Part shown: piece by piece, positions 1 to 61,803 of the stretch
Numbering within the stretch: position 1 is the first letter of the stretch
Layout of the letters: every line of letters begins with the position of its first letter
Assembly (NCBI GenBank): GCA_902489335.1
Contig: CABTZO010000001.1
Coordinates: 1 to 61,803, forward strand
Length of the DNA: 61,803 nt
Origin: an uncultured Oscillospiraceae bacterium
Lineage (GTDB): Bacteria; Bacillota; Clostridia; Oscillospirales; Acutalibacteraceae
Direction of reading: 5' to 3'
Notes under the pieces: model-generated
The model's input: the letters and a program-made list of their open reading frames with translations, nothing else
Database searches by the model: none
Told to the model about the DNA's origin: nothing
Translations under genes and position numbers: made by a program

Positions 1-1
1 A

Positions 2-409
2 TATTATGATTCAGACGCTTTGAGCGGCAAAGATGTTGCAAACTTTTTTGGCGAAGATGAGAAAAAAGTTTTCAAAACTTTGGTCTTGCAAGGCAAAAGT
101 GGAGAACACTATGTAATGATTATACCATCATCAAATAAAATAGACCTTAAAAAAGCGGCAAAATCTGTTGACGAAAAATCTGTTTCAATGATTTTGCAAA
201 AAGACCTTGAGCCTTTAACCGGCTACGAACACGGTGGCTGTTCGCCGATCGGTATGAAAAAAGTATTCACAACAATCATACAAAAACAGGCTTTTGACTA
301 CGACACCATTTATATCAGCGGTGGACGAATAGGTCTACAACTTGAAATTGATCCAAATGAACTTCAAAAAATAATAAAAATAAAAATAGGTGATGTAATT
401 GAAGACTAA
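2..409 (+). CDS. ybaK: YbaK/EbsC-type aminoacyl-tRNA (Cys-tRNA(Pro)) deacylase, 5' end cut by window edge
   Basis: The frame is open from nt 2, so the TTG at 20 is probably internal. The translation shows YbaK/ProX editing-domain hallmarks (KTLVL..., EHGGCSPIG, YISGG). Confidence 0.75.
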   Translation, partial: YYDSDALSGKDVANFFGEDEKKVFKTLVLQGKSGEHYVMIIPSSNKIDLKKAAKSVDEKSVSMILQKDLEPLTGYEHGGCSPIGMKKVFTTIIQKQAFDYDTIYISGGRIGLQLEIDPNELQKIIKIKIGDVIED

Positions 410-815
410 AAATTTGATAAAAACAATATCGTTCATGCTTTGCTTGATTGCATCAATGCTTTTTCTGTTGTCCTGCAGTGATAAAACCGTCAACGATTTA
501 CAACTTCCTAAAAAAGAACATACGGAAAAGATTGAAGTGAAACATAACGAAGAAACTTTTTTTATTACAGACAAAGAAGAGATTTCAAAGCTTATAGACG
601 CTTTTCAGCTTGCGAAACTCACAAAACAAAAAAGCGTTCAAGATTTTCCGACCGCTTCTGATGACTATTACCTTTTATGCTTTAAAGATAAAAATAATGA
701 GGAAATTTATAAAATTTTCGCTTATAAAAAGAATAAAAAATATTATATTGAAAAACCATATCAAGGAATATATAGGATTGCGGATGATGAATTTAATTTG
801 TTGACAAACAAGTAA
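399..815 (+). CDS. Small secreted lipoprotein, unknown function
   Basis: TTG start 5 nt after AGGTGA. The N-terminus has a K-rich n-region, a hydrophobic core and a lipobox (LLSC|SD). Confidence 0.6.
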   Translation: MKTKNLIKTISFMLCLIASMLFLLSCSDKTVNDLQLPKKEHTEKIEVKHNEETFFITDKEEISKLIDAFQLAKLTKQKSVQDFPTASDDYYLLCFKDKNNEEIYKIFAYKKNKKYYIEKPYQGIYRIADDEFNLLTNK

Positions 816-820
816 AAACA

Positions 821-840
821 AGACGGGCAATTGCCCGTCT
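821..840. terminator. Bidirectional intrinsic terminator (perfect palindrome agacgggcaattgcccgtct)
   Basis: An 8-bp GC-rich stem flanked by an A-run and a T-run, between convergent genes. Confidence 0.7.
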
Positions 841-855
841 TTCTTAATGTTAAGG

Positions 856-1173
856 TTAAAACCAACCACCGTTATATTTCTTTTGAATTATATGCATCGG
901 AACAGATGCAATCAAAAATCCGACAATTAAAACTGCGCCGATGGCCCCGGAATCTGTAAACAAAGATATAATACCGGCAATAATGATAGGAAGTGTGAAA
1001 AAGCACAAAGCTTTTCCCATCGCTCTGCCATAGGCTTTTTTGTCTTTAACATTTCTTTGATGATATTCGTGAATGAGTTTTGTGTTGCCCTTGTAGACAA
1101 GAATTGCGATTATATTCAATCCTATTGCAACAGCGAATAAAATTATCGAGCCGAATATTTTTCCAAAATCCAT
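856..1173 (-). CDS. Small integral membrane protein (3 predicted TM segments), unknown function
   Basis: 105 aa ORF with hydrophobic segments at both ends and a basic central loop. Confidence 0.55.
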   Translation of the reverse strand: MDFGKIFGSIILFAVAIGLNIIAILVYKGNTKLIHEYHQRNVKDKKAYGRAMGKALCFFTLPIIIAGIISLFTDSGAIGAVLIVGFLIASVPMHIIQKKYNGGWF

Positions 1174-1222
1174 AATTCACCACTCAATCTAACGTCAAAA
1201 ATCTAAAACCTATCATCTAAAT

Positions 1223-1297
1223 TGGCACCCCCTGCAGGAATCGAACCTGCAACTAATCCTTAGGAGGGATTTGTTATATCCATTTAACTAAGGGGGC
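1223..1297 (-). tRNA. tRNA-Arg (anticodon CCU), CCA encoded
   Basis: Reverse complement is GCCCCCTTAGTTAAATGGATATAACAAATCCCTCCTAAGGATTAGTTGCAGGTTCGATTCCTGCAGGGGGTGCCA. It folds as a cloverleaf with anticodon stem AATCC/GGATT, loop CUCCUAA, a GTTCGATTC T-loop and a 7-bp acceptor stem. Confidence 0.85.
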
Positions 1298-1342
1298 AAA
1301 CTTTAAAATAATTTTATCACAACCTTATCCTATTAACAAATA

Positions 1343-1362
1343 AAAACCGCCGCAGCGGTTTT
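1343..1362 (-). terminator. Intrinsic terminator ending the T-box operon
   Basis: Hairpin aaaaccgc-cgca-gcggtttt. On the minus strand it is followed by TTTTTATTT and it abuts the TAA stop at 1362-1364. Confidence 0.7.
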
Positions 1363-3893
1363 TATTTGTTCTTATCTTTCAAACGATTTATCGCATCTTC
1401 TCTTAGTTTTGTCTTCAGAACTTTTCCTGCATGATTCATCGGAAACTCGCTTATAAATTCGACATATCTCGGCACTTTATGTCTTGCCATATTTTGTCGG
1501 ACAAAATCTTTCATCTCATCTTCTGTCATTTTCTCGTTTTCTTTTAGAATCACAGACGCCAAAATCTCTTCGCCGTATTTTTCGTCGGGAACACCTATGA
1601 CCTGAACGTCGCTCACTTTGGTATTTGTGTAGATGAATTCTTCAATCTCTTTGGGATAAATATTTTCGCCGCCGCGAATTATCATATCTTTCAGCCTACC
1701 CGTTATCTTGAAATTTCCGTCCTCTGTTTTAATCGCAAGATCTCCCGTATGTAACCAGCCGTCGTTGTCAATCGCACTCTTTGTTGCCTTTGGCATTTTA
1801 TAATATCCTTTCATAACATTATATCCACGTGCGATAAATTCACCGGTCTCATTTATTTTGCAATCTTGTCCGGTATTTGGATCTATTATTTTGCACTCAA
1901 TTTCAGGTAAAGGTCTTCCGACAGTTGAAACTCTGACATCAAGAGGGTCGTCGACAAAACTCATCGTGCAGCCGGGTGCGGCTTCCGTTTGACCGTAGAC
2001 AATGGTTATCTCACTCATATTCATTTTTTCGACGACATCTTTCATCACTTTCATCGGGCAGGGACTTCCCGCCATAATTCCCGTTCGCATAAATGAAAAA
2101 TCCGTTTTAGAAAAGTCTTCGTGATTTAACATCGCAATAAACATTGTCGGTACGCCGTGACAAGCGGTAATATGCTCATTATTTATACAACTTAAAGATG
2201 ATTTCGGCGTAAAATACGCAAGTGGATACAGAGTTGTGCCATGGGTAATTCCCGCAATCATCGCAAGCACCATGCCAAAACAATGAAACATCGGTACATG
2301 AATCAAAAGTCTGTCGGCAGTCGAAAAGTCCATTCTGTCTCCGATACACTTTCCGTTATTTATAATATTATAATGCGTCAACATTACGCCTTTTGGAAAT
2401 CCCGTCGTTCCGGAAGTATATTGCATATTGCAAACATCATCTTTGCTAACCCTTTCAGCCATTGCATAGACAGTTTGCAAACTCGTTTTGTCTTTTTGTT
2501 TCAAAGATTCAATAAAGCTCAGAGTTCCTTTTTTCTTAAATCCGACCGTAATAATGTTTCGAAGCATAGGCAGGCGTCTTGCATAAAGAGGATCATCTTT
2601 CTTTTTAGTCTTTATTTCCGGACACAATTCTTCAATTATAGCACTGTAATCAGACAGCTTTGAACCTTTTGTCATAATCAAAGTGTGTGCGTCCGACTGT
2701 TTAAGAAGATATTCGGCTTCGTGTATTTTATATGCGGTATTCATCGAAACCAAAACCGCGCCGATTTTTGTTGTTGCCCAAAAAGCTATATACCACTCGG
2801 GAATATTCGGCGCCCAAATTGCAACGTGAGAGCCTGCTTTTACACCCAAAGATACCAAGGCTCTTGCAAAATCGTCGACATCATCCCGAAACTCGGAAAA
2901 TGTCCTAGTGTAATCCAAAGTCGTATATTTTATGGCACATTGATCCGGAAAAGCCTTAACCATTTTATCCAAAAGTGACGGCAAAGTTTCCGAAATCAAA
3001 ACATCTTTTTTCCACAACATTTTCCCGGTGTGCGATCTGTTGTAATAAAAATTTTCTTTATTTTTTGACGGGTCGGCAAATCTCTGCATAAAACCGTTAA
3101 ATTGAGTCAGAATAATTTCAATATCCTTGTATTCATCCAAAAGTTCTTTTTCACAGACAAAAGTTATAAATCCGTTATAGTTAATTGATGAAAGCGCATC
3201 CATAATTTCATCGGCGGGAAGGCTTCCCTCACCCATAATACGAGATTTCCAAATGCCGTTTTCGTTTATAGCATCTGCAAAATGAATATGTTTAATATAT
3301 GCGCCAAGATTTTCTATTGTATGTTGAGGATCTTTTTCACCGTAAAGGCAGGTTCCCTTTACATTCCACAAAGCGCCCAACTCTAGTGAAGGATTTTCTT
3401 CGAATAAGGCTCTCAAAAGTTCGGTGTCACAGAATACGCCCTTTGTTTCAATCAAAAGTTGAACTCCGCTCTTTCTTGCCTTATCCGACATCGGCTTGAG
3501 TTCTTTTTCAAGTAAAGATAAAAACTCTGATTTATCTTCAAAAGAAGTCATAAACTGAAGTCTGACGTAAGGAATATCTAAAATTTCCGCTATATAAACG
3601 CATTTTTCAAGTTCGGAATATGCATTTTTATAATTTTCATTGTCTTTATTTTTAATACAAAGCGCCGACATATCGGAGGTTGTATCCATACAGACAAGCG
3701 AAAGTTTATTGTCTAAAAGAAACCGCCTTGTTTTCGCACTTGTATAATCGTGAAAAGCGCCCATTTTATCAGTAAAAAGGCTGTTTTTTATGTTATGAAG
3801 CTCCAACCCTTGAAAGTCCGTGTCTTTAGCGATTTGGCACAGTTTATTAAAATTATAATCGCTGTAGCATTTGGTAGAAAAAGAAAGTTTCAT
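1362..3893 (-). CDS. Fusion protein: N-terminal xylose-isomerase-like TIM-barrel (AP_endonuc_2 / sugar-phosphate isomerase-epimerase family) plus C-terminal AMP-forming acyl-CoA synthetase (FadD-like)
   Basis: Residues 1-~270 carry TIM-barrel motifs (LIETKG, IKHIHFAD, GFITFVCE). The remainder carries adenylate-forming motifs (YTSGTTGFPKGVMLTH, YGQTE, GWLHTGD, GRLKDMIIRGGENIYP). RBS GAGGAG lies upstream of the ATG. Confidence 0.85.
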   Translation of the reverse strand: MKLSFSTKCYSDYNFNKLCQIAKDTDFQGLELHNIKNSLFTDKMGAFHDYTSAKTRRFLLDNKLSLVCMDTTSDMSALCIKNKDNENYKNAYSELEKCVYIAEILDIPYVRLQFMTSFEDKSEFLSLLEKELKPMSDKARKSGVQLLIETKGVFCDTELLRALFEENPSLELGALWNVKGTCLYGEKDPQHTIENLGAYIKHIHFADAINENGIWKSRIMGEGSLPADEIMDALSSINYNGFITFVCEKELLDEYKDIEIILTQFNGFMQRFADPSKNKENFYYNRSHTGKMLWKKDVLISETLPSLLDKMVKAFPDQCAIKYTTLDYTRTFSEFRDDVDDFARALVSLGVKAGSHVAIWAPNIPEWYIAFWATTKIGAVLVSMNTAYKIHEAEYLLKQSDAHTLIMTKGSKLSDYSAIIEELCPEIKTKKKDDPLYARRLPMLRNIITVGFKKKGTLSFIESLKQKDKTSLQTVYAMAERVSKDDVCNMQYTSGTTGFPKGVMLTHYNIINNGKCIGDRMDFSTADRLLIHVPMFHCFGMVLAMIAGITHGTTLYPLAYFTPKSSLSCINNEHITACHGVPTMFIAMLNHEDFSKTDFSFMRTGIMAGSPCPMKVMKDVVEKMNMSEITIVYGQTEAAPGCTMSFVDDPLDVRVSTVGRPLPEIECKIIDPNTGQDCKINETGEFIARGYNVMKGYYKMPKATKSAIDNDGWLHTGDLAIKTEDGNFKITGRLKDMIIRGGENIYPKEIEEFIYTNTKVSDVQVIGVPDEKYGEEILASVILKENEKMTEDEMKDFVRQNMARHKVPRYVEFISEFPMNHAGKVLKTKLREDAINRLKDKNK

Positions 3894-3896
3894 AAA

Positions 3897-5264
3897 CTAA
3901 CTCTCCTCATACATAATCTTATTGACCGCATTTATATAAGCCATTATACTTGCGCCTATTATATCGGTTGAGACGCCTTTTCCGGAATATAGTTTTCCGT
4001 CAGAACGAAGTTTTACCAAGGTTACACCGATAGCTTCCTTGCCTTTTGTGACTGATTTAATCTGAAAATCGTCAAGTTCATATCTCTTTCCGACAATGTT
4101 GTCAAGAGCCAAAAATGCGGCGTCAATCGGTCCGTTTCCGCTTGCAAGTCCGACATATTCTTTGCCCTCTTTTTCAACTGTAATCTGTGCATTTGAAGAA
4201 AAGGAACTTACGCTTGTAATCACATAATTTTTAACTTTGTAGACCGACGGTGCTTGCAGTGCAACTCCGGCAATAATTGCGTCTAATTCAACCGCACCGA
4301 CATTTTTGTTTTTCACCACTTTTTTTACTTCGTTAAATACTTTGAGTTTATCTTCATTTGAAAGATCATATCCCAAACTTTCAATCGCTTCGACGACAAC
4401 CGTTTCATCATCATTTACATCAAGTATGATTTTGCTTTCTATCTGCGAATCATCTTTAATATCAAACTTTATTTTATCGTTTTGCCGGGGAGAATCAATT
4501 TGAGAAATATTATTTACGGTTTTATATAGTTTTGAATATTCTATATTGCTGTCAATCAGATATTTATTTCCGTTTTCCCTTAAAAACTCACAAAACTCCG
4601 TAAGCGGTGTGATTTCCCCGTTTATTTGAGTCTTGACAAAATTAAATCCGTTTTTCACCGCCATAGCAGATGTCGCATTTGCAGTGTTTATTTTATTATA
4701 CGCACAAACCGCCAAATTTGATTTATTTTCAAAAGCTATTTTTTCTGTTAAGTTCAAATATTCATCGGGCAAAACACTTGAAGCACTGTCGCAGATTGTT
4801 ACAAAAGAAACTTCTTTGGAAAAAGCTTCGGATACAACTTCCTTAAGAAAGTTTTTATCCGCTCTTGTCGCATCTATGGCACAAAGTTCAATCGTTTCAG
4901 CATAAGATTTCATTTCTTCAATACTTGTTTTAATGTAACTTAAAACATCTTGCGGTTTCTTATGAAAAAGATATTCCATTCCGAGAGTCGAAACGGGAAC
5001 TTCCAAACGAAGCACATAATCTTTTCTGTCGCCGAAAGCGTCCTTTAATTTACCAAAAGGAACAGAGAGTTTAGCGTGACCGAGCAAGCCCAAAAGTGTC
5101 TTAACGAACAACAAATCTACTTTTTCGTCTTGAAGTTGAGGAAGTTCTATAACATCGACGCCCAACCTGTCAAGTTGCTTTGCTATTTCAAGTTTTTCTT
5201 TGAATGTAAACTCTTTATCATTTCTACAGAGCGTAGAATCAATAATCGTTATTTTTCTCATCTT
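3897..5264 (-). CDS. LeuA/CimA-like (HMGL-family) protein with degenerate catalytic motifs and an intact C-terminal LeuA_dimer regulatory domain
   Basis: Start moved to MRKITII (ATG 5264, RBS AAAGGAG 8 nt upstream). Canonical DTTLRDGEQ reads DSTLCRNDK and HCHND reads CAYNK. The C-terminus keeps GNGPIDAAFLALDNI...TDIIGASIMAYINAVNKI. Confidence 0.75.
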   Translation of the reverse strand, partial: KMRKITIIDSTLCRNDKEFTFKEKLEIAKQLDRLGVDVIELPQLQDEKVDLLFVKTLLGLLGHAKLSVPFGKLKDAFGDRKDYVLRLEVPVSTLGMEYLFHKKPQDVLSYIKTSIEEMKSYAETIELCAIDATRADKNFLKEVVSEAFSKEVSFVTICDSASSVLPDEYLNLTEKIAFENKSNLAVCAYNKINTANATSAMAVKNGFNFVKTQINGEITPLTEFCEFLRENGNKYLIDSNIEYSKLYKTVNNISQIDSPRQNDKIKFDIKDDSQIESKIILDVNDDETVVVEAIESLGYDLSNEDKLKVFNEVKKVVKNKNVGAVELDAIIAGVALQAPSVYKVKNYVITSVSSFSSNAQITVEKEGKEYVGLASGNGPIDAAFLALDNIVGKRYELDDFQIKSVTKGKEAIGVTLVKLRSDGKLYSGKGVSTDIIGASIMAYINAVNKIMYEES

Positions 5265-5281
5265 TCTGCTCCTTTTGAAAC

Positions 5282-5308
5282 AAATTTCCGAGTTTAACTC
5301 GGAAATTT
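5282..5308 (-). promoter_or_regulatory. Intercistronic 11-bp perfect stem-loop (aaatttccgag-tttaa-ctcggaaattt)
   Basis: Seen directly in the 48-nt gap between the OFOR gamma gene and the LeuA-like gene. On the minus strand it is followed by GTTTCAAAAGGAG (a weak U-tract, then the RBS). Confidence 0.5.
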
Positions 5309-5312
5309 GCAA

Positions 5313-5852
5313 TTAGTCTTGATAATTAACGCCTATTTTTATTGCCTTTAAATTATAGTCAAATAAATCTGCTTTTCTTTTGGAAATTATCTTTTTGAGA
5401 GTTGTTTCAACCATATTTTCATCAAATTCATCAAAGACTTTCATCATCTTTCCCGCAATAATCATATTTGCAAGTGTAGGTATATCATTTTCACTTGCCA
5501 ATCCCGTGGCAGGTATATAATAAACGGTGACATCGTCTCGTTTAACTTTTCTGTCTATCAGCGATGAATCAGCAAAAATCATACCGCCGCTTTTAACAGA
5601 ATTTTCAAATCGATCGAGAGACGGGAGATTCATTGCGACCAAGACATCCGGTTTTGAAACAATCGGTGATCCGACAGGCTCATCTCCGACAATTACACTG
5701 CAACTTGCGGTACCTCCGCGCATTTCCGGACCGTAAGACGGAAGCCAACTTACATTTTTATCTTCAAGTAAACTTTTATAAGCGATGAACTTTCCGGTAA
5801 ACAGAATTCCCTGTCCGCCGAATCCCGAAAACAACAAGTTTCTGTTACTCAT
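5313..5852 (-). CDS. 2-oxoacid:ferredoxin oxidoreductase, gamma subunit
   Basis: 179 aa with the N-terminal GFGGQGIL motif typical of OFOR gamma subunits. It overlaps the beta gene by 4 nt. Confidence 0.85.
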   Translation of the reverse strand: MSNRNLLFSGFGGQGILFTGKFIAYKSLLEDKNVSWLPSYGPEMRGGTASCSVIVGDEPVGSPIVSKPDVLVAMNLPSLDRFENSVKSGGMIFADSSLIDRKVKRDDVTVYYIPATGLASENDIPTLANMIIAGKMMKVFDEFDENMVETTLKKIISKRKADLFDYNLKAIKIGVNYQD

Positions 5853-6607
5853 TTTGTTGCCTCCCTTTCCGCACTACGATCTTTATATACGCCTAAAGGA
5901 TAATATGGAATCATTTTATCGTCTATCCACTTTAAAGCCTCTTTTGGTGTCAAGCCCCAGTTTGTGGGGCAGGTTGACAGAACTTCAATAAGAGAAAAGC
6001 CCTTGTTTTCAAGCTGATTTTGAAATCCTTTTTTTATTGCCTTTTTGGCGTTTTTTATTCCCTTAATGCTGTTAACCGTAACTCGTTCAAGATATTCGGG
6101 GCCCTCAAGTTCGGATAACATTTCACAAACCTTTATCGGATATCCGCAATCTTCTGCTTTACGTCCGTAGGGCGAAGTTTGTGTAACTTGATCTATCAGC
6201 GAAGTCGGGGCCATTTGACCGCCGGTCATGCCGTATATTGCGTTGTTTATAAATATTATTGTTATATTTTCATTTCTTGCCGCCGAATGAACAGTTTCCG
6301 CCATTCCGATTGATGCAAGATCGCCATCACCCTGATATGAAAACACAATATTATTCTCGGGATCCGCTCTCTTTACACCGGTTGCAACTGCGGGCGCTCT
6401 TCCGTGTGCCGCTTCGATCATATCAAAATTAAAATAATTATAGGCTAAAACTGAACAACCGACAGGTGCAATTCCTATTGTTCTGCCCTCAATTCCAAGT
6501 TCGTCAACAGCTTCCGCTATCAGTCTATGCACAATTCCGTGAGTACATCCCGGGCAATAGTGCAGGGGCTCATCAGATAAAGATTTTGGTTTATCAAATA
6601 CTACCAT
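5849..6607 (-). CDS. 2-oxoacid:ferredoxin oxidoreductase, beta (TPP-binding) subunit
   Basis: Carries CPGCTHG, the GDGD...NN TPP motif (YQGDGDLASIG...FINNAIYGMTGGQ) and STCPTNWG. Confidence 0.9.
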   Translation of the reverse strand: MVVFDKPKSLSDEPLHYCPGCTHGIVHRLIAEAVDELGIEGRTIGIAPVGCSVLAYNYFNFDMIEAAHGRAPAVATGVKRADPENNIVFSYQGDGDLASIGMAETVHSAARNENITIIFINNAIYGMTGGQMAPTSLIDQVTQTSPYGRKAEDCGYPIKVCEMLSELEGPEYLERVTVNSIKGIKNAKKAIKKGFQNQLENKGFSLIEVLSTCPTNWGLTPKEALKWIDDKMIPYYPLGVYKDRSAEREATK

Positions 6608-6617
6608 AATTTCCTCC

Positions 6618-7670
6618 TCACTTACTTGCTTTCACTATGGCATCCAACACCTGTTCGGGTGTCGGTATCATGCCGCCGGTTCTGTTGCAAAGTTCAACGG
6701 GCACCTTACATTCACAAGCGAGTTTTACATCTTCAATCATTTGTCCCATCGACATTTCAACTGTAATAATCTTTTTAACCTTGTTTGCTGCTTCATTAAA
6801 TACCTTTTTAGGAAACGGCCATAAAGTTATTGGTCTGAGTAGTCCTACTTTTATTCCCATTTTACGCGCTTCGTTTATTGCATTTTTTGAAACTCTTGCG
6901 GAAATTCCGAAAGCGGCAATGCAAATTTCGGCATCGTCCATAAGATAACTTTCATACATCGTTTCGTTTTCTTCGATTTTTTTATATCTTTCATATCTGG
7001 CAAAAACTTTATCTTCCAGTGTTTGAGGATCTAAGAAAAGAGAATTTATAACATTCTTCTCTCTCTTTCCTTTTGTTCCGTCAGTCGCCCACGGTTTTTC
7101 AACCTTATCTTCAATTTTAAAATCTAAAGATACGGGTTCCATCATCTGTCCGAGTGTTCCGTCGGCTAAAATCATTGATGTCATTCTGTATTTATCTGCA
7201 AGATCAAAACCTTTGACGGTAAGTTCCGCCATTTCCGCAACAGATGCGGGTGCCAAAACTATCAAATGAAAATCTCCGTGTCCGCCGCCCTTGGTTGCCT
7301 GAAAATAATCTGACTGACTCGGTTGAATTCCTCCGAGTCCGGGTCCGCCTCTTTGAACATTGACTACAAGAGCGGGCAAGTCTGCTCCGGCAAGATATGA
7401 AAGTCCTTCACTTTTTAATGCAATTCCGGGACTTGAAGAAGAGGTCATTACTCTTTTGCCTGCGGAAGAAACTCCGTATACCATGTTTATTGCGGCAATT
7501 TCACTCTCTGCCTGTAAAAACACTCCTCCGATTTTAGGCATTCTCTTTGCCATGTATGCGGCAACTTCCGTTTGTGGCGTAATAGGATATCCGAAATAAT
7601 GTCTGCAACCTGCAATGATAGCGGCTTCCGCTATCGCTTCGTTGCCTTTCATCAAAACTTTTTCTGTCAT
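6618..7670 (-). CDS. 2-oxoacid:ferredoxin oxidoreductase, alpha subunit
   Basis: 350 aa with typical alpha-subunit blocks (GNEAIAEAAI.AGCR.YFGYPITPQTE, QRGGPGLG). Confidence 0.9.
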   Translation of the reverse strand: MTEKVLMKGNEAIAEAAIIAGCRHYFGYPITPQTEVAAYMAKRMPKIGGVFLQAESEIAAINMVYGVSSAGKRVMTSSSSPGIALKSEGLSYLAGADLPALVVNVQRGGPGLGGIQPSQSDYFQATKGGGHGDFHLIVLAPASVAEMAELTVKGFDLADKYRMTSMILADGTLGQMMEPVSLDFKIEDKVEKPWATDGTKGKREKNVINSLFLDPQTLEDKVFARYERYKKIEENETMYESYLMDDAEICIAAFGISARVSKNAINEARKMGIKVGLLRPITLWPFPKKVFNEAANKVKKIITVEMSMGQMIEDVKLACECKVPVELCNRTGGMIPTPEQVLDAIVKASK

Positions 7671-7888
7671 TGATTTTTCTCCTCCTTTTCAACGGAAATT
7701 ACGCAGTCAGGACACATCATGGCACAGAAAGCACAACTGATACAGTCCGCTTCTCTTACCGCCTCCACAGGATGATGTCCTTTCTTATTTATAGCCGTTT
7801 TAGATAATTCAAGAACTTTTTTGGGACAAACATCTACACAAAGACCACAGCCTTTACATCTGTCTTCCATTATTGTTAGCTTCTTCAT
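7667..7888 (-). CDS. 2-oxoacid:ferredoxin oxidoreductase, delta subunit (2x[4Fe-4S] ferredoxin)
   Basis: 73 aa with two CxxCxxCxxxCP motifs (CKGCGLCVDVCP, CISCAFCAMMCP). It overlaps the alpha gene by 4 nt. Confidence 0.9.
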   Translation of the reverse strand: MKKLTIMEDRCKGCGLCVDVCPKKVLELSKTAINKKGHHPVEAVREADCISCAFCAMMCPDCVISVEKEEKNQ

Positions 7889-7906
7889 CGATTATTCCTT
7901 TCCAAA

Positions 7907-8557
7907 TCAAATTGTTGTTTGCAATTTCAAAGGGAACAAATTATTTATTCTGTCTTTCAAACTGTCGTATAAATCTTCTCTCACACTTGTCATTACAATC
8001 GGCAGATTTGTCCTTTTCGATAGCTCTTCGGCTTTTTTTACAGAGTTTAAAATATCTTTTTCGTCGGTTGCACTGCCGATATTTGAATTATTTATAATGC
8101 CGGTGAAATGAAATCTTGAAGCAAATTCAATCTCTTCCATTATTTTTATTATGTCTTCCACTTCAGAGCTTAAAGGTCTGTAAAAATTAACTGTAACAAA
8201 CATATCATATTCGTCTTCCCCCACTCTCGAATGCAGTCTTCCTAAAGCAAGGGCTCCTCTTTCGTCTCCGCCGACATCGACGATGAAATTAAAATCTTTT
8301 TCATCTGCGACAGAATACATTTGTTGAGGAAGAGATGGAATATCTAAATTACTGTTTGCAAAGTCTGAGGCAATGAGTTCAATATTGTATTTTGATAAGA
8401 TTTCTTTGCTGTCCTTTGTTCTGAAATAGGGATTGACTATATCAAGATCGGCAATTTTTATTTTTTCGTTTTCCTTTGCCTTTTTTATAGCCAAATTTAC
8501 CGCAACATTTGTTTTCCCGCTGCCGTAATGACCGGCAATAAATGTAACTCTTTTCAT
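7907..8557 (-). CDS. P-loop NTPase (SIMIBI class, MinD/CooC-like), unknown role
   Basis: Start moved to MKRVTFIAGHYGSGKT, where the ATG overlaps the ilvE TGA (TGATG). It has a Walker A motif (GHYGSGKT) and a DVGGDE Walker-B-like motif. Confidence 0.7.
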   Translation of the reverse strand: MKRVTFIAGHYGSGKTNVAVNLAIKKAKENEKIKIADLDIVNPYFRTKDSKEILSKYNIELIASDFANSNLDIPSLPQQMYSVADEKDFNFIVDVGGDERGALALGRLHSRVGEDEYDMFVTVNFYRPLSSEVEDIIKIMEEIEFASRFHFTGIINNSNIGSATDEKDILNSVKKAEELSKRTNLPIVMTSVREDLYDSLKDRINNLFPLKLQTTI

Positions 8558-9651
8558 CAATCTTTTAAGTTGAGCGGATAGGTCCAACCCATAAAGTCTT
8601 CAAGTTTTCCTGTTTGCATTCCGTAAAGGGTGTCGTAAAGTTTTTGGGCAGTTTCTCCGACTTTTCCGTCTCCGACTTGATAATCTTTTCCCTTATAATT
8701 TAAAACCCCGATAGGTGAAATTACAGCTGCGGTTCCGCTCGCAAAAATTTCTTTCAAACTATTATCTTCTGAAGCTTTGAGTATGTCATCAATAGAAAGT
8801 TTTCTTTCACTGATTTTCATTCCCCAATGTTTTAATAGCTTGATAACAGAATCCCTGGTGATGCCGGGCAATATTGTTCCGCTGTCAAGAGGAGCGGTAA
8901 TTACTTCATCACCGATTTTGAAGAAAGCGTTTGAAGTGCCGATTTCTTCGACATATTTATGTTCCAAAGCATCAAGCCAAAGGACATCTTTACAGTTATA
9001 TTTCATAGCATTCTTAGAAGCTCTCATTCCTCCGCCGTAGTTTCCTCCGACTTTGGCAAATCCGGTTCCGCCGGGCACCGCACGAACATATTCGTCTTCG
9101 ACATAAATTCTCGTTGTGCTGAGTCCTCCGTCATTTGCCGCATAATATGAACCTGTTGGGCTGAGAATTATCATAAATTTATAGTGCTTTGCGGGAAGAA
9201 CGGAAAAAGAAACTTCGTCTCCAAAGATAAACGGTCTGATATACATCGCCGTACCTTCAAGTTTTGGCATCCAATCGGCGTCAACCTTGATTAACTGTTC
9301 AACCGCTGCGACCAACAGGTCATCCGGTAAATCCGGAATACACATTCTCTCGTTTGTGTTTTTCATTCTCTTGACATTCATATCCGGTCTGAAAATCTGA
9401 ATGCCTCCGTCCGGGCGTCTGTATGCTTTCATTCCCTCAAACATCATCTGAGCATAGTGAAGAACGCAGGACGCGGGTTCAATCAGAAAAGGTTCATTCG
9501 GAACAATTCTTCCGTCGTGCCAGCCTTGATCTTCATCATAATCCATTACAAACATGTGATCGGTAAAATATCTTGCAAAACCGAGCTTTGTTTCATCTTC
9601 CGGTCTTTTCTTGGGACTTTTTGTCCTCTCAACTCTAAAATTGTAACTCAT
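8557..9651 (-). CDS. ilvE: Branched-chain amino acid aminotransferase (class IV, long form)
   Basis: 364 aa with conserved blocks (HYAQMMFEGMKAYR, GGTGFAKVGGNYG, ILPGITRDSV). Confidence 0.9.
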   Translation of the reverse strand: MSYNFRVERTKSPKKRPEDETKLGFARYFTDHMFVMDYDEDQGWHDGRIVPNEPFLIEPASCVLHYAQMMFEGMKAYRRPDGGIQIFRPDMNVKRMKNTNERMCIPDLPDDLLVAAVEQLIKVDADWMPKLEGTAMYIRPFIFGDEVSFSVLPAKHYKFMIILSPTGSYYAANDGGLSTTRIYVEDEYVRAVPGGTGFAKVGGNYGGGMRASKNAMKYNCKDVLWLDALEHKYVEEIGTSNAFFKIGDEVITAPLDSGTILPGITRDSVIKLLKHWGMKISERKLSIDDILKASEDNSLKEIFASGTAAVISPIGVLNYKGKDYQVGDGKVGETAQKLYDTLYGMQTGKLEDFMGWTYPLNLKD

Positions 9652-9669
9652 TGTATCCTTCTTTCTTTA

Positions 9670-10458
9670 TTATAAATTATAAATTTCTGCTCTTCTGTCA
9701 TTAAAGACATTAATATCTCGGCGAATTTTATTGACTGTTTCAAAATTGCACTCGCAAAAATCAATCTCTTCTTTACCGCCTAAATTGTAAAGTTCATTTC
9801 CCAAAGGGTCAAAGGCTATGGAATTTCCTCCGTAAACTGTTTTTTCTGCCTTTCCACACGAATTACAGGAAACCGCAAAGATTTGATTTTCAATTGCCCT
9901 CGCCTTTAAAAGTGACTTAAACTGTTCAATCCTTTCTTTGGGCCACTGGGCGACGACAAAAATCAATTTTATCCCATCAAGTGCAAGACTTCTTATCAAT
10001 TCGGGAAATCTCAAATCGTAGCAAATTATTACCGCAGCTTTTTCTCCGTCGACTAAAAATGTCTTATACCCTTTTCCTTTTTCAAAATATTTGTCTTCTT
10101 CCATCGGTGAAAATAGGTGACATTTATCATATTCGCAAATAACGGTTCCGTTTCTGTCAAATACAAAAGAAGTATTGTATATTTTGCCGTCATTTTTTTT
10201 ATTCATCACGCTTCCGGCAACAGCATTCACCTTATATTTTTTACAGAGTTCACCGAAAAGTCTTTTCGTCTTTTCTCCGTTTATGTCGGCAAATTCCGAT
10301 AAATCATTTTTAGGAAAAAATCCCACATCCCACATTTCAGGATAAACAATAACATCCGGATTTTTTGACAATGCTTTATCGAACATCTTTTTAGCCAAAT
10401 CATAATTTGATTCTTTATTTAGAAAAGTCATATTCATTTGGCAACATGCTATTTTCAT
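9670..10458 (-). CDS. Carbon-nitrogen hydrolase family protein (Nit/omega-amidase-like)
   Basis: The E-K-C triad context is present: VIVYPEMWDVGF, YDKCHLF, AVIICYDLRFPE. Confidence 0.8.
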   Translation of the reverse strand: MKIACCQMNMTFLNKESNYDLAKKMFDKALSKNPDVIVYPEMWDVGFFPKNDLSEFADINGEKTKRLFGELCKKYKVNAVAGSVMNKKNDGKIYNTSFVFDRNGTVICEYDKCHLFSPMEEDKYFEKGKGYKTFLVDGEKAAVIICYDLRFPELIRSLALDGIKLIFVVAQWPKERIEQFKSLLKARAIENQIFAVSCNSCGKAEKTVYGGNSIAFDPLGNELYNLGGKEEIDFCECNFETVNKIRRDINVFNDRRAEIYNL

Positions 10459-10466
10459 AATATCAC

Positions 10467-12734
10467 CTACAGTTTATTTCTCTGTATTTTTCCGCTTATG
10501 GTTTTCGGGAGACTATTTCTAAAGACAACTTTTCGCGGATATTTATACGGAGCGGTATTAGATTTTACATATGTCTGAATTTCTTTTATAAGTTCTTCAC
10601 TGCCCTCTGTTCCGTCAACCAATACCACACTCGCTTTAACAATCTGACCTCTTATCTCATCTTTTTCGGCTGAGACTCCACATTCCAAAACATAGGGTAG
10701 TTCCATTATTACGCTTTCAATTTCAAACGGTCCGATTCTATAACCGGATGATTTAATAACATCGTCAACTCGTCCGACATACCAGAAGAATCCGTCTTCG
10801 TCTCGCCAAGCAGTGTCTCCTGTATGATAAGCTCCGTCATGCCAAACTTCCTTGGTTTTTTCATCATCGTTATAGTAACCCATAAAGATTCCGGGCGTAT
10901 TCTTGGCTGAAGTTTTGACAACGATTTCACCGATTTCACCGTTTGGCAAACTGTTTCCTTCTTCATCGACTATATCAACATCATAAAGAGGAGTTGCCTG
11001 TCCCATTGAACCGAATTTATGTGTGTTGCCCATTAAATTTGCTATTACGAGAGCAAGCTCGGTCTGACCGAATCCCTCCATTATTTCAAGCCCCGTACTG
11101 TTTTTAAACTGTTTGTATACTTCCGGATTTAAGGCTTCACCGGCTGTTGTCATATGTTTGATGCTTGAAAAATCATACTTTGATAAATCTTGTTTAATCA
11201 TCATTCTCAGGATTGTAGGTGGTGCACAGAATGAAGTTATACCGTATTTCTCGAAAAGAGGCATTATATCCGCCGCATCAAAACGGTCAAAATCATATAC
11301 GAAGACTGCACCTTCACAGAGCCATTGTCCGTAAAGTTTTCCCCACATAGCTTTGGCCCAACCGGTTTCGGCAATTGTAAAATGAAGACTGTTGTGTTCA
11401 ACTCCGTGCCAATATTTTGCCGTTATGTAATGTCCTAAAGCATATTTATAGTTATGCATCGCTATTTTGGGATAACCTGTAGTTCCGGAAGTAAAGAACA
11501 TCAACATTGGGTCATTTCCGCAAGGAGAATCGTTTCTTCTTCTAAAATGGGTGCTGAATAACTGATATTCTTCGTCAAAATCATGCCAGCCTTCTCTCTC
11601 TCCGCCGACAAGAATTTTGTTTTGAAGTTTTCCGACTTTCTCTTCGGCCAGTTCTACCTGATGAGCAACATCACCGTCCGCGGTACATAAAATTGCACTG
11701 ACTCCGGCACTTTCAAATCTGTATTCAAAATCATGGGATTGTAGTTGATTTGTTGCAGGAATTGCTATTGCACCGAGTTTATGCAGTCCTAAAATTGCAA
11801 ACCAAAATTGATAATGTCTTTTAAGAACAAGCATAACCCTGTCTCCGCGTTTAATACCCAAAGATTTGAAATAATTGGCCGCTCGAGCAGAATTTTTTCG
11901 CATGTCATCATAGGTAAATTTTCTTTCAACTTTGTCTTTCGACAGATGAATCATTGCTGTTTTTGTCGGATCTTTTTTTGCTACTTTGTCAACAACATCA
12001 AAAGCAAAATTAAAATTATCATCATTTTTGAATTTGATATCAAGTAAGGACCCGTTTTCATCTTCATGAAGCTCAATGAAATCTGCGCTTACACCGTGCT
12101 TAGATGCTTTTATAGGTGCAATTACCGTCTCTCTCGTTTTCTTTTCGTTTTCTTCTTCTCCCGGCAAAACAACGGCAAGGAAAAAACAATCTTCTCCGTT
12201 TACGGCTATCATTCCGTGAGGTGTTGCGCTGTTATAGTAAATACTGTCGCCCTCATTAAGATATTCAATATGATCTCCGACTTGAACTTTAAGGCAACCG
12301 CTCATAACATAATCAAATTCTTGACCTTTGTGTTTTGTCAAATGAATTGGTCTGTTTTGTAGCTCTTGGCTGAACTCATATTTAACAAAATAGGGTTCTG
12401 CTATCTTTTTACGAAAAAGCGGAGCAAGATTTTTTATATCTATTCCCGGTTCTTTTGCAGTCTCCTGTCCTTCGCCTTTTCTTGTGACATTGTAAAACGA
12501 AAGATGTGCGCTAACCCCTTCTAAAATATCGGTTACACCTATATCAAAAACCAAGGAACATTTATGTATAAATGTAAACGGAAAGTCCTGTGTTCCGCTC
12601 TCAAAATTTCTATATTCCTCTAAACTGACATCTGTCTTTTCAGCCATTTCTTCCTGTGACAGACCTGAAATTTCGCGCATTTCCTTTATTCTTGTAGCTA
12701 TTTCAAATAATTTTTCTGCTGCAACAGTTGTCAT
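10467..12734 (-). CDS. Tri-domain fusion: XRE-type HTH, cupin, and AMP-forming (medium-chain/acetyl-CoA-synthetase-like) acyl-CoA synthetase
   Basis: HTH_3 segment (EMREISGLSQEEMAEKTDVSLEEYRNFESG). Cupin segment (HKGQEFDYVMSGCLKVQVGDHIEYLNEGDSIYYNSATPHG). Adenylation motifs (FFTSGTTGYPKIAMH, GFGQTE, YHTGDTAWRDEDGFFWYVGRVDDVIKSSGYRIGP, SGKIQR). RBS AAGGAGG 8 nt upstream. Confidence 0.85.
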   Translation of the reverse strand: MTTVAAEKLFEIATRIKEMREISGLSQEEMAEKTDVSLEEYRNFESGTQDFPFTFIHKCSLVFDIGVTDILEGVSAHLSFYNVTRKGEGQETAKEPGIDIKNLAPLFRKKIAEPYFVKYEFSQELQNRPIHLTKHKGQEFDYVMSGCLKVQVGDHIEYLNEGDSIYYNSATPHGMIAVNGEDCFFLAVVLPGEEENEKKTRETVIAPIKASKHGVSADFIELHEDENGSLLDIKFKNDDNFNFAFDVVDKVAKKDPTKTAMIHLSKDKVERKFTYDDMRKNSARAANYFKSLGIKRGDRVMLVLKRHYQFWFAILGLHKLGAIAIPATNQLQSHDFEYRFESAGVSAILCTADGDVAHQVELAEEKVGKLQNKILVGGEREGWHDFDEEYQLFSTHFRRRNDSPCGNDPMLMFFTSGTTGYPKIAMHNYKYALGHYITAKYWHGVEHNSLHFTIAETGWAKAMWGKLYGQWLCEGAVFVYDFDRFDAADIMPLFEKYGITSFCAPPTILRMMIKQDLSKYDFSSIKHMTTAGEALNPEVYKQFKNSTGLEIMEGFGQTELALVIANLMGNTHKFGSMGQATPLYDVDIVDEEGNSLPNGEIGEIVVKTSAKNTPGIFMGYYNDDEKTKEVWHDGAYHTGDTAWRDEDGFFWYVGRVDDVIKSSGYRIGPFEIESVIMELPYVLECGVSAEKDEIRGQIVKASVVLVDGTEGSEELIKEIQTYVKSNTAPYKYPRKVVFRNSLPKTISGKIQRNKL

Positions 12735-12744
12735 TTCAGTTTCC

Positions 12745-13025
12745 TCCTTATAAAAAAACGCACCCGTCTCAATGATTTTTCATTGAGACGGATGCTAATC
12801 ATCCGCGGTACCACTCAAATTGCGACAAATATGTCGCCACTCACAGAGCCCAACAGCTCCTTTGCACTAACGTAGCAATTCACGAAAGACCCTACTAAAT
12901 AAAAATTTTTCAAATCTCCAGCTCAGAAGTGATAAGCAATTGGCGTTTTTTATTATCGGTTCTCACCAACCACCGACTCTCTTTAATAAAAATTCGCCTG
13001 CCGTCTTCATCACAGCTTTTTTTGT
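12745..13025 (-). promoter_or_regulatory. T-box riboswitch leader, specifier read as AUC (Ile), with terminator/antiterminator
   Basis: Read on the minus strand. K-turn GCUGUGAUGAAG / CUUCUGAGC. Helices GGCG/CGCC and UUUUUAUUA/UAAUAAAAA. AG bulge AAGAGAG. Distal loop GGUUGGUGAGA. F-box-like ACGUUAG. Stem III GCGACAuauuUGUCGC. T-box AAUUUGAGUGGUACCGCGG (plus-strand 12803-12821) with a UGGU bulge. Antiterminator helices UUGAG/CUCAA and CGGAUG/CAUCCG. Terminator CCGUCUCAAUGA-aaaa-UCAUUGAGACGG plus U7 (12752-12791). Confidence 0.88.
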
Positions 13026-13032
13026 TTTCTGA

Positions 13033-13061
13033 ATTCTATATCTAATGTATTTTTTTGTCAA
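13033..13061 (-). promoter_or_regulatory. Sigma-A promoter of the T-box operon (TTGACA-17 nt-TAGAAT)
   Basis: The -35 element is at 13056-13061 and the -10 element at 13033-13038 (minus strand). This places the TSS a few nt before the Stem I K-turn. Confidence 0.65.
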
Positions 13062-13165
13062 TATATAATTTGTTTTTTATTAAAAACAACAAAGTTTAAT
13101 TGAGAAATATATTTTGTTTTTGTTGACTTCGCCCTATATTTGAACTTTTTATTTTAATTTTGATA

Positions 13166-14497
13166 TCAAACAACACCTTGGGCCATCATGGCATCGGCTA
13201 CCTTCAAAAATCCGGTTACATTTGCACCTAAAACAAGATTACCCTTGTCGTTATATTCTTCTGCAGCATCAGAAATATTGTAGTATATATTTTGCATTAT
13301 TTTTTCCAAATGTTTATCAACCTGCAAAAAGCTTTTTGCAAGCCTCTGAGAGTTTTGCGACATCTCTAAAGCAGAAACGGCAACCCCACCTGCATTTGCA
13401 GCTTTTGCCGGTCCAAAAATCACCTTACTGTTCTGGAAATATTTTACTGCATCAATTGTTGTTGGCATATTTGCACCTTCTGCAACCAAAATACATCCGT
13501 TTTTACACAGCTCCTTTGCATCATCAAGTAGCAATTCATTTTGCGTTGCACAGGGAAGCGCAATATCACAGGGGATATTCCAAGGACGTTGACTGGGAAA
13601 ATATTCCGCTTCTTTCCTATATTGTAAATATGAGTGGATCCTCTCTTTTTTATTTTCTTTAACTTCTTTTAAGACTTCAAGGTCAATGCCGTCTTTATCA
13701 TATATAAATCCGCTCGAATCAGATGCGGTCAAAACTTTTGCCCCCATTTCGATTGCCTTTTCAATAGCATAGATAGCTACGTTTCCTGAACCTGATATTG
13801 AAACTTTTTTGTTTGCTAAACTTGCTCCCATTGATTCCAGCAGAGTTTCAACAAAATAAATAAGTCCGTATCCGGTTGCTTCGGTTCTTGCGAGTGATCC
13901 ACCGTAGCTGAGGCCCTTTCCCGTTAAAACACCTACATATTTATTTGTTATTCTCTTGTATTGACCGAAAAGATATCCTATCTCTTTTGCGCCGACTCCT
14001 ATATCTCCTGCCGGAACATCGGTATCTTCTCCGATGACTCTGTATAATGATGTCATAAAGCTCTGGCAAAGTCTCATGATTTCATTGTCACTCTTGCCTT
14101 TAGGATTAAAATTGCAACCACCCTTACCGGCACCGATTGGAAGTGAAGTCAAAGAATTCTTGAAAATTTGTTCAAAAGCTAAGAATTTTATAACCGAAAG
14201 ATTTACAGACGGATGAAATCTGAGTCCTCCTTTATATGGCCCTATCGCTGAGTTAAACTGGATTCTATACCCTCTGTTGACTCTAACTTTTCCGTTATCA
14301 TCAATCCATGGCACGCGAAAAACATATAATCTTTCAGGCTCAACAAGTCTTTCCATGAGTGCAGCTTTTTGATATTCCGGATGAGCATCTAAAACAGGTT
14401 CAATTGATTTTATAAAGGCTCTGCTTGCCTGTAAGAACTCTGCTTGACCACGATTATTATCTTCCAAATAACTGATTATCTTTGATCCGTATGACAT
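13166..14497 (-). CDS. gdhA: Glutamate dehydrogenase (NADP-type, hexameric family)
   Basis: Start moved to MSYGSKI. GDH signature KGGLRFHPSVNLSVIKFLAFEQIFKNSLT and Rossmann motif GSGNVA are present. Confidence 0.92.
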   Translation of the reverse strand: MSYGSKIISYLEDNNRGQAEFLQASRAFIKSIEPVLDAHPEYQKAALMERLVEPERLYVFRVPWIDDNGKVRVNRGYRIQFNSAIGPYKGGLRFHPSVNLSVIKFLAFEQIFKNSLTSLPIGAGKGGCNFNPKGKSDNEIMRLCQSFMTSLYRVIGEDTDVPAGDIGVGAKEIGYLFGQYKRITNKYVGVLTGKGLSYGGSLARTEATGYGLIYFVETLLESMGASLANKKVSISGSGNVAIYAIEKAIEMGAKVLTASDSSGFIYDKDGIDLEVLKEVKENKKERIHSYLQYRKEAEYFPSQRPWNIPCDIALPCATQNELLLDDAKELCKNGCILVAEGANMPTTIDAVKYFQNSKVIFGPAKAANAGGVAVSALEMSQNSQRLAKSFLQVDKHLEKIMQNIYYNISDAAEEYNDKGNLVLGANVTGFLKVADAMMAQGVV

Positions 14498-14581
14498 TAT
14501 ATTTCTTTTCCTTCCAATTTTCTTTGACTTTGATATTATATTATCAATAACAGCAAAATGCAATATTATATTGATAATCTT

Positions 14582-14612
14582 TCAAAAAAATAAAGGCTTG
14601 GAATCAAGCCTT
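14582..14612 (-). terminator. Intrinsic terminator
   Basis: Hairpin aaaggcttg-gaat-caagccttt. On the minus strand it is followed by TTATTTTTTT. Confidence 0.7.
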
Positions 14613-14703
14613 TATTCATCTTTAGTTATTTTTGTTGTATTTTCAATGCATCGTGTATTTTATTTGTATATTTTGTATAGTGCGTTATTTTCGAAATTGC
14701 AAG

Positions 14704-15054
14704 TTATTTATTTTTACTTGCATTTTTATGAGACTTTTTTTGCTTTTTAGATTGAACTTGTCCCTGATTTTTTCTGCTTTCATATATTTCAACAGCTTGA
14801 TTATGAATTCTTTCTTTTTTAGCTTTTAGAATTTCGTTTTTCTCTTTCTTTTCTCTTTTTATTTGCTCTTTTGTCTTTTGTCTGTTCGGATGAATAGCAA
14901 CAAGTTCATCGAAGGTATCTTTTGCAAAAGGCTTGACTATAGGGAGTCTATTTGCAAAATAATAAAAATTAAGCGTCAATAAAGTAGCTCCTAAAGATGC
15001 GGTAAAAACAAGTGCGCTTTTTGCAAATAAATTTTGTTCTTTCATAATTTTCAC
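14704..15054 (-). CDS. Hypothetical protein with N-terminal TM anchor and Lys/Glu/Gln-rich tail
   Basis: RBS GAGGAG 8 nt upstream of the ATG. One hydrophobic segment (ALVFTASLGATLLTL) is followed by a highly charged C-terminus. Confidence 0.5.
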   Translation of the reverse strand: MKIMKEQNLFAKSALVFTASLGATLLTLNFYYFANRLPIVKPFAKDTFDELVAIHPNRQKTKEQIKREKKEKNEILKAKKERIHNQAVEIYESRKNQGQVQSKKQKKSHKNASKNK

Positions 15055-15205
15055 TCCTCTATTTTATTATAACGATGATATCTTTTTTAAATTTACCTGT
15101 CAACTGCTCGTTTTGACTCTTGTTTTATTTAACAATTCTTAAAAGCTTCGATATTTTCTTTTACATCTCAAATATGTTAAAATGTACAGGTTGTAGGAGG
15201 AGTGA

Positions 15206-15736
15206 ATGAAGGAACTTTTTAAAAATTTAAAAAAAGAATATTTAAATAAACAAACTTTAATATACATGATTTTCGGTCAATTGACAACTGCCGTCAGTCT
15301 CGCTACTTTCTATTGCGGAAAATTTCTTTTTGCCGGTTTTGAAAACACATTTAAAAACTTTCCCGGAGCTTTTATACTTGCAAAGCCTTATTTGTGGGCT
15401 AATGTTTTTTCATGGTTCTGTGCCGTAACTTTTTCTTTCTTGACCAGCAAATATCTTGTGTTCCACAGTGCAAGCAAGAATAAGGCTTTTTTCAAAGAAG
15501 GAATCAACTTTTATAGCGGAAGACTTATTTCTTTGTTTTTCCAACAATTCGGTCTCTACCTTTTGGTAGAAAAGCTATATATCTCACCGTTTATTTCTAA
15601 AATGTTGACAGGTTGTGTAGTGGTAGTATTAAACTTTTTCTTTGCAAAATACATATTTTACGGTGCAAACAATTCAACAGAAAAAGAATATAAAAACAAC
15701 AAAAAAATTGAAACAAATCAAGAAATGGAGGAATAA
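15206..15736 (+). CDS. GtrA-family membrane protein
   Basis: RBS AGGAGG. 176 aa with 4 TM segments and a GtrA-like N-terminus (IYMIFGQLTTAVSLATFY). Confidence 0.65.
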   Translation: MKELFKNLKKEYLNKQTLIYMIFGQLTTAVSLATFYCGKFLFAGFENTFKNFPGAFILAKPYLWANVFSWFCAVTFSFLTSKYLVFHSASKNKAFFKEGINFYSGRLISLFFQQFGLYLLVEKLYISPFISKMLTGCVVVVLNFFFAKYIFYGANNSTEKEYKNNKKIETNQEMEE

Positions 15737-15739
15737 AGT

Positions 15740-16438
15740 ATGGGAATAATTTTTGAGTGTCAGAATTTAACAAAAAAATACGGCCATCTTATCGCACTTA
15801 ATTCTATAAACCTTAAACTTGAAACCGGAAAGGTCGTTGGTCTGTTAGGACCAAACGGAAGCGGAAAAACCACCCTTCTAAAACTCGGTGCCGGCCTGTT
15901 AGTTCCGAATGAAGGAGAAGTTTTAATAGATGGACTCAATCCTTCTGTTAAGACAAAAGAAATGACAGCTTTTTTACCTGAAAGAAACTCACTTGATGTT
16001 AACATGACTGTTGATTATCTATTGAAATTCTTTGCCGATTTCTATTATGATTTTAATATGGAAAAGGCACGCCGTCTTTTATCTGATTTAGGTGTCAATT
16101 CAAAAAATAAACTTTCTCAATTATCAAAAGGAAACAGAGAAAAAGTTCAGATTATTCTGACTATGAGCAGAGATGCAAAACTTTATTTGCTTGATGAACC
16201 TATCGGCGGCGTTGATCCTGCTTCAAGGGATTATATCTTGAAAACAATTATTAGTTCTTATAACAAAGATGCCTGCGTTTTAATTTCAACTCATTTGATT
16301 GCCGATGTTGAAGATATTCTCGATGATTTTATTTTCATTCGCGAAGGTGAGATTATTAAAAGCGGAAATGTAGAAGCGATTAAGGCAAGAAAGAAAAAAT
16401 CTTTAGATAAAATTTTCAGGGAGGCTTTCATATGTTAG
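15740..16438 (+). CDS. ABC transporter ATP-binding protein
   Basis: Walker A GPNGSGKTT, signature LSKGNREK, Walker B LYLLDEP. Confidence 0.9.
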   Translation: MGIIFECQNLTKKYGHLIALNSINLKLETGKVVGLLGPNGSGKTTLLKLGAGLLVPNEGEVLIDGLNPSVKTKEMTAFLPERNSLDVNMTVDYLLKFFADFYYDFNMEKARRLLSDLGVNSKNKLSQLSKGNREKVQIILTMSRDAKLYLLDEPIGGVDPASRDYILKTIISSYNKDACVLISTHLIADVEDILDDFIFIREGEIIKSGNVEAIKARKKKSLDKIFREAFIC

Positions 16439-17295
16439 GAAAATTATTTAAACATGAATTTTATCAGATGACAAGAAAGCTCGGTCCCATATATTTGGGA
16501 ATTATTCTGTTTACAATTGCCGGAAGAGGTTTTACCTTTCTTTCCACAAGAAAAGTATTCGTTGAAAATGCAAATCATACCTTTGTTTCGGTAATAAACT
16601 TTCTATCCGGATTTTTTATCGCAGTTTTTCTGTTGATAATTTTAGGATTGCTCGCATACACAATAATAATTTTGATAACAAGATTTTATAAAAACTACTT
16701 TACCGACGAGGGATATTTGATGATGTCCTTACCAGCAAAGACATCTTCTCTTATAAACGCAAAACTTTTTAACGCGTTTATTTGGTCGATTTTCAGTATT
16801 TTACTTGTGATTTTAGGTGCAATTATACTATTTTCAAGCTTTGACGGACTAAAAAGCTCTGTTTCGGAGACTTTCCGAGTTTTTTCTAATCTTTACAACA
16901 ACAGCAGAGAAACTCTGGAAAAACAACTGGGTGTTCCTGTCTGGGCCGGGATTTTAGAGTTGATACTTTTAATATCTATTTCAACACTTAATTTCTTTCT
17001 AATCTGCTATTCATCAGTTGTGTCCGCTCAACATTCAAAGATCAAAAGCAAAGGTGTTGCAACCGTTTTGTATTATCTGATAATTACAACTGTGTTCTTC
17101 TTTATATTTATATTTCAAACAATTATTTTAAGTAATCTAAAATCATATCCCGAATTTTTAAATAAACTCGGAAGCGGCAACACACTTGCAATTCAGATGA
17201 CTTTGATCGGCATTATGATTGAAGAGTTTATTTTTTCGATAATACTGTACACAACAACATTGAAATCCATGAAGACTAAACTCAATCTTCCTTGA
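16432..17295 (+). CDS. ABC-2-type transporter permease-like membrane protein
   Basis: It overlaps the ATPase gene by 7 nt and has about 6 hydrophobic segments. Confidence 0.6.
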   Translation: MLGKLFKHEFYQMTRKLGPIYLGIILFTIAGRGFTFLSTRKVFVENANHTFVSVINFLSGFFIAVFLLIILGLLAYTIIILITRFYKNYFTDEGYLMMSLPAKTSSLINAKLFNAFIWSIFSILLVILGAIILFSSFDGLKSSVSETFRVFSNLYNNSRETLEKQLGVPVWAGILELILLISISTLNFFLICYSSVVSAQHSKIKSKGVATVLYYLIITTVFFFIFIFQTIILSNLKSYPEFLNKLGSGNTLAIQMTLIGIMIEEFIFSIILYTTTLKSMKTKLNLP

Positions 17296-20200
17296 TTTTA
17301 TATAGACTTGATACAATTTCTTCGGCAGTGGACAGAGGCCCCGAACTGTTTATCGTTACAATAACTTGTGGTCTTTTGCCCTTTCCGATTCTTAGACGAT
17401 CGTTAAAATCTTTATCAAGCATTTTTATTTCATCCATTTCAAAATTATCTTTATAGACAAATATTTCATTTCCCTGTTGACTTATTTCATTTATACCTAA
17501 ATCTGCGGCTTTGCGTCTTAGCAAAGCCGTTTTTATCAGTGTTATAACCGATGTTGGGGGGTTAGAGAATCTGTCTTCAAGTTCAGAAACCAGTTCTTTG
17601 GCATCCATCTCGGAATTCAAATCGGCTATTCTGCGATAAACATATAATCTCTGGTTTAAATTTTCGATATAATCTTCGGGTATGTGAGCATTTATTCTTA
17701 TATTTATCAAGCAGTCTTTATCATCATAAGTAAAATCGGTTTTTTCTCCCTTTTGCTTTTTTATGGCATTTGAAAGAAGTTTAACATACATCTCATATCC
17801 GACGGCATTCAATTGACCGCTCTGCGCCTTGCCTAAGAGATTCCCTGCTCCGCGCAATTCCAAATCTCTCATAGCAATTTTAAAGCCGGATCCAAAAGCT
17901 GTATATTCTCTTATCGTTCTAAGTCTTTTCTCTGCAATTTCCGAAAGTTGTTTGCCTCTTGTAAAAGTAAAATACGCATAGCCTTTCAATGTGCTTCTGC
18001 CAATTCTGCCCCTTATTTGATGAAGCTGTGCAAGGCCCATTCTGTCAGCATTTTCAATTATCAAAGTATTTACATTTGGAACATCCACACCGGTTTCAAT
18101 TATTGTAGTGCATACTAAAACATCGGTTTGATGATTGAGCAATTTCTTCCAAACCTTCGTCAACTGTTCTTCATTCATTCGACCGTGTGCAATATCGATT
18201 CTTGCACGATCGCCGGTCATTTCTTCAACTTTCCGTGCCGTTTGCTCAATTGTATCAATGTCATTATGCAAGTAATACACTTGCCCATGTCGTCTTAGTT
18301 CTTTGTCAATGGCAGCCGCAATTATTCTTTTGTCGTATTCCAAAACATAGGTTTGAATCGGTTGCCTGTCTGCGGGTGCCTGTTTGAGTGCCGATAAATC
18401 TCTTAGTCCGGACACCGCCATATTCAATGTTCTCGGTATTGGTGTTGCCGACAAAGTAAGCACATCAACATTGGGATATTTATTTTTTAACTTTTCTTTT
18501 TGAGTTACACCAAATCTTTGTTCTTCATCGACAATTAAGAGTCCGAGATCCTTAAATTTTATGTCTTTTGATAAAAGTCGGTGCGTTCCGACAATCATAT
18601 CAATGTTGCCTGCGGACAAATCTTTTAAAATAGTCTTCTGTTCTTTTGCCGTTCTGAAGCGCGAAATCATATCGACTGCAACGGGAAAGTCAGCAAACCG
18701 CCTTGTAACAGTCAGATAATGTTGATAGGCAAGAATCGTTGTAGGCACAACAAACGCAACCTGTTTACCCTCAACTATCGCCTTAAAAGCCGCTCTAAGC
18801 GCAACTTCGGTTTTTCCGAAACCTACATCACCGCAAAGCAGTCGATCCATAGGATAAGATTTTTCCATATCCTCTTTTATTTCTCCGACTGCCTTTAGTT
18901 GATCATCCGTTTCTTCGTATTCAAATCGACTTTCAAAATCATTTTGCAAGTCAGTATCGGGCATATAAGCATAGCCTTTGATTTTCATTCTCTTAGAGTA
19001 TAGAGCAATCAATTCTTTTGCTATATCATCGGTCTGTGCTTTGATTTTTTGCTTTGTGTTTTGCCATTGTTTTGATCCGAGCTTGTTTAATTTTGGCGCA
19101 ACACCGTCTTTTGAACTTCCTATATATTTTGACAATAAATCAAGTTGATTGACAGGCATAAAAAGTTCATCACTTTTGTCATATTTAATTTTTATGTAGT
19201 CCTTTGTAACGCCCGTTATAGTAAGTGTCTCGACACCGTCAAAAATTCCTATTCCATAATTTGAATGGACTACATAGTCACCTTTTTGCAAATCAGAAAG
19301 CGAATGAAAAGCATTTTTATTTTTGTTCTTTTTTATTCTTCGCTTTTCACTTTTTCGTATATTTGAACTGATAATTTTGAGTCCTGATTGAGGGAGACTC
19401 ATAGATTCAGATAAATTACCCTCTAAAATATTAATTGAATATAAATTAAGAGGTTCCGATAAACTATTAAGTAAATTTGCATTGATTTCTTCTTCAACCA
19501 ATGCTTTATAAACATTTTTAGCTGCTTTCGCCGTTCCGGCGTAAAGAATATAGGTATAATCCTTGTCCTGTGTTTCTTCGTGTAAGTCTTTTATTGAACC
19601 CTGCCAGTTGCTTTGAAACATTGAAGAAGTATTAAACTTATGCTTGATTTCAAGCGGAATATTACCGCGTAAAAATGTATCCGCAAGAATTACATTTCTT
19701 TTATAAATGTCGTTAAACAAAGCATCTGTATGTGTTATGAATTCAGAGTTTTTCTTAGTTATAAGTTTAGACTCAAGCGCAAACTTGATATCTTCAAAAA
19801 AAATCTTAGCCTCTGCCTTTGTGTTTTTGTATGCGTTATATCCGTCACAGAGAAAAATCGTTGCCTTATCAAAATAATCAAGAAGTCCCGTCATTTCATA
19901 ATATTTTGGCATATATTTATCGGGATTTTCTTTTTGATTGATCTCTTCGTCTTCAAAAATATATTCTTTAGCCGGAACAATTTCTATTTTGTCGGTTTCT
20001 CCAAACCGCCTCTGCGAGTCAACATCAAAAAAATAGATTTTTTCTATTTCATCGTCAAAAAAATCTATTCTGAAAGGATGCTTTTGACCGGGAACAAAAA
20101 GATCAAAAATTTCTCCTCGATTTGAAAAGGTTCCGACGCCTTCAACTTCATCACTCATTACATAACCTGAAAATAAAAGCTTCTCTTTGAGATTGCTTAT

Positions 20201-20638
20201 TGAAAGCGTATCCCCCACAGAGATTTTCATTTTTGCTTTTGAAAATACCTGTTTCGGAATTGTCCTCTGACTCATAGCATAAGCAGATGTAACTATTACA
20301 CCGTTTTCTTTCTTAAAGGCAAAGTTTAGAGCGGCTATCCTTAAATGCTCATATTCTCGTGAAACAGTTCTGTCTTCATCAAAAGAAATATCGCGAGAAG
20401 GATAATAAAAAGCAGAAACACCTAAATTTATCAAGTCATTATATAAATTTACGCACGACGAATCGTCCGGTAAAACACAAATTAGGTCTTTTCCGGATTT
20501 TTCTGTTAACAACTTGAGTATTACCGACTTATATAGATCACTCGGTCCGATTAAAGAAATCGGAAACTCGTTTGAATTATATGATTGTATAAATTGCTCA
20601 AGTTCCTGATTTTTAAGAAGTAAGTCTGTAAATTTCAT
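17282..20638 (-). CDS. mfd: Transcription-repair coupling factor
   Basis: 1118 aa. Carries the CarD-like/RID region (GDYVVHSNYGIG), superfamily-2 helicase motifs (GDVGFGKTEVA, DEEQRFG, SATPIPRT, QLHQIRGRIGRS) and a TRG motif. Confidence 0.95.
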   Translation of the reverse strand: MKFTDLLLKNQELEQFIQSYNSNEFPISLIGPSDLYKSVILKLLTEKSGKDLICVLPDDSSCVNLYNDLINLGVSAFYYPSRDISFDEDRTVSREYEHLRIAALNFAFKKENGVIVTSAYAMSQRTIPKQVFSKAKMKISVGDTLSISNLKEKLLFSGYVMSDEVEGVGTFSNRGEIFDLFVPGQKHPFRIDFFDDEIEKIYFFDVDSQRRFGETDKIEIVPAKEYIFEDEEINQKENPDKYMPKYYEMTGLLDYFDKATIFLCDGYNAYKNTKAEAKIFFEDIKFALESKLITKKNSEFITHTDALFNDIYKRNVILADTFLRGNIPLEIKHKFNTSSMFQSNWQGSIKDLHEETQDKDYTYILYAGTAKAAKNVYKALVEEEINANLLNSLSEPLNLYSINILEGNLSESMSLPQSGLKIISSNIRKSEKRRIKKNKNKNAFHSLSDLQKGDYVVHSNYGIGIFDGVETLTITGVTKDYIKIKYDKSDELFMPVNQLDLLSKYIGSSKDGVAPKLNKLGSKQWQNTKQKIKAQTDDIAKELIALYSKRMKIKGYAYMPDTDLQNDFESRFEYEETDDQLKAVGEIKEDMEKSYPMDRLLCGDVGFGKTEVALRAAFKAIVEGKQVAFVVPTTILAYQHYLTVTRRFADFPVAVDMISRFRTAKEQKTILKDLSAGNIDMIVGTHRLLSKDIKFKDLGLLIVDEEQRFGVTQKEKLKNKYPNVDVLTLSATPIPRTLNMAVSGLRDLSALKQAPADRQPIQTYVLEYDKRIIAAAIDKELRRHGQVYYLHNDIDTIEQTARKVEEMTGDRARIDIAHGRMNEEQLTKVWKKLLNHQTDVLVCTTIIETGVDVPNVNTLIIENADRMGLAQLHQIRGRIGRSTLKGYAYFTFTRGKQLSEIAEKRLRTIREYTAFGSGFKIAMRDLELRGAGNLLGKAQSGQLNAVGYEMYVKLLSNAIKKQKGEKTDFTYDDKDCLINIRINAHIPEDYIENLNQRLYVYRRIADLNSEMDAKELVSELEDRFSNPPTSVITLIKTALLRRKAADLGINEISQQGNEIFVYKDNFEMDEIKMLDKDFNDRLRIGKGKRPQVIVTINSSGPLSTAEEIVSSLYKIKED

Positions 20639-20640
20639 GG

Positions 20641-21207
20641 CTATGAATTAAATCTGTTCATCGCCTCCTCGATTTTTCCGTCGACAATCAATTCGACAGA
20701 GGTATTGATTTCATCTGAAATACCGTCTATCTTATTTTTTTCTTCATTTGAAAACTTTGATAAAACGAAATCCGCTAAATCAAAATCCTTGTTTTCTCTG
20801 TCTCCCACACCGATTTTTATGCGTTTAAAATTATCTGACTTGATATTTTCTATTATGCTCTTCAAACCATTGTGTCCGCCGGCAGACCCCTGCCTGCGAA
20901 TTCTTATTTGACCGGGATCCAAATTTATATCATCACAAAGGACAATAAGATTTGATATCGGAATTTCATAATAATCGAGAACTGCTTTTACAGCTCTGCC
21001 GCTGTCATTCATATAGGTTTGAGGTTTTATCAAAATACAGCGTTCACCCGATATATCAAATTTACAATATTCACAGAAAAGAAAAGTTCCCCTTCTAAAA
21101 GAGAGGTCCTTTTCCGCTGTTATTTTATCGGCCATCATAAAGCCGACATTATGTCTTGTGCTTTTATATTCATCTCCGGGATTTCCCAAAGCTGCAATCA
21201 AAAACAA
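20641..21207 (-). CDS. pth: Peptidyl-tRNA hydrolase
   Basis: Motifs LGNPGDEYKSTRHNVGF and GGHNGLKS are present. Confidence 0.95.
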   Translation of the reverse strand: MFLIAALGNPGDEYKSTRHNVGFMMADKITAEKDLSFRRGTFLFCEYCKFDISGERCILIKPQTYMNDSGRAVKAVLDYYEIPISNLIVLCDDINLDPGQIRIRRQGSAGGHNGLKSIIENIKSDNFKRIKIGVGDRENKDFDLADFVLSKFSNEEKNKIDGISDEINTSVELIVDGKIEEAMNRFNS

Positions 21208-21211
21208 AATA

Positions 21212-22600
21212 TCACCTATCCAAATTTTTGAGTTTTCTTGTTTTCAAAACCCAATCATTTTTGTTTTCCTGTCTGTTTCTTGCAATAGCAAGTGAATAGT
21301 CGGGAACATCTTTTGTAATTGTCGAGCCCGCTGCCGTATATGCAAAATGACCTACCTTTATCGGTGACACCAAGTTTGTGTTACAACCGATGAAAGCATT
21401 GTCGCCTATGCTGCTTCTTGTCTTGTTTGTTCCGTCATAGTTAACAACCAAACTTCCGCAACCGAAGTTACACTCTTTTCCGACTTCACAGTCGCCGATA
21501 TAATTAAAGTGTGGCAACTTAGTTCCTTCACCGACAGAGCTGTTTTTAACTTCAACGAAGTTTCCGATATGGACTTTTTCGCCTATTACACTGTCCGGTC
21601 TTATTCTTACAAAAGGTCCGATATCTGCGCCGGATTTAACTTCGCAATCATAAGCATAAGAACTGTTGAAAATAATATTATCATGGAGAAAGGCATTTTC
21701 CATGTAGCTGTTCGGACCGATAACACAATCTTTTCCTATCTTTGTTTTACCTTTTAATATAGTTCCCGGCAAAATAGTTGTACCCGGTTCAATTTCGACT
21801 CCGTCTTCAATCATAATACCGTCTATACACGGAATATCTACTCCGTCTATCATAAGTTTTTTCAAGACTTCCAGTCTTTTCTTTTCGTTTAATTCAAAAA
21901 GTTGAAACTTATCGTTTGCTCCTAAAACTGTATTTGGATTATTTGTCATATAAACTCCTATTTTCTTTCCTTTATTTTTTAAAATTTCCGTTGTATCTGT
22001 AAGATAGTACTCATTAGCCGCATTGTTGTTTTGAATATTATCAAGTGCAAATAGCAAGTCGGATTTGTTAAACACATAAACACCCGAGTTGACTTCTTTT
22101 ATTTTTTGCTGACTCTCGGTTGCATCTTTTTGCTCGGTAATTTTTTCAAAATTACCATCTTTATCACGAATCACTCGACCGTATCCAAATGGATTTTCAA
22201 TCTCCGCGGAAAGTAACGTTGATGCATTTTCTTCAGTCTGATGTTTATTAATCAATTCTTTTATCGACTTTGAGTCAACAAACGGAGCATCTCCGTTCAA
22301 GATGATTACATTTTCTGTGTCATCTGATAAAAGTTCATCTCTTGCCTGCATTACAGCATGACCTGTGCCGTTTTGTTCTTTTTGATAAACACAGGTGTAT
22401 TTGTCTTTATATATTTCCTCTAATTCTTCACCCTTGAAGCCGACAATTAAAATAATATCTTCTATTCCGGCATCGTGCACAGAATCAATAACCCTTTGAA
22501 TCATCGGCTTAAAGAGAAGATTAGATAATACTTTCGGATGGCGAGAATGCATTCTTTTTCCCTCACCCGCCGCCAAAATCACTGCTTTTGTTTTTTTCAT
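21212..22600 (-). CDS. glmU: Bifunctional UDP-N-acetylglucosamine pyrophosphorylase / GlcN-1-P acetyltransferase
   Basis: N-terminal ILAAGEGKRM nucleotidyltransferase motif and C-terminal left-handed beta-helix hexapeptide repeats. Confidence 0.93.
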   Translation of the reverse strand: MKKTKAVILAAGEGKRMHSRHPKVLSNLLFKPMIQRVIDSVHDAGIEDIILIVGFKGEELEEIYKDKYTCVYQKEQNGTGHAVMQARDELLSDDTENVIILNGDAPFVDSKSIKELINKHQTEENASTLLSAEIENPFGYGRVIRDKDGNFEKITEQKDATESQQKIKEVNSGVYVFNKSDLLFALDNIQNNNAANEYYLTDTTEILKNKGKKIGVYMTNNPNTVLGANDKFQLFELNEKKRLEVLKKLMIDGVDIPCIDGIMIEDGVEIEPGTTILPGTILKGKTKIGKDCVIGPNSYMENAFLHDNIIFNSSYAYDCEVKSGADIGPFVRIRPDSVIGEKVHIGNFVEVKNSSVGEGTKLPHFNYIGDCEVGKECNFGCGSLVVNYDGTNKTRSSIGDNAFIGCNTNLVSPIKVGHFAYTAAGSTITKDVPDYSLAIARNRQENKNDWVLKTRKLKNLDR

Positions 22601-22611
22601 ATATTTTCCCT

Positions 22612-23514
22612 CTAAAACAAGCTTTTCAACTGCTCAATTAAATAAATATGCACGGGAAGAACACTTGTCATGTACATTAAAATAATCCCGATTATCATTG
22701 AAATAAATGATACTCCGCCAAAATAAACTGTAAATTTTTCAAGCTTATCTTTGTCTTTTGAATATTTATTTTTCAAGTATTTGAGCTTTTTTTGAATTGA
22801 CCATTTATAAATATAATTCCCAAAAAAGGCGAGAATTATAGTAGTAATATTGATAAAGCGATTTGAATACTTCATGCCTTTAGAAGGCTCTGGCATTTTT
22901 GCAAGCATTTTTTTATACTCACCGGCGTAATTGCTCGCGGTTATCTCTTTTGCATCAACTTTGTCCTTGAATTCCTTGATAACAGAAAGGCTATTTTTAT
23001 AAACTTTTACATTATCGCTGTGTGTAAAAGAAAGAATTATTGCCGGTATTATGACAAGAAGTAGACCCAGTAAATACATTTTTCTGTAAAAAAGCCAAAG
23101 TCTCGGAAAAAACAAAGGTGCTAAGTTGACACTTAACTTCTTATTTGATTTTTCCATTTTCATAAATTCGGGAATATATTTTTCTGTCTTTTTTTGAACG
23201 AAAGAGCCATATTCCTTTGCAGTAAGATCGCCAATCTTGTCCTCTCCCGTTATCTCAACAATATCAGCTTTTTTTAGCAGAAAATCTTTCATTTTTTCGG
23301 GATCGTTTTCAAGATTTTCAATTGTCGGTTGTGGTTTTTCTACATGAGTCGGTTTCCACTCAAAATTTCCGTGTTTGTTTTCATTGACACAATGGCCTTC
23401 TTTTTCATAACAGGACCTGTGATGAGGCGTACCACAAATCGGACAAACAACAACATCGTCGCCGTCCACAAATTTTTTACCGCAGGTTTCACAAACTTCT
23501 GATATATATCTCAC
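22612..23514 (-). CDS. Membrane protein with N-terminal Cys/His zinc-ribbon/RING-like module
   Basis: CETCG...CPICGTPHHRSCY...GHC is followed by several TM segments. Confidence 0.55.
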   Translation of the reverse strand: MRYISEVCETCGKKFVDGDDVVVCPICGTPHHRSCYEKEGHCVNENKHGNFEWKPTHVEKPQPTIENLENDPEKMKDFLLKKADIVEITGEDKIGDLTAKEYGSFVQKKTEKYIPEFMKMEKSNKKLSVNLAPLFFPRLWLFYRKMYLLGLLLVIIPAIILSFTHSDNVKVYKNSLSVIKEFKDKVDAKEITASNYAGEYKKMLAKMPEPSKGMKYSNRFINITTIILAFFGNYIYKWSIQKKLKYLKNKYSKDKDKLEKFTVYFGGVSFISMIIGIILMYMTSVLPVHIYLIEQLKSLF

Positions 23515-23523
23515 TTTTTCTCC

Positions 23524-26283
23524 TTATTTTTTCATAGTCTTAAACATTGTCATTAACATGGATACTCCCGTCCATAAAAATTGGAACAATAGTATTTCCA
23601 AGCTGACGATCATCGGGCTGGATTGCAGCACCGACAGAACAACAAATAAAATACAAGCAATGGCAAAATAAACCAAGGTTATCTGTTTCGATAATGCGTC
23701 TATATCATGTAACATCACGGCATTATAAAATGTTGAAGCGAAATTTTCAAGCGTTCCGTTGTGAACAATTCCACTGTCACAATCATCTTTTTCCGTTTCT
23801 CTGTGTTTATTAAAAATTTCTCCCGAAACTGAATTTAAAACTTTTATGGACGAGGACTGCAAACGAAATTTTTGACAAATAAGTTGTTCATTAATATTAA
23901 AGTCACAAGAACTAACTAAAATTGGCACTCCGGTTTGTTCAATTTTATGAAGTTGTTTTTCTACATCGGGAGATTTTGAATAAGTGACAACAAACATTGC
24001 TGCAACTTTACCGGCTATTGCAAGATATATTATCTTTCTTCCTTTTTGCAAATACATTTTTTCATTGATGTTTGAAGGTATTTCAACAGAATGATTTTTC
24101 AGAAGTTCAGGACTTCCAAAAAGAACTCTTCTTCTATGAATCCACGCTGACAAACCGAGTCTGTCTTCATACGCAAGACCTTCAACCGGCGGAAGCAGTT
24201 CATGTTTTCCTAAAATGACGCTGTCAAAAACACCTTTAAGCGGTCCGTTAGATTTTATTACCATCGCCGCAGCATATAAAATTGCATCGTCAATACGCAT
24301 ATTGTTGAAAAGTTTTATACCGACAATACTACAACTTTCAGCTCTAAATAAATCATTGGCGTCAAGGCAAACTGCATTTGCGGTTATTGCTTTTTCGATA
24401 CTCGAATGTCCTGCTATCATGGCGCCGTTATGATTTAATTTTTTATTTTCGATGAAAAGTGGCAGACAGAACAGAAGTGCTGAGAATGCAGGAACGGAAA
24501 TCACAAGAAAAGCATTTAAAGCAATAAGTCCTGAAAGCGCAGATTTGAAAACAACAGAAGTTGCCACAAAATCTATCAAAGATAAACCTGCAATTATCGG
24601 CACTAATTTTTTTGTAATGTTGTCAAGAGGATTCAATCCATAAGAATTTTTTAAGAAGGAAGACAAATTTTTTATTTTTGAAGAATAGTAGATTGCCGGT
24701 TCACCTATTAAAAGTCCTCTGCCCAATTCAAAAGCATCATCGGGATTGCGAAGAACTGTGCTTGCATATAGTCCTAAACCACTGTTTAGGAATTTAAAAT
24801 TACCATACACTCGTTTATCAACAAAATAATTTGCAAAATTCATAACCAAAAACATAAATATGTTTTCACTTGCATAAATAGGATAAGCAGTTATTGCATT
24901 TTCATAATTAAAACATAAGACTGCGATTTGAACCAAGTTAAGTATAGTTAAAAAGTTGATCAAGGTTGCAAGATTCGGGCGTTTCGACACGAGTCCCATT
25001 ATCCCGGCACTGACAACTTTATAGCTTAGAACAGCAGACATAAGCAATAGGGTCAAGTTTACAATTAAATGGATTAATACATTTTCAAGTGTAAAAGAAA
25101 CAATTGAAGTTGATGCAACAGAAAAAACAAAGAAAAAAGCGGTGAAAATTACTGCAATTTTATCTCCTACCATATGTTTTTTTAATATGGCTTCGGTGTC
25201 ATCATTGTCTGAAGACAGATTTATCGTCTGTTCTTCTTCCCGATCTGTATCTTCCTCTTTGCCTATTTCGGCATCAAGTTTAAACTTTTTGATTTTTTCA
25301 AGTCTTTTTTCTTTTAGGTAAAGTTCTTCCTTTTCTTCATCAAGGTGTTCTATTTTTTCTTCATTGTCAAAGCCCTCTATCTTCATCTGTCCTTCGACAT
25401 GAGGCTCAGCCTGCACTTGAATATTCGACGTGGCTTGATCCGCGGCAATAATTGTCGGCAAAGGCTCCAAATCTGCAGTATTGGTAAACTTACTCTTTTT
25501 AATTATTATTCCGGGTCTTTCATATACTTCACCGGATTTTTCAAGATTTTGTCTTTCAAACTCTTCAGTATTAAGTAAATTTTGCTTTGGAACATTCATG
25601 AAACGTTCCCTATAGTTCTTATTTTCCACATCATAATCCCGATTAACTTCTTCATCGAGAATTTGATGATCTATATTCTCATTTTTTATTACCGGCAATC
25701 CTACGGTTTTCGACGCAAAAGAAACCATAACCGAAGGCTCGTCTTCAGAAATTTCAGTTTTGCCGCTCTCTTCTACAAAATCCTCATTTATTTCTGCCCT
25801 TGATTCTATAAAATCTGAATTCTTAGAGTTTTTGTTGAAAAAAAGTTTTATTTTCTTTGCAAAAGATATTTTTGGTTCTTCCTGAACTTCAAAATCCGGA
25901 ATCTGTTGAACGGTGTCTATGAACTCTTCTTCGGACTCCAAATCTTGCATTTCGTTTAATTTTTTGTCGATCAGTTTCTCGTAATCGGGTTTTGTATCTT
26001 CTGTTTTCTCTTCCACTAAATAATTTTCGGCATTTTCATCTTTAGAGCCGTCATCGTCAACATCGAATTTTTCAAGTTTCGAATCGATGTCGCTTTGACT
26101 ATACAAATTTTCATCTGTTTCCGGTTCTGATTGATTATTTAGAATGACATTATTGTTTTCTGCATCGTCAGAAAGCAATTTATCAATCTCTTCAAGAGAC
26201 CAATTTTTACTTGGTTTTTCATTCTCTATATCGGGAAAATTTTCGTTCATAAATTCTTTCATATTGCTATCTCTGTCAATCAT
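23524..26283 (-). CDS. Large membrane protein: ~400 aa acidic low-complexity N-terminus, polytopic TM region and a degenerate P-type-ATPase-like cytoplasmic domain
   Basis: Start moved to MIDRD (ATG 26283, RBS GAGGG, 8-nt overlap with rlmB). By-eye alignment to P1B ATPases: GAMIAGHSSIEKAITANAVCLDANDLF versus G.LIKGG..LE.A..I..VVFDKTGTLT; LVSSCDFN versus MLTGDN; VHNGTLEN versus GDGINDAP. Confidence 0.6.
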   Translation of the reverse strand: MIDRDSNMKEFMNENFPDIENEKPSKNWSLEEIDKLLSDDAENNNVILNNQSEPETDENLYSQSDIDSKLEKFDVDDDGSKDENAENYLVEEKTEDTKPDYEKLIDKKLNEMQDLESEEEFIDTVQQIPDFEVQEEPKISFAKKIKLFFNKNSKNSDFIESRAEINEDFVEESGKTEISEDEPSVMVSFASKTVGLPVIKNENIDHQILDEEVNRDYDVENKNYRERFMNVPKQNLLNTEEFERQNLEKSGEVYERPGIIIKKSKFTNTADLEPLPTIIAADQATSNIQVQAEPHVEGQMKIEGFDNEEKIEHLDEEKEELYLKEKRLEKIKKFKLDAEIGKEEDTDREEEQTINLSSDNDDTEAILKKHMVGDKIAVIFTAFFFVFSVASTSIVSFTLENVLIHLIVNLTLLLMSAVLSYKVVSAGIMGLVSKRPNLATLINFLTILNLVQIAVLCFNYENAITAYPIYASENIFMFLVMNFANYFVDKRVYGNFKFLNSGLGLYASTVLRNPDDAFELGRGLLIGEPAIYYSSKIKNLSSFLKNSYGLNPLDNITKKLVPIIAGLSLIDFVATSVVFKSALSGLIALNAFLVISVPAFSALLFCLPLFIENKKLNHNGAMIAGHSSIEKAITANAVCLDANDLFRAESCSIVGIKLFNNMRIDDAILYAAAMVIKSNGPLKGVFDSVILGKHELLPPVEGLAYEDRLGLSAWIHRRRVLFGSPELLKNHSVEIPSNINEKMYLQKGRKIIYLAIAGKVAAMFVVTYSKSPDVEKQLHKIEQTGVPILVSSCDFNINEQLICQKFRLQSSSIKVLNSVSGEIFNKHRETEKDDCDSGIVHNGTLENFASTFYNAVMLHDIDALSKQITLVYFAIACILFVVLSVLQSSPMIVSLEILLFQFLWTGVSMLMTMFKTMKK

Positions 26284-27022
26284 TTTTTCCCTCTTTTCTT
26301 TGAATCGCAACTTCATTGAGTATGATTCCGGCAGCAACAGATGCATTTAGTGAATCTATTTTTCCATAAAGCGGTATTGAGATTAAAAAATCACAATTTT
26401 CTTTCATCTTTTGAGATATTCCCTTGCCTTCCGAACCTATAACTACGGCAATATTTCCGGTCATATCAGTCTTTTTTAAATTTTCTCCGTGCATATCTGC
26501 TCCATAAATCCAAAGGCCTTCCTTTTTTAATTTTGAAACAGTATTCAAAAGATTAGTAACTCTTGCAATTTTTATATATTCGACTGCGCCGGCTGAAGCT
26601 TTGGAAACCGTAAAGTTAACGCTTGCACTTCGGCGTTCCGGAATTATTACTCCGTCAGCGCCCATGCATTCCGCACTTCTTATAATCGCACCTAAATTAT
26701 GCGGATCAGAAATTCCGTCACAAATAACAATAAATTTATTTTCGTTTTTTGATGAATTTAATATATCGTCTACTGAAAAATATTCATATGAGGACGCTTT
26801 GGCGACAATCCCCTGATGATTTCCTTGAGCACACATAAAATCCAACTTTTTAGAATCTACGGTTTTTATCAATGCTCCGCTTTTTTTTGCTTTGAATATC
26901 AAGCTTTTAATAATTTCAGAATTATTATCTCGGTCAACGTAAACCGTGTCAATCTGACGTTTTGCTCTCAACGCTTCATTTACGGCGTTTTTTCCGATAA
27001 TTAATTCATCTGCCTGTATCAT
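26276..27022 (-). CDS. rlmB: TrmH-family 23S rRNA (Gm2251) 2'-O-methyltransferase
   Basis: SpoU/TrmH motifs are present (DGISDPHNLGAIIRSAE, VIGSEGKGIS, IPLYGKIDSLNASVAAGI). Confidence 0.85.
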   Translation of the reverse strand: MIQADELIIGKNAVNEALRAKRQIDTVYVDRDNNSEIIKSLIFKAKKSGALIKTVDSKKLDFMCAQGNHQGIVAKASSYEYFSVDDILNSSKNENKFIVICDGISDPHNLGAIIRSAECMGADGVIIPERRSASVNFTVSKASAGAVEYIKIARVTNLLNTVSKLKKEGLWIYGADMHGENLKKTDMTGNIAVVIGSEGKGISQKMKENCDFLISIPLYGKIDSLNASVAAGIILNEVAIQRKEGKND

Positions 27023-27109
27023 AGTTCACCTTATTTAAATTCAACAAATTTTATCAATAAATTTTAACATAGAACACAATTATTTACAATTTACCACAAA
27101 TCTTATATT

Positions 27110-27148
27110 TATGCATAATAATTTAAATAATATGCATAAAAATGAATA
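27110..27148 (+). promoter_or_regulatory. Tandem ARG boxes (ArgR/AhrC operator)
   Basis: TATGCATAATAATTTAAA (27110-27127) and TATGCATAAAAATGAATA (27131-27148) are two 18-mers resembling wNTGAATwwwwATTCAnw. They are separated by 3 bp and lie just upstream of the argG promoter. Confidence 0.6.
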
Positions 27149-27164
27149 TTTATTAAAAATATAC

Positions 27165-27192
27165 TTGATTTTATAGAATAAATATGTATAAT
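27165..27192 (+). promoter_or_regulatory. Sigma-A promoter of the arg operon (TTGATT-16 nt-TGtTATAAT)
   Basis: -35 element at 27165-27170 and extended -10 element at 27185-27192. RBS AGAGGAG lies upstream of the argG ATG. Confidence 0.6.
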
Positions 27193-27223
27193 GGTCTTAA
27201 ATTTAAATTAAGAGGAGATTAGT

Positions 27224-28450
27224 ATGTCAAAAATAAATAAAATTGTACTTGCTTATTCGGGAGGACTTGATACCTCTATTATAATTCCTTGGCTTAAGGA
27301 AAATTATGAAAATTGTGAAGTTATTGCGGTTGCAATAGATGTCGGTCAGGGAAGTGAACTTGACGGTCTTGAAGAAAAAGCAAAAAAAACCGGAGCTTCT
27401 AAACTCTATATCGAAGATTTAACAAAAGAATTTGTTGAAGACTGTATTTTCCCGACAATAAAGGCAGGAGCAAAATATGAGGGCAAATACTTGCTCGGAA
27501 CATCTTTTGCGCGTCCGATTATGGCAAAAAGACTTGTTGAAATAGCTAAAGCGGAAAATGCGGATGCTATTTGTCATGGTTGCACAGGAAAAGGAAACGA
27601 TCAGGTTCGCTTTGAATTATCAATTAAGGCTCTTGCACCGAACATTAAGATAATTGCTCCTTGGAGAACTTGGGAAATCAAATCAAGGGAAGAAGAGATT
27701 TCCTATGCCGAAAGTCACAATGTTCCTTTGAAGATAAACAGGCAGACAAATTATTCAAAAGATAAAAATATCTGGCACCTTTCACATGAAGGTCTTGATC
27801 TTGAAGATCCGGCAAATGAACCTCTTTACGAGAAAGACGGATTTTTAGAAATGGGCGTTTCTCCGCTTAATGCACCCGACAAGCCCGAATACATAAGCAT
27901 TGGTTTTGAAAAAGGAAATCCGATTTCATTAAACGGAGAAAAATTAAGTGCCGTTGAACTCCTTAAAAAGCTCAATGAAATCGGAGGTAAAAATGGTATC
28001 GGTATAATCGATATCGTGGAGAATCGTCTTGTCGGCATGAAATCTCGCGGAGTTTATGAGACCCCGGGTGGAACTATTTTATATGAAGCACATGAAATGC
28101 TTGAAAGTCTAACACTGGATAAAGATACGATGCATTTTAAATCTATTTTGTCAAATAAATATGCAGAGATTGTTTATAACGGAAAATGGTATACAACGCT
28201 TAAGCAAGCTTTGGATAAATTTGTAGAAGAAACTCAGCAAACCGTAACGGGAGAAGTCAAACTTAAATTATATAAGGGAAACATCATCAACGCAGGTATT
28301 ACATCTCCGTATTCTCTTTACAGCGAAGAATTTGCAACCTTCAATGAAGATGAAGTTTACAATCAAAATGATGCAACAGGATTTATAAATCTTTATGGTC
28401 TTCCCCTTAAAGTTAAAGCTATGTTATACGGAAACGGAGAGCAAAAATGA
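27224..28450 (+). CDS. argG: Argininosuccinate synthase
   Basis: Motifs AYSGGLDTS and [13 protein letters not shown] are present. Confidence 0.95.
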
Positions 28451-29823
28451 AACTTTGGGAAGGTAGGTTTCATAAAAGTTTAGATGAGGTTGCAGATAAA
28501 TTTAATTCATCTATAAAATTTGACAAAAATCTTTATTTAGAAGACATCGAAGGCAGTCTTGCACACGCAAAAATGCTTTCACAGCAAGGTATTATAAGTG
28601 AAAACGACTATAAATTGATTAAGCAGGGCCTCTCAAAAATGGCTTTTGAAATAAGTTCCGGAGAACTTATCATCGACGAAAATTCAGAAGATATACACAC
28701 TTTTATTGAGGGTGAACTCACAAACCGAGTCGGAGATGCCGGCAAGCGCTTGCACACAGCTCGAAGCAGAAACGATCAAGTCGCGCTGGATCTCAGACTT
28801 TACATGAGAAAAAGATTGGATGAAATAATTAAGCTCCTTTATACACTTACGAAGACACTGTGCGTTCGCGCAATCGAAACAAAAGATTATGTAATGCCGT
28901 CTTACACTCATCTTCAACGCGCACAGATTTCGGTTTTCGGTCATCACTTACTTGCCTATGCCGAAATGTTTCTTCGTGATATTGACAGGATAAAGCAAGC
29001 CAAAAAGAGAATGAATATTTCTCCGCTCGGAAGTTGTGCTCTTGCAGGAACCACTTACAACATAGATCGTTTTATGACCGCAGAGGAACTTGGATTTGAT
29101 GCTCCTTGCAACAACTCACTTGACGGTGTTTCGGACAGAGATTATTTAATTGAAATTTTATCGGCTTTTTCTATCCTTATGATGCATCTTTCAAGATTTT
29201 GCGAAGAAATCATACTGTGGAGTTCAAAAGAATTCTCTTTCGTTGAACCCGATGACGCGTTCTCAACAGGCTCAAGTATAATGCCACAGAAGAAAAATCC
29301 TGATATTGCTGAGCTTATACGCGGAAAAACCGGCAGAGTATATGGAAGTTTAATTACTATGCTAACGGTTATGAAAGGACTTCCGCTCGCGTACAACAAA
29401 GATATGCAGGAAGACAAAGAGGCCATAATGGACGCGCTCGATACTGTAAGTATGTGCCTTATCTCATTTGAGCCGATGATAAAAACATTGAATATAAAGA
29501 AAGATAATCTAAAAAAAGCCGCTCTTACAGGATTTATCAACGCAACCGACGCAGCAGATTATCTTGTTAAAAAAGGACTGCCTTTTAGAGATGCATATAA
29601 AACTCTCGGAGAACTTGTTGCATACTGTATCGAAAAAGACAAAACTTTAGACAATCTTTCTGTTGCAGAATATAAACAGTTTTCAGATTTATTTGAAGAA
29701 GATATTTTTGATGCCGTTTCACTCGAAAAAATGATTCTTACGAGATCATGTTATGGGGCTCCTTGTCCTAAAAATGTTGAAATTCAAGCAAATAAAATTT
29801 TAAAGGATATTGAAAATGATTAA
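28447..29823 (+). CDS. argH: Argininosuccinate lyase
   Basis: MKLWEGRF N-terminus and the fumarate-lyase signature [12 protein letters not shown]. Confidence 0.95.
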
Positions 29824-30850
29824 TGTCGGTATTGTGGGTGCTACAGGCTATGTCGCAAGCCAACTGATAGCAATACTTTTAAATCACGATAAAATAAATA
29901 TTTCTCGTCTATATTCAAATAAAAATGCTACGCAGGATATTTTTGATACTTTCCCCTCTTTCTACAAAATTTCAGATATGAAATATTCGAATGATGAAAA
30001 CTATCCCGATGAATGCGATTTGATTTTTTCCTGTCTACCCGCAGGAGAGTCGGAAAAATATGCGATAAAAGCAATTGAAAACGGTGTTAAATTCATTGAT
30101 TTGGGTTCTGACTTTCGCTTAAAAGACGAAAAAGCAAATATAAAATGGTACGGAAAAGATTTTGTTGATAAAGAGCTTCATGAAAAAGCCGTTTACGGAT
30201 TGACCGAAATTTTTGAAAAAGAGATAAAAAACGCAGATATTATCGCAAATCCGGGTTGTTACCCAACTTCTGTTATTTTGGGATTGGCTCCTCTGTTATC
30301 ACAAAAAACAGGTTTTGTCGAGCCGGTTATCATTGATTCTAAATCCGGTCTTACGGGTTCCGGAAAAAAGCTTTCCGAAAATTCACATTTTATAAATGCA
30401 AATGAAAACTTTAAGCCTTATGCAGTCGGCGGTCACAGACATTTACCCGAAATAGAGCAGGCTTTGTCAAAAATATCAGGCAAAAACATAAAAACTGTTT
30501 TTACTCCTCATCTGCTTCCCGTCAACAGAGGCATATTGTCTTCAATATATATAAATCTTACCGATAACATTGATCTCGACGAGATTCACAAAATGTACAG
30601 AAATTTTTATAAGGATAAATTTTTTGTCAGAATTTTGGAAAAAGGGGAGATTTCCAATTTAAGACAGGTGCAAAACAGCAATTTTGTGAATATATCTTTA
30701 CACAAAGACAGTCACACAAATACACTTATCGTCATTTCGGCAATAGACAACATGATAAAAGGTGCCGCAGGTCAAGCGGTTCAAAATATGAATTTGATCT
30801 TTAACTTCAAAGAAAATGAAGGATTAAATCTAATTCCAAATACATTTTAG
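29810..30850 (+). CDS. argC: N-acetyl-gamma-glutamyl-phosphate reductase
   Basis: Motifs GATGYV and active-site PGCYPTS are present. Confidence 0.93.
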   Translation: MKMINVGIVGATGYVASQLIAILLNHDKINISRLYSNKNATQDIFDTFPSFYKISDMKYSNDENYPDECDLIFSCLPAGESEKYAIKAIENGVKFIDLGSDFRLKDEKANIKWYGKDFVDKELHEKAVYGLTEIFEKEIKNADIIANPGCYPTSVILGLAPLLSQKTGFVEPVIIDSKSGLTGSGKKLSENSHFINANENFKPYAVGGHRHLPEIEQALSKISGKNIKTVFTPHLLPVNRGILSSIYINLTDNIDLDEIHKMYRNFYKDKFFVRILEKGEISNLRQVQNSNFVNISLHKDSHTNTLIVISAIDNMIKGAAGQAVQNMNLIFNFKENEGLNLIPNTF

Positions 30851-30859
30851 GAGAAATAT

Positions 30860-32074
30860 ATGAAATTTATAGAGAAAGGAGTCTGTGCTCCAAAAGGTTT
30901 TTTGGCAAACGGAATTCACTGCGGTATCAGGAAAAATAAGTCAAAAAAAGATTTGGCGATTATATTCTCGCTCAATCCGTGTAAAGCCTGTGCCGTATTT
31001 ACGAAAAATAAAGTTTGTGGTGCTCCGGTTCAGTTGTCAAAAGACAATTTAAAAAACAATGTAGCTCAAGCTGTTTTATGTAACAGCGGGATTGCCAACA
31101 CCTGTGCAGCAGACGGGCTTCAAAAAGCAGAAGATATGTGTGCGTTTGCCGCAAAAAGTTTGAATATTAAAAGCGAGGATATAATAATAGCTTCCACGGG
31201 TGTAATCGGAAAATCAATAAATATAAGTCCAATCAAAGAAAATATGAATGTCTTGATTTCAGGAATGAATACAAACGGTTCCGAAGATGCGTCCCTTGCG
31301 ATTATGACAACCGATACGGTAAACAAACAAGCAGCCGTTGAATTTGAAATTGACGGTAAAATTTGTAGAATCGGCGGTATATCTAAAGGATCCGGCATGA
31401 TTGCGCCGAATATGGCAACCATGCTTTGCTTTTTAACAACCGATGTCAATATAGAAACAAGATTGCTTGACAGTGCGCTTAAAACTGTAACACAAGAAAC
31501 TTTCAATATGCTTTCAATTGACGGAGACACATCTACAAACGATACGGTATCAATAATGGCAAACGGTGGTGCAAGCAATAAATGCATTGACGATTATGAC
31601 AAAAATTATGAAATATTTTTAGAGGCATTGAGAGAACTCTGTATCAATCTCGTATGCAAGATGGCTGCAGACGGAGAAGGTGCGACTAAACTTTTGATTG
31701 CTAAAGTTATCAACGCTCATAACACCGATGCTGCCCGAAAAGTCGCAAAAAGTGTTATTTCCTCTGATTTGGTTAAGACTGCAATGTTTGGCAAAGACGC
31801 AAACTGGGGACGAGTTCTTTGTGCTGTGGGTTACAGCGATGCAGATGTTGATGTTTCAAAGATTGATTTAAGCTTTAAATCCGAGTATGGAGAAATGAAA
31901 CTCTGCGAAAACGGATCCGGCATCTCATTTTCCGAAGATGTTGCGTCTAAAATCCTTTCATCGGATAAAATAGATATAATCTTAAATTTAAAAGACGGGG
32001 AATCTTGTGCTACCGCTTACGGATGTGACTTAACCTATGACTATATTAAGATTAACGGAGATTATAGGACATGA
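30860..32074 (+). CDS. argJ: Bifunctional ornithine acetyltransferase / N-acetylglutamate synthase
   Basis: Self-cleavage site context ATMLCFLTTD and motif DGDTSTNDT are present. Confidence 0.93.
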   Translation: MKFIEKGVCAPKGFLANGIHCGIRKNKSKKDLAIIFSLNPCKACAVFTKNKVCGAPVQLSKDNLKNNVAQAVLCNSGIANTCAADGLQKAEDMCAFAAKSLNIKSEDIIIASTGVIGKSINISPIKENMNVLISGMNTNGSEDASLAIMTTDTVNKQAAVEFEIDGKICRIGGISKGSGMIAPNMATMLCFLTTDVNIETRLLDSALKTVTQETFNMLSIDGDTSTNDTVSIMANGGASNKCIDDYDKNYEIFLEALRELCINLVCKMAADGEGATKLLIAKVINAHNTDAARKVAKSVISSDLVKTAMFGKDANWGRVLCAVGYSDADVDVSKIDLSFKSEYGEMKLCENGSGISFSEDVASKILSSDKIDIILNLKDGESCATAYGCDLTYDYIKINGDYRT

Positions 32075-32919
32075 ATGAACAAATAAAATCTGAAGTTTTG
32101 CTTTCAGCTCTCCCGTATTTTCAACAATGGCAAAACAAGACAATTGTTATAAAATACGGTGGTCACGCAATGCAAAACGAGGAACTCTGTAAAAGTGTCA
32201 TGAAAGACCTCGTCTTACTCAATCTCGTTGGCATAAGGATAGTTCTCGTTCACGGCGGCGGCCCGAAAATAAATGAATTGCTTAAATTATACGGGAAAGA
32301 AAGCAAATTTATAAACGGACTTCGATACACAGATAAAGAGACAATGGACATAGTTCAAATGACACTTGCGGGAGATATAAACAAAAATCTTGTTTCGATG
32401 ATTTGCAAGCAAGGAGGCAAAGCTATCGGTCTGTGTGGAATGGACGATAAAATACTCATTGCCGAAAAAATTAAAAACCCTGATTTGGGCTTTGTAGGAA
32501 AAGTTAAAGATGTAAATTGTGATTTTCTAAATCTTTTGCTTGATAACGGATATATTCCGGTATTATCAAGTGTTGCCGTCGATGAAAATATGAACACATA
32601 TAATGTAAATGCAGATCACGCGGCTTCAAAAGTTGCGGCGACCATGAAAGCGGAAAAGTTCATTTTAATAACCGACACGCCCGGAATTTTAGAAGATGTC
32701 AACGATCCTTCAACTCTTATTTCTAAAATAAATATAGATGATTTGCCTTTACTCAAAAAAAAGAAAATCATATCGGGAGGTATGATACCCAAAGTTGACG
32801 GTTGTGTCGAGGCTGTGAGACAGGGCGTAAATTCTGCGCATATTGTAGACGGCACCAAAGAGCATTCAATTTTGGTAGAACTCTTTTCAAAGGAGGGTAT
32901 AGGAACTATGTTCCGCTGA
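32071..32919 (+). CDS. argB: Acetylglutamate kinase
   Basis: Motifs IKYGGHAM, VHGGGP and NVNAD are present. Confidence 0.93.
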   Translation: MNEQIKSEVLLSALPYFQQWQNKTIVIKYGGHAMQNEELCKSVMKDLVLLNLVGIRIVLVHGGGPKINELLKLYGKESKFINGLRYTDKETMDIVQMTLAGDINKNLVSMICKQGGKAIGLCGMDDKILIAEKIKNPDLGFVGKVKDVNCDFLNLLLDNGYIPVLSSVAVDENMNTYNVNADHAASKVAATMKAEKFILITDTPGILEDVNDPSTLISKINIDDLPLLKKKKIISGGMIPKVDGCVEAVRQGVNSAHIVDGTKEHSILVELFSKEGIGTMFR

Positions 32920-32920
32920 T

Positions 32921-34093
32921 ATGAAATTTGAAAAAATAAAAAGTGACTCTATATCATTTTTACCAACATACTCAAGAGAGGATGTTTGTTTTATTAAGGG
33001 CAAAAATGCAACTTTGACTTCGATAACGGGTAAAAAATATATAGATTTCGCAAGCGGTATCGGGGTTATGTCTCTCGGATATAACGACCACGATTGGAAC
33101 AGTGCCGTAATAAAACAAACCAAAAATTTAGCTCATACTTCCAATCTTTTTTATAACGAACCTTCGGCAAAACTTGCAAAAACTTTAACGGATATGTCCG
33201 GACTGAGCTTTGCATTCTTCTGTAATTCAGGGGCTGAATCAAACGAATGCGCAATTAAACTTGCAAGAAAATATGCATCAAAATATCATTCTAATAAAAG
33301 ATATAAAATTTTAACGCTTGAAGATTCTTTTCACGGAAGAACCTTAGCTGCTTTAAGCGCAACGGGACAAGAAGAGTTGCACAAAGATTTTAAACCTCTC
33401 CCACAGGGCTTTGAAAGTTTCAAAGCCGGAGATTTAGACGGTTTTTGTGAAAAAATTTTAAAAGATGATGTCGCGGCTGTTATGGTTGAACTCATTCAAG
33501 GAGAAGGCGGCGTCATTCAAATAGATCCGGAATTCATCGGCGCTATAAAATATATATGCAAAGAAAATGACATTTTATTTATTGTAGACGAAGTTCAAAC
33601 GGGAATCGGGCGTTGCGGAAGTTTATTTTTATATGAAAAGTATGATATATGTCCCGACATTGTCACAATTGCAAAAGGATTAGGTGGCGGACTTCCCATA
33701 GGTGCTTGCCTTGCCGATTATAAACTTAAAGATGTTTTTTCCCCAGGAGATCACGGTTCGACCTTCGGCGGAAATCCCATAGTATGTGCCGGTGCGCTTT
33801 CTGTCCTTTCTAAAATGACCGCTGAATTTTTAGATTCGATAAACGAAAAAGGTAAATATCTTAAAAGTCAGCTTGAAACTATTGATGAGTTTTATGATAT
33901 AACCTGTCAAGGTCTTATGATTGGCATATCTCTTAAAACAATGGATTCAAAAGATTTATCAAAAAAGCTGCTGGAAAACGGTCTTGTCGTATTAACCGCA
34001 AAACACAATCGACTTAGGCTTTTGCCTCCGCTTAAAATATCTTACAGAGAAATAAATAACGGAATAAAAATAATTAAAAAGGTATTGTCATAA
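32921..34093 (+). CDS. argD: Acetylornithine aminotransferase
   Basis: Class-III aminotransferase motifs (NSGAESNE, DEVQTGIGR, KGLGGGLP). Confidence 0.92.
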   Translation: MKFEKIKSDSISFLPTYSREDVCFIKGKNATLTSITGKKYIDFASGIGVMSLGYNDHDWNSAVIKQTKNLAHTSNLFYNEPSAKLAKTLTDMSGLSFAFFCNSGAESNECAIKLARKYASKYHSNKRYKILTLEDSFHGRTLAALSATGQEELHKDFKPLPQGFESFKAGDLDGFCEKILKDDVAAVMVELIQGEGGVIQIDPEFIGAIKYICKENDILFIVDEVQTGIGRCGSLFLYEKYDICPDIVTIAKGLGGGLPIGACLADYKLKDVFSPGDHGSTFGGNPIVCAGALSVLSKMTAEFLDSINEKGKYLKSQLETIDEFYDITCQGLMIGISLKTMDSKDLSKKLLENGLVVLTAKHNRLRLLPPLKISYREINNGIKIIKKVLS

Positions 34094-34998
34094 TGAAAAA
34101 TTTACTAAAAATGTCAGACCTGACCAAAGATCAAATTTTCGAGATCTTAAGTTTGGCCGGACAATTAAAATATGAAAACAAAAATGGAATCGAACACAAA
34201 ATTTTAAACGGTAAAAATCTTGGTATGATATTCAAAAAAGCTTCAACTCGCACAAGGGTTTCCTTTGAGTGTGGAATGAATCAACTCGGTGGCCACGCTT
34301 TATTTTTATCGAATGATTCATTGCAGACAAAAAGAGGAGAATTGATTGAAGATACCGCCAGGACCCTTTCAAGATATCTGGACGGAATAATGATCAGAAC
34401 CTTTGATCAAAGTGAAGTCGAAAAGCTGTCAGAATATTCGGATATCCCAATAATAAACGGATTGACTGATTTTGCGCATCCGTGTCAAGTCCTTGCCGAT
34501 TTGATGACAATTCGAGAATACAAGACCGCGTTTGACGGGCTTAAAATCTGTTATATAGGTGAAGGCAATAATATGGCAAACTCATTGATTGTCGGATCCT
34601 TGAAAGTCGGTATGAGTATAAGTATCGCCTGTCCCAAAGGATACAAACCAGATCATAAAATTTTAGACTTCGCCAAAGATTATGGAGACAAATTTTTTAT
34701 GACCGAAAATACGACAGAAGCTGTGCAAAACGCAGATGTAGTTTACACCGATGTTTGGTCATCTATGGGTGATGAAAAGAATATAGAAACAAAAAGGAAA
34801 ATTTTTGCCGGTACTTATCAGATAAACGACAATCTGATGCAAAATACTAATAACGCAATAATTTTACACTGCCTTCCCGCTCATAAAGGCGAAGAAATAA
34901 CTACAGAAGTTTTTGAAAAACACGCCGATGAGATCTTCGATCAAGCGGAAAATCGTCTTCATGCACAAAAAGCGGTAATGACTATGCTTATGAAATAA
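34093..34998 (+). CDS. argF: Ornithine carbamoyltransferase
   Basis: Motifs STRTRVSFE, HPCQ and HCLPA are present. Confidence 0.93.
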   Translation: MKNLLKMSDLTKDQIFEILSLAGQLKYENKNGIEHKILNGKNLGMIFKKASTRTRVSFECGMNQLGGHALFLSNDSLQTKRGELIEDTARTLSRYLDGIMIRTFDQSEVEKLSEYSDIPIINGLTDFAHPCQVLADLMTIREYKTAFDGLKICYIGEGNNMANSLIVGSLKVGMSISIACPKGYKPDHKILDFAKDYGDKFFMTENTTEAVQNADVVYTDVWSSMGDEKNIETKRKIFAGTYQINDNLMQNTNNAIILHCLPAHKGEEITTEVFEKHADEIFDQAENRLHAQKAVMTMLMK

Positions 34999-35059
34999 TT
35001 GACTTTGCAAAACCTTTTATTTAGAATGACCTTATAAATTAAGGTTGGTAAATATTGAT

Positions 35060-36511
35060 ATGTTGGACTATTCATCAGATTTTTATGATTATGAGAATTT
35101 AAGCACTTGGCAATATTTGAAAAAGCCGCTGTTCAAACCATATGCAATTCGAAAAGCGATGGTATATGCAACTAAAGCGGCCTTTCCGTTTATGTTGTTT
35201 GCCGCACTGTTTGCTTTCGTCGTTCTTTTGCTCGGAAATGTTTTCCCGACCATGGAAAAAGGTCTTTACTATGTCTCATACATAACAATAACTTATTATG
35301 CTCTTTTCTACTCCACCGTTTTTGCATATAAACTTGCAGGTTTTTATCCTGCAATATCAGTTGCAACACTGAGTATTTATTTTTCTTTTTTCTGCACTCA
35401 AATTGCAGGTTTTAAAGTTATTGAAGGCTCAAATGTTCTCGGATATTTGGGCTATTTTTTTATGTCTCTGATTCTATGTTGTTTAATTGTATTTTTTAGG
35501 CGTATTTGTGTGTTGGTTATAGAACTCTTTTTTTCCGTTGTATTTTTCTTAATAAATAAAATATTTAAAAATATGGAGAAATTAAAATCGGAAATTCTAA
35601 AAAACTTAAGACCTCAAACAAAAAATTTAGTATTTGTCGGAGATAGTTTAATTGTTACCGGAATCGCGTCATATCTGGTCTTTTATGTAATTTCATACCT
35701 TTACGCTTTGCCTTTAAATTTAATTGCTTTAAAATTGGGAAGTATTTTGTTGCACTTGAAAAGCACAATTGCTCAAGGTGCTTTAATAGGCTTTGCTTTC
35801 GGTATTGATTTAGGCGGCCCCATTACATTAAGCATCTTTGAACCTATATTCAACAATTTATTGTTAAAAAATCCTAATGCGGTAACTTTAATGACAATTT
35901 TCACTTCTGTTGTAATAACCCCGTCTTGGATTTGCCTTTTCTACTTTTTAACTTATAAGATTTTTAAGAATCATCCGATTACCTTTGTTGATGAGAACCT
36001 TCTGAATACCGGATTCATAAATGAAATGTTTCAAAATATTCGTTTAACCGTACTTGCCCCCGTAAGTTATTTATTGCGTGAACCGGAAACCACATTTTTT
36101 GCCTTTGTTATCGGATCTACAATTACCGGAACGATGGGAGGCTTATTTAGATTGACAAACAACTCACTTTTGACAACTTATATTGAAAATTATGGATTAC
36201 TCAGAAAAAACAACGTTGTATATACAAAAAATTATGATGCCTTTGCGGGACTTATGCCGCCTATTTATGCAAAATCAGATGTACACACTTTGATTTTTGC
36301 TTTGCTTTCAACACTTATCGGTGCATTAATCGGATATTTTATTTTTATTTTACTAAAGAACTTAAAATATAAACGCATAGAAAAGAAAGGGCAGGACCTT
36401 TTCCTTGCCTACGGACATCCGTTTACAAAATCCGAGTGGGAAAAATCTTTTAAAGAAAAAACATATATTGAAAAGAAGTTGGAAAACTATTTTGATAAGA
36501 AAGGAAATTAA
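35060..36511 (+). CDS. Polytopic membrane protein, distantly PTS-EIIC(Fru/Mtl)-like; start uncertain (TTG 35045 or ATG 35060)
   Basis: At least 10 hydrophobic segments. FGIDLGGPI resembles the EIIC FDMGGPVNK motif, and GFINEMF...REPETTFFAFVIGSTITGTMGG resembles G.SEGAIPF...DP.RV....GSAV.G. Confidence 0.4.
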   Translation: MLDYSSDFYDYENLSTWQYLKKPLFKPYAIRKAMVYATKAAFPFMLFAALFAFVVLLLGNVFPTMEKGLYYVSYITITYYALFYSTVFAYKLAGFYPAISVATLSIYFSFFCTQIAGFKVIEGSNVLGYLGYFFMSLILCCLIVFFRRICVLVIELFFSVVFFLINKIFKNMEKLKSEILKNLRPQTKNLVFVGDSLIVTGIASYLVFYVISYLYALPLNLIALKLGSILLHLKSTIAQGALIGFAFGIDLGGPITLSIFEPIFNNLLLKNPNAVTLMTIFTSVVITPSWICLFYFLTYKIFKNHPITFVDENLLNTGFINEMFQNIRLTVLAPVSYLLREPETTFFAFVIGSTITGTMGGLFRLTNNSLLTTYIENYGLLRKNNVVYTKNYDAFAGLMPPIYAKSDVHTLIFALLSTLIGALIGYFIFILLKNLKYKRIEKKGQDLFLAYGHPFTKSEWEKSFKEKTYIEKKLENYFDKKGN

Positions 36512-36516
36512 GAAAA

Positions 36517-37407
36517 ATGATCTCTCTTTTTCCCATTTTCAAACTTTTTTGGAAGATAACAGAAAAAAGCGATAACGCAAATTTAAAAAAACAAATTGAT
36601 CCTGATAATATTTTACGCACCTACGATATTAATTATGCAAACGATGACAATACTTATCATAATTTAGATTTTTATCGTCCCGATAAAATCACCGAAAAGC
36701 TGCCCTGCATCATTGATATTCACGGCGGAGGGTGGATGTACGGGACCAAGAGATTAAATCAAAATTATTGCCTTCATCTTGCAAACAACGGTTTTACTGT
36801 TTTTAACATTAATTACAGACTTTGTCCCGAAGTTACAATGAAAGAGCAATTACAAGACATTTTGATTGCGCTAAAGTTCATCGAAGACAACAAAGAAAAA
36901 TTTAAAATTTCCGGCAATTTTATTTTGGCGGGCGACTCAGCCGGAGGTCAACTTGCTGTTTTTGCATATTCAATATGTAAAAGCGATAAACTTAAAAAGG
37001 CCTTTGAGTGTATAAAAAATAATTTGCATATTAAAGGCTTGCTCTTAACTTCTCCCGCACCTTTTATGAATGAAAACGGACCTGTCGGAATTTACACAAA
37101 GCCTATGCTCGGGAGAAACTATAAAACAGATAAAGCTTATTATTTTATGGATTTTAATAACTTTGTAGATGAAATTTCTTTTCCTCCGACTGCACTAATA
37201 ACGAGTAGCGGTGACATGCTTGCAAGAAATCAGACAAAAAGGTTACATAAATTACTTATAAATCAAAACACAGAAGTTTATTTGCAAGATTTCGGAGGAT
37301 TTTCAGGTCTTTTCTTGCCACATGTTTTCAGTGTTTTAAATCCGTCCGGCAAAGTTGCAAAAACAGCAATTAAAAACGCCTGCGATTTTTTGAAAAGCAA
37401 AATTTAA
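36517..37407 (+). CDS. Alpha/beta hydrolase, esterase/lipase (HSL-like family)
   Basis: HGGGW oxyanion motif and GDSAGG nucleophile elbow. Confidence 0.8.
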   Translation: MISLFPIFKLFWKITEKSDNANLKKQIDPDNILRTYDINYANDDNTYHNLDFYRPDKITEKLPCIIDIHGGGWMYGTKRLNQNYCLHLANNGFTVFNINYRLCPEVTMKEQLQDILIALKFIEDNKEKFKISGNFILAGDSAGGQLAVFAYSICKSDKLKKAFECIKNNLHIKGLLLTSPAPFMNENGPVGIYTKPMLGRNYKTDKAYYFMDFNNFVDEISFPPTALITSSGDMLARNQTKRLHKLLINQNTEVYLQDFGGFSGLFLPHVFSVLNPSGKVAKTAIKNACDFLKSKI

Positions 37408-37423
37408 ATATAAAATATAAAAA

Positions 37424-37455
37424 AGCCTGAAGATTAGTCTTCAGGCTAATATTTT
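37424..37455 (+). terminator. Intrinsic terminator (agcctgaaga-ttag-tcttcaggct plus T-run)
   Basis: A 10-bp stem followed by aatattttt. It sits between the esterase gene and the 3' end of ssrA. Confidence 0.75.
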
Positions 37456-37808
37456 TGGTGGAGATGGCGGCAATCGAAACCGCGTCCGAAAACTCATCCA
37501 CAAGACTTTCTACGAGCGTAGTCAATTTAAAAAATTCATTTTAAAATAAAAACTGACAAAATCTTTTAAAATATATTCTCGATAATTCATGATATGGGCC
37601 GAGAAAACTCATATTCACGTTCCCCGCTAAAATGACACCGTACTTTGAAACCGCGGGTTATCTCAAAGACGATGGCAACTTAAGTTAAGCTGCTTGTAAT
37701 TGTAAATTTTTGTCGTTTCTTATTGAAACTTGTGACATTTTAAGGTGATTATCACAGCACCGCTCGCTTTTTCCTGCTTTTAAGTCCCGTCGAAATCCTT
37801 TCATCCCC
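37456..37808 (-). ncRNA. ssrA: tmRNA (SsrA)
   Basis: Minus strand reads 5' GGGGATGAAAGGATTTCGACGGG ... GGACGCGGTTTCGATTGCCGCCATCTCCACCA 3'. The internal tag ORF ends ...GAC AAA AAT TTA CAA TTA CAA GCA GCT TAA (...DKNLQLQAA*). Confidence 0.9.
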
Positions 37809-38261
37809 TTATCTGTCTTTTAAAGCATATTCAATCTTTCTCTGCGCTTCTTTCTTTGCCGAAGCAGCTCTTTTATCGTATAGCTTTTTACCTTTGCAAA
37901 GTCCTATCAATATTTTAAGTTTTCCGGCTTTGAAATAAGCTGAAAGCGGAATCACGGTATATCCTTGTTGCTTAGAGAGACCGAACAATCTGTTTATCTC
38001 TGACTTATGCATAAGTAATTTTCTTCTTCTCTTTGGCTCGTGATTAAATCTGTTGCCGCCTTTATAAGGACTGATATGCATTCCATAAACGAAGAGTTCG
38101 CCTTTATCGAAACTGCAGTATGAATCTTTCAAGTTTATTCTGCCCATTCTGACACTCTTTACTTCAGTTCCCTGCAAAACAATGCCGGCTTCATATTCGC
38201 TTTCAACGAAATAGTCGTGATAAGCTTTTTTATTTTTTGTAACTTGAATTATTTCGCCCAT
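37809..38261 (-). CDS. smpB: SsrA-binding protein
   Basis: 150 aa with KKAYHDY...EAGIVL.GTEVKS and the basic C-terminal tail. Confidence 0.95.
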   Translation of the reverse strand: MGEIIQVTKNKKAYHDYFVESEYEAGIVLQGTEVKSVRMGRINLKDSYCSFDKGELFVYGMHISPYKGGNRFNHEPKRRRKLLMHKSEINRLFGLSKQQGYTVIPLSAYFKAGKLKILIGLCKGKKLYDKRAASAKKEAQRKIEYALKDR

Positions 38262-38282
38262 ACTTCCCTCGTCTGTATTATA

Positions 38283-38876
38283 TCACATCTCACTGCGCCC
38301 TTCTATTGCCTTGCACAAAGTTACAGAGTCTGCATATTCAAGATTTGCACCTACCGGCATTCCATAGGCAAGTCTTGTTGTTTTTACACCAAGCGGCTTT
38401 AGCAATCTTGAAATATATGTTGCCGTTGTATCACCCTCACTTGTGAGGTTAGTAGCCATAATAACTTCATTTACACCGTCTAATCTGTCTAAAAGATTAT
38501 TTATCGTCAAATCATCGGGTCCTATGCCGGCAAGCGGAGACAAAGCCCCATGCAAAACATGATAAACACCTTTGTAATTGTGTGTGTTTTCTATCGCCGT
38601 AACATCACGAGGATCTTCAACAACACAAATTGTTGTCTTATCTCGCGTATCATCGTCGCAGATATCACAGATCGGTTTGTCGGTTAAATTACAACAATAC
38701 TTGCATTTACGAACATTGTTTTTTACATCAAGTATTGTTTTTGCAAAATCCTTTGCCCTGTCAGGTTCCATATTCAAAACCGCAAAAGCCATTCTCTGTG
38801 CGCTTTTATGACCCACTCCGGGAAAAGATTGAAAATGTTCAATTAACTTTGTGAGTGCCGTTATCTCATGTATCAA
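38283..38876 (-). CDS. recR: Recombination protein RecR
   Basis: HhH motif (PGVGHKSAQR), C4 zinc finger (CKYCCNL...CDIC) and a Toprim domain. Confidence 0.95.
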   Translation of the reverse strand: MIHEITALTKLIEHFQSFPGVGHKSAQRMAFAVLNMEPDRAKDFAKTILDVKNNVRKCKYCCNLTDKPICDICDDDTRDKTTICVVEDPRDVTAIENTHNYKGVYHVLHGALSPLAGIGPDDLTINNLLDRLDGVNEVIMATNLTSEGDTTATYISRLLKPLGVKTTRLAYGMPVGANLEYADSVTLCKAIEGRSEM

Positions 38877-38878
38877 TT

Positions 38879-39220
38879 TTAAAACAAGCCTCCGAGTCCC
38901 GGCATATTTATACCGTCTGTGAGTCCTCCCATTTCTTTATCCATTGCATCAGTTGCTTTTCTCATAGCTTCATTTATTGACGCCATTATTAAGTCTTGTA
39001 GCATTTCAACATCTTCGGGATCTACAACTTCGGGATCTATTTTAATTGATTTTAATTCGTGTGCACCGGAAACTTCGACTTCAACCGCTCCGCCACCTGC
39101 GGAAGCGTTAAATGTAGAGTTTTCTATTTCCTGTTGTTTCTTGTTCATGTCCTCTTGCATTGTCTGCAATTTTTTCATCATTTCGCCCCTTGAAGGGCCT
39201 TTTGGAATATTAGCTTTCAT
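38879..39220 (-). CDS. ybaB: YbaB/EbfC nucleoid-associated protein
   Basis: 113 aa with MMKKLQ.MQ....Q.E...F.ASAGGG.V.V..G and a GMPGLGGLF tail. Confidence 0.9.
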   Translation of the reverse strand: MKANIPKGPSRGEMMKKLQTMQEDMNKKQQEIENSTFNASAGGGAVEVEVSGAHELKSIKIDPEVVDPEDVEMLQDLIMASINEAMRKATDAMDKEMGGLTDGINMPGLGGLF

Positions 39221-39233
39221 TTTTCCTCCAATA

Positions 39234-40820
39234 TTACAGATTAAAACCTGCTTTATTTATTGTGTCAATTAAATCGTCGAAATTTTTTTCGGATTCTCCG
39301 GACTTTATTTCGGCTTTTTCTTCTGATCCGACTTCAAATTTATATTCGTCTCCGTAAATTTCAACTACGGCTTCTTTTATCTTATCCGAATGAATTTTTT
39401 CTTTTACCATCCTATTAAACAAAAGATTTTGCGTGTTTATGGAAATTTTGTTGTCACTTTCATCTATTATAGCATTATCAAGTGTCCCCGAAAAAATTCG
39501 ATCTTTCTTGTAAATTAAATTTATTAGGTCTGCCTTTAAGTCTTTTTTATCAACAGTTTTTTCTTCCGGCTTAGGTTCTTCTTTTTTGTATTCTACTTTT
39601 TCTTTATCCGGGATTTTTTCAACCGGAGTTTTTTCTTTTACTTTTTCTTTATTTTGGTTATCAACAATTATTTCTTTTATTGCCTTTTCCTTTACTTTAG
39701 AAATTTCAATTTCTTTTTTATTTTCCTGTAAATCTCCATTAAAAATATTGCATAATTTTATTACGGCTATTTCCGTTTCAATAAGTCTGTTTACGCCGTC
39801 TTTCAAATTGATTCTGCTTTTTTCCACAACATCTAAAGCACGAATTATATCATTTAAAGAACACATTTCTGCACAAGATTTACAAAACTCGGCTTCGTTT
39901 TGTTCGGCATTCAACAAATCTTTACAATCATCGACGGCCTTAACAATCATAATATTCCTAAAAATCCAAATTAGAGAGTCACAAAATCTTTCCATGTCAG
40001 AAAGTGAAATATATAGTTCGGAAACCGTTTTTAAAGCTGTGGATTTGTCGCCTTTAATTACAGAAGATACAACATTGTAAAGTTTTGTTTTATCTGCAAG
40101 TCCTATAACATCATGTATGGTGTCTAAAGTCACATTTTTATCTTTAGATATACACTGATCTAAAATAGAAAGTGAGTCTCTCATTGATCCGTCGGCAAGC
40201 GAAGCTATAAATTCTGTTGCGTCGTCATCAATTGTGGCGTTTTCGTTTTGCGCTACATATTTTAGTCTTTTAGAAATATCAGAAATTGATATTCTCTTGA
40301 AATCAAATCGCTGACAACGAGATATTATCGTGTTCGGTAATTTTTGAATCTCAGTGGTCGCCAATATAAATTTTACATGTTCGGGTGGCTCCTCTAAAGT
40401 TTTCAAGAGAGCATTAAAAGCTCCGCTTGAGAGCATATGAACTTCGTCAATTATATAAACACGATATTTTGCATAAACCGGAGTGAAATTTGCTTCGTCT
40501 CTGAGTTGTCTTATGCTGTCTACACCGTTGTTAGAAGCAGCATCGATTTCAACAATATCAGTAACAGAACCATCGTCAATAGCCTTACAAGCTTCGCACT
40601 CATTACATGGATCACCGTCTTTAGGATTCAAACAATTCACTGCCTTTGCGAGAATTTTCGCACAGGTAGTCTTACCGGTTCCCCTTGAGCCTGTAAAGAG
40701 ATAGGCATGAAAATGACGGTTTTCTTTAATTTGATTTCTAAGCGTCTGAACTATCGGCTCTTGTCCTGCGACATCCGAAAAAGTTCTCGGACGGTATTTA
40801 CGATATAAAGCTAAATACAT
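39234..40820 (-). CDS. dnaX: DNA polymerase III subunit gamma/tau
   Basis: Motifs YRKYRPRTF, GSRGTGKTT, a zinc module (CNECEAC), DEVHML and SRCQRF are present. Confidence 0.95.
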   Translation of the reverse strand: MYLALYRKYRPRTFSDVAGQEPIVQTLRNQIKENRHFHAYLFTGSRGTGKTTCAKILAKAVNCLNPKDGDPCNECEACKAIDDGSVTDIVEIDAASNNGVDSIRQLRDEANFTPVYAKYRVYIIDEVHMLSSGAFNALLKTLEEPPEHVKFILATTEIQKLPNTIISRCQRFDFKRISISDISKRLKYVAQNENATIDDDATEFIASLADGSMRDSLSILDQCISKDKNVTLDTIHDVIGLADKTKLYNVVSSVIKGDKSTALKTVSELYISLSDMERFCDSLIWIFRNIMIVKAVDDCKDLLNAEQNEAEFCKSCAEMCSLNDIIRALDVVEKSRINLKDGVNRLIETEIAVIKLCNIFNGDLQENKKEIEISKVKEKAIKEIIVDNQNKEKVKEKTPVEKIPDKEKVEYKKEEPKPEEKTVDKKDLKADLINLIYKKDRIFSGTLDNAIIDESDNKISINTQNLLFNRMVKEKIHSDKIKEAVVEIYGDEYKFEVGSEEKAEIKSGESEKNFDDLIDTINKAGFNL

Positions 40821-40839
40821 ATTTACCCCTTAAATAAAA

Positions 40840-40998
40840 CGAAGGTGCTTTCACTTTATCATACGGCGTCCCGGTTATCCGTGGCACCCGTTGCGGTCCG
40901 CTTAATGCTGCTCGGTTCCCCGCCTGACATGATTCACGGTGCACCGTCGCACGGGACCGAAGCGCCATATGATGAAATAAAAGCTTTCCTCCGCTCTC
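40840..40998 (-). ncRNA. ffs: Signal recognition particle RNA, short form (no Alu domain detected)
   Basis: The minus strand contains the domain IV core ATGTCAGGCGGGGAACCGAGCAGCATTAAGCGG. Flanking arms pair (TCATATGGCG.../...CGCCGTATGA and CGGAGG/CCTTCG). Promoter TTGCCT-17-TATAAT lies at 41004-41032, and the RNA sits directly upstream of dnaX as in other Firmicutes. Confidence 0.8.
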
Positions 40999-41131
40999 GA
41001 ATTATTATATATCAAACAATATTCAAAGGCAAGCAACGTCTTGTATTTTTTAGGGTTATTATGATATAATTTTGAACTGTATAGATTATAGTATGTTATT
41101 TAGACATTAAGCGAAGGAGCATAAACTCATA

Positions 41132-43864
41132 ATGGGATTTTTTAAAACGTTATTTGGCGACTCTTCAACAAGAGAAGTTAAAAAAACTCTTCCTCTTCAA
41201 AAAAAGGTATTAGCTTTAGAAGAGGAATTTAGAAAAAAGAGCGACCAAGAACTTAGAGAGATGACAGATCAGCTAAAGGAAAGATACTCCTCGGGCGAAT
41301 CTTTAGACGATTTATTACCGGAAGCTTTTGCCAACTGTATTGAAGCCTCGGAACGTGTTTTGGGAATGAGACATTATCCGGTTCAGATTATCGGCGGAAT
41401 TGTTCTGCATAAAGGCGGAATTGCCGAAATGAAAACCGGTGAAGGTAAAACTTTAGTGGCAACTCTTCCCGCATACTTAAACGCATTGACCGGAAAAGGC
41501 GTTCACATTGTTACTGTTAACGATTATCTTGCAAAACGTGACTCTGAATGGATGGGCAAGGTTTATCGTTTCTTGGGACTTGAAGTTGGTCTTATCGTAA
41601 ACGGTCTTGATAACGGCATGAGAAGAAAAGCTTATGCTGCCGATATCACATACGGAACAAATAATGAATTTGGATTTGATTATCTTAGAGATAACATGGT
41701 CCTTTATAAAAAAGATAAAGTTCAAAGAGGACATTCTTATTGTATCGTCGATGAAGTTGACTCAATTTTAATCGATGAAGCGAGAACTCCGCTTATCATT
41801 TCCGGTATGGGTACCGAGTCTACGGATCTTTATAAACAGGCAGATCTTTTCGTATCCGACCTTGTTATGACTAAGGTTACGGAACTTGACGAAAAAGAAG
41901 AATATGAAACTGTAGCTGACGGAGATTATGTTGTTGACGAAAAAGCAAAAACCGCAGTTTTAACACAAGCCGGTGTAAAGAAAGCTGAAGCTTATTTCAA
42001 CCTGGAAAACCTTATGGACGGAGATAACACGACTCTTTTGCATCACATCAACCAAGCCATCAAGGCACATGGTGTTATGCACAACGATGTTGACTATGTT
42101 GTAAAAGACGGTGAAATACTTATCGTTGATGAATTTACCGGTCGTATTATGAACGGCAGACGATACAACGAAGGTCTTCATCAGGCAATTGAAGCAAAAG
42201 AGGGTGTTGAAGTTAAAAGAGAGAGTAAAACTCTTGCCACCATCACTTTCCAAAACTATTTCCGTCTTTATGACAAAATTGCCGGTATGACCGGAACCGC
42301 TATGACTGAAGCGGAAGAATTCAGCGAAATTTATAAACTTTATCCCGTTGAGATACCCACAAACAAACCGATGATTAGAATTGATCACGACGACATCATT
42401 TATAAAACCGAACTCGGAAAATTCAATGCGGTTGTCGATAAAATTCAAGAGTGTAAAGCAAAAGGGCAGCCTGTTTTGGTCGGAACCGTTTCTGTCGAAA
42501 AATCTGAAAGATTAAGTGCTTTACTCAACAAAAAAGGAATTGAACATGAGGTCTTAAACGCAAAGAATCACGAAAAAGAAGCGCAGATTATCGCTCAAGC
42601 CGGTAAATTTGGAGCAGTTACAATTGCAACAAACATGGCAGGACGTGGTACCGATATTATGCTCGGCGGAAATCCCGAATATATGGCGAAAGCAAAGTTA
42701 AAGACACTTCAATACGACAATTTTGTTATAAACGAAGCCATGGGATTTGCTGAAACAGATGATGAAGATGTTTTGAAAGCACGTGCCGATTTTGAAAAGT
42801 GGTTCAACACTTACAAAGAGGAAGTTAAACCACAGGCTCAAAAAGTTATTGACGCCGGCGGTCTTTATATCATTGGTACAGAACGCCACGAAGCACGAAG
42901 AATTGACAATCAGTTACGCGGTCGTTCCGGACGACAAGGAGATCCGGGTGAAAGTTGTTTCTATCTGTCAACCGAAGATGATTTACTCAGACTTTTCGGC
43001 GGAGATAAGATGAAGAGAATAATGAGCACTCTCAATGTTGATGAAGATATGCCCATTCAAGTAAAGATGCTTACAAAAATTATTGAATCTTCACAGAAAA
43101 AAGTAGAAGCTCAAAACTACTACATAAGAAAACATGTTCTTGAATATGATGATGTTATGAATCGTCAGAGAGAACTGATTTACGACCAACGTAATCAGGT
43201 ATTGAATGATGTTGATTTGAAATCAACAATAACAAAAATGATCGACGAAACAATCAGAGAAGATGTTAATCTTTTCTGCCCTGAACTTGCAGATCCAAAC
43301 ACATGGAATATTATCGGTCTTCGTGATAAGTGGTTGCATGTTCTGACAACCGAAGATGACTTTGATAAAAATCTCAAGAATCCCGATTTGATAGAGCTTT
43401 TAACTAAACGCGCGCATAATATATACGAGGAAAAAGAAGAAGACTTTACTTCGGAAATAATGCGTGAGCTTGAAAGAATGGTTCTTCTGCGTAATGTTGA
43501 TACATATTGGATGGATCACATTGACAATATGGAAGAACTCAAAAAGGGAATCGGTCTTCGTGCCTATGCACAGAAGGATCCGGTTGTTATGTTCAAACTC
43601 GAATCTTTCGATATGTTTGATGAAATGTCAGCTGCGATTAGAGAAAATACTGTTTTCCAAATGCTAACCGTTAAACTCACAAACAGAGATGAAGTTATTA
43701 GAAATCAAGTTGCAAAAAACACAAAGACGAATGAAGAAAGAGAAGAAAAGAACAAACCGGTAAGAAGAAAGACCAAAAAAGTCGGTCCAAACGATCCTTG
43801 TCCTTGCGGCAGCGGTAAAAAATATAAAAAATGCTGTATGCTGAAGGAAAACGCCGAAAAATAA
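41132..43864 (+). CDS. secA: Preprotein translocase ATPase SecA
   Basis: 910 aa. Motifs [28 protein letters not shown] and [10 protein letters not shown] are present, with the C-terminal zinc motif [13 protein letters not shown]. Confidence 0.97.
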
Positions 43865-43868
43865 AATA

Positions 43869-43904
43869 AAGGCCTTGAAGAAAATCTTCAAGGCCTTGTT
43901 TTTT
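43869..43904. terminator. Bidirectional intrinsic terminator
   Basis: A 12-bp stem (aaggccttgaag-aaaat-cttcaaggcctt) flanked by an A-run and a T-run. Confidence 0.8.
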
Positions 43905-44343
43905 ATGACAAAAAGTCTAAAAATTCCAAAGTTTCGTTAATGAATTTTTTTGCTTTTTCAATAGTTTTTTCTTGTTCGTTTTCCGGAGCAATCATAGCAG
44001 GAATATTTTCATTTAATATAGAATAAACTTTTGTAAGCGTTGTTTCGCATCTGTCAACCGGATCAGAAAACTCGAATACCAATCCTTTACCGGCTAACGT
44101 TTTAAGACTGATTAGATTTTCTGCCACAGCATTGTGATTTTTTACAACATTTACAATAAACGGATTATTTGTTTCATCTGAAATTGAAACCGTTTTATAA
44201 TGCTTTGTCTTTCTAACAACTTCTCTTGTTTCATCTTCTTTGCTCAAAACATCGACATCATCAAAATCAATGTCATGAATTTCAAAGCTTTCCGGAAAGT
44301 CAGCATTTTCAAAATTTTCATTAATATCTTTGTTTTCAAACAT
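43903..44343 (-). CDS. Hypothetical acidic cytoplasmic protein
   Basis: 146 aa ORF with an acidic N-terminus. I recognise no motif. Confidence 0.45.
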   Translation of the reverse strand: MFENKDINENFENADFPESFEIHDIDFDDVDVLSKEDETREVVRKTKHYKTVSISDETNNPFIVNVVKNHNAVAENLISLKTLAGKGLVFEFSDPVDRCETTLTKVYSILNENIPAMIAPENEQEKTIEKAKKFINETLEFLDFLS

Positions 44344-44352
44344 AATAATTAC

Positions 44353-44547
44353 CTATTTAATTATCCAACTGTTTTTCATTTCTTCGTCCGGAAGTTTCAA
44401 TGACTTATCTAACAATTTGTCATCAACAAGTTCTTTTGTCTTGTTACCCGCTATTTCAATGGCGGTGGCAAAAGAGGCAAAAATTCCTGTCGCCAAAGCG
44501 ATTCCTACGATTGCTGCCGCGAACAATAAATTGTCTTTATCTTTCAT
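44353..44547 (-). CDS. Small YtxH-like membrane-anchored protein
   Basis: Start moved to MKDKDNLL (strong RBS AAGGGGG 5 nt upstream). One Ala/Gly-rich TM segment (LLFAAAIVGIALATGIFASFA) is followed by a charged helix. Confidence 0.5.
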   Translation of the reverse strand: MKDKDNLLFAAAIVGIALATGIFASFATAIEIAGNKTKELVDDKLLDKSLKLPDEEMKNSWIIK

Positions 44548-44612
44548 AATATCCCCCTTAAGCATTATAATTATACTATAAATTATAATAAATTGCAGAT
44601 ACAAATAAAATG

Positions 44613-44671
44613 CGGCGTTTTGCTGCTTTTACCGTCTGTTAGATTACGGATAATAGACAAGCAAAACGCCG
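44613..44671 (-). terminator. Long stem-loop / terminator after the EF-G paralogue
   Basis: Arms cggcgttttgc and gcaaaacgccg enclose an inner accgt...acgg hairpin. On the minus strand this is followed by CATTTTATTT. Confidence 0.55.
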
Positions 44672-44684
44672 ATTAATTTATTTT

Positions 44685-46745
44685 TTATTCGGTCTTTGAA
44701 TCTTCAATTATTTTTTGTGCTAAATTTTCGGGAAGTTTTTCATATCTTGCAAACTCTTTTTCAAAAGAACCTTTTCCCTTTGCAACCGATCTGATGAAAA
44801 TCGGAAAATCGGTAAGTTCTGCTTCCGGAACTTCGGCAACCAAAATTTGTCCGTCACCGTCTTCGTTTGGTTCCATTCCCAAAACTTTTCCGCGACGCTT
44901 GGTTATATCGCCCATAACATCTCCGGTGTTTTCGTCGGGGATATCTATTTTTAATTTTTCAATAGGTTCCAAAATAACGGGCGACGCCTGTGGTATGCCG
45001 TTTTTATAAGCTAAAATTGCCGCAAGTTTAAATGCCATTTCAGAAGAGTCAACCGGATGGCTTGATCCGTCGTAAAGTGTTGCATGTATTCCAACCATCG
45101 GATATCCCGCCAGCACGCCATGTTCAATCGCTTCCTGAAGACCTTTTTCAACAGCCGGGAAATAGTTTTTCGGAACAGCACCGCCAAAAACTTCCTCATC
45201 AAAAACGAGTCCTTCTGAATCACAGGGAGCAAATCTTATCCAAACATCACCGAATTGTCCGTGTCCGCCGGACTGTTTCTTGTGACGACCCTGGACTTCT
45301 ACCTTTTTCTGAATAGTTTCTCTATATGCAACCTTTGGAGTCTCAAGTGTAACATCTACCCCGTATTTACTTTTTAGTTTAGATACAACATATTCAATAT
45401 GCTGTTCACCGAGGCCCGACAAAATTTGTTCTTTAGTCTCATTGTTTACGGTAAAAGCAAGACAAACGTCTTCCTGTAATATCCTGTTGAGTCCGCTTGC
45501 TATTTTGTCCTCTTCTCCCTTTTTTGTCGGTTTAATGGCAAGAGAATACATTGGTTGCAGTTTAAACATCGGAGCAAGTTTCAAATGTTTATCAACAGAA
45601 GAAATTGTATCGGAAGTATTTATCTGTTCAGCCTTTGTTATAACACCGATATCGCCGGCAATAATTTGCTTCGTTTCTTCCATTTTTGATCCGTGTGGAT
45701 AGAAAAGTTTTCCTATTTTTATCATTTCTCCGGTCGTTGTATTATAAACGGTCATATCGCTCTTTAAAGTACCGGAAATAACTTTTATGTAATTTTGTTT
45801 TCCGATAAACGGATCATATATGGTTTTAAAACATATAGCCGCAAGAGGTTCTGTCGGATCAACAGAGATTTGAGTTACTTCATCTTTTTCATCGAAAACC
45901 TTTTCGCAGGCCTTTATTTTTGAACTCGGAGCAAGATTTATGATTCCATAAAGAAGCTCTCCGATTGCGTCTAAAGTTTTTCCGCTACAACCGTAAATAG
46001 GATAAATACTTCCGTTTGCAACACCGTCTTTTAACGCATTGTATGCTTCTTCTTCCGTAAATGCTTCTCCGTTAAAATAGCGTTCCATCAATTCATCCGA
46101 AGACATGGCAACGGCTTCATTAAATATTTCACGCATGGCATCTAATTTTTCACTTTGAGGCATTTCGACTTTAACTTTTTCGCCTGATGAATAATCGAAA
46201 GCAAGGTTTTGAGCCAAGTTTACAAAGCATTTTACCTTTTTATCTTCGATAAACGGCACTACAACCGGGCAAAGTTTAGTTCCGTGAACTTGTTTCAAAG
46301 TGTCAAAAATATTACCGAAATTAGCTTCCGGTGCATCAACCTTTGTTACTACAAAAAATGTAGATAAATTTCTCTTCTTAGAATATTTAAAAGCCTTTTG
46401 CGCTCCTACATCATATTCAGGTTTTTCGGCGTCACAGACAATCATAACAGATCCTGCCGCTCTTATTCCTTCTAAGAGACCACCCTCAAAGTCAAAAAGA
46501 CCGGGAGTATCAATAAGATTGATTTTGTAATCTTTCCAATTAAGCGAAGCAACAGCAGAAGACAGTGTATTTTTTCTTTTCTTTTCCTCGTCTTCAAAAT
46601 CCATTACTGTGTTCTGTGATTCAATGCTTCCCAACTTATCCGTCGCTTTTGCTATATACAAAAGAGCCTCACAAAGAGTTGTTTTTCCTCTTGAAGCATG
46701 TCCTGTTATTGCAATATTTTTGATTTTATCGGAACTTACCTGCAT
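44685..46745 (-). CDS. Elongation factor G paralogue (translational GTPase)
   Basis: Start moved to MQVSS (RBS GGAGG). G motifs are GHASRGKTT, DTPG and TKVD. EF-G domains II-V are recognisable (for example HKKQSGGHGQFGDV and GYPMVGI...DGSSHPVDSSE). Confidence 0.85.
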   Translation of the reverse strand: MQVSSDKIKNIAITGHASRGKTTLCEALLYIAKATDKLGSIESQNTVMDFEDEEKKRKNTLSSAVASLNWKDYKINLIDTPGLFDFEGGLLEGIRAAGSVMIVCDAEKPEYDVGAQKAFKYSKKRNLSTFFVVTKVDAPEANFGNIFDTLKQVHGTKLCPVVVPFIEDKKVKCFVNLAQNLAFDYSSGEKVKVEMPQSEKLDAMREIFNEAVAMSSDELMERYFNGEAFTEEEAYNALKDGVANGSIYPIYGCSGKTLDAIGELLYGIINLAPSSKIKACEKVFDEKDEVTQISVDPTEPLAAICFKTIYDPFIGKQNYIKVISGTLKSDMTVYNTTTGEMIKIGKLFYPHGSKMEETKQIIAGDIGVITKAEQINTSDTISSVDKHLKLAPMFKLQPMYSLAIKPTKKGEEDKIASGLNRILQEDVCLAFTVNNETKEQILSGLGEQHIEYVVSKLKSKYGVDVTLETPKVAYRETIQKKVEVQGRHKKQSGGHGQFGDVWIRFAPCDSEGLVFDEEVFGGAVPKNYFPAVEKGLQEAIEHGVLAGYPMVGIHATLYDGSSHPVDSSEMAFKLAAILAYKNGIPQASPVILEPIEKLKIDIPDENTGDVMGDITKRRGKVLGMEPNEDGDGQILVAEVPEAELTDFPIFIRSVAKGKGSFEKEFARYEKLPENLAQKIIEDSKTE

Positions 46746-47044
46746 TTTGAACCTCCACAAATTATTTTTATAAATGTAAACAAACTGTGTTTATTTATAT
46801 AAATCGATTTGTTTAATATATATAAATATCTTTTCGATTTTAACATAGATTTTTAGCATTTTCAATAACTTACAACCCTTGGCGCAACACTATTTGTTAA
46901 CTAACCGTAAAATTTCGGCAAATTAGCCAAAATTCAGACGTTAAAAGGCTCAAAATATTTGACTTTAATCAATATTCATCATAAAATGATTATTGACTTT
47001 CACATTAATTTACATGAGAAATACTAATAAAAAGGAGAGATAAT

Positions 47045-48076
47045 ATGAAGGTATTTATGATTGGCGGAACCGGTTTACTCGGTTCAGAAGCTGCCAGAAT
47101 CTTCATCGAAAGAGGACACTCTGTAAAATCAGTAGCACTTCCTCCGCTTCCCGAAGGTGCTCCAATTCCCAAAGAAATGGAACTTACTTTTTGCGATATT
47201 AACAAAGCAAGTGATGAAGAAGTTAAAGAAATGATGAAGGGCTGCGACTGTTTCGTATTCGCTGCAGGAGTTGACGAAAGAGTTCCTTTCCCACCACCCG
47301 TATACGCCGCATATGAAAAATTCAACATTGCTCCTCTCAGAAGACTTCTTCCGATTTGTAAAGAAATCGGAATGAAAAAAGCTGTTGTTTTAGGTTCATA
47401 CTTTGCATATCTTGCAAAAGAAAGACCTGACATGAAGCTCACAGAAAAACACCCCTACATCAGAAGCAGAATTGATCAAGAAGAAGTTGCATTTTCTTTT
47501 GCAGATGAAAACTTTGATGTATCTGTTTTGGAACTTCCTTATATTTTCGGAACACAACCCGGTCGTAAACCTGTTTGGGTTATCTTAATTGAACAGCTCG
47601 AATCTATGGATAAGTTCCCGGCAACCTTCTATCCGAAGGGCGGAACAGCAATGCTTACAGTAAGACAAGTAGGCGAAGCAATCGTTGGTGCCGCTGAACG
47701 TTCAACCGGTGCTAAAGCATGGCCTATCAGCTGTTACAACTTAACATGGAGAGAATTCCTTGCTATCGTTTATGATGCACGTGGAATGGGAAGAGACAGA
47801 AAGATTATCGACGTTCCTCCAATAATGTTCAAGATGTTCGGACTCTATATGCGTCAAGAATACAAAAAGAACAATGTTCAGGGCGGAATTGATCCAGTAG
47901 GTCTTGCAGATATCATGAGCATGAACCTCTTCATTGATACAAAATATTCATATGAAGATCTTGGATGCACTGAAGACAATATTGAAAATGCAATTTTTGA
48001 TTCAATCAAACTCAGTGTTGATGCGCACAACGGAACTGCTAAACTCATTGACATGGCAGGCGAAGCAAAGAAATAA
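47045..48076 (+). CDS. NAD(P)-dependent epimerase/dehydratase-family (extended SDR) protein
   Basis: RBS AAGGAGAG. N-terminal Rossmann motif GGTGLLGS. Confidence 0.7.
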   Translation: MKVFMIGGTGLLGSEAARIFIERGHSVKSVALPPLPEGAPIPKEMELTFCDINKASDEEVKEMMKGCDCFVFAAGVDERVPFPPPVYAAYEKFNIAPLRRLLPICKEIGMKKAVVLGSYFAYLAKERPDMKLTEKHPYIRSRIDQEEVAFSFADENFDVSVLELPYIFGTQPGRKPVWVILIEQLESMDKFPATFYPKGGTAMLTVRQVGEAIVGAAERSTGAKAWPISCYNLTWREFLAIVYDARGMGRDRKIIDVPPIMFKMFGLYMRQEYKKNNVQGGIDPVGLADIMSMNLFIDTKYSYEDLGCTEDNIENAIFDSIKLSVDAHNGTAKLIDMAGEAKK

Positions 48077-48094
48077 ATTTGATTTTCAAATTTT

Positions 48095-48125
48095 AAGAGC
48101 GAACTTAGGTTCGCTCTTTTTGTTT
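48095..48125 (+). terminator. Intrinsic terminator
   Basis: Hairpin aagagcgaac-ttag-gttcgctctt followed by a T-run. Confidence 0.8.
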
Positions 48126-48175
48126 TATCATATTTATTTTTATGATATAATTATTTTGCACAAAAGGAGGTATAT

Positions 48176-48913
48176 ATGCACACTTTATCAGAACTTAGAA
48201 TGTACGGCCGAAAAGCTTTAACGGGAAAATGGGTTCCTGCAACGTTCGTACTTTTTATAGCTTTTTTACTTGGGGCAAATCAATCTGATTTTTTTAATGT
48301 TTCGTACAGATCACATGACAAAATTTCAGATCAACTTGCAGCTTTAGACCTAAATTTGCCACCGGAAACACTAAAAGAATTAACTCTCTGGGTTTGGATT
48401 ATGGCTATTGCTCTTTCCCTTGTCGCAGTTGTTGTAGGCTCTGTTTTAAGAATCGGTCTTTCTAAATATTTTATAGATATGCAGGAAGGAAAAGAAGTAT
48501 CCTTTAAAACAATAACAGAACCGTTTTCAAATCAATATGTTCAAGCCGTCGTTGCAAGAATTCTTGTCAACGTCTTGACAACTATAGGAATATTTTTACT
48601 TATTTTCCCGGGAATAATTATATCTTATGGTCTTGCTTTAGTACCATATTTAATGGCTGATGATCCAACTTTGTCCGCAATCGACGCAATGAAAAAGTCC
48701 TGGGAACTCATGCGAGGTCAAAAATTAAGATTGTTCACTCTTCGGCTTTCGTTCATAGGCTGGATTTTACTTGCTCTTCTTTTCTTTTTTGCAATCATTC
48801 CGATATATGTAGTTGCTACATATATGGAATCTACAATGGCAGCATTTTATTTAGAAGTTGTCGGAGCAAATTTAGAAAAAGACGGCGTAGTTGACGTTGA
48901 AATCGTTCAATAA
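48176..48913 (+). CDS. DUF975-like integral membrane protein
   Basis: RBS AAGGAGG. The N-terminus (L.ELR..GR.AL.GKW) and the TM pattern are typical of the DUF975 family. Confidence 0.6.
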   Translation: MHTLSELRMYGRKALTGKWVPATFVLFIAFLLGANQSDFFNVSYRSHDKISDQLAALDLNLPPETLKELTLWVWIMAIALSLVAVVVGSVLRIGLSKYFIDMQEGKEVSFKTITEPFSNQYVQAVVARILVNVLTTIGIFLLIFPGIIISYGLALVPYLMADDPTLSAIDAMKKSWELMRGQKLRLFTLRLSFIGWILLALLFFFAIIPIYVVATYMESTMAAFYLEVVGANLEKDGVVDVEIVQ

Positions 48914-48921
48914 AAAACCCC

Positions 48922-48952
48922 AAAAAAAGCAGTGCCAGGCACTGCTTTTTTT
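48922..48952. terminator. Bidirectional intrinsic terminator
   Basis: aaaaaaagcagtgcc-a-ggcactgcttttttt lies between convergent genes. Confidence 0.8.
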
Positions 48953-50723
48953 ATTTCTCTTCTTTTATTTTAATTGCAAGTTCGTCAAGTTGTTCTTCGG
49001 AAATCTCTGACGGACAGTTTGTCATCGCTTCTGTTGCGTTTTGTAGTTTCGGATAGGCAATTACTTCTCTTAAACTTTCAAGTCCGAGCATTTGCATAAC
49101 CAGTCTGTCCAGACCCAGTCCGATTCCACCGTGAGGCGGAGCTCCGTATTTAAATGCTTCTAGCAAAAATCCGAATTTCTCGGTATATTCTTCTTTACTC
49201 ATACCAAGCAAAGTGAAAATTTTATTTTGAAGAATCGGATCTGTAATTCTTATTGAACCACTGGCAATTTCAACTCCGTCAATTACCAAATCATAAGCTC
49301 TTGCTTTTAATTTGCTTTTATCACAGCTCAGTAAATCTTCGTCCTTATCAAGTTTTGGACAAGTAAAAGGATGATGGGCGGCTTCATATTCGCCTTTATC
49401 GTTGAGCTCAAAAAACGGAAATTCGGTAACCCAAAGGGCCTGCACTTCATCGCTGTAAAGATTTAACTTTTTGGCGATGAAGGTTCTTAAGTATCCGAGA
49501 ATAGAAAGGGCAAGGGATTTGGACGGGTCACTTATAAACAAAACAACATCAGAAGCTTTGGCATCCGTTGCCTTTATGAATTCATCTAATTTTTCGTCTT
49601 TTAAGAATTTAGCAAAGGGTGAGGAAACCTCTCCGTTTTCATCAATTCGTATAAACGCAAGTCCTTTAGCGCCTATTCCCTTTAACTCTGTTTCAATTTT
49701 GGAAATTTCTTTTCTGGAAAGTTCGCTATAAGCTCCCGTTATGTTAATTGCTCCGATAAACCCGTTGTCGTTTGCGGCGTTTTCAAAAACTCCAAATCCA
49801 CAGTCTTTTGAGAGTTCCGTCAGATCCTTTATTTCCAAGCCATATCTTAAATCAGGTTTATCAGATCCGTACTTTGACATACTCTCGTCATAGGTCATTC
49901 TTCTTAACGGAAGTTTGATTTCTTTATCCAAAACTTCTTCATACAGAGTCTTGATAAAACCCTCAATGAGAGACATTATGTCGTTTTCTTTGACAAATGA
50001 CATCTCAACATCAATTTGTGTAAACTCAGGTTGTCTGTCGGCTCTTAAATCTTCATCTCTAAAACATCTTGCAATCTGCATATATCTGTCAAAACCCGCA
50101 ACCATTGAAAGCTGCTTGTAAAGTTGTGGAGATTGAGGCAGTGCATAAAAGCTTCCGTTATGAAGTCTTGACGGAACAACAAAATCTCGAGCACCCTCCG
50201 GAGTAGATTTAATAAGCATCGGTGTTTCTATTTCGATAAAACCATTTTTATCAAAATAATCGCGCGTTATTTTTGCAATTTTATGTCTCTGTAAAATATT
50301 GTTTTGCAGACAAGGTCTTCTCAAATCTAAGTATCTGTATTTTAGACGAGTATTTTCTGAAGCCTTTGTATCATCTGTAATATCAAAGGGCAAAACTTCA
50401 GATTTATTTAACACTTCAATAGTTTCAACATCAAGTTCAACATCACCCGTCTTGATGTTCGGATTTTTTGAAGAACGTTCTCTGATTACACCGGTTGCAT
50501 AGATTACAAACTCATGCCGTAGCTTCAGTGCAACATCAAAAACCTCTCTCGGAGTATTGTCATCAAAAGAAAGTTGTAAAATACCGCTTCGATCTCTTAA
50601 ATCAACAAAAATAAGATTGCCCAAATCTCTGTTTTTTGAAACCCAACCATATACCGCAACCTTTTTACCGATATCTTCGGAATTAAAGTCTCCAAGATAT
50701 TTATATCTGTCTTCATACATCAT
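48951..50723 (-). CDS. aspS: Aspartate--tRNA ligase
   Basis: 590 aa. OB-fold N-terminus and class II motifs (FRDEDLRADRQPEFTQ, GGIGLGLDRL). The ATG overlaps the hisS TGA (ATGA). Confidence 0.95.
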   Translation of the reverse strand: MMYEDRYKYLGDFNSEDIGKKVAVYGWVSKNRDLGNLIFVDLRDRSGILQLSFDDNTPREVFDVALKLRHEFVIYATGVIRERSSKNPNIKTGDVELDVETIEVLNKSEVLPFDITDDTKASENTRLKYRYLDLRRPCLQNNILQRHKIAKITRDYFDKNGFIEIETPMLIKSTPEGARDFVVPSRLHNGSFYALPQSPQLYKQLSMVAGFDRYMQIARCFRDEDLRADRQPEFTQIDVEMSFVKENDIMSLIEGFIKTLYEEVLDKEIKLPLRRMTYDESMSKYGSDKPDLRYGLEIKDLTELSKDCGFGVFENAANDNGFIGAINITGAYSELSRKEISKIETELKGIGAKGLAFIRIDENGEVSSPFAKFLKDEKLDEFIKATDAKASDVVLFISDPSKSLALSILGYLRTFIAKKLNLYSDEVQALWVTEFPFFELNDKGEYEAAHHPFTCPKLDKDEDLLSCDKSKLKARAYDLVIDGVEIASGSIRITDPILQNKIFTLLGMSKEEYTEKFGFLLEAFKYGAPPHGGIGLGLDRLVMQMLGLESLREVIAYPKLQNATEAMTNCPSEISEEQLDELAIKIKEEK

Positions 50724-51985
50724 AAGATTTTCATCACCTGTTCAATAATATCACAAAACGCAAACTCCTGTTCTTGTTTTGTCTGCATATTTTTTATTTT
50801 AGCTCTGCCGTTTTTCAGTTCTTCTTCTCCGACAACAATAAGATTTTTTGCACCTATTTTATCGGCAAATTTAAGTTGAGCTTTCAAGGATCTGTTATTC
50901 AAGTCTATTTGAGTTTGAATGCCTTGATAACGCAAATCATTTGCTATTTCGATCACAAATGCTTTTGCCTCTTCTCCGACATAGGCAATAAATAAATCTG
51001 TTTTGTCATCGTCGGGAATTTTAAAGTTATGTTCTTTTAATAACAACAGAAATCTTTCCATTCCCATTGCAAATCCTAAGGCGGGGATTTTCTTGTCGCC
51101 GATTTCTTCGGACAATCCGTCATATCTTCCGCCACCCAAGACGGTGGATTTTGCACCTATATCTCCAGATACAAATTCAAATACAACACCGTTATAATAA
51201 TCAAGTCCTCTGACTATAGTAGGATCTACAACATAATCTATTTCCATATTTTCAAGATAAGACTTAAGTTTTGTCAAATCATCTTTACATTTATCGCAGA
51301 GATAATCTGTAATTTTCGGTGCATCTTTTGCAAGCTTTGCACAGCTTTCAACTTTACAATCCAAAAGTCGAAGCGGATTTTTTTCGAGTCTGTTTTTGCA
51401 ATCTTCACAGAGCTCATCAGTATGATCTTTAAAATAATCGACCAAAGCTTTTTTATATTGCGGTCTGCAATCCTTACAACCGATTGAATTGATTCGAAGC
51501 TCAATGTCTTCAATATCAAAATAATCGAAAATATTATTTGCCAATGAAATTATTTCAGCGTCCGCCGAGATATCTTCCGCTCCGAGACACTCTATTCCGA
51601 ATTGATGAAATTCTCTGAGTCTGCCGGCCTGCGGTCTCTCATATCTGTAACAGGCAATATTATAATAATATTTTGAGGGCAAGGTCTGATTGAAAATACC
51701 GTGTTCCAAAAAAGCTCGCATCACCCCTGCCGTTCCTTCAGGACGAAGAGTCAGACTTCTGTCGGATTTATCGTTGAATGTATACATTTCCTTTGTTACA
51801 ACATCACTGGTCTGACCTACCGACCTGGAAAAAAGCTCGGTGTGTTCAAATACGGGAAGAATGATTTCGTTGTATCCGAAATCCCTTGCTATACTTGATA
51901 TTATCGATTCTACAAATCGAAATTCGTAGGCTTCTTTAGAAAACAAGTCAGATGTTCCCTTTACAGCCTTTGTTAATAATTTCAT
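50720..51985 (-). CDS. hisS: Histidine--tRNA ligase
   Basis: Motifs LRPEGTAGV, YRYERPQAGRLREFHQ and GGGRYD are present. Confidence 0.95.
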   Translation of the reverse strand: MKLLTKAVKGTSDLFSKEAYEFRFVESIISSIARDFGYNEIILPVFEHTELFSRSVGQTSDVVTKEMYTFNDKSDRSLTLRPEGTAGVMRAFLEHGIFNQTLPSKYYYNIACYRYERPQAGRLREFHQFGIECLGAEDISADAEIISLANNIFDYFDIEDIELRINSIGCKDCRPQYKKALVDYFKDHTDELCEDCKNRLEKNPLRLLDCKVESCAKLAKDAPKITDYLCDKCKDDLTKLKSYLENMEIDYVVDPTIVRGLDYYNGVVFEFVSGDIGAKSTVLGGGRYDGLSEEIGDKKIPALGFAMGMERFLLLLKEHNFKIPDDDKTDLFIAYVGEEAKAFVIEIANDLRYQGIQTQIDLNNRSLKAQLKFADKIGAKNLIVVGEEELKNGRAKIKNMQTKQEQEFAFCDIIEQVMKIL

Positions 51986-52320
51986 ATAATCTCCGTTATC
52001 AAATAAATAATTATTGTCACCGCAAGTATTATAGCAAAAAAGGAAGTTGTCGCAATTACTCTTTTCTTAAAGCGTGCTCTTTTTTTATTAAGCAAACAGT
52101 CCTCGCAAATTGTTTCGTTGTCCTTTGGCAAGAATTTTTCACCGCAAACTTCACAATCTTGATACTCTGAGGCTTGTCTGTAAAGTTCAGCCTTTTCCTC
52201 TTTTGCGCTTTTCATAAACTCGTTCCAGTCATCAGTATCTGACTTTTTGAGCATTATGTCTACTTGCGCTTGCATTAAATTTTTAAGATTTTCTAACTCG
52301 TCTTTATTATCTGTATTCAT
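51982..52320 (-). CDS. Small tail-anchored protein with CxxC...CxxC zinc ribbon
   Basis: 112 aa with a coiled-coil-like N-terminus, CEVCG...CEDC and a C-terminal TM segment. It has 4-nt overlaps with both neighbouring genes. Confidence 0.5.
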   Translation of the reverse strand: MNTDNKDELENLKNLMQAQVDIMLKKSDTDDWNEFMKSAKEEKAELYRQASEYQDCEVCGEKFLPKDNETICEDCLLNKKRARFKKRVIATTSFFAIILAVTIIIYLITEII

Positions 52321-53714
52321 TTTTCGTCTTTGAAATATTCGTAAAATCCCTTATATGCCATATATACATCAAGTTTGGAAACAACTTCAAAGGGAGAATG
52401 CATAGACAATACCGGTACTCCGACATCTACTACATCAACATTTAAGTTTGCAATATATTTTGCAACTGTTCCGCCGCCGCCGATATCAACTTTACCGAGT
52501 TCTCCGGTTTGATAACAAACTTCATTCTTATCGAATATATTCATTACATATCCCATATATTCCGCACTTGCGTCCGAAGTTCCGCTCTTTCCGCCACCAC
52601 CGGTGTATTTAGTGATTACAATTCCTCTGTTGATATATGAAGAATTCTTCTTCTCCATAACATCGGGGAAAGTCGGATCAAAGGCGGAATTGACATCAGC
52701 TGAAAGGCAGGTAGATTTTGACAGAACCTCTCCGACAGAAAGTCCGTTTTCTCTTGCAATTTCTTCTATGAAATAATACATAAACAAAGATTTCATTCCT
52801 GTATTGCCGTCGCTTCCGATTTCCTCTTTATCGGCGAGAACGGTTATACAAGTGTATTCCGGATTATTCAAATCTAAAATAGCCTGCAATGCGGGATAAG
52901 CACAAACTCTGTCGTCGTGACCGTATCCGCCTATCATGCTGCGATCAAAACCAATATCTCTAACTTCAAACGCAGGAACAAGACACAACTCTGCCCTTAA
53001 AAAATCTTTTTCTGTTATATCATATTTTTCATTCAACAGTTTGAGAATGTTTAGTTTAACGAGTTCTGTTTCTTCTTCGTCGCAGTCAAGCGGGCGACTT
53101 CCTATAAGAATATTTAACTCCTCTCCTTTGATTCCTTCGGAAAGAGTTCTCTTCATCTGTTCTTTGCCTAAATGAGGAAGCAGATCCGTAATTACAAATT
53201 GCGGGTCGTTTTTATCTTCACCGATATTTACTTCAATCTCCGATAAATCTTCTCTTATTATTTTTCCGTGCAAAGAAAGCGGTATCGTCGTCCATTGATA
53301 TTTCTTAATTCCGCCATAATAATGTGTTTTGAATAAAGCAAGCTCCGTATCCTCATAAACGGGATTGGGTTTTAAGTCTATTCTCGGTGAATCAATATGT
53401 GCGGCGGAAATCTTAACACCATTTTCGAGTGAATTTTTTCCAAAAACACAAAGTAGAACCGACTTGTTTCTATTATTTACATAAACTTTATCTCCGGGAT
53501 GATAAGTTTTTGTCTTATCAAATTCTGTAAAACCTGCAAGTTTTGCTTTATATAAAGCTAAATCACAGACTTCTCTTTCAGTCTTTGCCTTTTGCAGAAA
53601 AGCTTTATATTCTTCACAAAAATCATCAGCCTTTTCTTGAACCTGTTCATTTGTAATTTTTGAAACATGTTTGCTTTCATAAAAAAGTTTTTCTTTTAAT
53701 TCTTTATTATTCAT
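52317..53714 (-). CDS. M18-family aminopeptidase
   Basis: Motifs AHIDSPRIDLKPNP, GYGHDDRVC, ADKEEIGS and LSMHSPFE are present. Confidence 0.85.
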   Translation of the reverse strand: MNNKELKEKLFYESKHVSKITNEQVQEKADDFCEEYKAFLQKAKTEREVCDLALYKAKLAGFTEFDKTKTYHPGDKVYVNNRNKSVLLCVFGKNSLENGVKISAAHIDSPRIDLKPNPVYEDTELALFKTHYYGGIKKYQWTTIPLSLHGKIIREDLSEIEVNIGEDKNDPQFVITDLLPHLGKEQMKRTLSEGIKGEELNILIGSRPLDCDEEETELVKLNILKLLNEKYDITEKDFLRAELCLVPAFEVRDIGFDRSMIGGYGHDDRVCAYPALQAILDLNNPEYTCITVLADKEEIGSDGNTGMKSLFMYYFIEEIARENGLSVGEVLSKSTCLSADVNSAFDPTFPDVMEKKNSSYINRGIVITKYTGGGGKSGTSDASAEYMGYVMNIFDKNEVCYQTGELGKVDIGGGGTVAKYIANLNVDVVDVGVPVLSMHSPFEVVSKLDVYMAYKGFYEYFKDEK

Positions 53715-55317
53715 TTAATCCTCCTATTTTATCTATTATATTCAATGTTTCTTTTTTCAAATTATAAACATCTTTGTCGTTATGCAAAACAAAGTCACTT
53801 TTTTTAATATATTCGTTTTCGCAAAATTGAATTTTCGCTCTTTCTTCTGCCTGTTTTTGAGTTATATTATCTCGTTTCATTATTCTTTCAAGTCTTCGCT
53901 GCTCGTTAGCGGTAACGCATACAGTATAGTTGCAAGTCTTATCAGCTTTGCTTTCAAAAAGAGCGGCTGCGTCAATTAAAAATTTATGATAACCGAAAGT
54001 CGATTTTTTTTGAATAAGGCGGTTTATTTCTTCTGTTATTCGAGGGAACATGATTTTATTGAGTTTATCTTTATTTTCTTTTGACGAAAAAGCAAGGTCT
54101 GCAAGTTTTTGTCTGTTGGATTTTGAGTTTTCACTCATATCCACACCAAAAGTATCATCTATTTTTGCTTGTATATACTTCTCTTCCATTACTTTTCTTG
54201 CAATTTTATCGGCATCAATTACATAAAAGCCATCTTGTTTAAAAATTTCAGACACTGTTGTCTTACCTGACCCTGTAGGTCCTGTCAAACCGATTATCAA
54301 GTTTTCCTGTTTAATAACTTTAAATGCGGCAGCTCTTAAAAGTCTGTTATACACGGCAAGCCCTTTGCCGAATTTTTCGCCAATGCGAAAATATATTTCT
54401 TCGAAACCTTTTTCGTCGGCGTATCTTAAAACAGAAAATAATCTGTGTGCTTTTTCTTCGTTGTTTGCATATTCACCATATTCAATAAAATCGTTCTTAA
54501 GGTATTCTCCTTCTCCCTTAAAGCATACGGCTAAAGCATTTTGCTTTTTACTCATTAAATTTCTAAAAAAATCAAAATCAGAATCGACCAAATAGACATC
54601 TGCTTTTGGACTATAATGTTTGTATTTGACGCCCGGAGATAAGATCTTTGAATCTTTTGTCGGCGGGTTAAAAACCAGAGAGTCAACGATCACTTCTTTA
54701 TTTGTAACCGATTCAATCTCTTCTTTTGAAATTATCCCCGGCCTTAAAATTTTAATGCAATTTTCCCCTACCGATATAACGGTTGATTCAACACCGACCT
54801 CACATTCACCGTCATCAACGACGGCGGCAATTTTCCCGTTTAAGTCCTCGATCACCGTTTTTGCGTCTGTCGGACTCGGTCTTCCCGAAATATTTGCAGA
54901 GGGGGCGGCAAGAGGTTTACCTGATTTTTCAATTATCTTTAATGTTGTGCTGTTATTAGGCATACGAATACCCACAGAATCAAGTCCCGCACTGACATTG
55001 TCCGCAACTGTTTTATTTGACTTGAAAATTATTGTAAGTGGGCCGGGCCAGAATGCTTCTATCAACTTTTTTTCTGTATCATCTGTTTTTACAACAAGTT
55101 TTTTTAATTGCTCAAAGTTTGAAACGTGGACGATGAGGGGATTATCTTGAGGTCTGCCCTTTGCTTTGAAAATCTTTTCAACCGCATTTTTGTTGGTTGC
55201 ATCAGCAGCAAGGCCATAAACGGTTTCCGTTGGTATTGCAACAACTTCTCCGTCAGCCAACAGCTTTGCGGCTTTTTTTATATCTTCTTCATTTTTTGAA
55301 AGCAAAAGTGTTTCCAT
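53707..55317 (-). CDS. Fusion: L-threonylcarbamoyladenylate synthase (Sua5/TsaC2, YrdC plus SUA5 domains) and dephospho-CoA kinase (CoaE)
   Basis: N-terminus carries PTETVYGLAADA, KGRPQDNPLIVH and KHYSP. From about residue 335 it carries IIGLTGPTGSGKTTVSEIF...VIDADKIAR and the rest of a CoaE fold. Confidence 0.85.
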   Translation of the reverse strand: METLLLSKNEEDIKKAAKLLADGEVVAIPTETVYGLAADATNKNAVEKIFKAKGRPQDNPLIVHVSNFEQLKKLVVKTDDTEKKLIEAFWPGPLTIIFKSNKTVADNVSAGLDSVGIRMPNNSTTLKIIEKSGKPLAAPSANISGRPSPTDAKTVIEDLNGKIAAVVDDGECEVGVESTVISVGENCIKILRPGIISKEEIESVTNKEVIVDSLVFNPPTKDSKILSPGVKYKHYSPKADVYLVDSDFDFFRNLMSKKQNALAVCFKGEGEYLKNDFIEYGEYANNEEKAHRLFSVLRYADEKGFEEIYFRIGEKFGKGLAVYNRLLRAAAFKVIKQENLIIGLTGPTGSGKTTVSEIFKQDGFYVIDADKIARKVMEEKYIQAKIDDTFGVDMSENSKSNRQKLADLAFSSKENKDKLNKIMFPRITEEINRLIQKKSTFGYHKFLIDAAALFESKADKTCNYTVCVTANEQRRLERIMKRDNITQKQAEERAKIQFCENEYIKKSDFVLHNDKDVYNLKKETLNIIDKIGGLNE

Positions 55318-56393
55318 TAAAGTTTTTCTGCCTCTGTCTGAATTTTTTTTGCAGTGTCAGCCATAGATAAAGCGTCGATAAGTTCGTCCAAATCTCCGTT
55401 TAATATTTCTTCAATCTTGTATAAAGTTAAGTTTATTCTGTGGTCACTGACTCTGCCTTGTGGAAAATTATATGTCCTGATTCTCTCCGAACGATCCCCT
55501 GTTCCGACTTGCGAACGCCTTTCACTTGCAATTTCTGCAGCCTGTTTTGCAAGTTCGGCTTCATACAGACGCGAACGCAAAATTTTAAGTGCTCTGTCCT
55601 TATTTTTGTGCTGAGATCTTTCATCTTGACACTCAACTACGGTTCCGGTCGGAATGTGAGTTATTCTAATTGCGGAGTCTGTTTTATTAACATGCTGTCC
55701 GCCCGCTCCGCTTGCTCTGTATGTATCAATTTGCAAATCGTCCATATTTATATGAAAATCAATCTCTTCCGCTTCCGGCAAAACTGCTACCGTAACCGTG
55801 GAAGTGTGAATTCTGCCGCCGGACTCCGTTTCCGGTACTCGTTGAACCCTATGAACTCCACTCTCAAACTTAAATCGGGAATACGCTCCGTTTCCCGAAA
55901 CTTCCATTGTGAGCTCTTTTATACCCCCGAGACCGGTTTCATTTGAGTTTAGGACTTCTGTTTTATAACCGAGATTGTCGGAATACATTGAATACATTCT
56001 ATAAAGAGAGGCTGCAAATAAAGCGGCTTCTTCTCCGCCGGCTCCGGCTCTGATTTCGATAATAACATTTTTTTCGTCGTTCGGATCCGTGGGCAATAAT
56101 AAAATTTCAATTTTTTCTTTTAATGATTCTGCCTGTTCTTTGCTTTCTGTAAGTTGTAAGTCTGCCAAGTCTTTTAGTTCTTTGTCTTTAGATTCATTTA
56201 AAATTTTCTCCGCTTCTTTTATGCGATCAAGTTCGGTCAAATATTTTCTAAAATTCTCAACCAAAGGCTGAAGCTTTTTTTCCTCTTTAAGCAAGGCCGT
56301 ATATCTCGGAATATCGGCAATGATTTCAGGATCACAAATTTGTTTTTGAATTTCAATATAGGTTTTTTCAATTTCTTCAAGTTTATCAAGCAT
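55317..56393 (-). CDS. prfA: Peptide chain release factor 1
   Basis: GGQ motif ([21 protein letters not shown]) and the RF1 PxT tripeptide (PET in VQRVPETE). Confidence 0.96.
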
Positions 56394-56581
56394 TGTTAAT
56401 CTTTTCTTTTCCTTTTTATTATTAAAAAATTATAACATAAAGATTATAACTTTTCATCATTATAGCTTTGAGGATTAAATGACAGAATAAAATACAAACA
56501 ATATTTATAAATATATTTATTTTCTTTAAAATTTGATTTATCTTAATCTTATATGCTTGTTCAAAATGTTACACTCATTTC

Positions 56582-56610
56582 TTGTAAACTTAATATACTT
56601 TTGTTATAAT
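56582..56610 (+). promoter_or_regulatory. Sigma-A promoter of nadABC (TTGTAA-17 nt-TGtTATAAT)
   Basis: -35 element at 56582-56587, -10 element at 56605-56610, RBS AGGGGGA upstream of the ATG at 56639. Confidence 0.55.
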
Positions 56611-56638
56611 TTCATACAAATTTAGGGGGAATTGTCCT

Positions 56639-57562
56639 ATGAATCTTAACGATATACAAAAAGAAATAATAAAATTAAAAAAAGAAACGGACACAGTAAT
56701 TTTAGCTCACACATACCAAAATCCCGAAATAATAAATATTGCCGACTATGTTGGGGACAGTTTTGCGCTTGCAAAAGACGCAACAAAAATCACGGCAAAG
56801 AGAGTAATTATGTGCGGTGTTAGATTTATGGGTGAAACCGTAAAGATTTTATCTCCTGATAAAACCGTTATAATGCCTACCGCTGATGCTCTTTGTCCTA
56901 TGGCAGAAATGATAAATCCCGAAGAAATAAAGAAATTCAAAAAAGAAAACCCGGATTACAGCGTAGTTTGCTATATAAACACAACTGCCGAAACAAAGGC
57001 TGTCTGTGATGTTTGCGTTACTTCGTCAAGTGCGATCAGAATTATCAAAGCTATGAACAAAGACAAGATTTTATTTGTGCCTGATAAAAATTTGGGCGGA
57101 TTTATTCAAAAATCTTTTCCCGAAAAAGAGATTGTCCTGATGAATGGATATTGTCCCGTTCATAACAGTCTCAGTGCTTCAGATGTTATTAAGGCAAAAA
57201 AAGAACATCCAAAAGCTTTGTTTACCGTTCATCCCGAAGCTCCCGATGAAGTTGTTAAACTTGCCGATCATGTCGGCTCTACCAGTGCTATAATAGACTT
57301 CATTAAAAATAATCCCGATAAACAAATAATTATAGGCACGGAAATGGGAGTATACGAAAACCTAAAACAAACAGATAAGAATCCAAATCGTCTTATTCAA
57401 CTTCGTCCGGATCTTATGCTTTGTGATGATATGAAAAAAATCACATTAGAAAATATTTTGTCGATATTCAAAGATGATTCCGGATTTGAAATAAGCTTAA
57501 ATGAAGAGCTCAGAAAAAGAGCTCTTGTCTGCATAGAAAATATGTTATCATACGGAAATTAA
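56639..57562 (+). CDS. nadA: Quinolinate synthase
   Basis: 307 aa with ILAHTYQ, VGDSFALA and conserved Cys residues (ALCPMA, GYCPVH, LMLCDDM). Confidence 0.93.
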   Translation: MNLNDIQKEIIKLKKETDTVILAHTYQNPEIINIADYVGDSFALAKDATKITAKRVIMCGVRFMGETVKILSPDKTVIMPTADALCPMAEMINPEEIKKFKKENPDYSVVCYINTTAETKAVCDVCVTSSSAIRIIKAMNKDKILFVPDKNLGGFIQKSFPEKEIVLMNGYCPVHNSLSASDVIKAKKEHPKALFTVHPEAPDEVVKLADHVGSTSAIIDFIKNNPDKQIIIGTEMGVYENLKQTDKNPNRLIQLRPDLMLCDDMKKITLENILSIFKDDSGFEISLNEELRKRALVCIENMLSYGN

Positions 57563-57581
57563 ACAAAGGACCGAATTTTTT

Positions 57582-59042
57582 ATGAATAATAATCTTCATG
57601 ATATTATTATCGTAGGCAGTGGCGCTGCAGGTTTGTTCGCCGCACTTAATTTTAACGAAAATCAAAAAGTTTTGATTTTGACAAAAGACAAAAAGGATAT
57701 ATCTAACAGTTCTTTAGCACAGGGTGGAATAGCCTGTGTTTTGTCTTTTGAAAATGACAGCTACGAACTGCATATTGAAGATACAATGATAGCAGGTCGC
57801 AGAGAAAACAATTTAGAAGCGGTTACCACTCTGGTTCATGAGGGTCCGGATCAAGTTCGTAAACTCATGTCTCTCGGATTTAATTACGATAAAAATCCCG
57901 ACGGAACTCCAAAAAAGACTCTTGAGGGAGGACATTCCAGACACAGAATCATTCACTGCAAAGATTATACAGGTAAAGAGGTTGTCAGAACCTTGCTTGA
58001 AGCTGTATCAAAAAGAAAAAATATAACAATAAAAGAAAATACCGCTGTTGTAGATATGACTAAACTTCCCGGTGGATTTGCATTAGATACGGTTGACGAA
58101 AACAATAATCATCAAACTCTTTTCGCTCGGTATTGTCTACTCGCAACCGGCGGTCTGGGCAGATCATACAAATACACAACCAATCCTGTTGTAGCCACAG
58201 GAGACGGAATCCGTTTAGCTCATGATCTCGGTGCCATAATAAAGCACTTAAGTTATGTTCAATTTCATCCGACTGCATTTAACGACAAAAAGAGTAACGA
58301 ACAATTTTTAATTTCCGAAGCAGTCAGAGGCGAGGGTGCATATCTTCTGAATTATAAACACGAAAGATTTATGGATAAATACGACGATCGCCTTGAGCTT
58401 GCGCCTCGTGATGTTGTTTCCAAATCCATAGTATTGGAAAGCAGAAGAACGGGCAGCAACGATTTCTTTCTTGATATTCGATACAAGGGAAAAGAGTTTT
58501 TAGATAAAAGATTCCCCGGCATCACCGATGGTTGCGCTGAATACGGTGTTGATATCGCAAAAGATCTTATCCCTATTTTCCCTTGCCAACACTATCTCAT
58601 GGGTGGAATAGATGTTGATTTGGACGGTCAAACAACAATGAACCGACTATTTGCAGCCGGTGAATGTTCACATACGGGAGTCCATGGAAAAAATCGACTT
58701 GCAAGCAATTCACTCTTAGAAGCGCTTGTCTTCGGAGCGAGAGCCGCAAAAAAAATAACCTCGCTTTTAGCCGAAGATAAATCTGAATTTATAATTCCTG
58801 AAACTAAGAAGACTTTAAGCGGAGCGCCCGTCGAAAAAGGCATAAGAACCGAAATTCAAAATATTCTTCAAAAATCCTGTTTTGTAATTCCCGATGAAGC
58901 GCAAATAAGAAAAAATTTACCCCGGGTTGAAGAAATTACAAAGCGACTTAAACTGCAAAGTTATGCTCGCACAAAAGAACACAGCGAGGCTCTAAGCATT
59001 TCAACTATGGCAAGTTTGATCTTGAATGATATTGATGTTTAA
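57582..59042 (+). CDS. nadB: L-aspartate oxidase
   Basis: FAD motif VGSGAAGL plus AQGGIA and GLFAAGE-like NRLFAAGECSHTGVHGKNRLASNSLLE. Confidence 0.93.
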   Translation: MNNNLHDIIIVGSGAAGLFAALNFNENQKVLILTKDKKDISNSSLAQGGIACVLSFENDSYELHIEDTMIAGRRENNLEAVTTLVHEGPDQVRKLMSLGFNYDKNPDGTPKKTLEGGHSRHRIIHCKDYTGKEVVRTLLEAVSKRKNITIKENTAVVDMTKLPGGFALDTVDENNNHQTLFARYCLLATGGLGRSYKYTTNPVVATGDGIRLAHDLGAIIKHLSYVQFHPTAFNDKKSNEQFLISEAVRGEGAYLLNYKHERFMDKYDDRLELAPRDVVSKSIVLESRRTGSNDFFLDIRYKGKEFLDKRFPGITDGCAEYGVDIAKDLIPIFPCQHYLMGGIDVDLDGQTTMNRLFAAGECSHTGVHGKNRLASNSLLEALVFGARAAKKITSLLAEDKSEFIIPETKKTLSGAPVEKGIRTEIQNILQKSCFVIPDEAQIRKNLPRVEEITKRLKLQSYARTKEHSEALSISTMASLILNDIDV

Positions 59043-59053
59043 GGAGAAAATCA

Positions 59054-59890
59054 ATGCTTAATCCAATAAATATTGACAATTTAATAAAAGCCGCTCTTGT
59101 TGAAGACAATAATTATTATGATGTTGCATCAGCAACTCTTTTGAACAAAGACCAAGAGAGCAAGGCTTATTTTGAAGCTAAGGCTGACGGTATTTTGTCG
59201 GGAATAGATATTGCTTTGAGAGTGTTTGAGATTTTAGACCCTTCTTTTACATATAAAACAAAGTTCCAAGACAGAGATAAAATAAAAAAAGGCGATATTA
59301 TCGCAGAGTTTAAGGGTAATACAATTTTACTTCTTCAAGGAGAACGGGTTGCTTTGAATATTCTTTGCCATATGTCCGGCGTTGCAACAGCCACCAACAA
59401 ACTGGTCGAACTTTGCAAAGGCAAAGATGTCTCTGTTGCAGACACCAGAAAAACTCTTCCCGGTCTTAGGAGTCTTGAAAAATATGCCGTTGTATGCGGT
59501 GGCGGAAAAAATCACAGATATAATCTTTCAGATTGTGCAATGCTTAAAGATAATCATATAGACGCCGCCGGAGGAATTAAAAAAGCAGTATCAAAAGTTA
59601 GAGAACAACTTGGTCACACGATTAAAATAGAAGTTGAAACCCGCAATTTAGATGAAGTTCAAGAAGCGATTGACGCAAAAGCAGATATAATAATGCTTGA
59701 CAATATGACTTTAGATCAAATGGCGCAAGCTGTGCAATTAATAAATAAAAGTGCAATTGTTGAAGCTTCAGGCAATGTAACAGAAGAAACGATTGTTGAT
59801 ATTGCAAAAACCGGCGTCGATTTAATTTCTTCCGGTGCAATTACACATTCGGTTAAAGCCTTTGATATTTCAATGAAATTCGAAAAATAA
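59054..59890 (+). CDS. nadC: Nicotinate-nucleotide pyrophosphorylase (carboxylating)
   Basis: Motifs TRKT.PGLR, KNHR, MLDN and SSGAITHS are present. Confidence 0.93.
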   Translation: MLNPINIDNLIKAALVEDNNYYDVASATLLNKDQESKAYFEAKADGILSGIDIALRVFEILDPSFTYKTKFQDRDKIKKGDIIAEFKGNTILLLQGERVALNILCHMSGVATATNKLVELCKGKDVSVADTRKTLPGLRSLEKYAVVCGGGKNHRYNLSDCAMLKDNHIDAAGGIKKAVSKVREQLGHTIKIEVETRNLDEVQEAIDAKADIIMLDNMTLDQMAQAVQLINKSAIVEASGNVTEETIVDIAKTGVDLISSGAITHSVKAFDISMKFEK

Positions 59891-59900
59891 AATAATAATA

Positions 59901-59934
59901 AAACCGATAAGATAAAATCTTATCGGTTTTTCTT

Positions 59935-59936
<2 letters not shown>
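59901..59936. terminator. Bidirectional intrinsic terminator
   Basis: aaaccgataag-ataaaat-cttatcggttt flanked by an A-run and a T-run, between nadC and guaB. Confidence 0.8.
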
Positions 59937-61398
<1,462 letters not shown>

Positions 61399-61413
61399 TT
61401 ATATATTATAAAT

Positions 61414-61803
61414 TTAATTTTCCAACTTATTTATTATGCGCAACATAATCTGTGAATATTCTTCTTCGTGATTTACCGCAAATCCCAGGTGTCCTACGTT
61501 TTCATAGACTTTAATCTTTGCAAGCGGCAACCTCTTTTTTATTACTGGTATCGAAACCTTATATGAAGCCTCTAATGCTCCAAAGAGAAAAGTCAGACTT
61601 TCGCCTTTGTCGTCCGGCAACGTTTGCGGGAGTTTGTAAGTAAAATATTCTCCTATCATCTTTTTTATATCTTTCTGAGTTATATCTTTAGAAGATTCCA
61701 ACGCAATGTTAAAAAATCTACCAAAGCGAAAGCCAAATTTTTCCGGAACTTCTATATCGGGAAAAGCATTGAATATTTTTCCGGCAAGAATAAAATTCCT
61801 ACG
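61414..61803 (-). CDS. Alpha/beta-hydrolase-like protein, C-terminal part only (5' end beyond window)
   Basis: The frame stays open to nt 61803, so the TTG at 61701 is probably internal. The C-terminal ENVGHLGF looks like the catalytic His region of the fold. Confidence 0.45.
   Translation of the reverse strand, partial: RRNFILAGKIFNAFPDIEVPEKFGFRFGRFFNIALESSKDITQKDIKKMIGEYFTYKLPQTLPDDKGESLTFLFGALEASYKVSIPVIKKRLPLAKIKVYENVGHLGFAVNHEEEYSQIMLRIINKLEN

Follow-up and report, generated by a model that had tools for sequence, protein, structure and literature searches.

A T-box-controlled gene cluster proposed to build branched-chain amino acids from branched short-chain fatty acids

Introduction

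Reductive carboxylation in rumen anaerobes was reportedly the subject of classical isotope work by Allison, Bryant and Robinson, and branched acids are said to have been incorporated into both lipids and amino acids. In rumen organisms, label from isovalerate is found in Leu, from 2-methylbutyrate in Ile and from isobutyrate in Val (summarised in PMC7356843), and the reductive carboxylation route has been invoked for Methanobrevibacter ruminantium (PMC2812497). The acid is turned into its acyl-CoA, CO2 is then fixed at the expense of a low-potential donor to give the 2-oxoacid, and the latter becomes the amino acid. Within our limited literature search, neither the classical work nor genome papers on the rumen route name dedicated genes.

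2-Oxoacid:ferredoxin oxidoreductases are reversible, with the oxidative direction being usual in amino acid fermenters, and those of the VOR (2-ketoisovalerate:ferredoxin oxidoreductase) type are mostly discussed as catabolic, in archaea and amino acid fermenters. AMP-forming ligase chemistry favours acid activation. T-box control means induction upon uncharged matching tRNA. In the T-box operons of Firmicutes for branched-chain amino acids (BCAA), e.g., the B. subtilis ilv-leu operon with its Leu T-box, transcription attenuation is exerted via uncharged tRNA on the specifier and the T-box sequence.

Two characterised ligases are of direct relevance. MacsMa, the medium-chain acyl-CoA synthetase of Methanosarcina acetivorans, prefers 2-methylbutyrate, with Trp259 being critical; it adenylates propionate too, but the full two-step reaction is efficient with 2-methylbutyrate only (PMC10455477). 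MbcS, a methylbutyryl-CoA synthetase, likewise prefers 2-methylbutyrate, also activates isobutyrate but hardly isovalerate, and serves lipid priming in S. aureus (PMC10026030).

Here, we analyse an operon within a stretch of 61,803 nt from an uncultured Oscillospiraceae bacterium (contig CABTZO010000001.1; the window). In the absence of activity, expression or labelling data, we regard it as probable that this is a T-box-controlled operon of salvage type, which makes BCAA from exogenous branched short-chain fatty acids by reductive carboxylation. Its proposed steps are those of the classical rumen route, and the habitat fits, since many related genomes stem from ruminant or other gut samples. 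Beyond that route, the proposal comprises a specific, regulated gene set, in which each acid has its own ligase, the oxidoreductase and IlvE are shared, and T-boxes exert control. The attenuation mechanism is that of the Firmicutes BCAA operons, but fatty-acid salvage genes take the place of the acetolactate or isopropylmalate pathway. A 60-year-old labelling result thus gains candidate genes.

Operon layout and T-box leader

ORF calling yields ten co-directional genes (g1 to g10) on the minus strand from 12734 to 1362, behind one T-box leader and with a hairpin terminator at the end (Table 1). Gene calls are identical on public contigs whose IlvE protein equals that of the window. Gaps measure 8 nt (g1/g2), 18 nt (g2/g3, g4/g5), 10 nt (g6/g7) and 3 nt (g9/g10), while stop and start of g3/g4 overlap by 1 nt and the pairs g5/g6 and g7/g8 by 4 nt each. 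Only g8 and g9 are further apart, namely 51 nt instead of the 48 nt given in a preliminary description of this DNA. Its remaining layout, i.e., ten co-directional genes with gaps of at most 18 nt or overlaps, enclosed by T-box and terminator and with an NADP-type gdhA immediately upstream, is confirmed. Pfam and NCBIfam domain content also agrees with its gene list (two AMP-forming synthetases, a four-subunit oxidoreductase, IlvE, a C-N hydrolase and a P-loop NTPase). It had missed that both ligases are fusions, i.e., of HTH and cupin domains in g1 and of a TIM barrel in g10.

In the covariance-model alignment of the leader, AUC-A is aligned to the consensus specifier 'uuc-a', which places an AUC (Ile) specifier codon at 12933-12931 and bears out the Ile-linked regulation assumed earlier. 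The T-box sequence AAUUUGAGUGGUACCGCGG is found near 12821-12803. Uncharged tRNA-Ile would pair with the AUC specifier and prevent termination in the leader, such that the operon is transcribed.

Table 1. Features of the operon and its flanks in the order of transcription.
Feature	Position	Strand	Evidence and remarks
gdhA, NADP-specific glutamate dehydrogenase, directly upstream of operon	13166..14497	-	NCBIfam PRK09414, 732.5 bits (cutoff 536)
Promoter-like site (TTGACA, 17 nt, TAGAAT)	13033..13061	-	5' of T-box leader; consensus scan 11/12, consensus match only
T-box leader	12781..13022	-	Rfam RF00230, 114.1 bits (gathering score 93), full model matched
T-box terminator hairpin, 16 pairs	12760..12795	-	followed by U-run, RBS AAGGAGGAA and g1 ATG
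g1, XRE-type HTH + cupin + AMP-forming acyl-CoA synthetase (Macs/MbcS type)	10467..12734	-	Pfam HTH_3/HTH_19, Cupin_2, AMP-binding, AMP-binding_C
g2, carbon-nitrogen hydrolase (nitrilase superfamily)	9670..10458	-	Pfam CN_hydrolase 1.8e-45; Glu-Lys-Cys triad readable in sequence
g3, IlvE, BCAA aminotransferase, class IV type II	8557..9651	-	NCBIfam equivalog PRK13357, 447.8 bits (cutoff 307)
g4, small SIMIBI-class P-loop NTPase, 216 aa	7907..8557 (start 8557)	-	weak Pfam CbiA/ParA matches
g5, oxidoreductase delta subunit	7667..7888	-	Pfam Fer4 families; two CxxCxxCxxxCP motifs in translation
g6, 2-oxoacid:ferredoxin oxidoreductase alpha subunit	6618..7670	-	Pfam POR_N, PFOR_II
g7, oxidoreductase beta subunit	5849..6607	-	Pfam TPP_enzyme_C; GDG...NN thiamine-diphosphate motif and four cluster cysteines in translation
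g8, oxidoreductase gamma subunit	5313..5852	-	Pfam POR, 8.5e-35
Hairpin in g8-g9 gap	5280..5310	-	-18.2 kcal/mol, z -3.64; followed by UUUC and g9 RBS
g9, degenerate LeuA/CimA-like protein, 454 aa	3897..5261 (ATG 5261)	-	Pfam HMGL-like 3.4e-20, LeuA_dimer 1.5e-31
g10, xylose-isomerase-like TIM barrel (residues 1-290) fused to FadD-like AMP-forming acyl-CoA synthetase	1362..3893	-	Pfam AP_endonuc_2, AMP-binding, AMP-binding_C
Hairpin with T-rich tail, likely operon terminator	1335..1370	-	overlaps g10 stop codon
tRNA-Arg(CCU)	1297-1223		beyond operon terminator hairpin

Related loci and pairing of specifiers with ligases

A scan of species-representative genomes returned more than 532 related loci, the best 80 of which were analysed. 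The related loci are all located in Oscillospirales-type MAGs, many of ruminant gut origin, and the 80 represent related lineages, i.e., counts are not independent events. Among these best 80 of more than 532, g9 and g10 are neighbours in every locus (80/80), and the oxidoreductase cluster lies upstream of the pair in 24 of the 37 loci with enough flank.

In related Oscillospirales genomes, the same genes are divided among three T-box units, one per ligase, whose specifiers we confirmed through covariance-model alignments. Unit A holds the g1 orthologs, which follow an Ile T-box wherever the leader was read (AUC, 10/10; best 80 of more than 532 loci). Unit B, i.e., a paralogous ligase together with g4, the oxidoreductase and IlvE, shows Val specifiers (GUA 20/22, GUC 2/22), and unit C (g9-g10) Leu specifiers (CUC 67/70, CUG 3/70; readable relatives). 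That is, in relatives from hundreds of species, every ligase that activates an acid stands behind a riboswitch for the matching amino acid. This also sets them apart from the Firmicutes T-box BCAA operons, as Ile, Val and Leu specifiers split one pathway into substrate-specific entry steps. The preliminary description had suggested looking for the same gene order behind T-boxes in other Clostridia; genes and T-boxes do recur in related Oscillospirales, but split in three rather than as a single unit.

In the lineage of the window, everything is fused under the Ile T-box, the Val ligase is absent and the C-N hydrolase has been gained. The sister species retains this fused layout under an AUC T-box, with proteins 65-81% identical. 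The regulatory logic is less clean here, as the Ile T-box governs a Leu-type module that is preceded by a hairpin and possible internal terminator. For most relatives, the oxidoreductase is under a Val T-box only, such that Ile or Leu limitation alone would need basal or leaky expression.

The candidate 2-methylbutyrate ligase

We propose g1 as a putative 2-methylbutyrate-CoA ligase that may accept isobutyrate too; activity data are not available. Judged by homology, it is close to a 2-methylbutyrate-preferring enzyme, i.e., its best PDB match is MacsMa (3ETC; 591 bits, 50% identity over 521 residues), and both Trp259 of MacsMa and the Gly (FGQTE) found in place of the pocket Trp of Acs are kept. 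The top NCBIfam model is MbcS, at a score under its equivalog cutoff (440.8 vs 850 bits). The choice between 2-methylbutyrate and isobutyrate is uncertain, because A460 and M463 of the window's g1, located at two fixed pocket-motif positions, resemble paralog B. Beside its T-box control and its oxidoreductase and IlvE neighbours, g1 differs from MacsMa and MbcS in the extra N-terminal HTH and cupin domains, the latter of which we infer to sense the end product; MbcS furthermore feeds lipid, not amino acid, synthesis. The identity to MacsMa and the three ligase-matched T-boxes of the relatives support the earlier reductive-carboxylation reading, albeit without enzyme activity data.

Oxidoreductase, aminotransferase and P-loop NTPase

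The genes g5-g8 form a delta-alpha-beta-gamma set with thiamine-diphosphate and Fe-S cysteine motifs, as found for VOR and other four-subunit oxidoreductases. The alpha subunit passes the cutoff of the NCBIfam VorB-subfamily NF005507 (542.4 vs 399 bits), and its closest PDB match is the alpha subunit of the Pyrococcus 2-keto acid:ferredoxin oxidoreductase. For the delta, beta and gamma subunits, the top NCBIfam models are 2-oxoglutarate or generic ones (2-oxoglutarate oxidoreductase in the case of delta), each under its cutoff, and the nearest solved relatives include the generic Pyrococcus enzyme as well as 2-oxoglutarate synthases. As cautioned in the preliminary description, substrate specificity cannot be read from these data. 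Its statement that 2-oxoglutarate or another 2-oxoacid cannot be excluded is nevertheless weakened by the relatives, whose T-box regulation argues against pyruvate or 2-oxoglutarate: a Val T-box over oxidoreductase and IlvE, along with one T-box per ligase, implies an enzyme that acts on branched 2-oxoacids and runs towards biosynthesis. This implied synthase direction and the accompanying NTPase gene distinguish g5-g8 from known VORs. Among PDB entries, IlvE is closest to the M. tuberculosis BCAT (326 bits).

The NTPase gene g4, a neighbour of the oxidoreductase genes, is present in 31 of the 33 loci that bear the alpha subunit (among the best 80 of more than 532). Its product is cysteine-free with GHYGSGKT as Walker A motif. 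Foldseek matches of its AlphaFold2 model (pLDDT 85.5) are ATPase-type HypB, the NG domains of SRP54/FtsY, the Mrp-like AF2382 and MipZ, at TM values of about 0.57. That g4 is an accessory protein and partner of the oxidoreductase is inferred only.

In the proposed pathway, the g1 ligase would use ATP to form 2-methylbutyryl-CoA and perhaps isobutyryl-CoA, the oxidoreductase would produce 3-methyl-2-oxopentanoate with CO2 and reduced ferredoxin, and IlvE would convert the latter to isoleucine, with glutamate from the neighbouring NADP-GdhA as possible amino donor. Actual substrates, reductive direction and donor are inferences.

The branched acids might instead mainly prime branched-chain membrane fatty acids, or IlvE and the oxidoreductase might run oxidatively from amino acids to acyl-CoAs, which we consider unlikely. 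Priming would accord with the entry of branched acids into lipids, besides amino acids, that was reportedly seen in classical rumen work. It is also the function in S. aureus of MbcS, whose NCBIfam model fits g1 best (PMC10026030). Yet oxidoreductase and IlvE, which share a transcription unit with a ligase, are unnecessary for this purpose. The oxidative direction is the usual one for these reversible enzymes in amino acid fermenters, but a T-box would then induce an amino-acid-consuming route upon starvation, which is counterproductive, and AMP-forming ligases would squander the acyl-CoA energy that a fermenter normally saves. Supply of the acyl-CoAs to both lipids and amino acids cannot be ruled out and is compatible with the salvage operon.

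The leucine-linked pair g9-g10

With the LeuA/CimA synthases, g9 shares the HMGL-like barrel and an intact, well-conserved LeuA_dimer allosteric domain. Canonical catalytic residues, however, were not found in its barrel when aligned to Listeria LeuA (3ewb), where RDGEQ reads CRNDK and HxH reads CxY. The replacement is family-wide for the residues aligned to the substrate Arg of LeuA, its metal Asp and its two metal His, with Cys12 being invariant, and all NCBIfam LeuA models score far under their cutoffs. The LeuA/CimA pseudoenzyme reported before is thus corroborated: replaced catalytic residues, pairing with a TIM-barrel-ligase fusion and the upstream Leu T-box of the relatives indicate that g9 does not function as a synthase of this family. 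A role as leucine sensor or partner of g10 is proposed by inference only, as is sensing of the end product by the allosteric domain.

The g10 protein matches NCBIfam PRK12583 at 683.8 bits (cutoff 832, not reached). The AlphaFold2 model of its N-domain (pLDDT 90.1) resembles Art22 isomerase, ketose 3-epimerases, IolI and UlaE (Foldseek, TM 0.72-0.77), and the fusion of barrel and ligase is kept in 120/120 g10 homologs among the matches listed; any role of the barrel is inferred only. We propose g10 as an isovalerate-CoA ligase, for which we have no activity data and infer the substrate from the relatives' Leu T-box. A separate ligase family for the Leu unit fits the poor isovalerate use of MbcS. 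The pair g9-g10 would then be a leucine arm in which the FadD-like ligase activates isovalerate, completed by the shared oxidoreductase and IlvE. The former view of both ligases and the pseudo-LeuA as an Ile module consequently holds for g1, but not for g10 and g9, which are leucine-linked in nearly all relatives.

An Ile-specific T-box would also suit a propionate route, in which g1 yields propionyl-CoA, the oxidoreductase acts as 2-oxobutyrate synthase, IlvBN, IlvC and IlvD are encoded elsewhere and IlvE comes last. The unreadable specificity of the oxidoreductase leaves room for it, and MacsMa-type ligases are able to adenylate propionate, although MacsMa completes both steps efficiently with 2-methylbutyrate only (PMC10455477). 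The CimA/LeuA-like protein recalls the citramalate route to 2-oxobutyrate, but g9 is without catalytic residues and linked to Leu rather than Ile. Moreover, four further enzymes are needed, whereas all three steps from 2-methylbutyrate are covered by the operon itself, and a 2-oxobutyrate synthase explains neither the Val T-box of the relatives' oxidoreductase and IlvE nor the Leu T-box of the third ligase. We therefore hold the propionate route to be highly improbable.

Lineage-specific neighbours

The C-N hydrolase had been counted among the gene set, with gdhA noted immediately upstream. Both are present here and in the sister species, but represent a lineage peculiarity: among the best 80 of more than 532 loci, g2 occurs in one and adjacent gdhA in none. 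The best PDB match of g2 is the uncharacterised 3p8k, followed by Nit2/Nit3 omega-amidases. It is possibly an omega-amidase, and an accessory function in pulling the transamination is inferred only.

The position of gdhA directly upstream could hint at generic C/N assimilation, i.e., a pyruvate or 2-oxoglutarate synthase that feeds glutamate/alanine together with GdhA, the Ile T-box being incidental. The top model of the delta subunit and the 2-oxoglutarate synthases among the nearest solved structures point the same way. We find this scarcely credible, given that the gdhA adjacency does not recur in any of the 80 related loci analysed, that Val, Ile or Leu T-boxes are consistently on the unit, that the aminotransferase is a BCAT equivalog and that the nearest kin of the associated ligases are ligases for branched short-chain acids.

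Finally, the g8-g9 gap contains a stable hairpin that had been overlooked so far. It is a candidate internal attenuator or stabiliser, located where relatives carry the Leu T-box. The sister species shows a hairpin in the matching position, the stem of which differs in its letters.

Operon Architecture and T-Box Leader

The ten minus-strand genes g1 to g10 (g1 being the first behind the leader) span 12734 to 1362 in the window, with intergenic distances from g1 to g10 of 8, 18, -1, 18, -4, 10, -4, 51 and 3 nt. That is, the co-directional, tightly spaced arrangement of the preliminary description holds, and only its single long gap has to be corrected from 48 to 51 nt. Public contigs that encode an identical IlvE protein, e.g., QWCB01000238.1 (NCBI MAG, GCA_003555645.1), carry gene calls concordant with those of the window, from which we take the starts of g4 (8557, 216 aa) and g9 (5261, 454 aa).

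Upstream of g1, the T-box model RF00230 scores 114.1 bits (gathering score 93) over model positions 1-219, i.e., the full model. The covariance-model alignment places AUC and the A behind it (12933-12930) at the consensus specifier position, and both the conserved T-box sequence UGGUACCGCG and a terminator are found in the leader, such that all elements of the T-box proposed from the bare sequence are present. Given AUC at this position, we infer that the leader reads tRNA-Ile; tRNA-binding data are not available. The terminator that had been placed at the operon end is likewise found as a hairpin with a T-rich tail, and the gene directly upstream of the operon, gdhA, is confirmed as NADP-specific glutamate dehydrogenase by an NCBIfam equivalog. 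A DNA operator for the g1 HTH domain was sought as inverted repeats in the promoter regions of both the window and its sister species (GCA_030532035.1), which yielded only AT-rich low-complexity pairs. Coordinates of all features are collected in the following table.

Table. Features of the operon region in the window and of corresponding sites in two related loci (L085, sister species; L021).
Feature	Locus	Coordinates	Strand	Remark
Promoter-like site	window	13061-13033	-	upstream of T-box leader
T-box leader	window	13022-12781	-	RF00230 covariance model
Leader terminator	window	12795-12760	-	16 pairs and U-run
Hydrolase and IlvE-subtype pair	window	8557-10458
Hydrolase and IlvE-subtype pair	L021	4452-6347
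Hydrolase and IlvE-subtype pair	L085	4763-6664
Hairpin in 51-nt gamma-g9 gap	window	5310-5280	-	-18.2 kcal/mol, z -3.6
Hairpin ahead of g9	L085	9941-9977
Hairpin with T-rich tail, operon 3' end	window		-	overlaps g10 stop codon
tRNA-Arg(CCU)	window	1223-1297	-	directly downstream of operon terminator; own promoter-like site

Three T-Box Units in Related Genomes

Searching species-representative genomes with a g9-family profile gave more than 532 matching loci, of which the best 80 were kept for analysis and used to map the window proteins for synteny. These best 80 all stem from MAGs of Oscillospirales type, with labels such as Acutalibacteraceae, Oscillospiraceae or Ruminococcus sp., and many are of gut origin (goat, sheep, deer, buffalo, cattle). 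Within this set, g9 and g10 are adjacent without exception (80/80), and a same-strand oxidoreductase cluster is found just upstream of them in 24 of the 37 loci whose upstream flank measures 9 kb or more. The genes usually run in the order ligase A (the g1 ortholog), a gap of ~400 nt, ligase B (its paralog), g4, delta, alpha, beta, gamma, IlvE, another gap of ~400 nt, g9 and g10. Both gaps contain T-box leaders. Thus, the gene order does recur behind T-boxes elsewhere, as the preliminary description had proposed to check, where it is split over units with Ile, Val and Leu specifiers.

We read the specifiers of the relatives from alignments anchored on the leader of the window; the Rfam alignments agree for one Leu and one Val leader. 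The pairing of specifier and unit is exceptionless in the readable leaders of the best-80 loci, and the counts represent related lineages and hence no independent events.

Table. Specifier codons of readable T-box leaders by gene unit; identities refer to the window g1.
Unit	Genes	Specifier	Leaders
A	g1 ortholog, N-domain 60-69% identical	AUC (Ile)	10/10
B	ligase B (N-domain 45-53% identical), g4, oxidoreductase, IlvE	GUA 20, GUC 2 (Val)	22/22
C	g9-g10	CUC 67, CUG 3 (Leu)	70/70

Two further candidates from these loci were discarded. Apparent extra conserved genes in long gaps between units (locus L012) proved to be unrelated surface proteins, and a T-box that precedes pheS-pheT in locus L040 (region ~4660-8371), considered as an aromatic pathway counterpart, has a UUC (Phe) specifier and is an ordinary pheS-pheT synthetase leader. 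The g9-g10 unit with its Leu T-box follows a few kb further on.

Oxidoreductase, IlvE and g4

The genes g5 to g8 encode the delta, alpha, beta and gamma subunits of a four-subunit 2-oxoacid:ferredoxin oxidoreductase. The assignment made at first reading is borne out by each subunit's domains and motifs, i.e., POR_N and PFOR_II in alpha, TPP_enzyme_C with the GDG...NN thiamine-diphosphate motif and cluster cysteines in beta, POR in gamma and two 4Fe-4S motifs in delta. We dropped the attempt to derive the substrate from sequence: the alpha subunit exceeds the cutoff of the NCBIfam VorB subfamily (542.4 vs. 399), the best models for beta, gamma and delta are generic or 2-oxoglutarate ones below cutoff, and the PDB neighbours are mixed. 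The specificity argument therefore rests on the regulatory context, in which the Val-T-box control of the relatives lends indirect support to an inferred specificity for branched 2-oxoacids.

This context also bears on the possibility that the enzyme is a generic pyruvate or 2-oxoglutarate synthase. It is contradicted by the T-box pattern and, furthermore, by the absence of gdhA from the best 80 other loci (of more than 532). We read unit B (ligase, oxidoreductase and IlvE, induced by uncharged tRNA-Val) as a putatively complete route that leads from isobutyrate to valine; a response to tRNA-Val would be pointless for an enzyme acting on pyruvate or 2-oxoglutarate. Applied to the other units, this reasoning predicts that the Ile-addressed ligase would take 2-methylbutyrate and the Leu-addressed one isovalerate, with the oxidoreductase and IlvE being common to all three arms (Ile, Val, Leu). 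Two other roles of the cluster have to be weighed against this branched-acid carboxylation. Formation of 2-oxobutyrate from propionate is compatible with an Ile T-box, but not with the Val and Leu units, and it requires four enzymes that are absent from the operon. A role in oxidation or lipid priming is at odds with a cluster that uncharged tRNA induces, as well as with AMP-forming ligases; a shared use of the acyl-CoAs for lipids is nevertheless not excluded.

The operon's g3 was rightly named IlvE: it passes two equivalog cutoffs (PRK13357, 447.8 vs. 307; TIGR01123, 358.2 vs. 250), shows the PLP lysine motif FAKVGGNY and has the M. tuberculosis BCAT as its closest PDB match. Similarly, the P-loop NTPase of the preliminary description corresponds to g4, a small protein with Walker A motif GHYGSGKT and a SIMIBI-like fold. 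For its structure model (pLDDT 85.5), Foldseek reports ATPase-type HypB, the NG domain of SRP54/FtsY, Mrp-like proteins and MipZ at a TM score of ~0.57. The Foldseek probability is 1.00 for HypB-type ATPases, SRP54/FtsY and Mrp-like proteins at identities of 12-19%. Given the low TM score and identities, we assign g4 to the SIMIBI class only and to no subfamily. Since g4 lacks cysteine, it can neither carry Fe-S clusters in the way of Mrp/NifH nor donate electrons as NifH does. Of 33 loci with the oxidoreductase, 31 also have g4 (among the best 80 of more than 532), and that it acts in assembly or regulation is a guess.

Acyl-CoA Ligases

Both AMP-forming acyl-CoA synthetases named in the preliminary description, g1 and g10, carry AMP-binding and AMP-binding_C domains and an SGTTG motif. 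In g1 (AMP-binding 1.3e-65, AMP-binding_C 1.3e-19; FTSGTTGYPK), the ligase is fused to an XRE-type HTH and a cupin domain. It aligns to PDB entry 3ETC with 591 bits and 50% identity over 521 residues. This entry is MacsMa of Methanosarcina acetivorans, which prefers 2-methylbutyrate and for which Trp259 is critical (PMC10455477). Trp259 is kept in g1 (AKYW), as is the Gly (FGQTE) found where acetyl-CoA synthetase has its acetate-pocket Trp. The top NCBIfam model is the methylbutyryl-CoA synthetase MbcS; with 440.8 bits against an equivalog cutoff of 850, g1 is an MbcS relative and no MbcS ortholog. Judged by relationship and pocket residues, g1 is thus of the Macs/MbcS type, and its substrate preference is inferred.

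Purified MbcS uses 2-methylbutyrate and isobutyrate with KM values <10 uM and barely uses isovalerate (KM >500 uM; PMC10026030). This selectivity provides a reason why paralogs would serve the two 2-methyl-branched acids and another ligase family (g10) the 3-methyl-branched isovalerate. The ligase domains of A and B are 74% identical, and their N-terminal HTH-cupin domains are much more divergent: of 31 positions fixed differently between both types, the N-domain (230 residues) accounts for 23 and the ligase domain for only 8. Four of these 8 fall into GW(G/A)KA(L/M)WG and FGQTExT(L/M)xI(A/G)N, which line the acyl pocket in acetyl-CoA synthetase structures. Here, the A-type and MacsMa have a Gly where the B-type has an Ala, which would be compatible with a larger substrate of A and is considered a lead only.

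The g1 of the window is A-type overall, yet shows the B-fixed Ala460 and Met463 within the GWxKAxWG motif, which leaves its choice between 2-methylbutyrate and isobutyrate open. A recombinant A/B hybrid was considered and rejected, as sliding-window identities show an A-type N-domain and no clean crossover; just the two pocket-motif residues are B-like. Since the window lineage is without B ligase, its g1 may be of broadened specificity.

The Pseudo-LeuA g9 and the Fusion Protein g10

The protein g9 combines an HMGL-like barrel with a LeuA allosteric domain. Compared with Listeria LeuA (3ewb), it shows IIDSTLCRNDK at FFDTTLRDGEQ and C-A-Y at the H-C-H of LeuA. In LeuA, the replaced residues bind the substrate (Arg) and the metal (Asp and two His). 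The losses hold in 24 family members, which commonly show DTTLCRE with an invariant Cys and no HxH, and all LeuA/CimA NCBIfam models stay far below their cutoffs, such that the earlier view of g9 as a LeuA/CimA pseudoenzyme stands. LeuA_dimer (PF08502) is matched with 1.5e-31 over profile positions 5-131 of 131, and no other part of the family alignment is conserved as well. On this sequence evidence, g9 retains the allosteric domain; ligand binding is inferred.

In g10, a xylose-isomerase-like TIM barrel precedes a FadD-like AMP-forming ligase (AMP-binding 1.3e-89, AMP-binding_C 6e-17; YTSGTTGFPKG). A sequence search of its N-domain (PF01261, 5.8e-16) against solved structures gave no match passing E 0.01, and we therefore used structure prediction (pLDDT 90.1) and Foldseek. 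The model resembles Art22, ketose 3-epimerases, IolI and UlaE with TM scores of 0.72-0.77, i.e., the predicted likeness is to metal-dependent isomerases/epimerases of the xylose-isomerase-like fold, the activity being undecided. E149, H202, H204 and D207, which are among the expected metal ligands, are conserved. An invariant Trp176 takes the place of the presumed strand-6 Asp and the strand-8 acid is variable, where strands were judged by eye without superposition.

The Window Lineage as a Variant

The lineage of the window deviates from the usual layout, i.e., one Ile T-box precedes all ten genes, the B ligase and the Leu T-box are missing, a C-N hydrolase (g2) is added beside a distinct IlvE subtype, and gdhA lies upstream. 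Its sister species shows the same layout and an AUC leader, with proteins that are 65-81% identical. The fused layout is thus real and maintained and no assembly artefact.

Among the best 80 loci, the window's IlvE is 81% identical to that of L021 and ~50% identical to those of other loci. The hydrolase is strictly paired with this IlvE subtype in three lineages only, i.e., the window, L021 and the sister species, where the pair is placed between the ligase and g4 and not after gamma. This exclusive co-occurrence suggests that the two proteins work as a pair. The description of g2 as an omega-amidase-like C-N hydrolase holds for the nitrilase fold (PF00795, 1.8e-45) with its legible Glu-Lys-Cys triad (PEMW, DKCHLF, ICYDLRFPE). 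It is less certain for the omega-amidase part: among PDB entries, a S. aureus protein of uncharacterised function ranks first (172.7 bits), and the omega-amidases Nit2/Nit3 follow with only ~87 bits. As a speculation, the pairing with IlvE would suit a hydrolase that clears the 2-oxoglutaramate formed in glutamine-dependent transamination, the hydrolysis itself being inferred.

The hairpin within the gap between gamma and g9 is followed by UUUC and sits directly ahead of the g9 ribosome-binding site. At the corresponding site, the sister species also has a hairpin, whose stem sequence differs, and both occupy the position of the Leu T-box of the relatives. The window's hairpin may be an internal attenuator or a stabiliser of the transcript, or a remnant terminator. 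Given attenuation or stabilisation, the operon may in effect be divided into eight genes and a downstream pair.

A Possible Modular System and Its Significance

Beyond the carboxylation route itself, a wider and rather doubtful reading takes the cluster as a modular demand- and product-sensing system across gut Oscillospirales, composed of T-box-addressed ligases, each with an end-product sensor, and a g4 partner. Each branched acid may have its own ligase, whose gene is addressed by a T-box for the matching tRNA, and a sensor physically tied to each ligase may throttle the ATP-spending entry step. For the Ile and Val ligases, this sensor may be the fused HTH-cupin part. For the Leu ligase, it may be the catalytically dead LeuA, of which only the leucine-binding allosteric domain is retained, together with a possibly degenerate TIM-barrel domain. 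In turn, g4 may be the obligate partner that enables the oxidoreductase to act as a synthase. If true, g9 would be the first case in which a pseudoenzyme that arose from an enzyme of amino acid biosynthesis regulates the salvage route supplanting that enzyme.

Branched volatile fatty acids are needed for growth of fibre and starch degraders of rumen and hindgut, which is exploited by feed additives. The chemistry of branched-acid carboxylation is known since the 1960s (summarised in PMC7356843), and genome papers invoke the route without naming its genes (PMC2812497). A full-text literature search, with subscription-only papers outside its scope, gave no description of the cluster or of T-box-regulated vor genes. 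All protein and RNA families of the cluster are already known. What is new is that a regulated gene set is assigned to the carboxylation pathway, that three T-box specifiers encode its three entry steps, and that sensor-like domains, including the degenerate LeuA, are fused or adjacent to the ligases. The searchable literature held no named, regulated gene set for the route; the cluster offers candidates for every step and makes the classical pathway directly testable. The T-box specifiers serve as a built-in substrate assignment, and the pair of pseudo-LeuA and TIM-ligase as a metagenome marker for such organisms. Enzyme-regulator fusions and a degenerate LeuA retained for its allosteric domain furthermore indicate unusual biology.

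Other Genes of the Window

No canonical ilv/leu genes are found in the 62-kb window, the rest of the genome being outside the scope. Arg and nad biosynthesis operons as well as housekeeping genes are present. The arginine row at 27224-34998 (+) is complete, i.e., argininosuccinate synthase and lyase, ArgC-type semialdehyde dehydrogenase, ArgJ, amino acid kinase, class-III aminotransferase and ornithine carbamoyltransferase. The organism thus retains de novo synthesis of at least arginine. Straight after these genes, a 488-aa ORF (35045-36511, +) is without Pfam or NCBIfam match. At 22612-26346 (-), a 940-aa ORF without Pfam match is located beside a 300-aa protein with Prok-RING_1 (prokaryotic RING finger) and DUF2628. 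A single ORF at 53707-55317 (-) combines L-threonylcarbamoyladenylate synthase (residues 8-204) and dephospho-CoA kinase (341-523), and the nadA-nadB-nadC row for de novo NAD synthesis follows at 56639-59890 (+). Finally, the window contains tmRNA (149 bits) and small SRP RNA (64 bits) at 37456-37808 and 40865-40963 (-).

Follow-up and report, generated by a model that had tools for sequence, protein, structure and literature searches.

A canonical T-box riboswitch of the tRNA-Ile class, acting by transcription attenuation, heads a set of ten genes in the 61,803-nucleotide stretch of DNA analysed here (the window), and the set probably serves the salvage of isoleucine from 2-methylbutyrate. 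We place the probability of this reading at roughly 0.8. The riboswitch is genuine, complete and an ordinary isoleucine-class member of a known family. The T-box is a textbook riboswitch; its value here is that of an annotation key, and the interest lies in the regulon. Its specifier codon indicates that the cell wants the ten genes when isoleucine is short. The isoleucine specifier, taken together with the valine and leucine T-boxes of related loci, thus points to a purpose and to probable substrates for a large enzyme family whose database names are only "AMP-binding protein" or "acyl-CoA synthetase".

The route from the fermentation acid 2-methylbutyrate to isoleucine has been known since the 1960s from anaerobes of the gut and rumen. 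Many fibre-degrading Firmicutes of the rumen and gut require branched-chain volatile fatty acids, from which they build branched-chain amino acids, and in ruminant nutrition isoacids are given as feed supplements. A full-text literature search found no published work that connects isoacid physiology with genes or with T-box control, and neither the full-text literature nor the T-box regulon surveys contained a published T-box combined with an acyl-CoA synthetase/VOR cluster. If the inference holds, it would provide targets for genetics and for enzyme assays, as well as a means for the metagenomic prediction of isoacid dependence. The features discussed below are listed in Table 1.

Table 1. 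Elements of the riboswitch and of the gene set that it heads, in window coordinates.
Feature	Position	Strand	Basis or detail
sigma-70-type promoter	13033..13061	-	TTGACA 13061-13056, 17 nt spacer, TAGAAT 13038-13033
T-box leader RNA (RF00230)	12781..13022	-	covariance-model match and covariation
Stem I	12921..13016	-	K-turn (13016-13005 with 12929-12921), specifier loop, AG bulge, distal loop; direct reading
K-turn, 5' strand	13016-13005	-	G13016 C / UGU bulge / G13011 A13010 / U13009 / GAAG 13008-13005
K-turn, 3' strand	12929-12921	-	CUUC 12929-12926 / U12925 / G12924 A12923 / G12922 C12921
AG bulge AAGAGAG	12983-12977	-	read from sequence
distal loop GGUUGGUGAGA	12971-12961	-	read from sequence
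specifier AUC (Ile)	12931..12933	-	followed by A12930, then CUUC helix strand; Rfam codon columns
Stem III	12838-12822	-	read from sequence
T-box sequence AAUUUGAGUGGUACCGCGG	12803..12821	-	UGGU bulge 12813-12810; in antiterminator
intrinsic terminator and U7	12752..12795	-	16-bp stem 12795-12760, U7 12758-12752; best terminator-like site
ribosome-binding site AAGGAGG	12749-12743	-	g1 ATG at 12734
g1: XRE-type HTH + cupin + AMP-forming acyl-CoA synthetase fusion, 755 aa	10467..12734	-	Pfam
g2: Nit2/Nit3 (omega-amidase) type carbon-nitrogen hydrolase	9670..10458	-	CN_hydrolase, 155.8 bits
g3: branched-chain amino acid aminotransferase (BCAT), class IV, IlvE type II	8557..9651	-	NCBIfam
g4: P-loop NTPase, 216 aa, distantly CbiA/ParA/NUBPL-like	7907..8557	-	weak matches only
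g5: 2x[4Fe-4S] ferredoxin, delta subunit of 2-oxoacid:ferredoxin oxidoreductase	7667..7888	-	Fer4, Pfam
g6-g8: VOR alpha (VorB-type), beta (TPP-binding) and gamma	5313..7670	-	POR_N, PFOR_II, TPP_enzyme_C, POR
g9: divergent LeuA/CimA-like 2-oxoacid-acetyl-CoA condensing enzyme	3897..5312	-	HMGL-like + LeuA_dimer (LeuA allosteric domain)
g10: xylose-isomerase-like TIM barrel + AMP-forming acyl-CoA synthetase fusion, 843 aa	1362..3893	-	Pfam
bidirectional stem-loop terminator	1335..1370	.	16-pair palindrome; closes operon
tRNA-Arg(CCU)	1223-1297		just past the operon-closing terminator

Gene content and probable extent of the operon

The first gene had been described in an initial annotation, made from the sequence without database searches, as an HTH-cupin-acyl-CoA synthetase, and the encoded protein indeed matches the Pfam families HTH_3/HTH_19, Cupin_2, AMP-binding and AMP-binding_C. 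Among solved structures its catalytic domain scores best with MacsMa (PDB 3ETC, 591 bits); among NCBIfam models, MbcS ranks first. Both MacsMa and MbcS prefer 2-methylbutyrate, and MbcS activates isobutyrate as well. The g1 protein is a predicted 2-methylbutyrate-CoA ligase; its substrate is given as a prediction because the score of 440.8 bits lies under the MbcS equivalog cutoff of 850.

The structures matched by g2 are 3p8k, Nit2 (2w1v) and yeast Nit3 (1f89), and among the related loci this gene is present only where it adjoins the BCAT subtype of the window. The aminotransferase g3 passes the equivalog cutoffs of both NF009897 (447.8 bits, cutoff 307) and TIGR01123 (358.2 bits, cutoff 250). 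The VOR is complete in its four subunits, with alpha, beta and gamma accompanied by the adjacent delta-ferredoxin. Its alpha subunit scores 542.4 bits with the VorB model NF005507, for which the cutoff is 399; the matches of g5 to the OGOR_delta and PorD_KorD families all fall under the curated cutoffs. In every locus that has the ferredoxin and VOR genes, g4 lies directly upstream of them, and its product could, speculatively, be an Fe-S maturation factor for the oxidoreductase. The g9 protein scores under every NCBIfam cutoff. Its gene is the constant partner of g10 in the related loci; the latter reaches 683.8 bits with PRK12583 (cutoff 832) and, from its domains, may be a second acid-activating enzyme. 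Comparisons of g4, g9 and the TIM barrel of g10 with solved structures and with NCBIfam gave weak or sub-threshold matches only.

As the initial annotation had claimed, no aminoacyl-tRNA synthetase is encoded among the ten downstream genes, as judged with Pfam and NCBIfam. The missing synthetase gene is unremarkable; the notable point is which biosynthetic genes are controlled. T-boxes are found before tRNA ligases in 62% of cases, before biosynthesis genes in 18% and before transporters in 12%, those preceding branched-chain amino acid biosynthesis genes in Clostridia included (Wels et al. 2008, PMC2494555). Some 38% of T-boxes thus stand before genes other than an aminoacyl-tRNA synthetase, and its absence here is not unusual.

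It had also been proposed that uncharged tRNA-Ile switches on the whole gene set. This is a reasonable view of the sequence, because neighbouring genes from g1 to g10 lie between -4 and +18 nt apart, some stop codons overlapping the next start codon, prediction gives no convincing internal terminator, and a strong terminator follows g10 only. The T-box might instead govern only g1 or the first few genes, the downstream genes having promoters of their own. In most relatives the VOR genes are separated from the first synthetase by a second T-box and g9-g10 frequently make up a unit of their own, and in the window several hexamer pairs that resemble promoters occur within the operon genes. In the window, however, the gaps are tight, and no second T-box was detected anywhere along it, the region upstream of hisS-aspS included, even at an E value of 0.01. 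Moreover, the promoter-like sites number 50 versus 39.7 (sd 7.3) in shuffled sequence, which is barely above, and the terminator-like sites inside the operon are weak ones within coding sequence. Such a restricted reach of the T-box is improbable, and control of the full set of ten genes is preferred.

The predicted route to isoleucine

In the mechanism that we propose, transcription would start ~7 nt past the TAGAAT -10 box. The AUC specifier of Stem I would be offered to the GAU anticodon of tRNA-Ile, with the platform formed by the AG bulge and the distal loop holding the tRNA elbow. An uncharged tRNA-Ile would pair with UGGU through its free ACCA 3' end and thereby stabilise the weak antiterminator (-12 kcal/mol), leading to read-through. 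When tRNA-Ile is charged, the stronger terminator (-30 kcal/mol, U7) would form and transcription would stop before the ATG at 12734. The g1 ligase would then convert 2-methylbutyrate to 2-methylbutyryl-CoA, the VOR-type oxidoreductase (g5-g8) would convert this to 3-methyl-2-oxopentanoate by reductive carboxylation, and the g3 aminotransferase would yield isoleucine. If the amino donor is glutamine, g2 might pull the transamination forward by destroying 2-oxoglutaramate.

We infer that the VOR runs reductively on 2-methylbutyryl-CoA because of the logic of the T-box and the presence of the AMP-forming ligase. Ligases of this type drive acyl-CoA formation which, together with induction upon isoleucine starvation, argues for synthesis and not breakdown. 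An isoleucine-specific T-box might also serve another purpose, namely the oxidative breakdown of branched-chain amino acids or the provision of acyl-CoA primers for anteiso fatty acids. BCAT and VOR enzymes also catalyse the oxidative conversion of isoleucine to 2-methylbutyryl-CoA, and MbcS, the nearest named relative of g1, supplies the synthesis of fatty acids in Staphylococcus aureus. A shortage of charged tRNA-Ile would, however, be the wrong signal for the consumption of isoleucine. In addition, an AMP-forming ligase in the operon is unlike catabolic acid release; in catabolic routes the acid is released via ADP-forming ligases or via a phosphotransacylase and a kinase, not via AMP-forming ligases. 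Finally, every acid-activating gene of the relatives stands under a separate T-box for Ile, Val or Leu, an arrangement that fits a pairing of acid with amino acid and not lipid needs. A catabolic or lipid-directed role is unlikely, and the salvage of isoleucine from 2-methylbutyrate remains our preferred reading.

Relatives of g1 are encoded in at least 576 genomes, and rumen and gut genomes of Ruminococcus, Oscillospiraceae and Acutalibacteraceae contain the cluster. The pairing between T-box and gene is conserved across the related loci: all 67 Ile T-boxes precede a gene of the g1 type, 47 of the 53 Val T-boxes precede a paralogue of g1, and 16 of the 17 Leu T-boxes precede g9. Where a locus has both an Ile-linked and a Val-linked copy, the Ile-linked copy is the nearer to g1 of the window (41/41). 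In most relatives the VOR and BCAT genes are behind the Val T-box, not the Ile T-box, and the wiring of the window, with both under the Ile T-box, is a minority arrangement. Likewise, g9-g10 are under a Leu T-box in most relatives, yet under Ile control in the window. Both points weigh against our explanation.

A broader reading, for which we consider the odds to be about even, joins these observations into a regulon that is widespread in the Oscillospirales (at least 576 gut and rumen genomes) and unannotated, in which the T-box controlling each acid-activating paralogue is that of the amino acid regenerated by the enzyme. Isoleucine would be paired with the g1 type (2-methylbutyrate), valine with its paralogue (isobutyrate) and leucine with g9-g10 (perhaps isovalerate), with the VOR and the aminotransferase being shared. 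The window would represent a variant in which control has contracted to one Ile switch, with an added aminotransferase/omega-amidase pair making the final step irreversible, and the ligase may, by virtue of its HTH-cupin module, act as a DNA-binding "trigger enzyme". Were this regulon real, each ligase's substrate could be predicted from the specifier codon, and the ruminococcal requirement for branched-chain fatty acids would find its long-missing genetic basis in the cluster.

The T-box leader and its specifier codon

The claim that the minus strand carries a complete T-box is borne out by cmscan, which aligned the full RF00230 model (1-219 of 219) to 13022..12781 with a score of 114.1 bits (E 1.8e-24), as compared with a gathering score of 93 bits. 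Each element described in the initial annotation was found again: promoter, K-turn, AG bulge, distal loop, Stem III, and T-box sequence with its UGGU bulge. The structural assignments and the specifier agree with the Rfam covariance alignment and also with 66 orthologous leaders. The TTGACA-17-TAGAAT promoter, with 11 of 12 matches, is the top-ranked promoter-like site within 14.5 kb, and the RF00230 match starts 11 nt downstream of the -10 hexamer. A palindrome lies at 13070-13089 in the region of the promoter. The leader carries both Stem II and IIA/B. As had likewise been proposed, the antiterminator and terminator helices are mutually exclusive, the 5' arm of the terminator overlapping the 3' arm of the antiterminator; upon folding, the terminator domain gave -30.1 kcal/mol versus -12.1 kcal/mol for the competing antiterminator.

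Across 33 orthologous leaders, compensatory changes are seen at 32 of the 59 consensus pairs, and the covarying helices are the C-stem, those above the specifier loop, the apical helix and the terminator stem. In the alignment of orthologous leaders UGGUACCGCG is invariant. A long-range pairing of GCUGC in IIA/B with GUGGU in the T-box, put forward by RNAalifold, was judged to be an artefact because it is G-U rich and has no double changes. A search for a CodY box as a second isoleucine signal gave 12 matches in the window versus 23 by chance, none of them near the leader.

The predicted partner of the UGGU bulge is the ACCA 3' end of a tRNA bearing an A73 discriminator. A73 is expected on bacterial tRNA-Ile(GAU), and it is common to tRNA-Val and tRNA-Leu too, so that the discriminator cannot single out isoleucine. 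A search of the window and of 60 related loci found no tRNA-Ile gene.

With Bacillus subtilis glyQS as the template, the specifier had been read as AUC at 12931-12933. This placement stands: the codon columns of the Rfam alignment hold AUC, followed by A, and all 67 leaders that precede g1 orthologues have ATC as the specifier, which was located in them by a rule anchored on the K-turn. The three specifier columns are invariant in the leader alignment and their flanks are variable, the three preceding bases among them. The part of the template that does not carry over is the S-turn-type loop, the specifier loop of the window being more compact. The S-turn (loop E, AGUA/GAA) is absent because GGC 13002-13000 pairs with GCU 12937-12935 (G13002, G13001 and C13000 with U12935, C12936 and G12937, respectively), leaving a loop of 5'-AC / 3'-U-AUC-A. 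Note that the S-turn is frequent among T-box leaders, yet not universal. The base after the codon is A in 35 of the 67 leaders, as it is in the window, C in 30 and G in 2; the 30 with C depart from the canonical purine, and this counts against our explanation.

The sister T-boxes in the clusters of the relatives have the same architecture, K-turn, 4-bp helix and register. Read in that register, their specifiers are GUA (47) and GUC (6) for valine and CUC (9) and CUG (8) for leucine; locus L005, for example, has GUA and CUC. They thus switch synonymously, as is expected only at the codon, and this supports the AUC register. A specifier on another triplet, be it UCA (Ser) at +1, UAU (Tyr) at -1, or CUU (Leu) or GCU (Ala) further upstream, is very improbable. 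The 3' strand in the window does contain GCUUAUCA, and at +1 the relatives show UCA, UCC or UCG, all of them serine codons and superficially wobble-like. In the sister T-boxes of identical architecture, however, the +1 register yields UAG, UAA, UGG and UGC, and bacterial tRNA-Ser has G73, which would require UGGC rather than the UGGU of the window. The -1 register gives CAU or UAU, a mixture of His and Tyr. GCU and CUU are not conserved, and their bases G12937, C12936 and U12935 are paired with C13000, G13001 and G13002. The Rfam alignment, against all of these registers, places the codon on AUC. The initial annotation had named two outcomes as contrary to it, the lack of an RF00230 match and a specifier on CUU or GCU; both were looked for and neither was found.

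Least probable of all is a decayed, non-functional T-box remnant, as might be suggested by the specifier loop without an S-turn and by several orthologous leaders below the Rfam gathering threshold (that of L005 at 79.9 bits, for example), for the window leader lies above that threshold over the full model with every functional element intact, and the helices are kept by compensatory changes across lineages whose proteins are only 64-74% identical.

Comparison with known systems

The ileS leaders of Firmicutes belong to the same Rfam family as the window T-box and share its mechanism and its AUC specifier, and in the branched-chain T-box leaders Stem I, Stem II, IIA/B, Stem III and antiterminator/terminator follow one another as they do in the window. 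The B. subtilis ilv-leu leader, which has a Leu specifier, is alike in that amino acid supply, and not only tRNA charging, is controlled. The ileS and ilv leaders control ileS or the ilv pathway, whereas that of the window stands before a set comprising acyl-CoA synthetase, VOR and BCAT genes. A further difference lies in the specifier loop, which in leaders of the window type is reduced to 5'-AC / 3'-N-AUC-N, without an S-turn. The B. subtilis glyQS leader shares the basal K-turn, a codon that sits on the 3' side with a single unpaired base after it, and the UGGN bulge that reads the discriminator. It differs in its specifier and discriminator and lacks Stem II and IIA/B, both of which are present in the window.

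Among characterised enzymes, the nearest to the catalytic domain of g1 are the short branched-chain acyl-CoA synthetases MacsMa from Methanosarcina acetivorans and MbcS from S. aureus. Relative to both, g1 has an additional N-terminal HTH-cupin module of ~230 residues. In contrast to MbcS, g1 is located with a VOR and a BCAT under a T-box and would not feed fatty-acid synthesis.

In ruminococci, branched-chain amino acids arise through the carboxylation of branched-chain acids (Allison, Bryant and Doetsch 1962, as cited in PMC7356843). That work, as cited there, concerns physiology and not genes, and the link between genes and pathway is one that we infer here. The predicted steps are the same in both: from the acid to the acyl-CoA, from the acyl-CoA to the 2-oxoacid, and from the 2-oxoacid to the amino acid.

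The leader and its specifier codon

An Rfam scan of the whole window located one T-box, at 13022 to 12781 on the minus strand, which spans the complete RF00230 model (positions 1-219 of 219) with a score of 114.1 bits (E = 1.8e-24), the gathering score being 93. This was the check proposed in the initial annotation, where the element had been described from the sequence. The K-turn, AG bulge, distal loop, Stem III, and T-box sequence named there were all found at their assigned positions on the minus strand, and the promoter proposed is the best-scoring candidate in the region scanned. The mutually exclusive antiterminator and terminator, followed by a U7 tract, were likewise borne out in that the 3' arm of the antiterminator serves as the 5' arm of the terminator, with folding energies of -12.1 kcal/mol for the antiterminator versus -30.1 kcal/mol for the terminator domain.

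Features of the leader, the operon, and RNA genes elsewhere in the window
Feature	Position	Strand	Remarks
Promoter TTGACA-17-TAGAAT	13061..13033	-	11/12 matches; top promoter-like site of 14.5 kb scanned
K-turn 5' strand, GC / UGU bulge / G-A / U / GAAG	13016-13005	-	direct reading
AG bulge, AAGAGAG	12983-12977	-	direct reading
Distal loop, GGUUGGUGAGA	12971-12961	-	direct reading
K-turn 3' strand, CUUC / U / G-A / GC	12929-12921	-	direct reading
Stem III	12838-12822	-	direct reading
T-box sequence, AAUUUGAGUGGUACCGCGG	12821-12803	-	direct reading
Terminator, 16 bp	12795-12760	-	then U7 at 12758-12752
RBS, AAGGAGG	12749-12743	-	ATG at 12734
g1		-	XRE HTH + cupin + AMP-forming acyl-CoA synthetase
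g2		-	carbon-nitrogen hydrolase, Nit2/Nit3 omega-amidase relative
g3		-	branched-chain aminotransferase (BCAT); exceeds NCBIfam equivalog cutoffs
g4	7907-8557	-	216-aa P-loop NTPase; faint ParA/NUBPL/Fe-S-carrier similarity
g5-g8		-	2-oxoacid:ferredoxin oxidoreductase: ferredoxin, alpha, beta, gamma subunits
g9		-	divergent LeuA-like enzyme with LeuA allosteric domain
g10		-	xylose-isomerase-type TIM barrel fused to second AMP-forming ligase
Palindromic terminator, strong	1370-1335		closes operon
tmRNA	37456-37808	-	Rfam, 149 bits; not reported by ARAGORN
Small SRP RNA	40865-40963	-	63.8 bits
tRNA-Arg(CCU)	1223-1297	-	routine RNA gene

As a riboswitch the leader is ordinary. It fits the Rfam family definition and displays every hallmark tested except the S-turn (AGUA/GAA), which is absent from the specifier loop of the window leader and its aligned relatives. 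The S-turn is not universal in the T-box family. Analysis of 33 aligned leaders (alignment A1) with RNAalifold gave 59 predicted pairs, 32 of which show compensatory double changes, and these are distributed over the K-turn C-stem, three Stem I helices, Stem II, the IIA/B hairpin, Stem III, and the terminator. In the alignment, the GG(N) immediately following GAAG-AC pairs with the (N)CC immediately preceding the codon, the third pair of this helix being UA (n=9), AU (n=9), or CG (n=8). Because of this pairing, the specifier loop of the window T-box and its relatives is reduced to 5'-AC / 3'-N-AUC-N and is unusually small (window 12930-12937 and 13000-13004; A1 columns 89-96 and 17-21). RNAalifold also placed a long-range pairing between the IIA/B region (CGU...GCUGC) and GUGGU...CCG of the T-box sequence (A1 columns 158-170 with 235-245; window ~12875-12860 with 12815-12803). 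Given that it is G-U-rich and lacks double compensatory changes, this pairing is probably artefactual; a genuine one would act as an anti-antiterminator.

The Rfam codon-plus-purine columns align to AUC-A at 12933-12930 on the minus strand. With the K-turn as anchor, a rule requiring a 2-bp C-stem, a 3-nt bulge, G-A, one mismatch, and a 4-bp helix takes as the codon the three bases 5' of the single base abutting that helix; it reads ATC in all 67 Ile-class leaders, that of the window included. The AUC (Ile) specifier of the initial annotation is thus upheld. Within the 33-leader alignment the three codon columns are invariant, while the preceding triplet varies (CCC, CCU, UUU, CAU, UCG, CUU), as does the base that follows; the latter is A in the window and C, not the normally conserved purine, in 30 of the 67.

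The register is fixed by sister T-boxes of identical Stem I architecture in the same clusters of relatives, which read GUA (n=47) or GUC (n=6), both Val, before a paralogue of g1 and CUC (n=9) or CUG (n=8), both Leu, before a LeuA-like gene, since such synonymous switching is expected at the codon and nowhere else. For the three leaders of one such locus, L005, the Rfam codon columns fall on AUC-A, GUA-G, and CUC-G. A +1 register (UCN, Ser) is tempting for the Ile class, but the sister classes would then read UAG, UAA, UGG, and UGC, and a Ser-specific T-box would require a UGGC discriminator bulge, whereas the window has UGGU. The upstream triplets GCU and CUU, which as specifiers would have refuted the initial annotation by its own terms, are base-paired and not conserved among the leaders. 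The window leader is almost certainly an Ile-specific, terminator-type T-box.

Wiring of the related loci

Relatives of g1 are encoded in at least 576 genomes. The best 80 of these (64-74% protein identity) come from gut and rumen assemblies of Ruminococcus, Oscillospiraceae, Acutalibacteraceae, Christensenellaceae, and Faecousia, and 71 of the 80 loci have a T-box core no more than 500 nt 5' of the gene. Most of the remaining loci are truncated by a contig end or have the gene appended behind another operon; one carries a variant core. A cluster contains up to three T-boxes of differing specificity, as in L005 (9721-9961, 12343-12589, 19388-19624), and most of the 80 loci are similar. The Ile (AUC) T-box precedes the g1 orthologue. 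The Val (GUA/GUC) T-box is followed by a 58-65% identical g1 paralogue, a P-loop gene, a branched-chain 2-oxoacid:ferredoxin oxidoreductase (VOR), and a BCAT, and the Leu (CUC/CUG) T-box precedes the pair encoding a LeuA-like enzyme and a TIM-barrel-ligase fusion. In all 41 two-copy loci the Ile-linked ligase is closer to g1 of the window than is the Val-linked one (mean 68.5% versus 62.8%). The window differs in that its sole T-box is that for Ile, the Val-linked paralogue is absent, the amidase and aminotransferase directly follow g1, and g9-g10 are joined to the same operon.

The operon and its proposed role

Ten minus-strand ORFs follow the leader with spacings of -4 to +18 nt and, in agreement with the initial annotation, none of them encodes an aminoacyl-tRNA synthetase. 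The 330-nt region upstream of the hisS-aspS operon (48951-52316, minus strand) contains no T-box, even at E 0.01, so that, across 62 kb, a T-box is found on the metabolic operon alone. Elsewhere in the window, a 536-aa ORF (53707-55317, minus strand) combines threonylcarbamoyl-AMP synthase domains (Sua5/YciO/YrdC and Sua5_C) with dephospho-CoA kinase (CoaE), an uncommon single-ORF fusion. Pfam gave no match at E 1e-5 for two long ORFs, 23524-26346 (minus strand, 940 aa) and 35045-36511 (plus strand, 488 aa), the latter ending a row of arginine biosynthesis genes (argG, argH, argJ, argD-like, 27224-34998).

Methanosarcina acetivorans MacsMa (3ETC) is the best solved relative of the g1 catalytic domain, at 591 bits, and prefers 2-methylbutyrate as its substrate (PMC10455477). 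The best NCBIfam model is MbcS, with a score under the equivalog cutoff; MbcS of S. aureus activates 2-methylbutyrate and isobutyrate (PMC10026030). The alpha subunit encoded within g5-g8 scores 542 bits against the VorB model (cutoff 399). In the proposed route, g1 would convert 2-methylbutyrate, its predicted substrate, to 2-methylbutyryl-CoA, the VOR-type enzyme would combine this with CO2 and reduced ferredoxin to yield 3-methyl-2-oxopentanoate, and the aminotransferase would then form isoleucine. In ruminococci and other anaerobes this route, from acid to CoA ester to 2-oxoacid to Ile, was demonstrated by physiological work of the 1960s (Allison, Bryant and Doetsch 1962, cited in PMC7356843). 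The synthetic direction is favored because the T-box switches its genes on when charged tRNA-Ile runs low and because AMP-forming ligases commit the acid to the CoA ester. The operon is proposed, with a probability of roughly 0.65, to serve mainly in building Ile, and perhaps further branched-chain amino acids, by reductively carboxylating branched short-chain acids. In the relatives, Ile, Val, and Leu T-boxes precede one ligase, its paralogue, and the g9-g10 module, respectively, and the VOR and aminotransferase are shared; this is the pattern expected if each ligase recycles the acid matching its T-box amino acid.

In every related locus, a g4-type gene directly precedes those for the ferredoxin and VOR; g4 itself has no NCBIfam match and may be a dedicated maturation factor. 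The g2-type amidase adjoins only the BCAT subtype of the window, where the two genes span 8557-10458 (minus strand). This subtype shares 66-82% identity with that of four loci (L015, L019, L032, L052) and always lies beside the amidase, whereas amidase-free clusters carry another subtype, 45-53% identical. Glutamine transaminase and omega-amidase work as pairs, and the analogy suggests that g2 and g3 could be a functional couple. g9 scores under every LeuA, CimA, and homocitrate synthase cutoff. A g9-type gene is invariably accompanied by a g10-type fusion (1362-5312, minus strand, for the pair in the window). Genomes differ in where the pair lies: under a Leu T-box, within the Val unit (L042), or last in the VOR operon (the window and L036). 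Genes under Leu control in relatives lie behind an Ile switch here.

The XRE-type HTH and cupin module of g1 (12045-12734, minus strand) is conserved in the Ile-linked and Val-linked paralogues, which suggests a "trigger enzyme" that binds DNA or senses a ligand. A perfect palindrome, TTGTTTTT-N4-AAAAACAA, is positioned at 13070-13089, just 5' of the -35 box, and TTGTTTTT recurs a third time at 13114-13121; in such AT-rich DNA the palindrome could have arisen by chance.

Comparison with known T-box regulons

T-box control of non-synthetase genes is common. Indeed, 18% of T-boxes precede biosynthesis genes, including those for branched-chain amino acids in Clostridia, and 12% precede transporters (Wels et al. 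2008, PMC2494555). T-box-controlled acyl-CoA ligases or ferredoxin oxidoreductases are not mentioned in that study or in Sun et al. 2013 (PMC3766115), and no paper joining a T-box to both kinds of gene was found in a literature whose coverage was incomplete, which is absence of evidence only. Database labels for the g1 family read only "AMP-binding protein" or "acyl-CoA synthetase." The interest lies not in the riboswitch but in the regulon it marks, which is directly testable.
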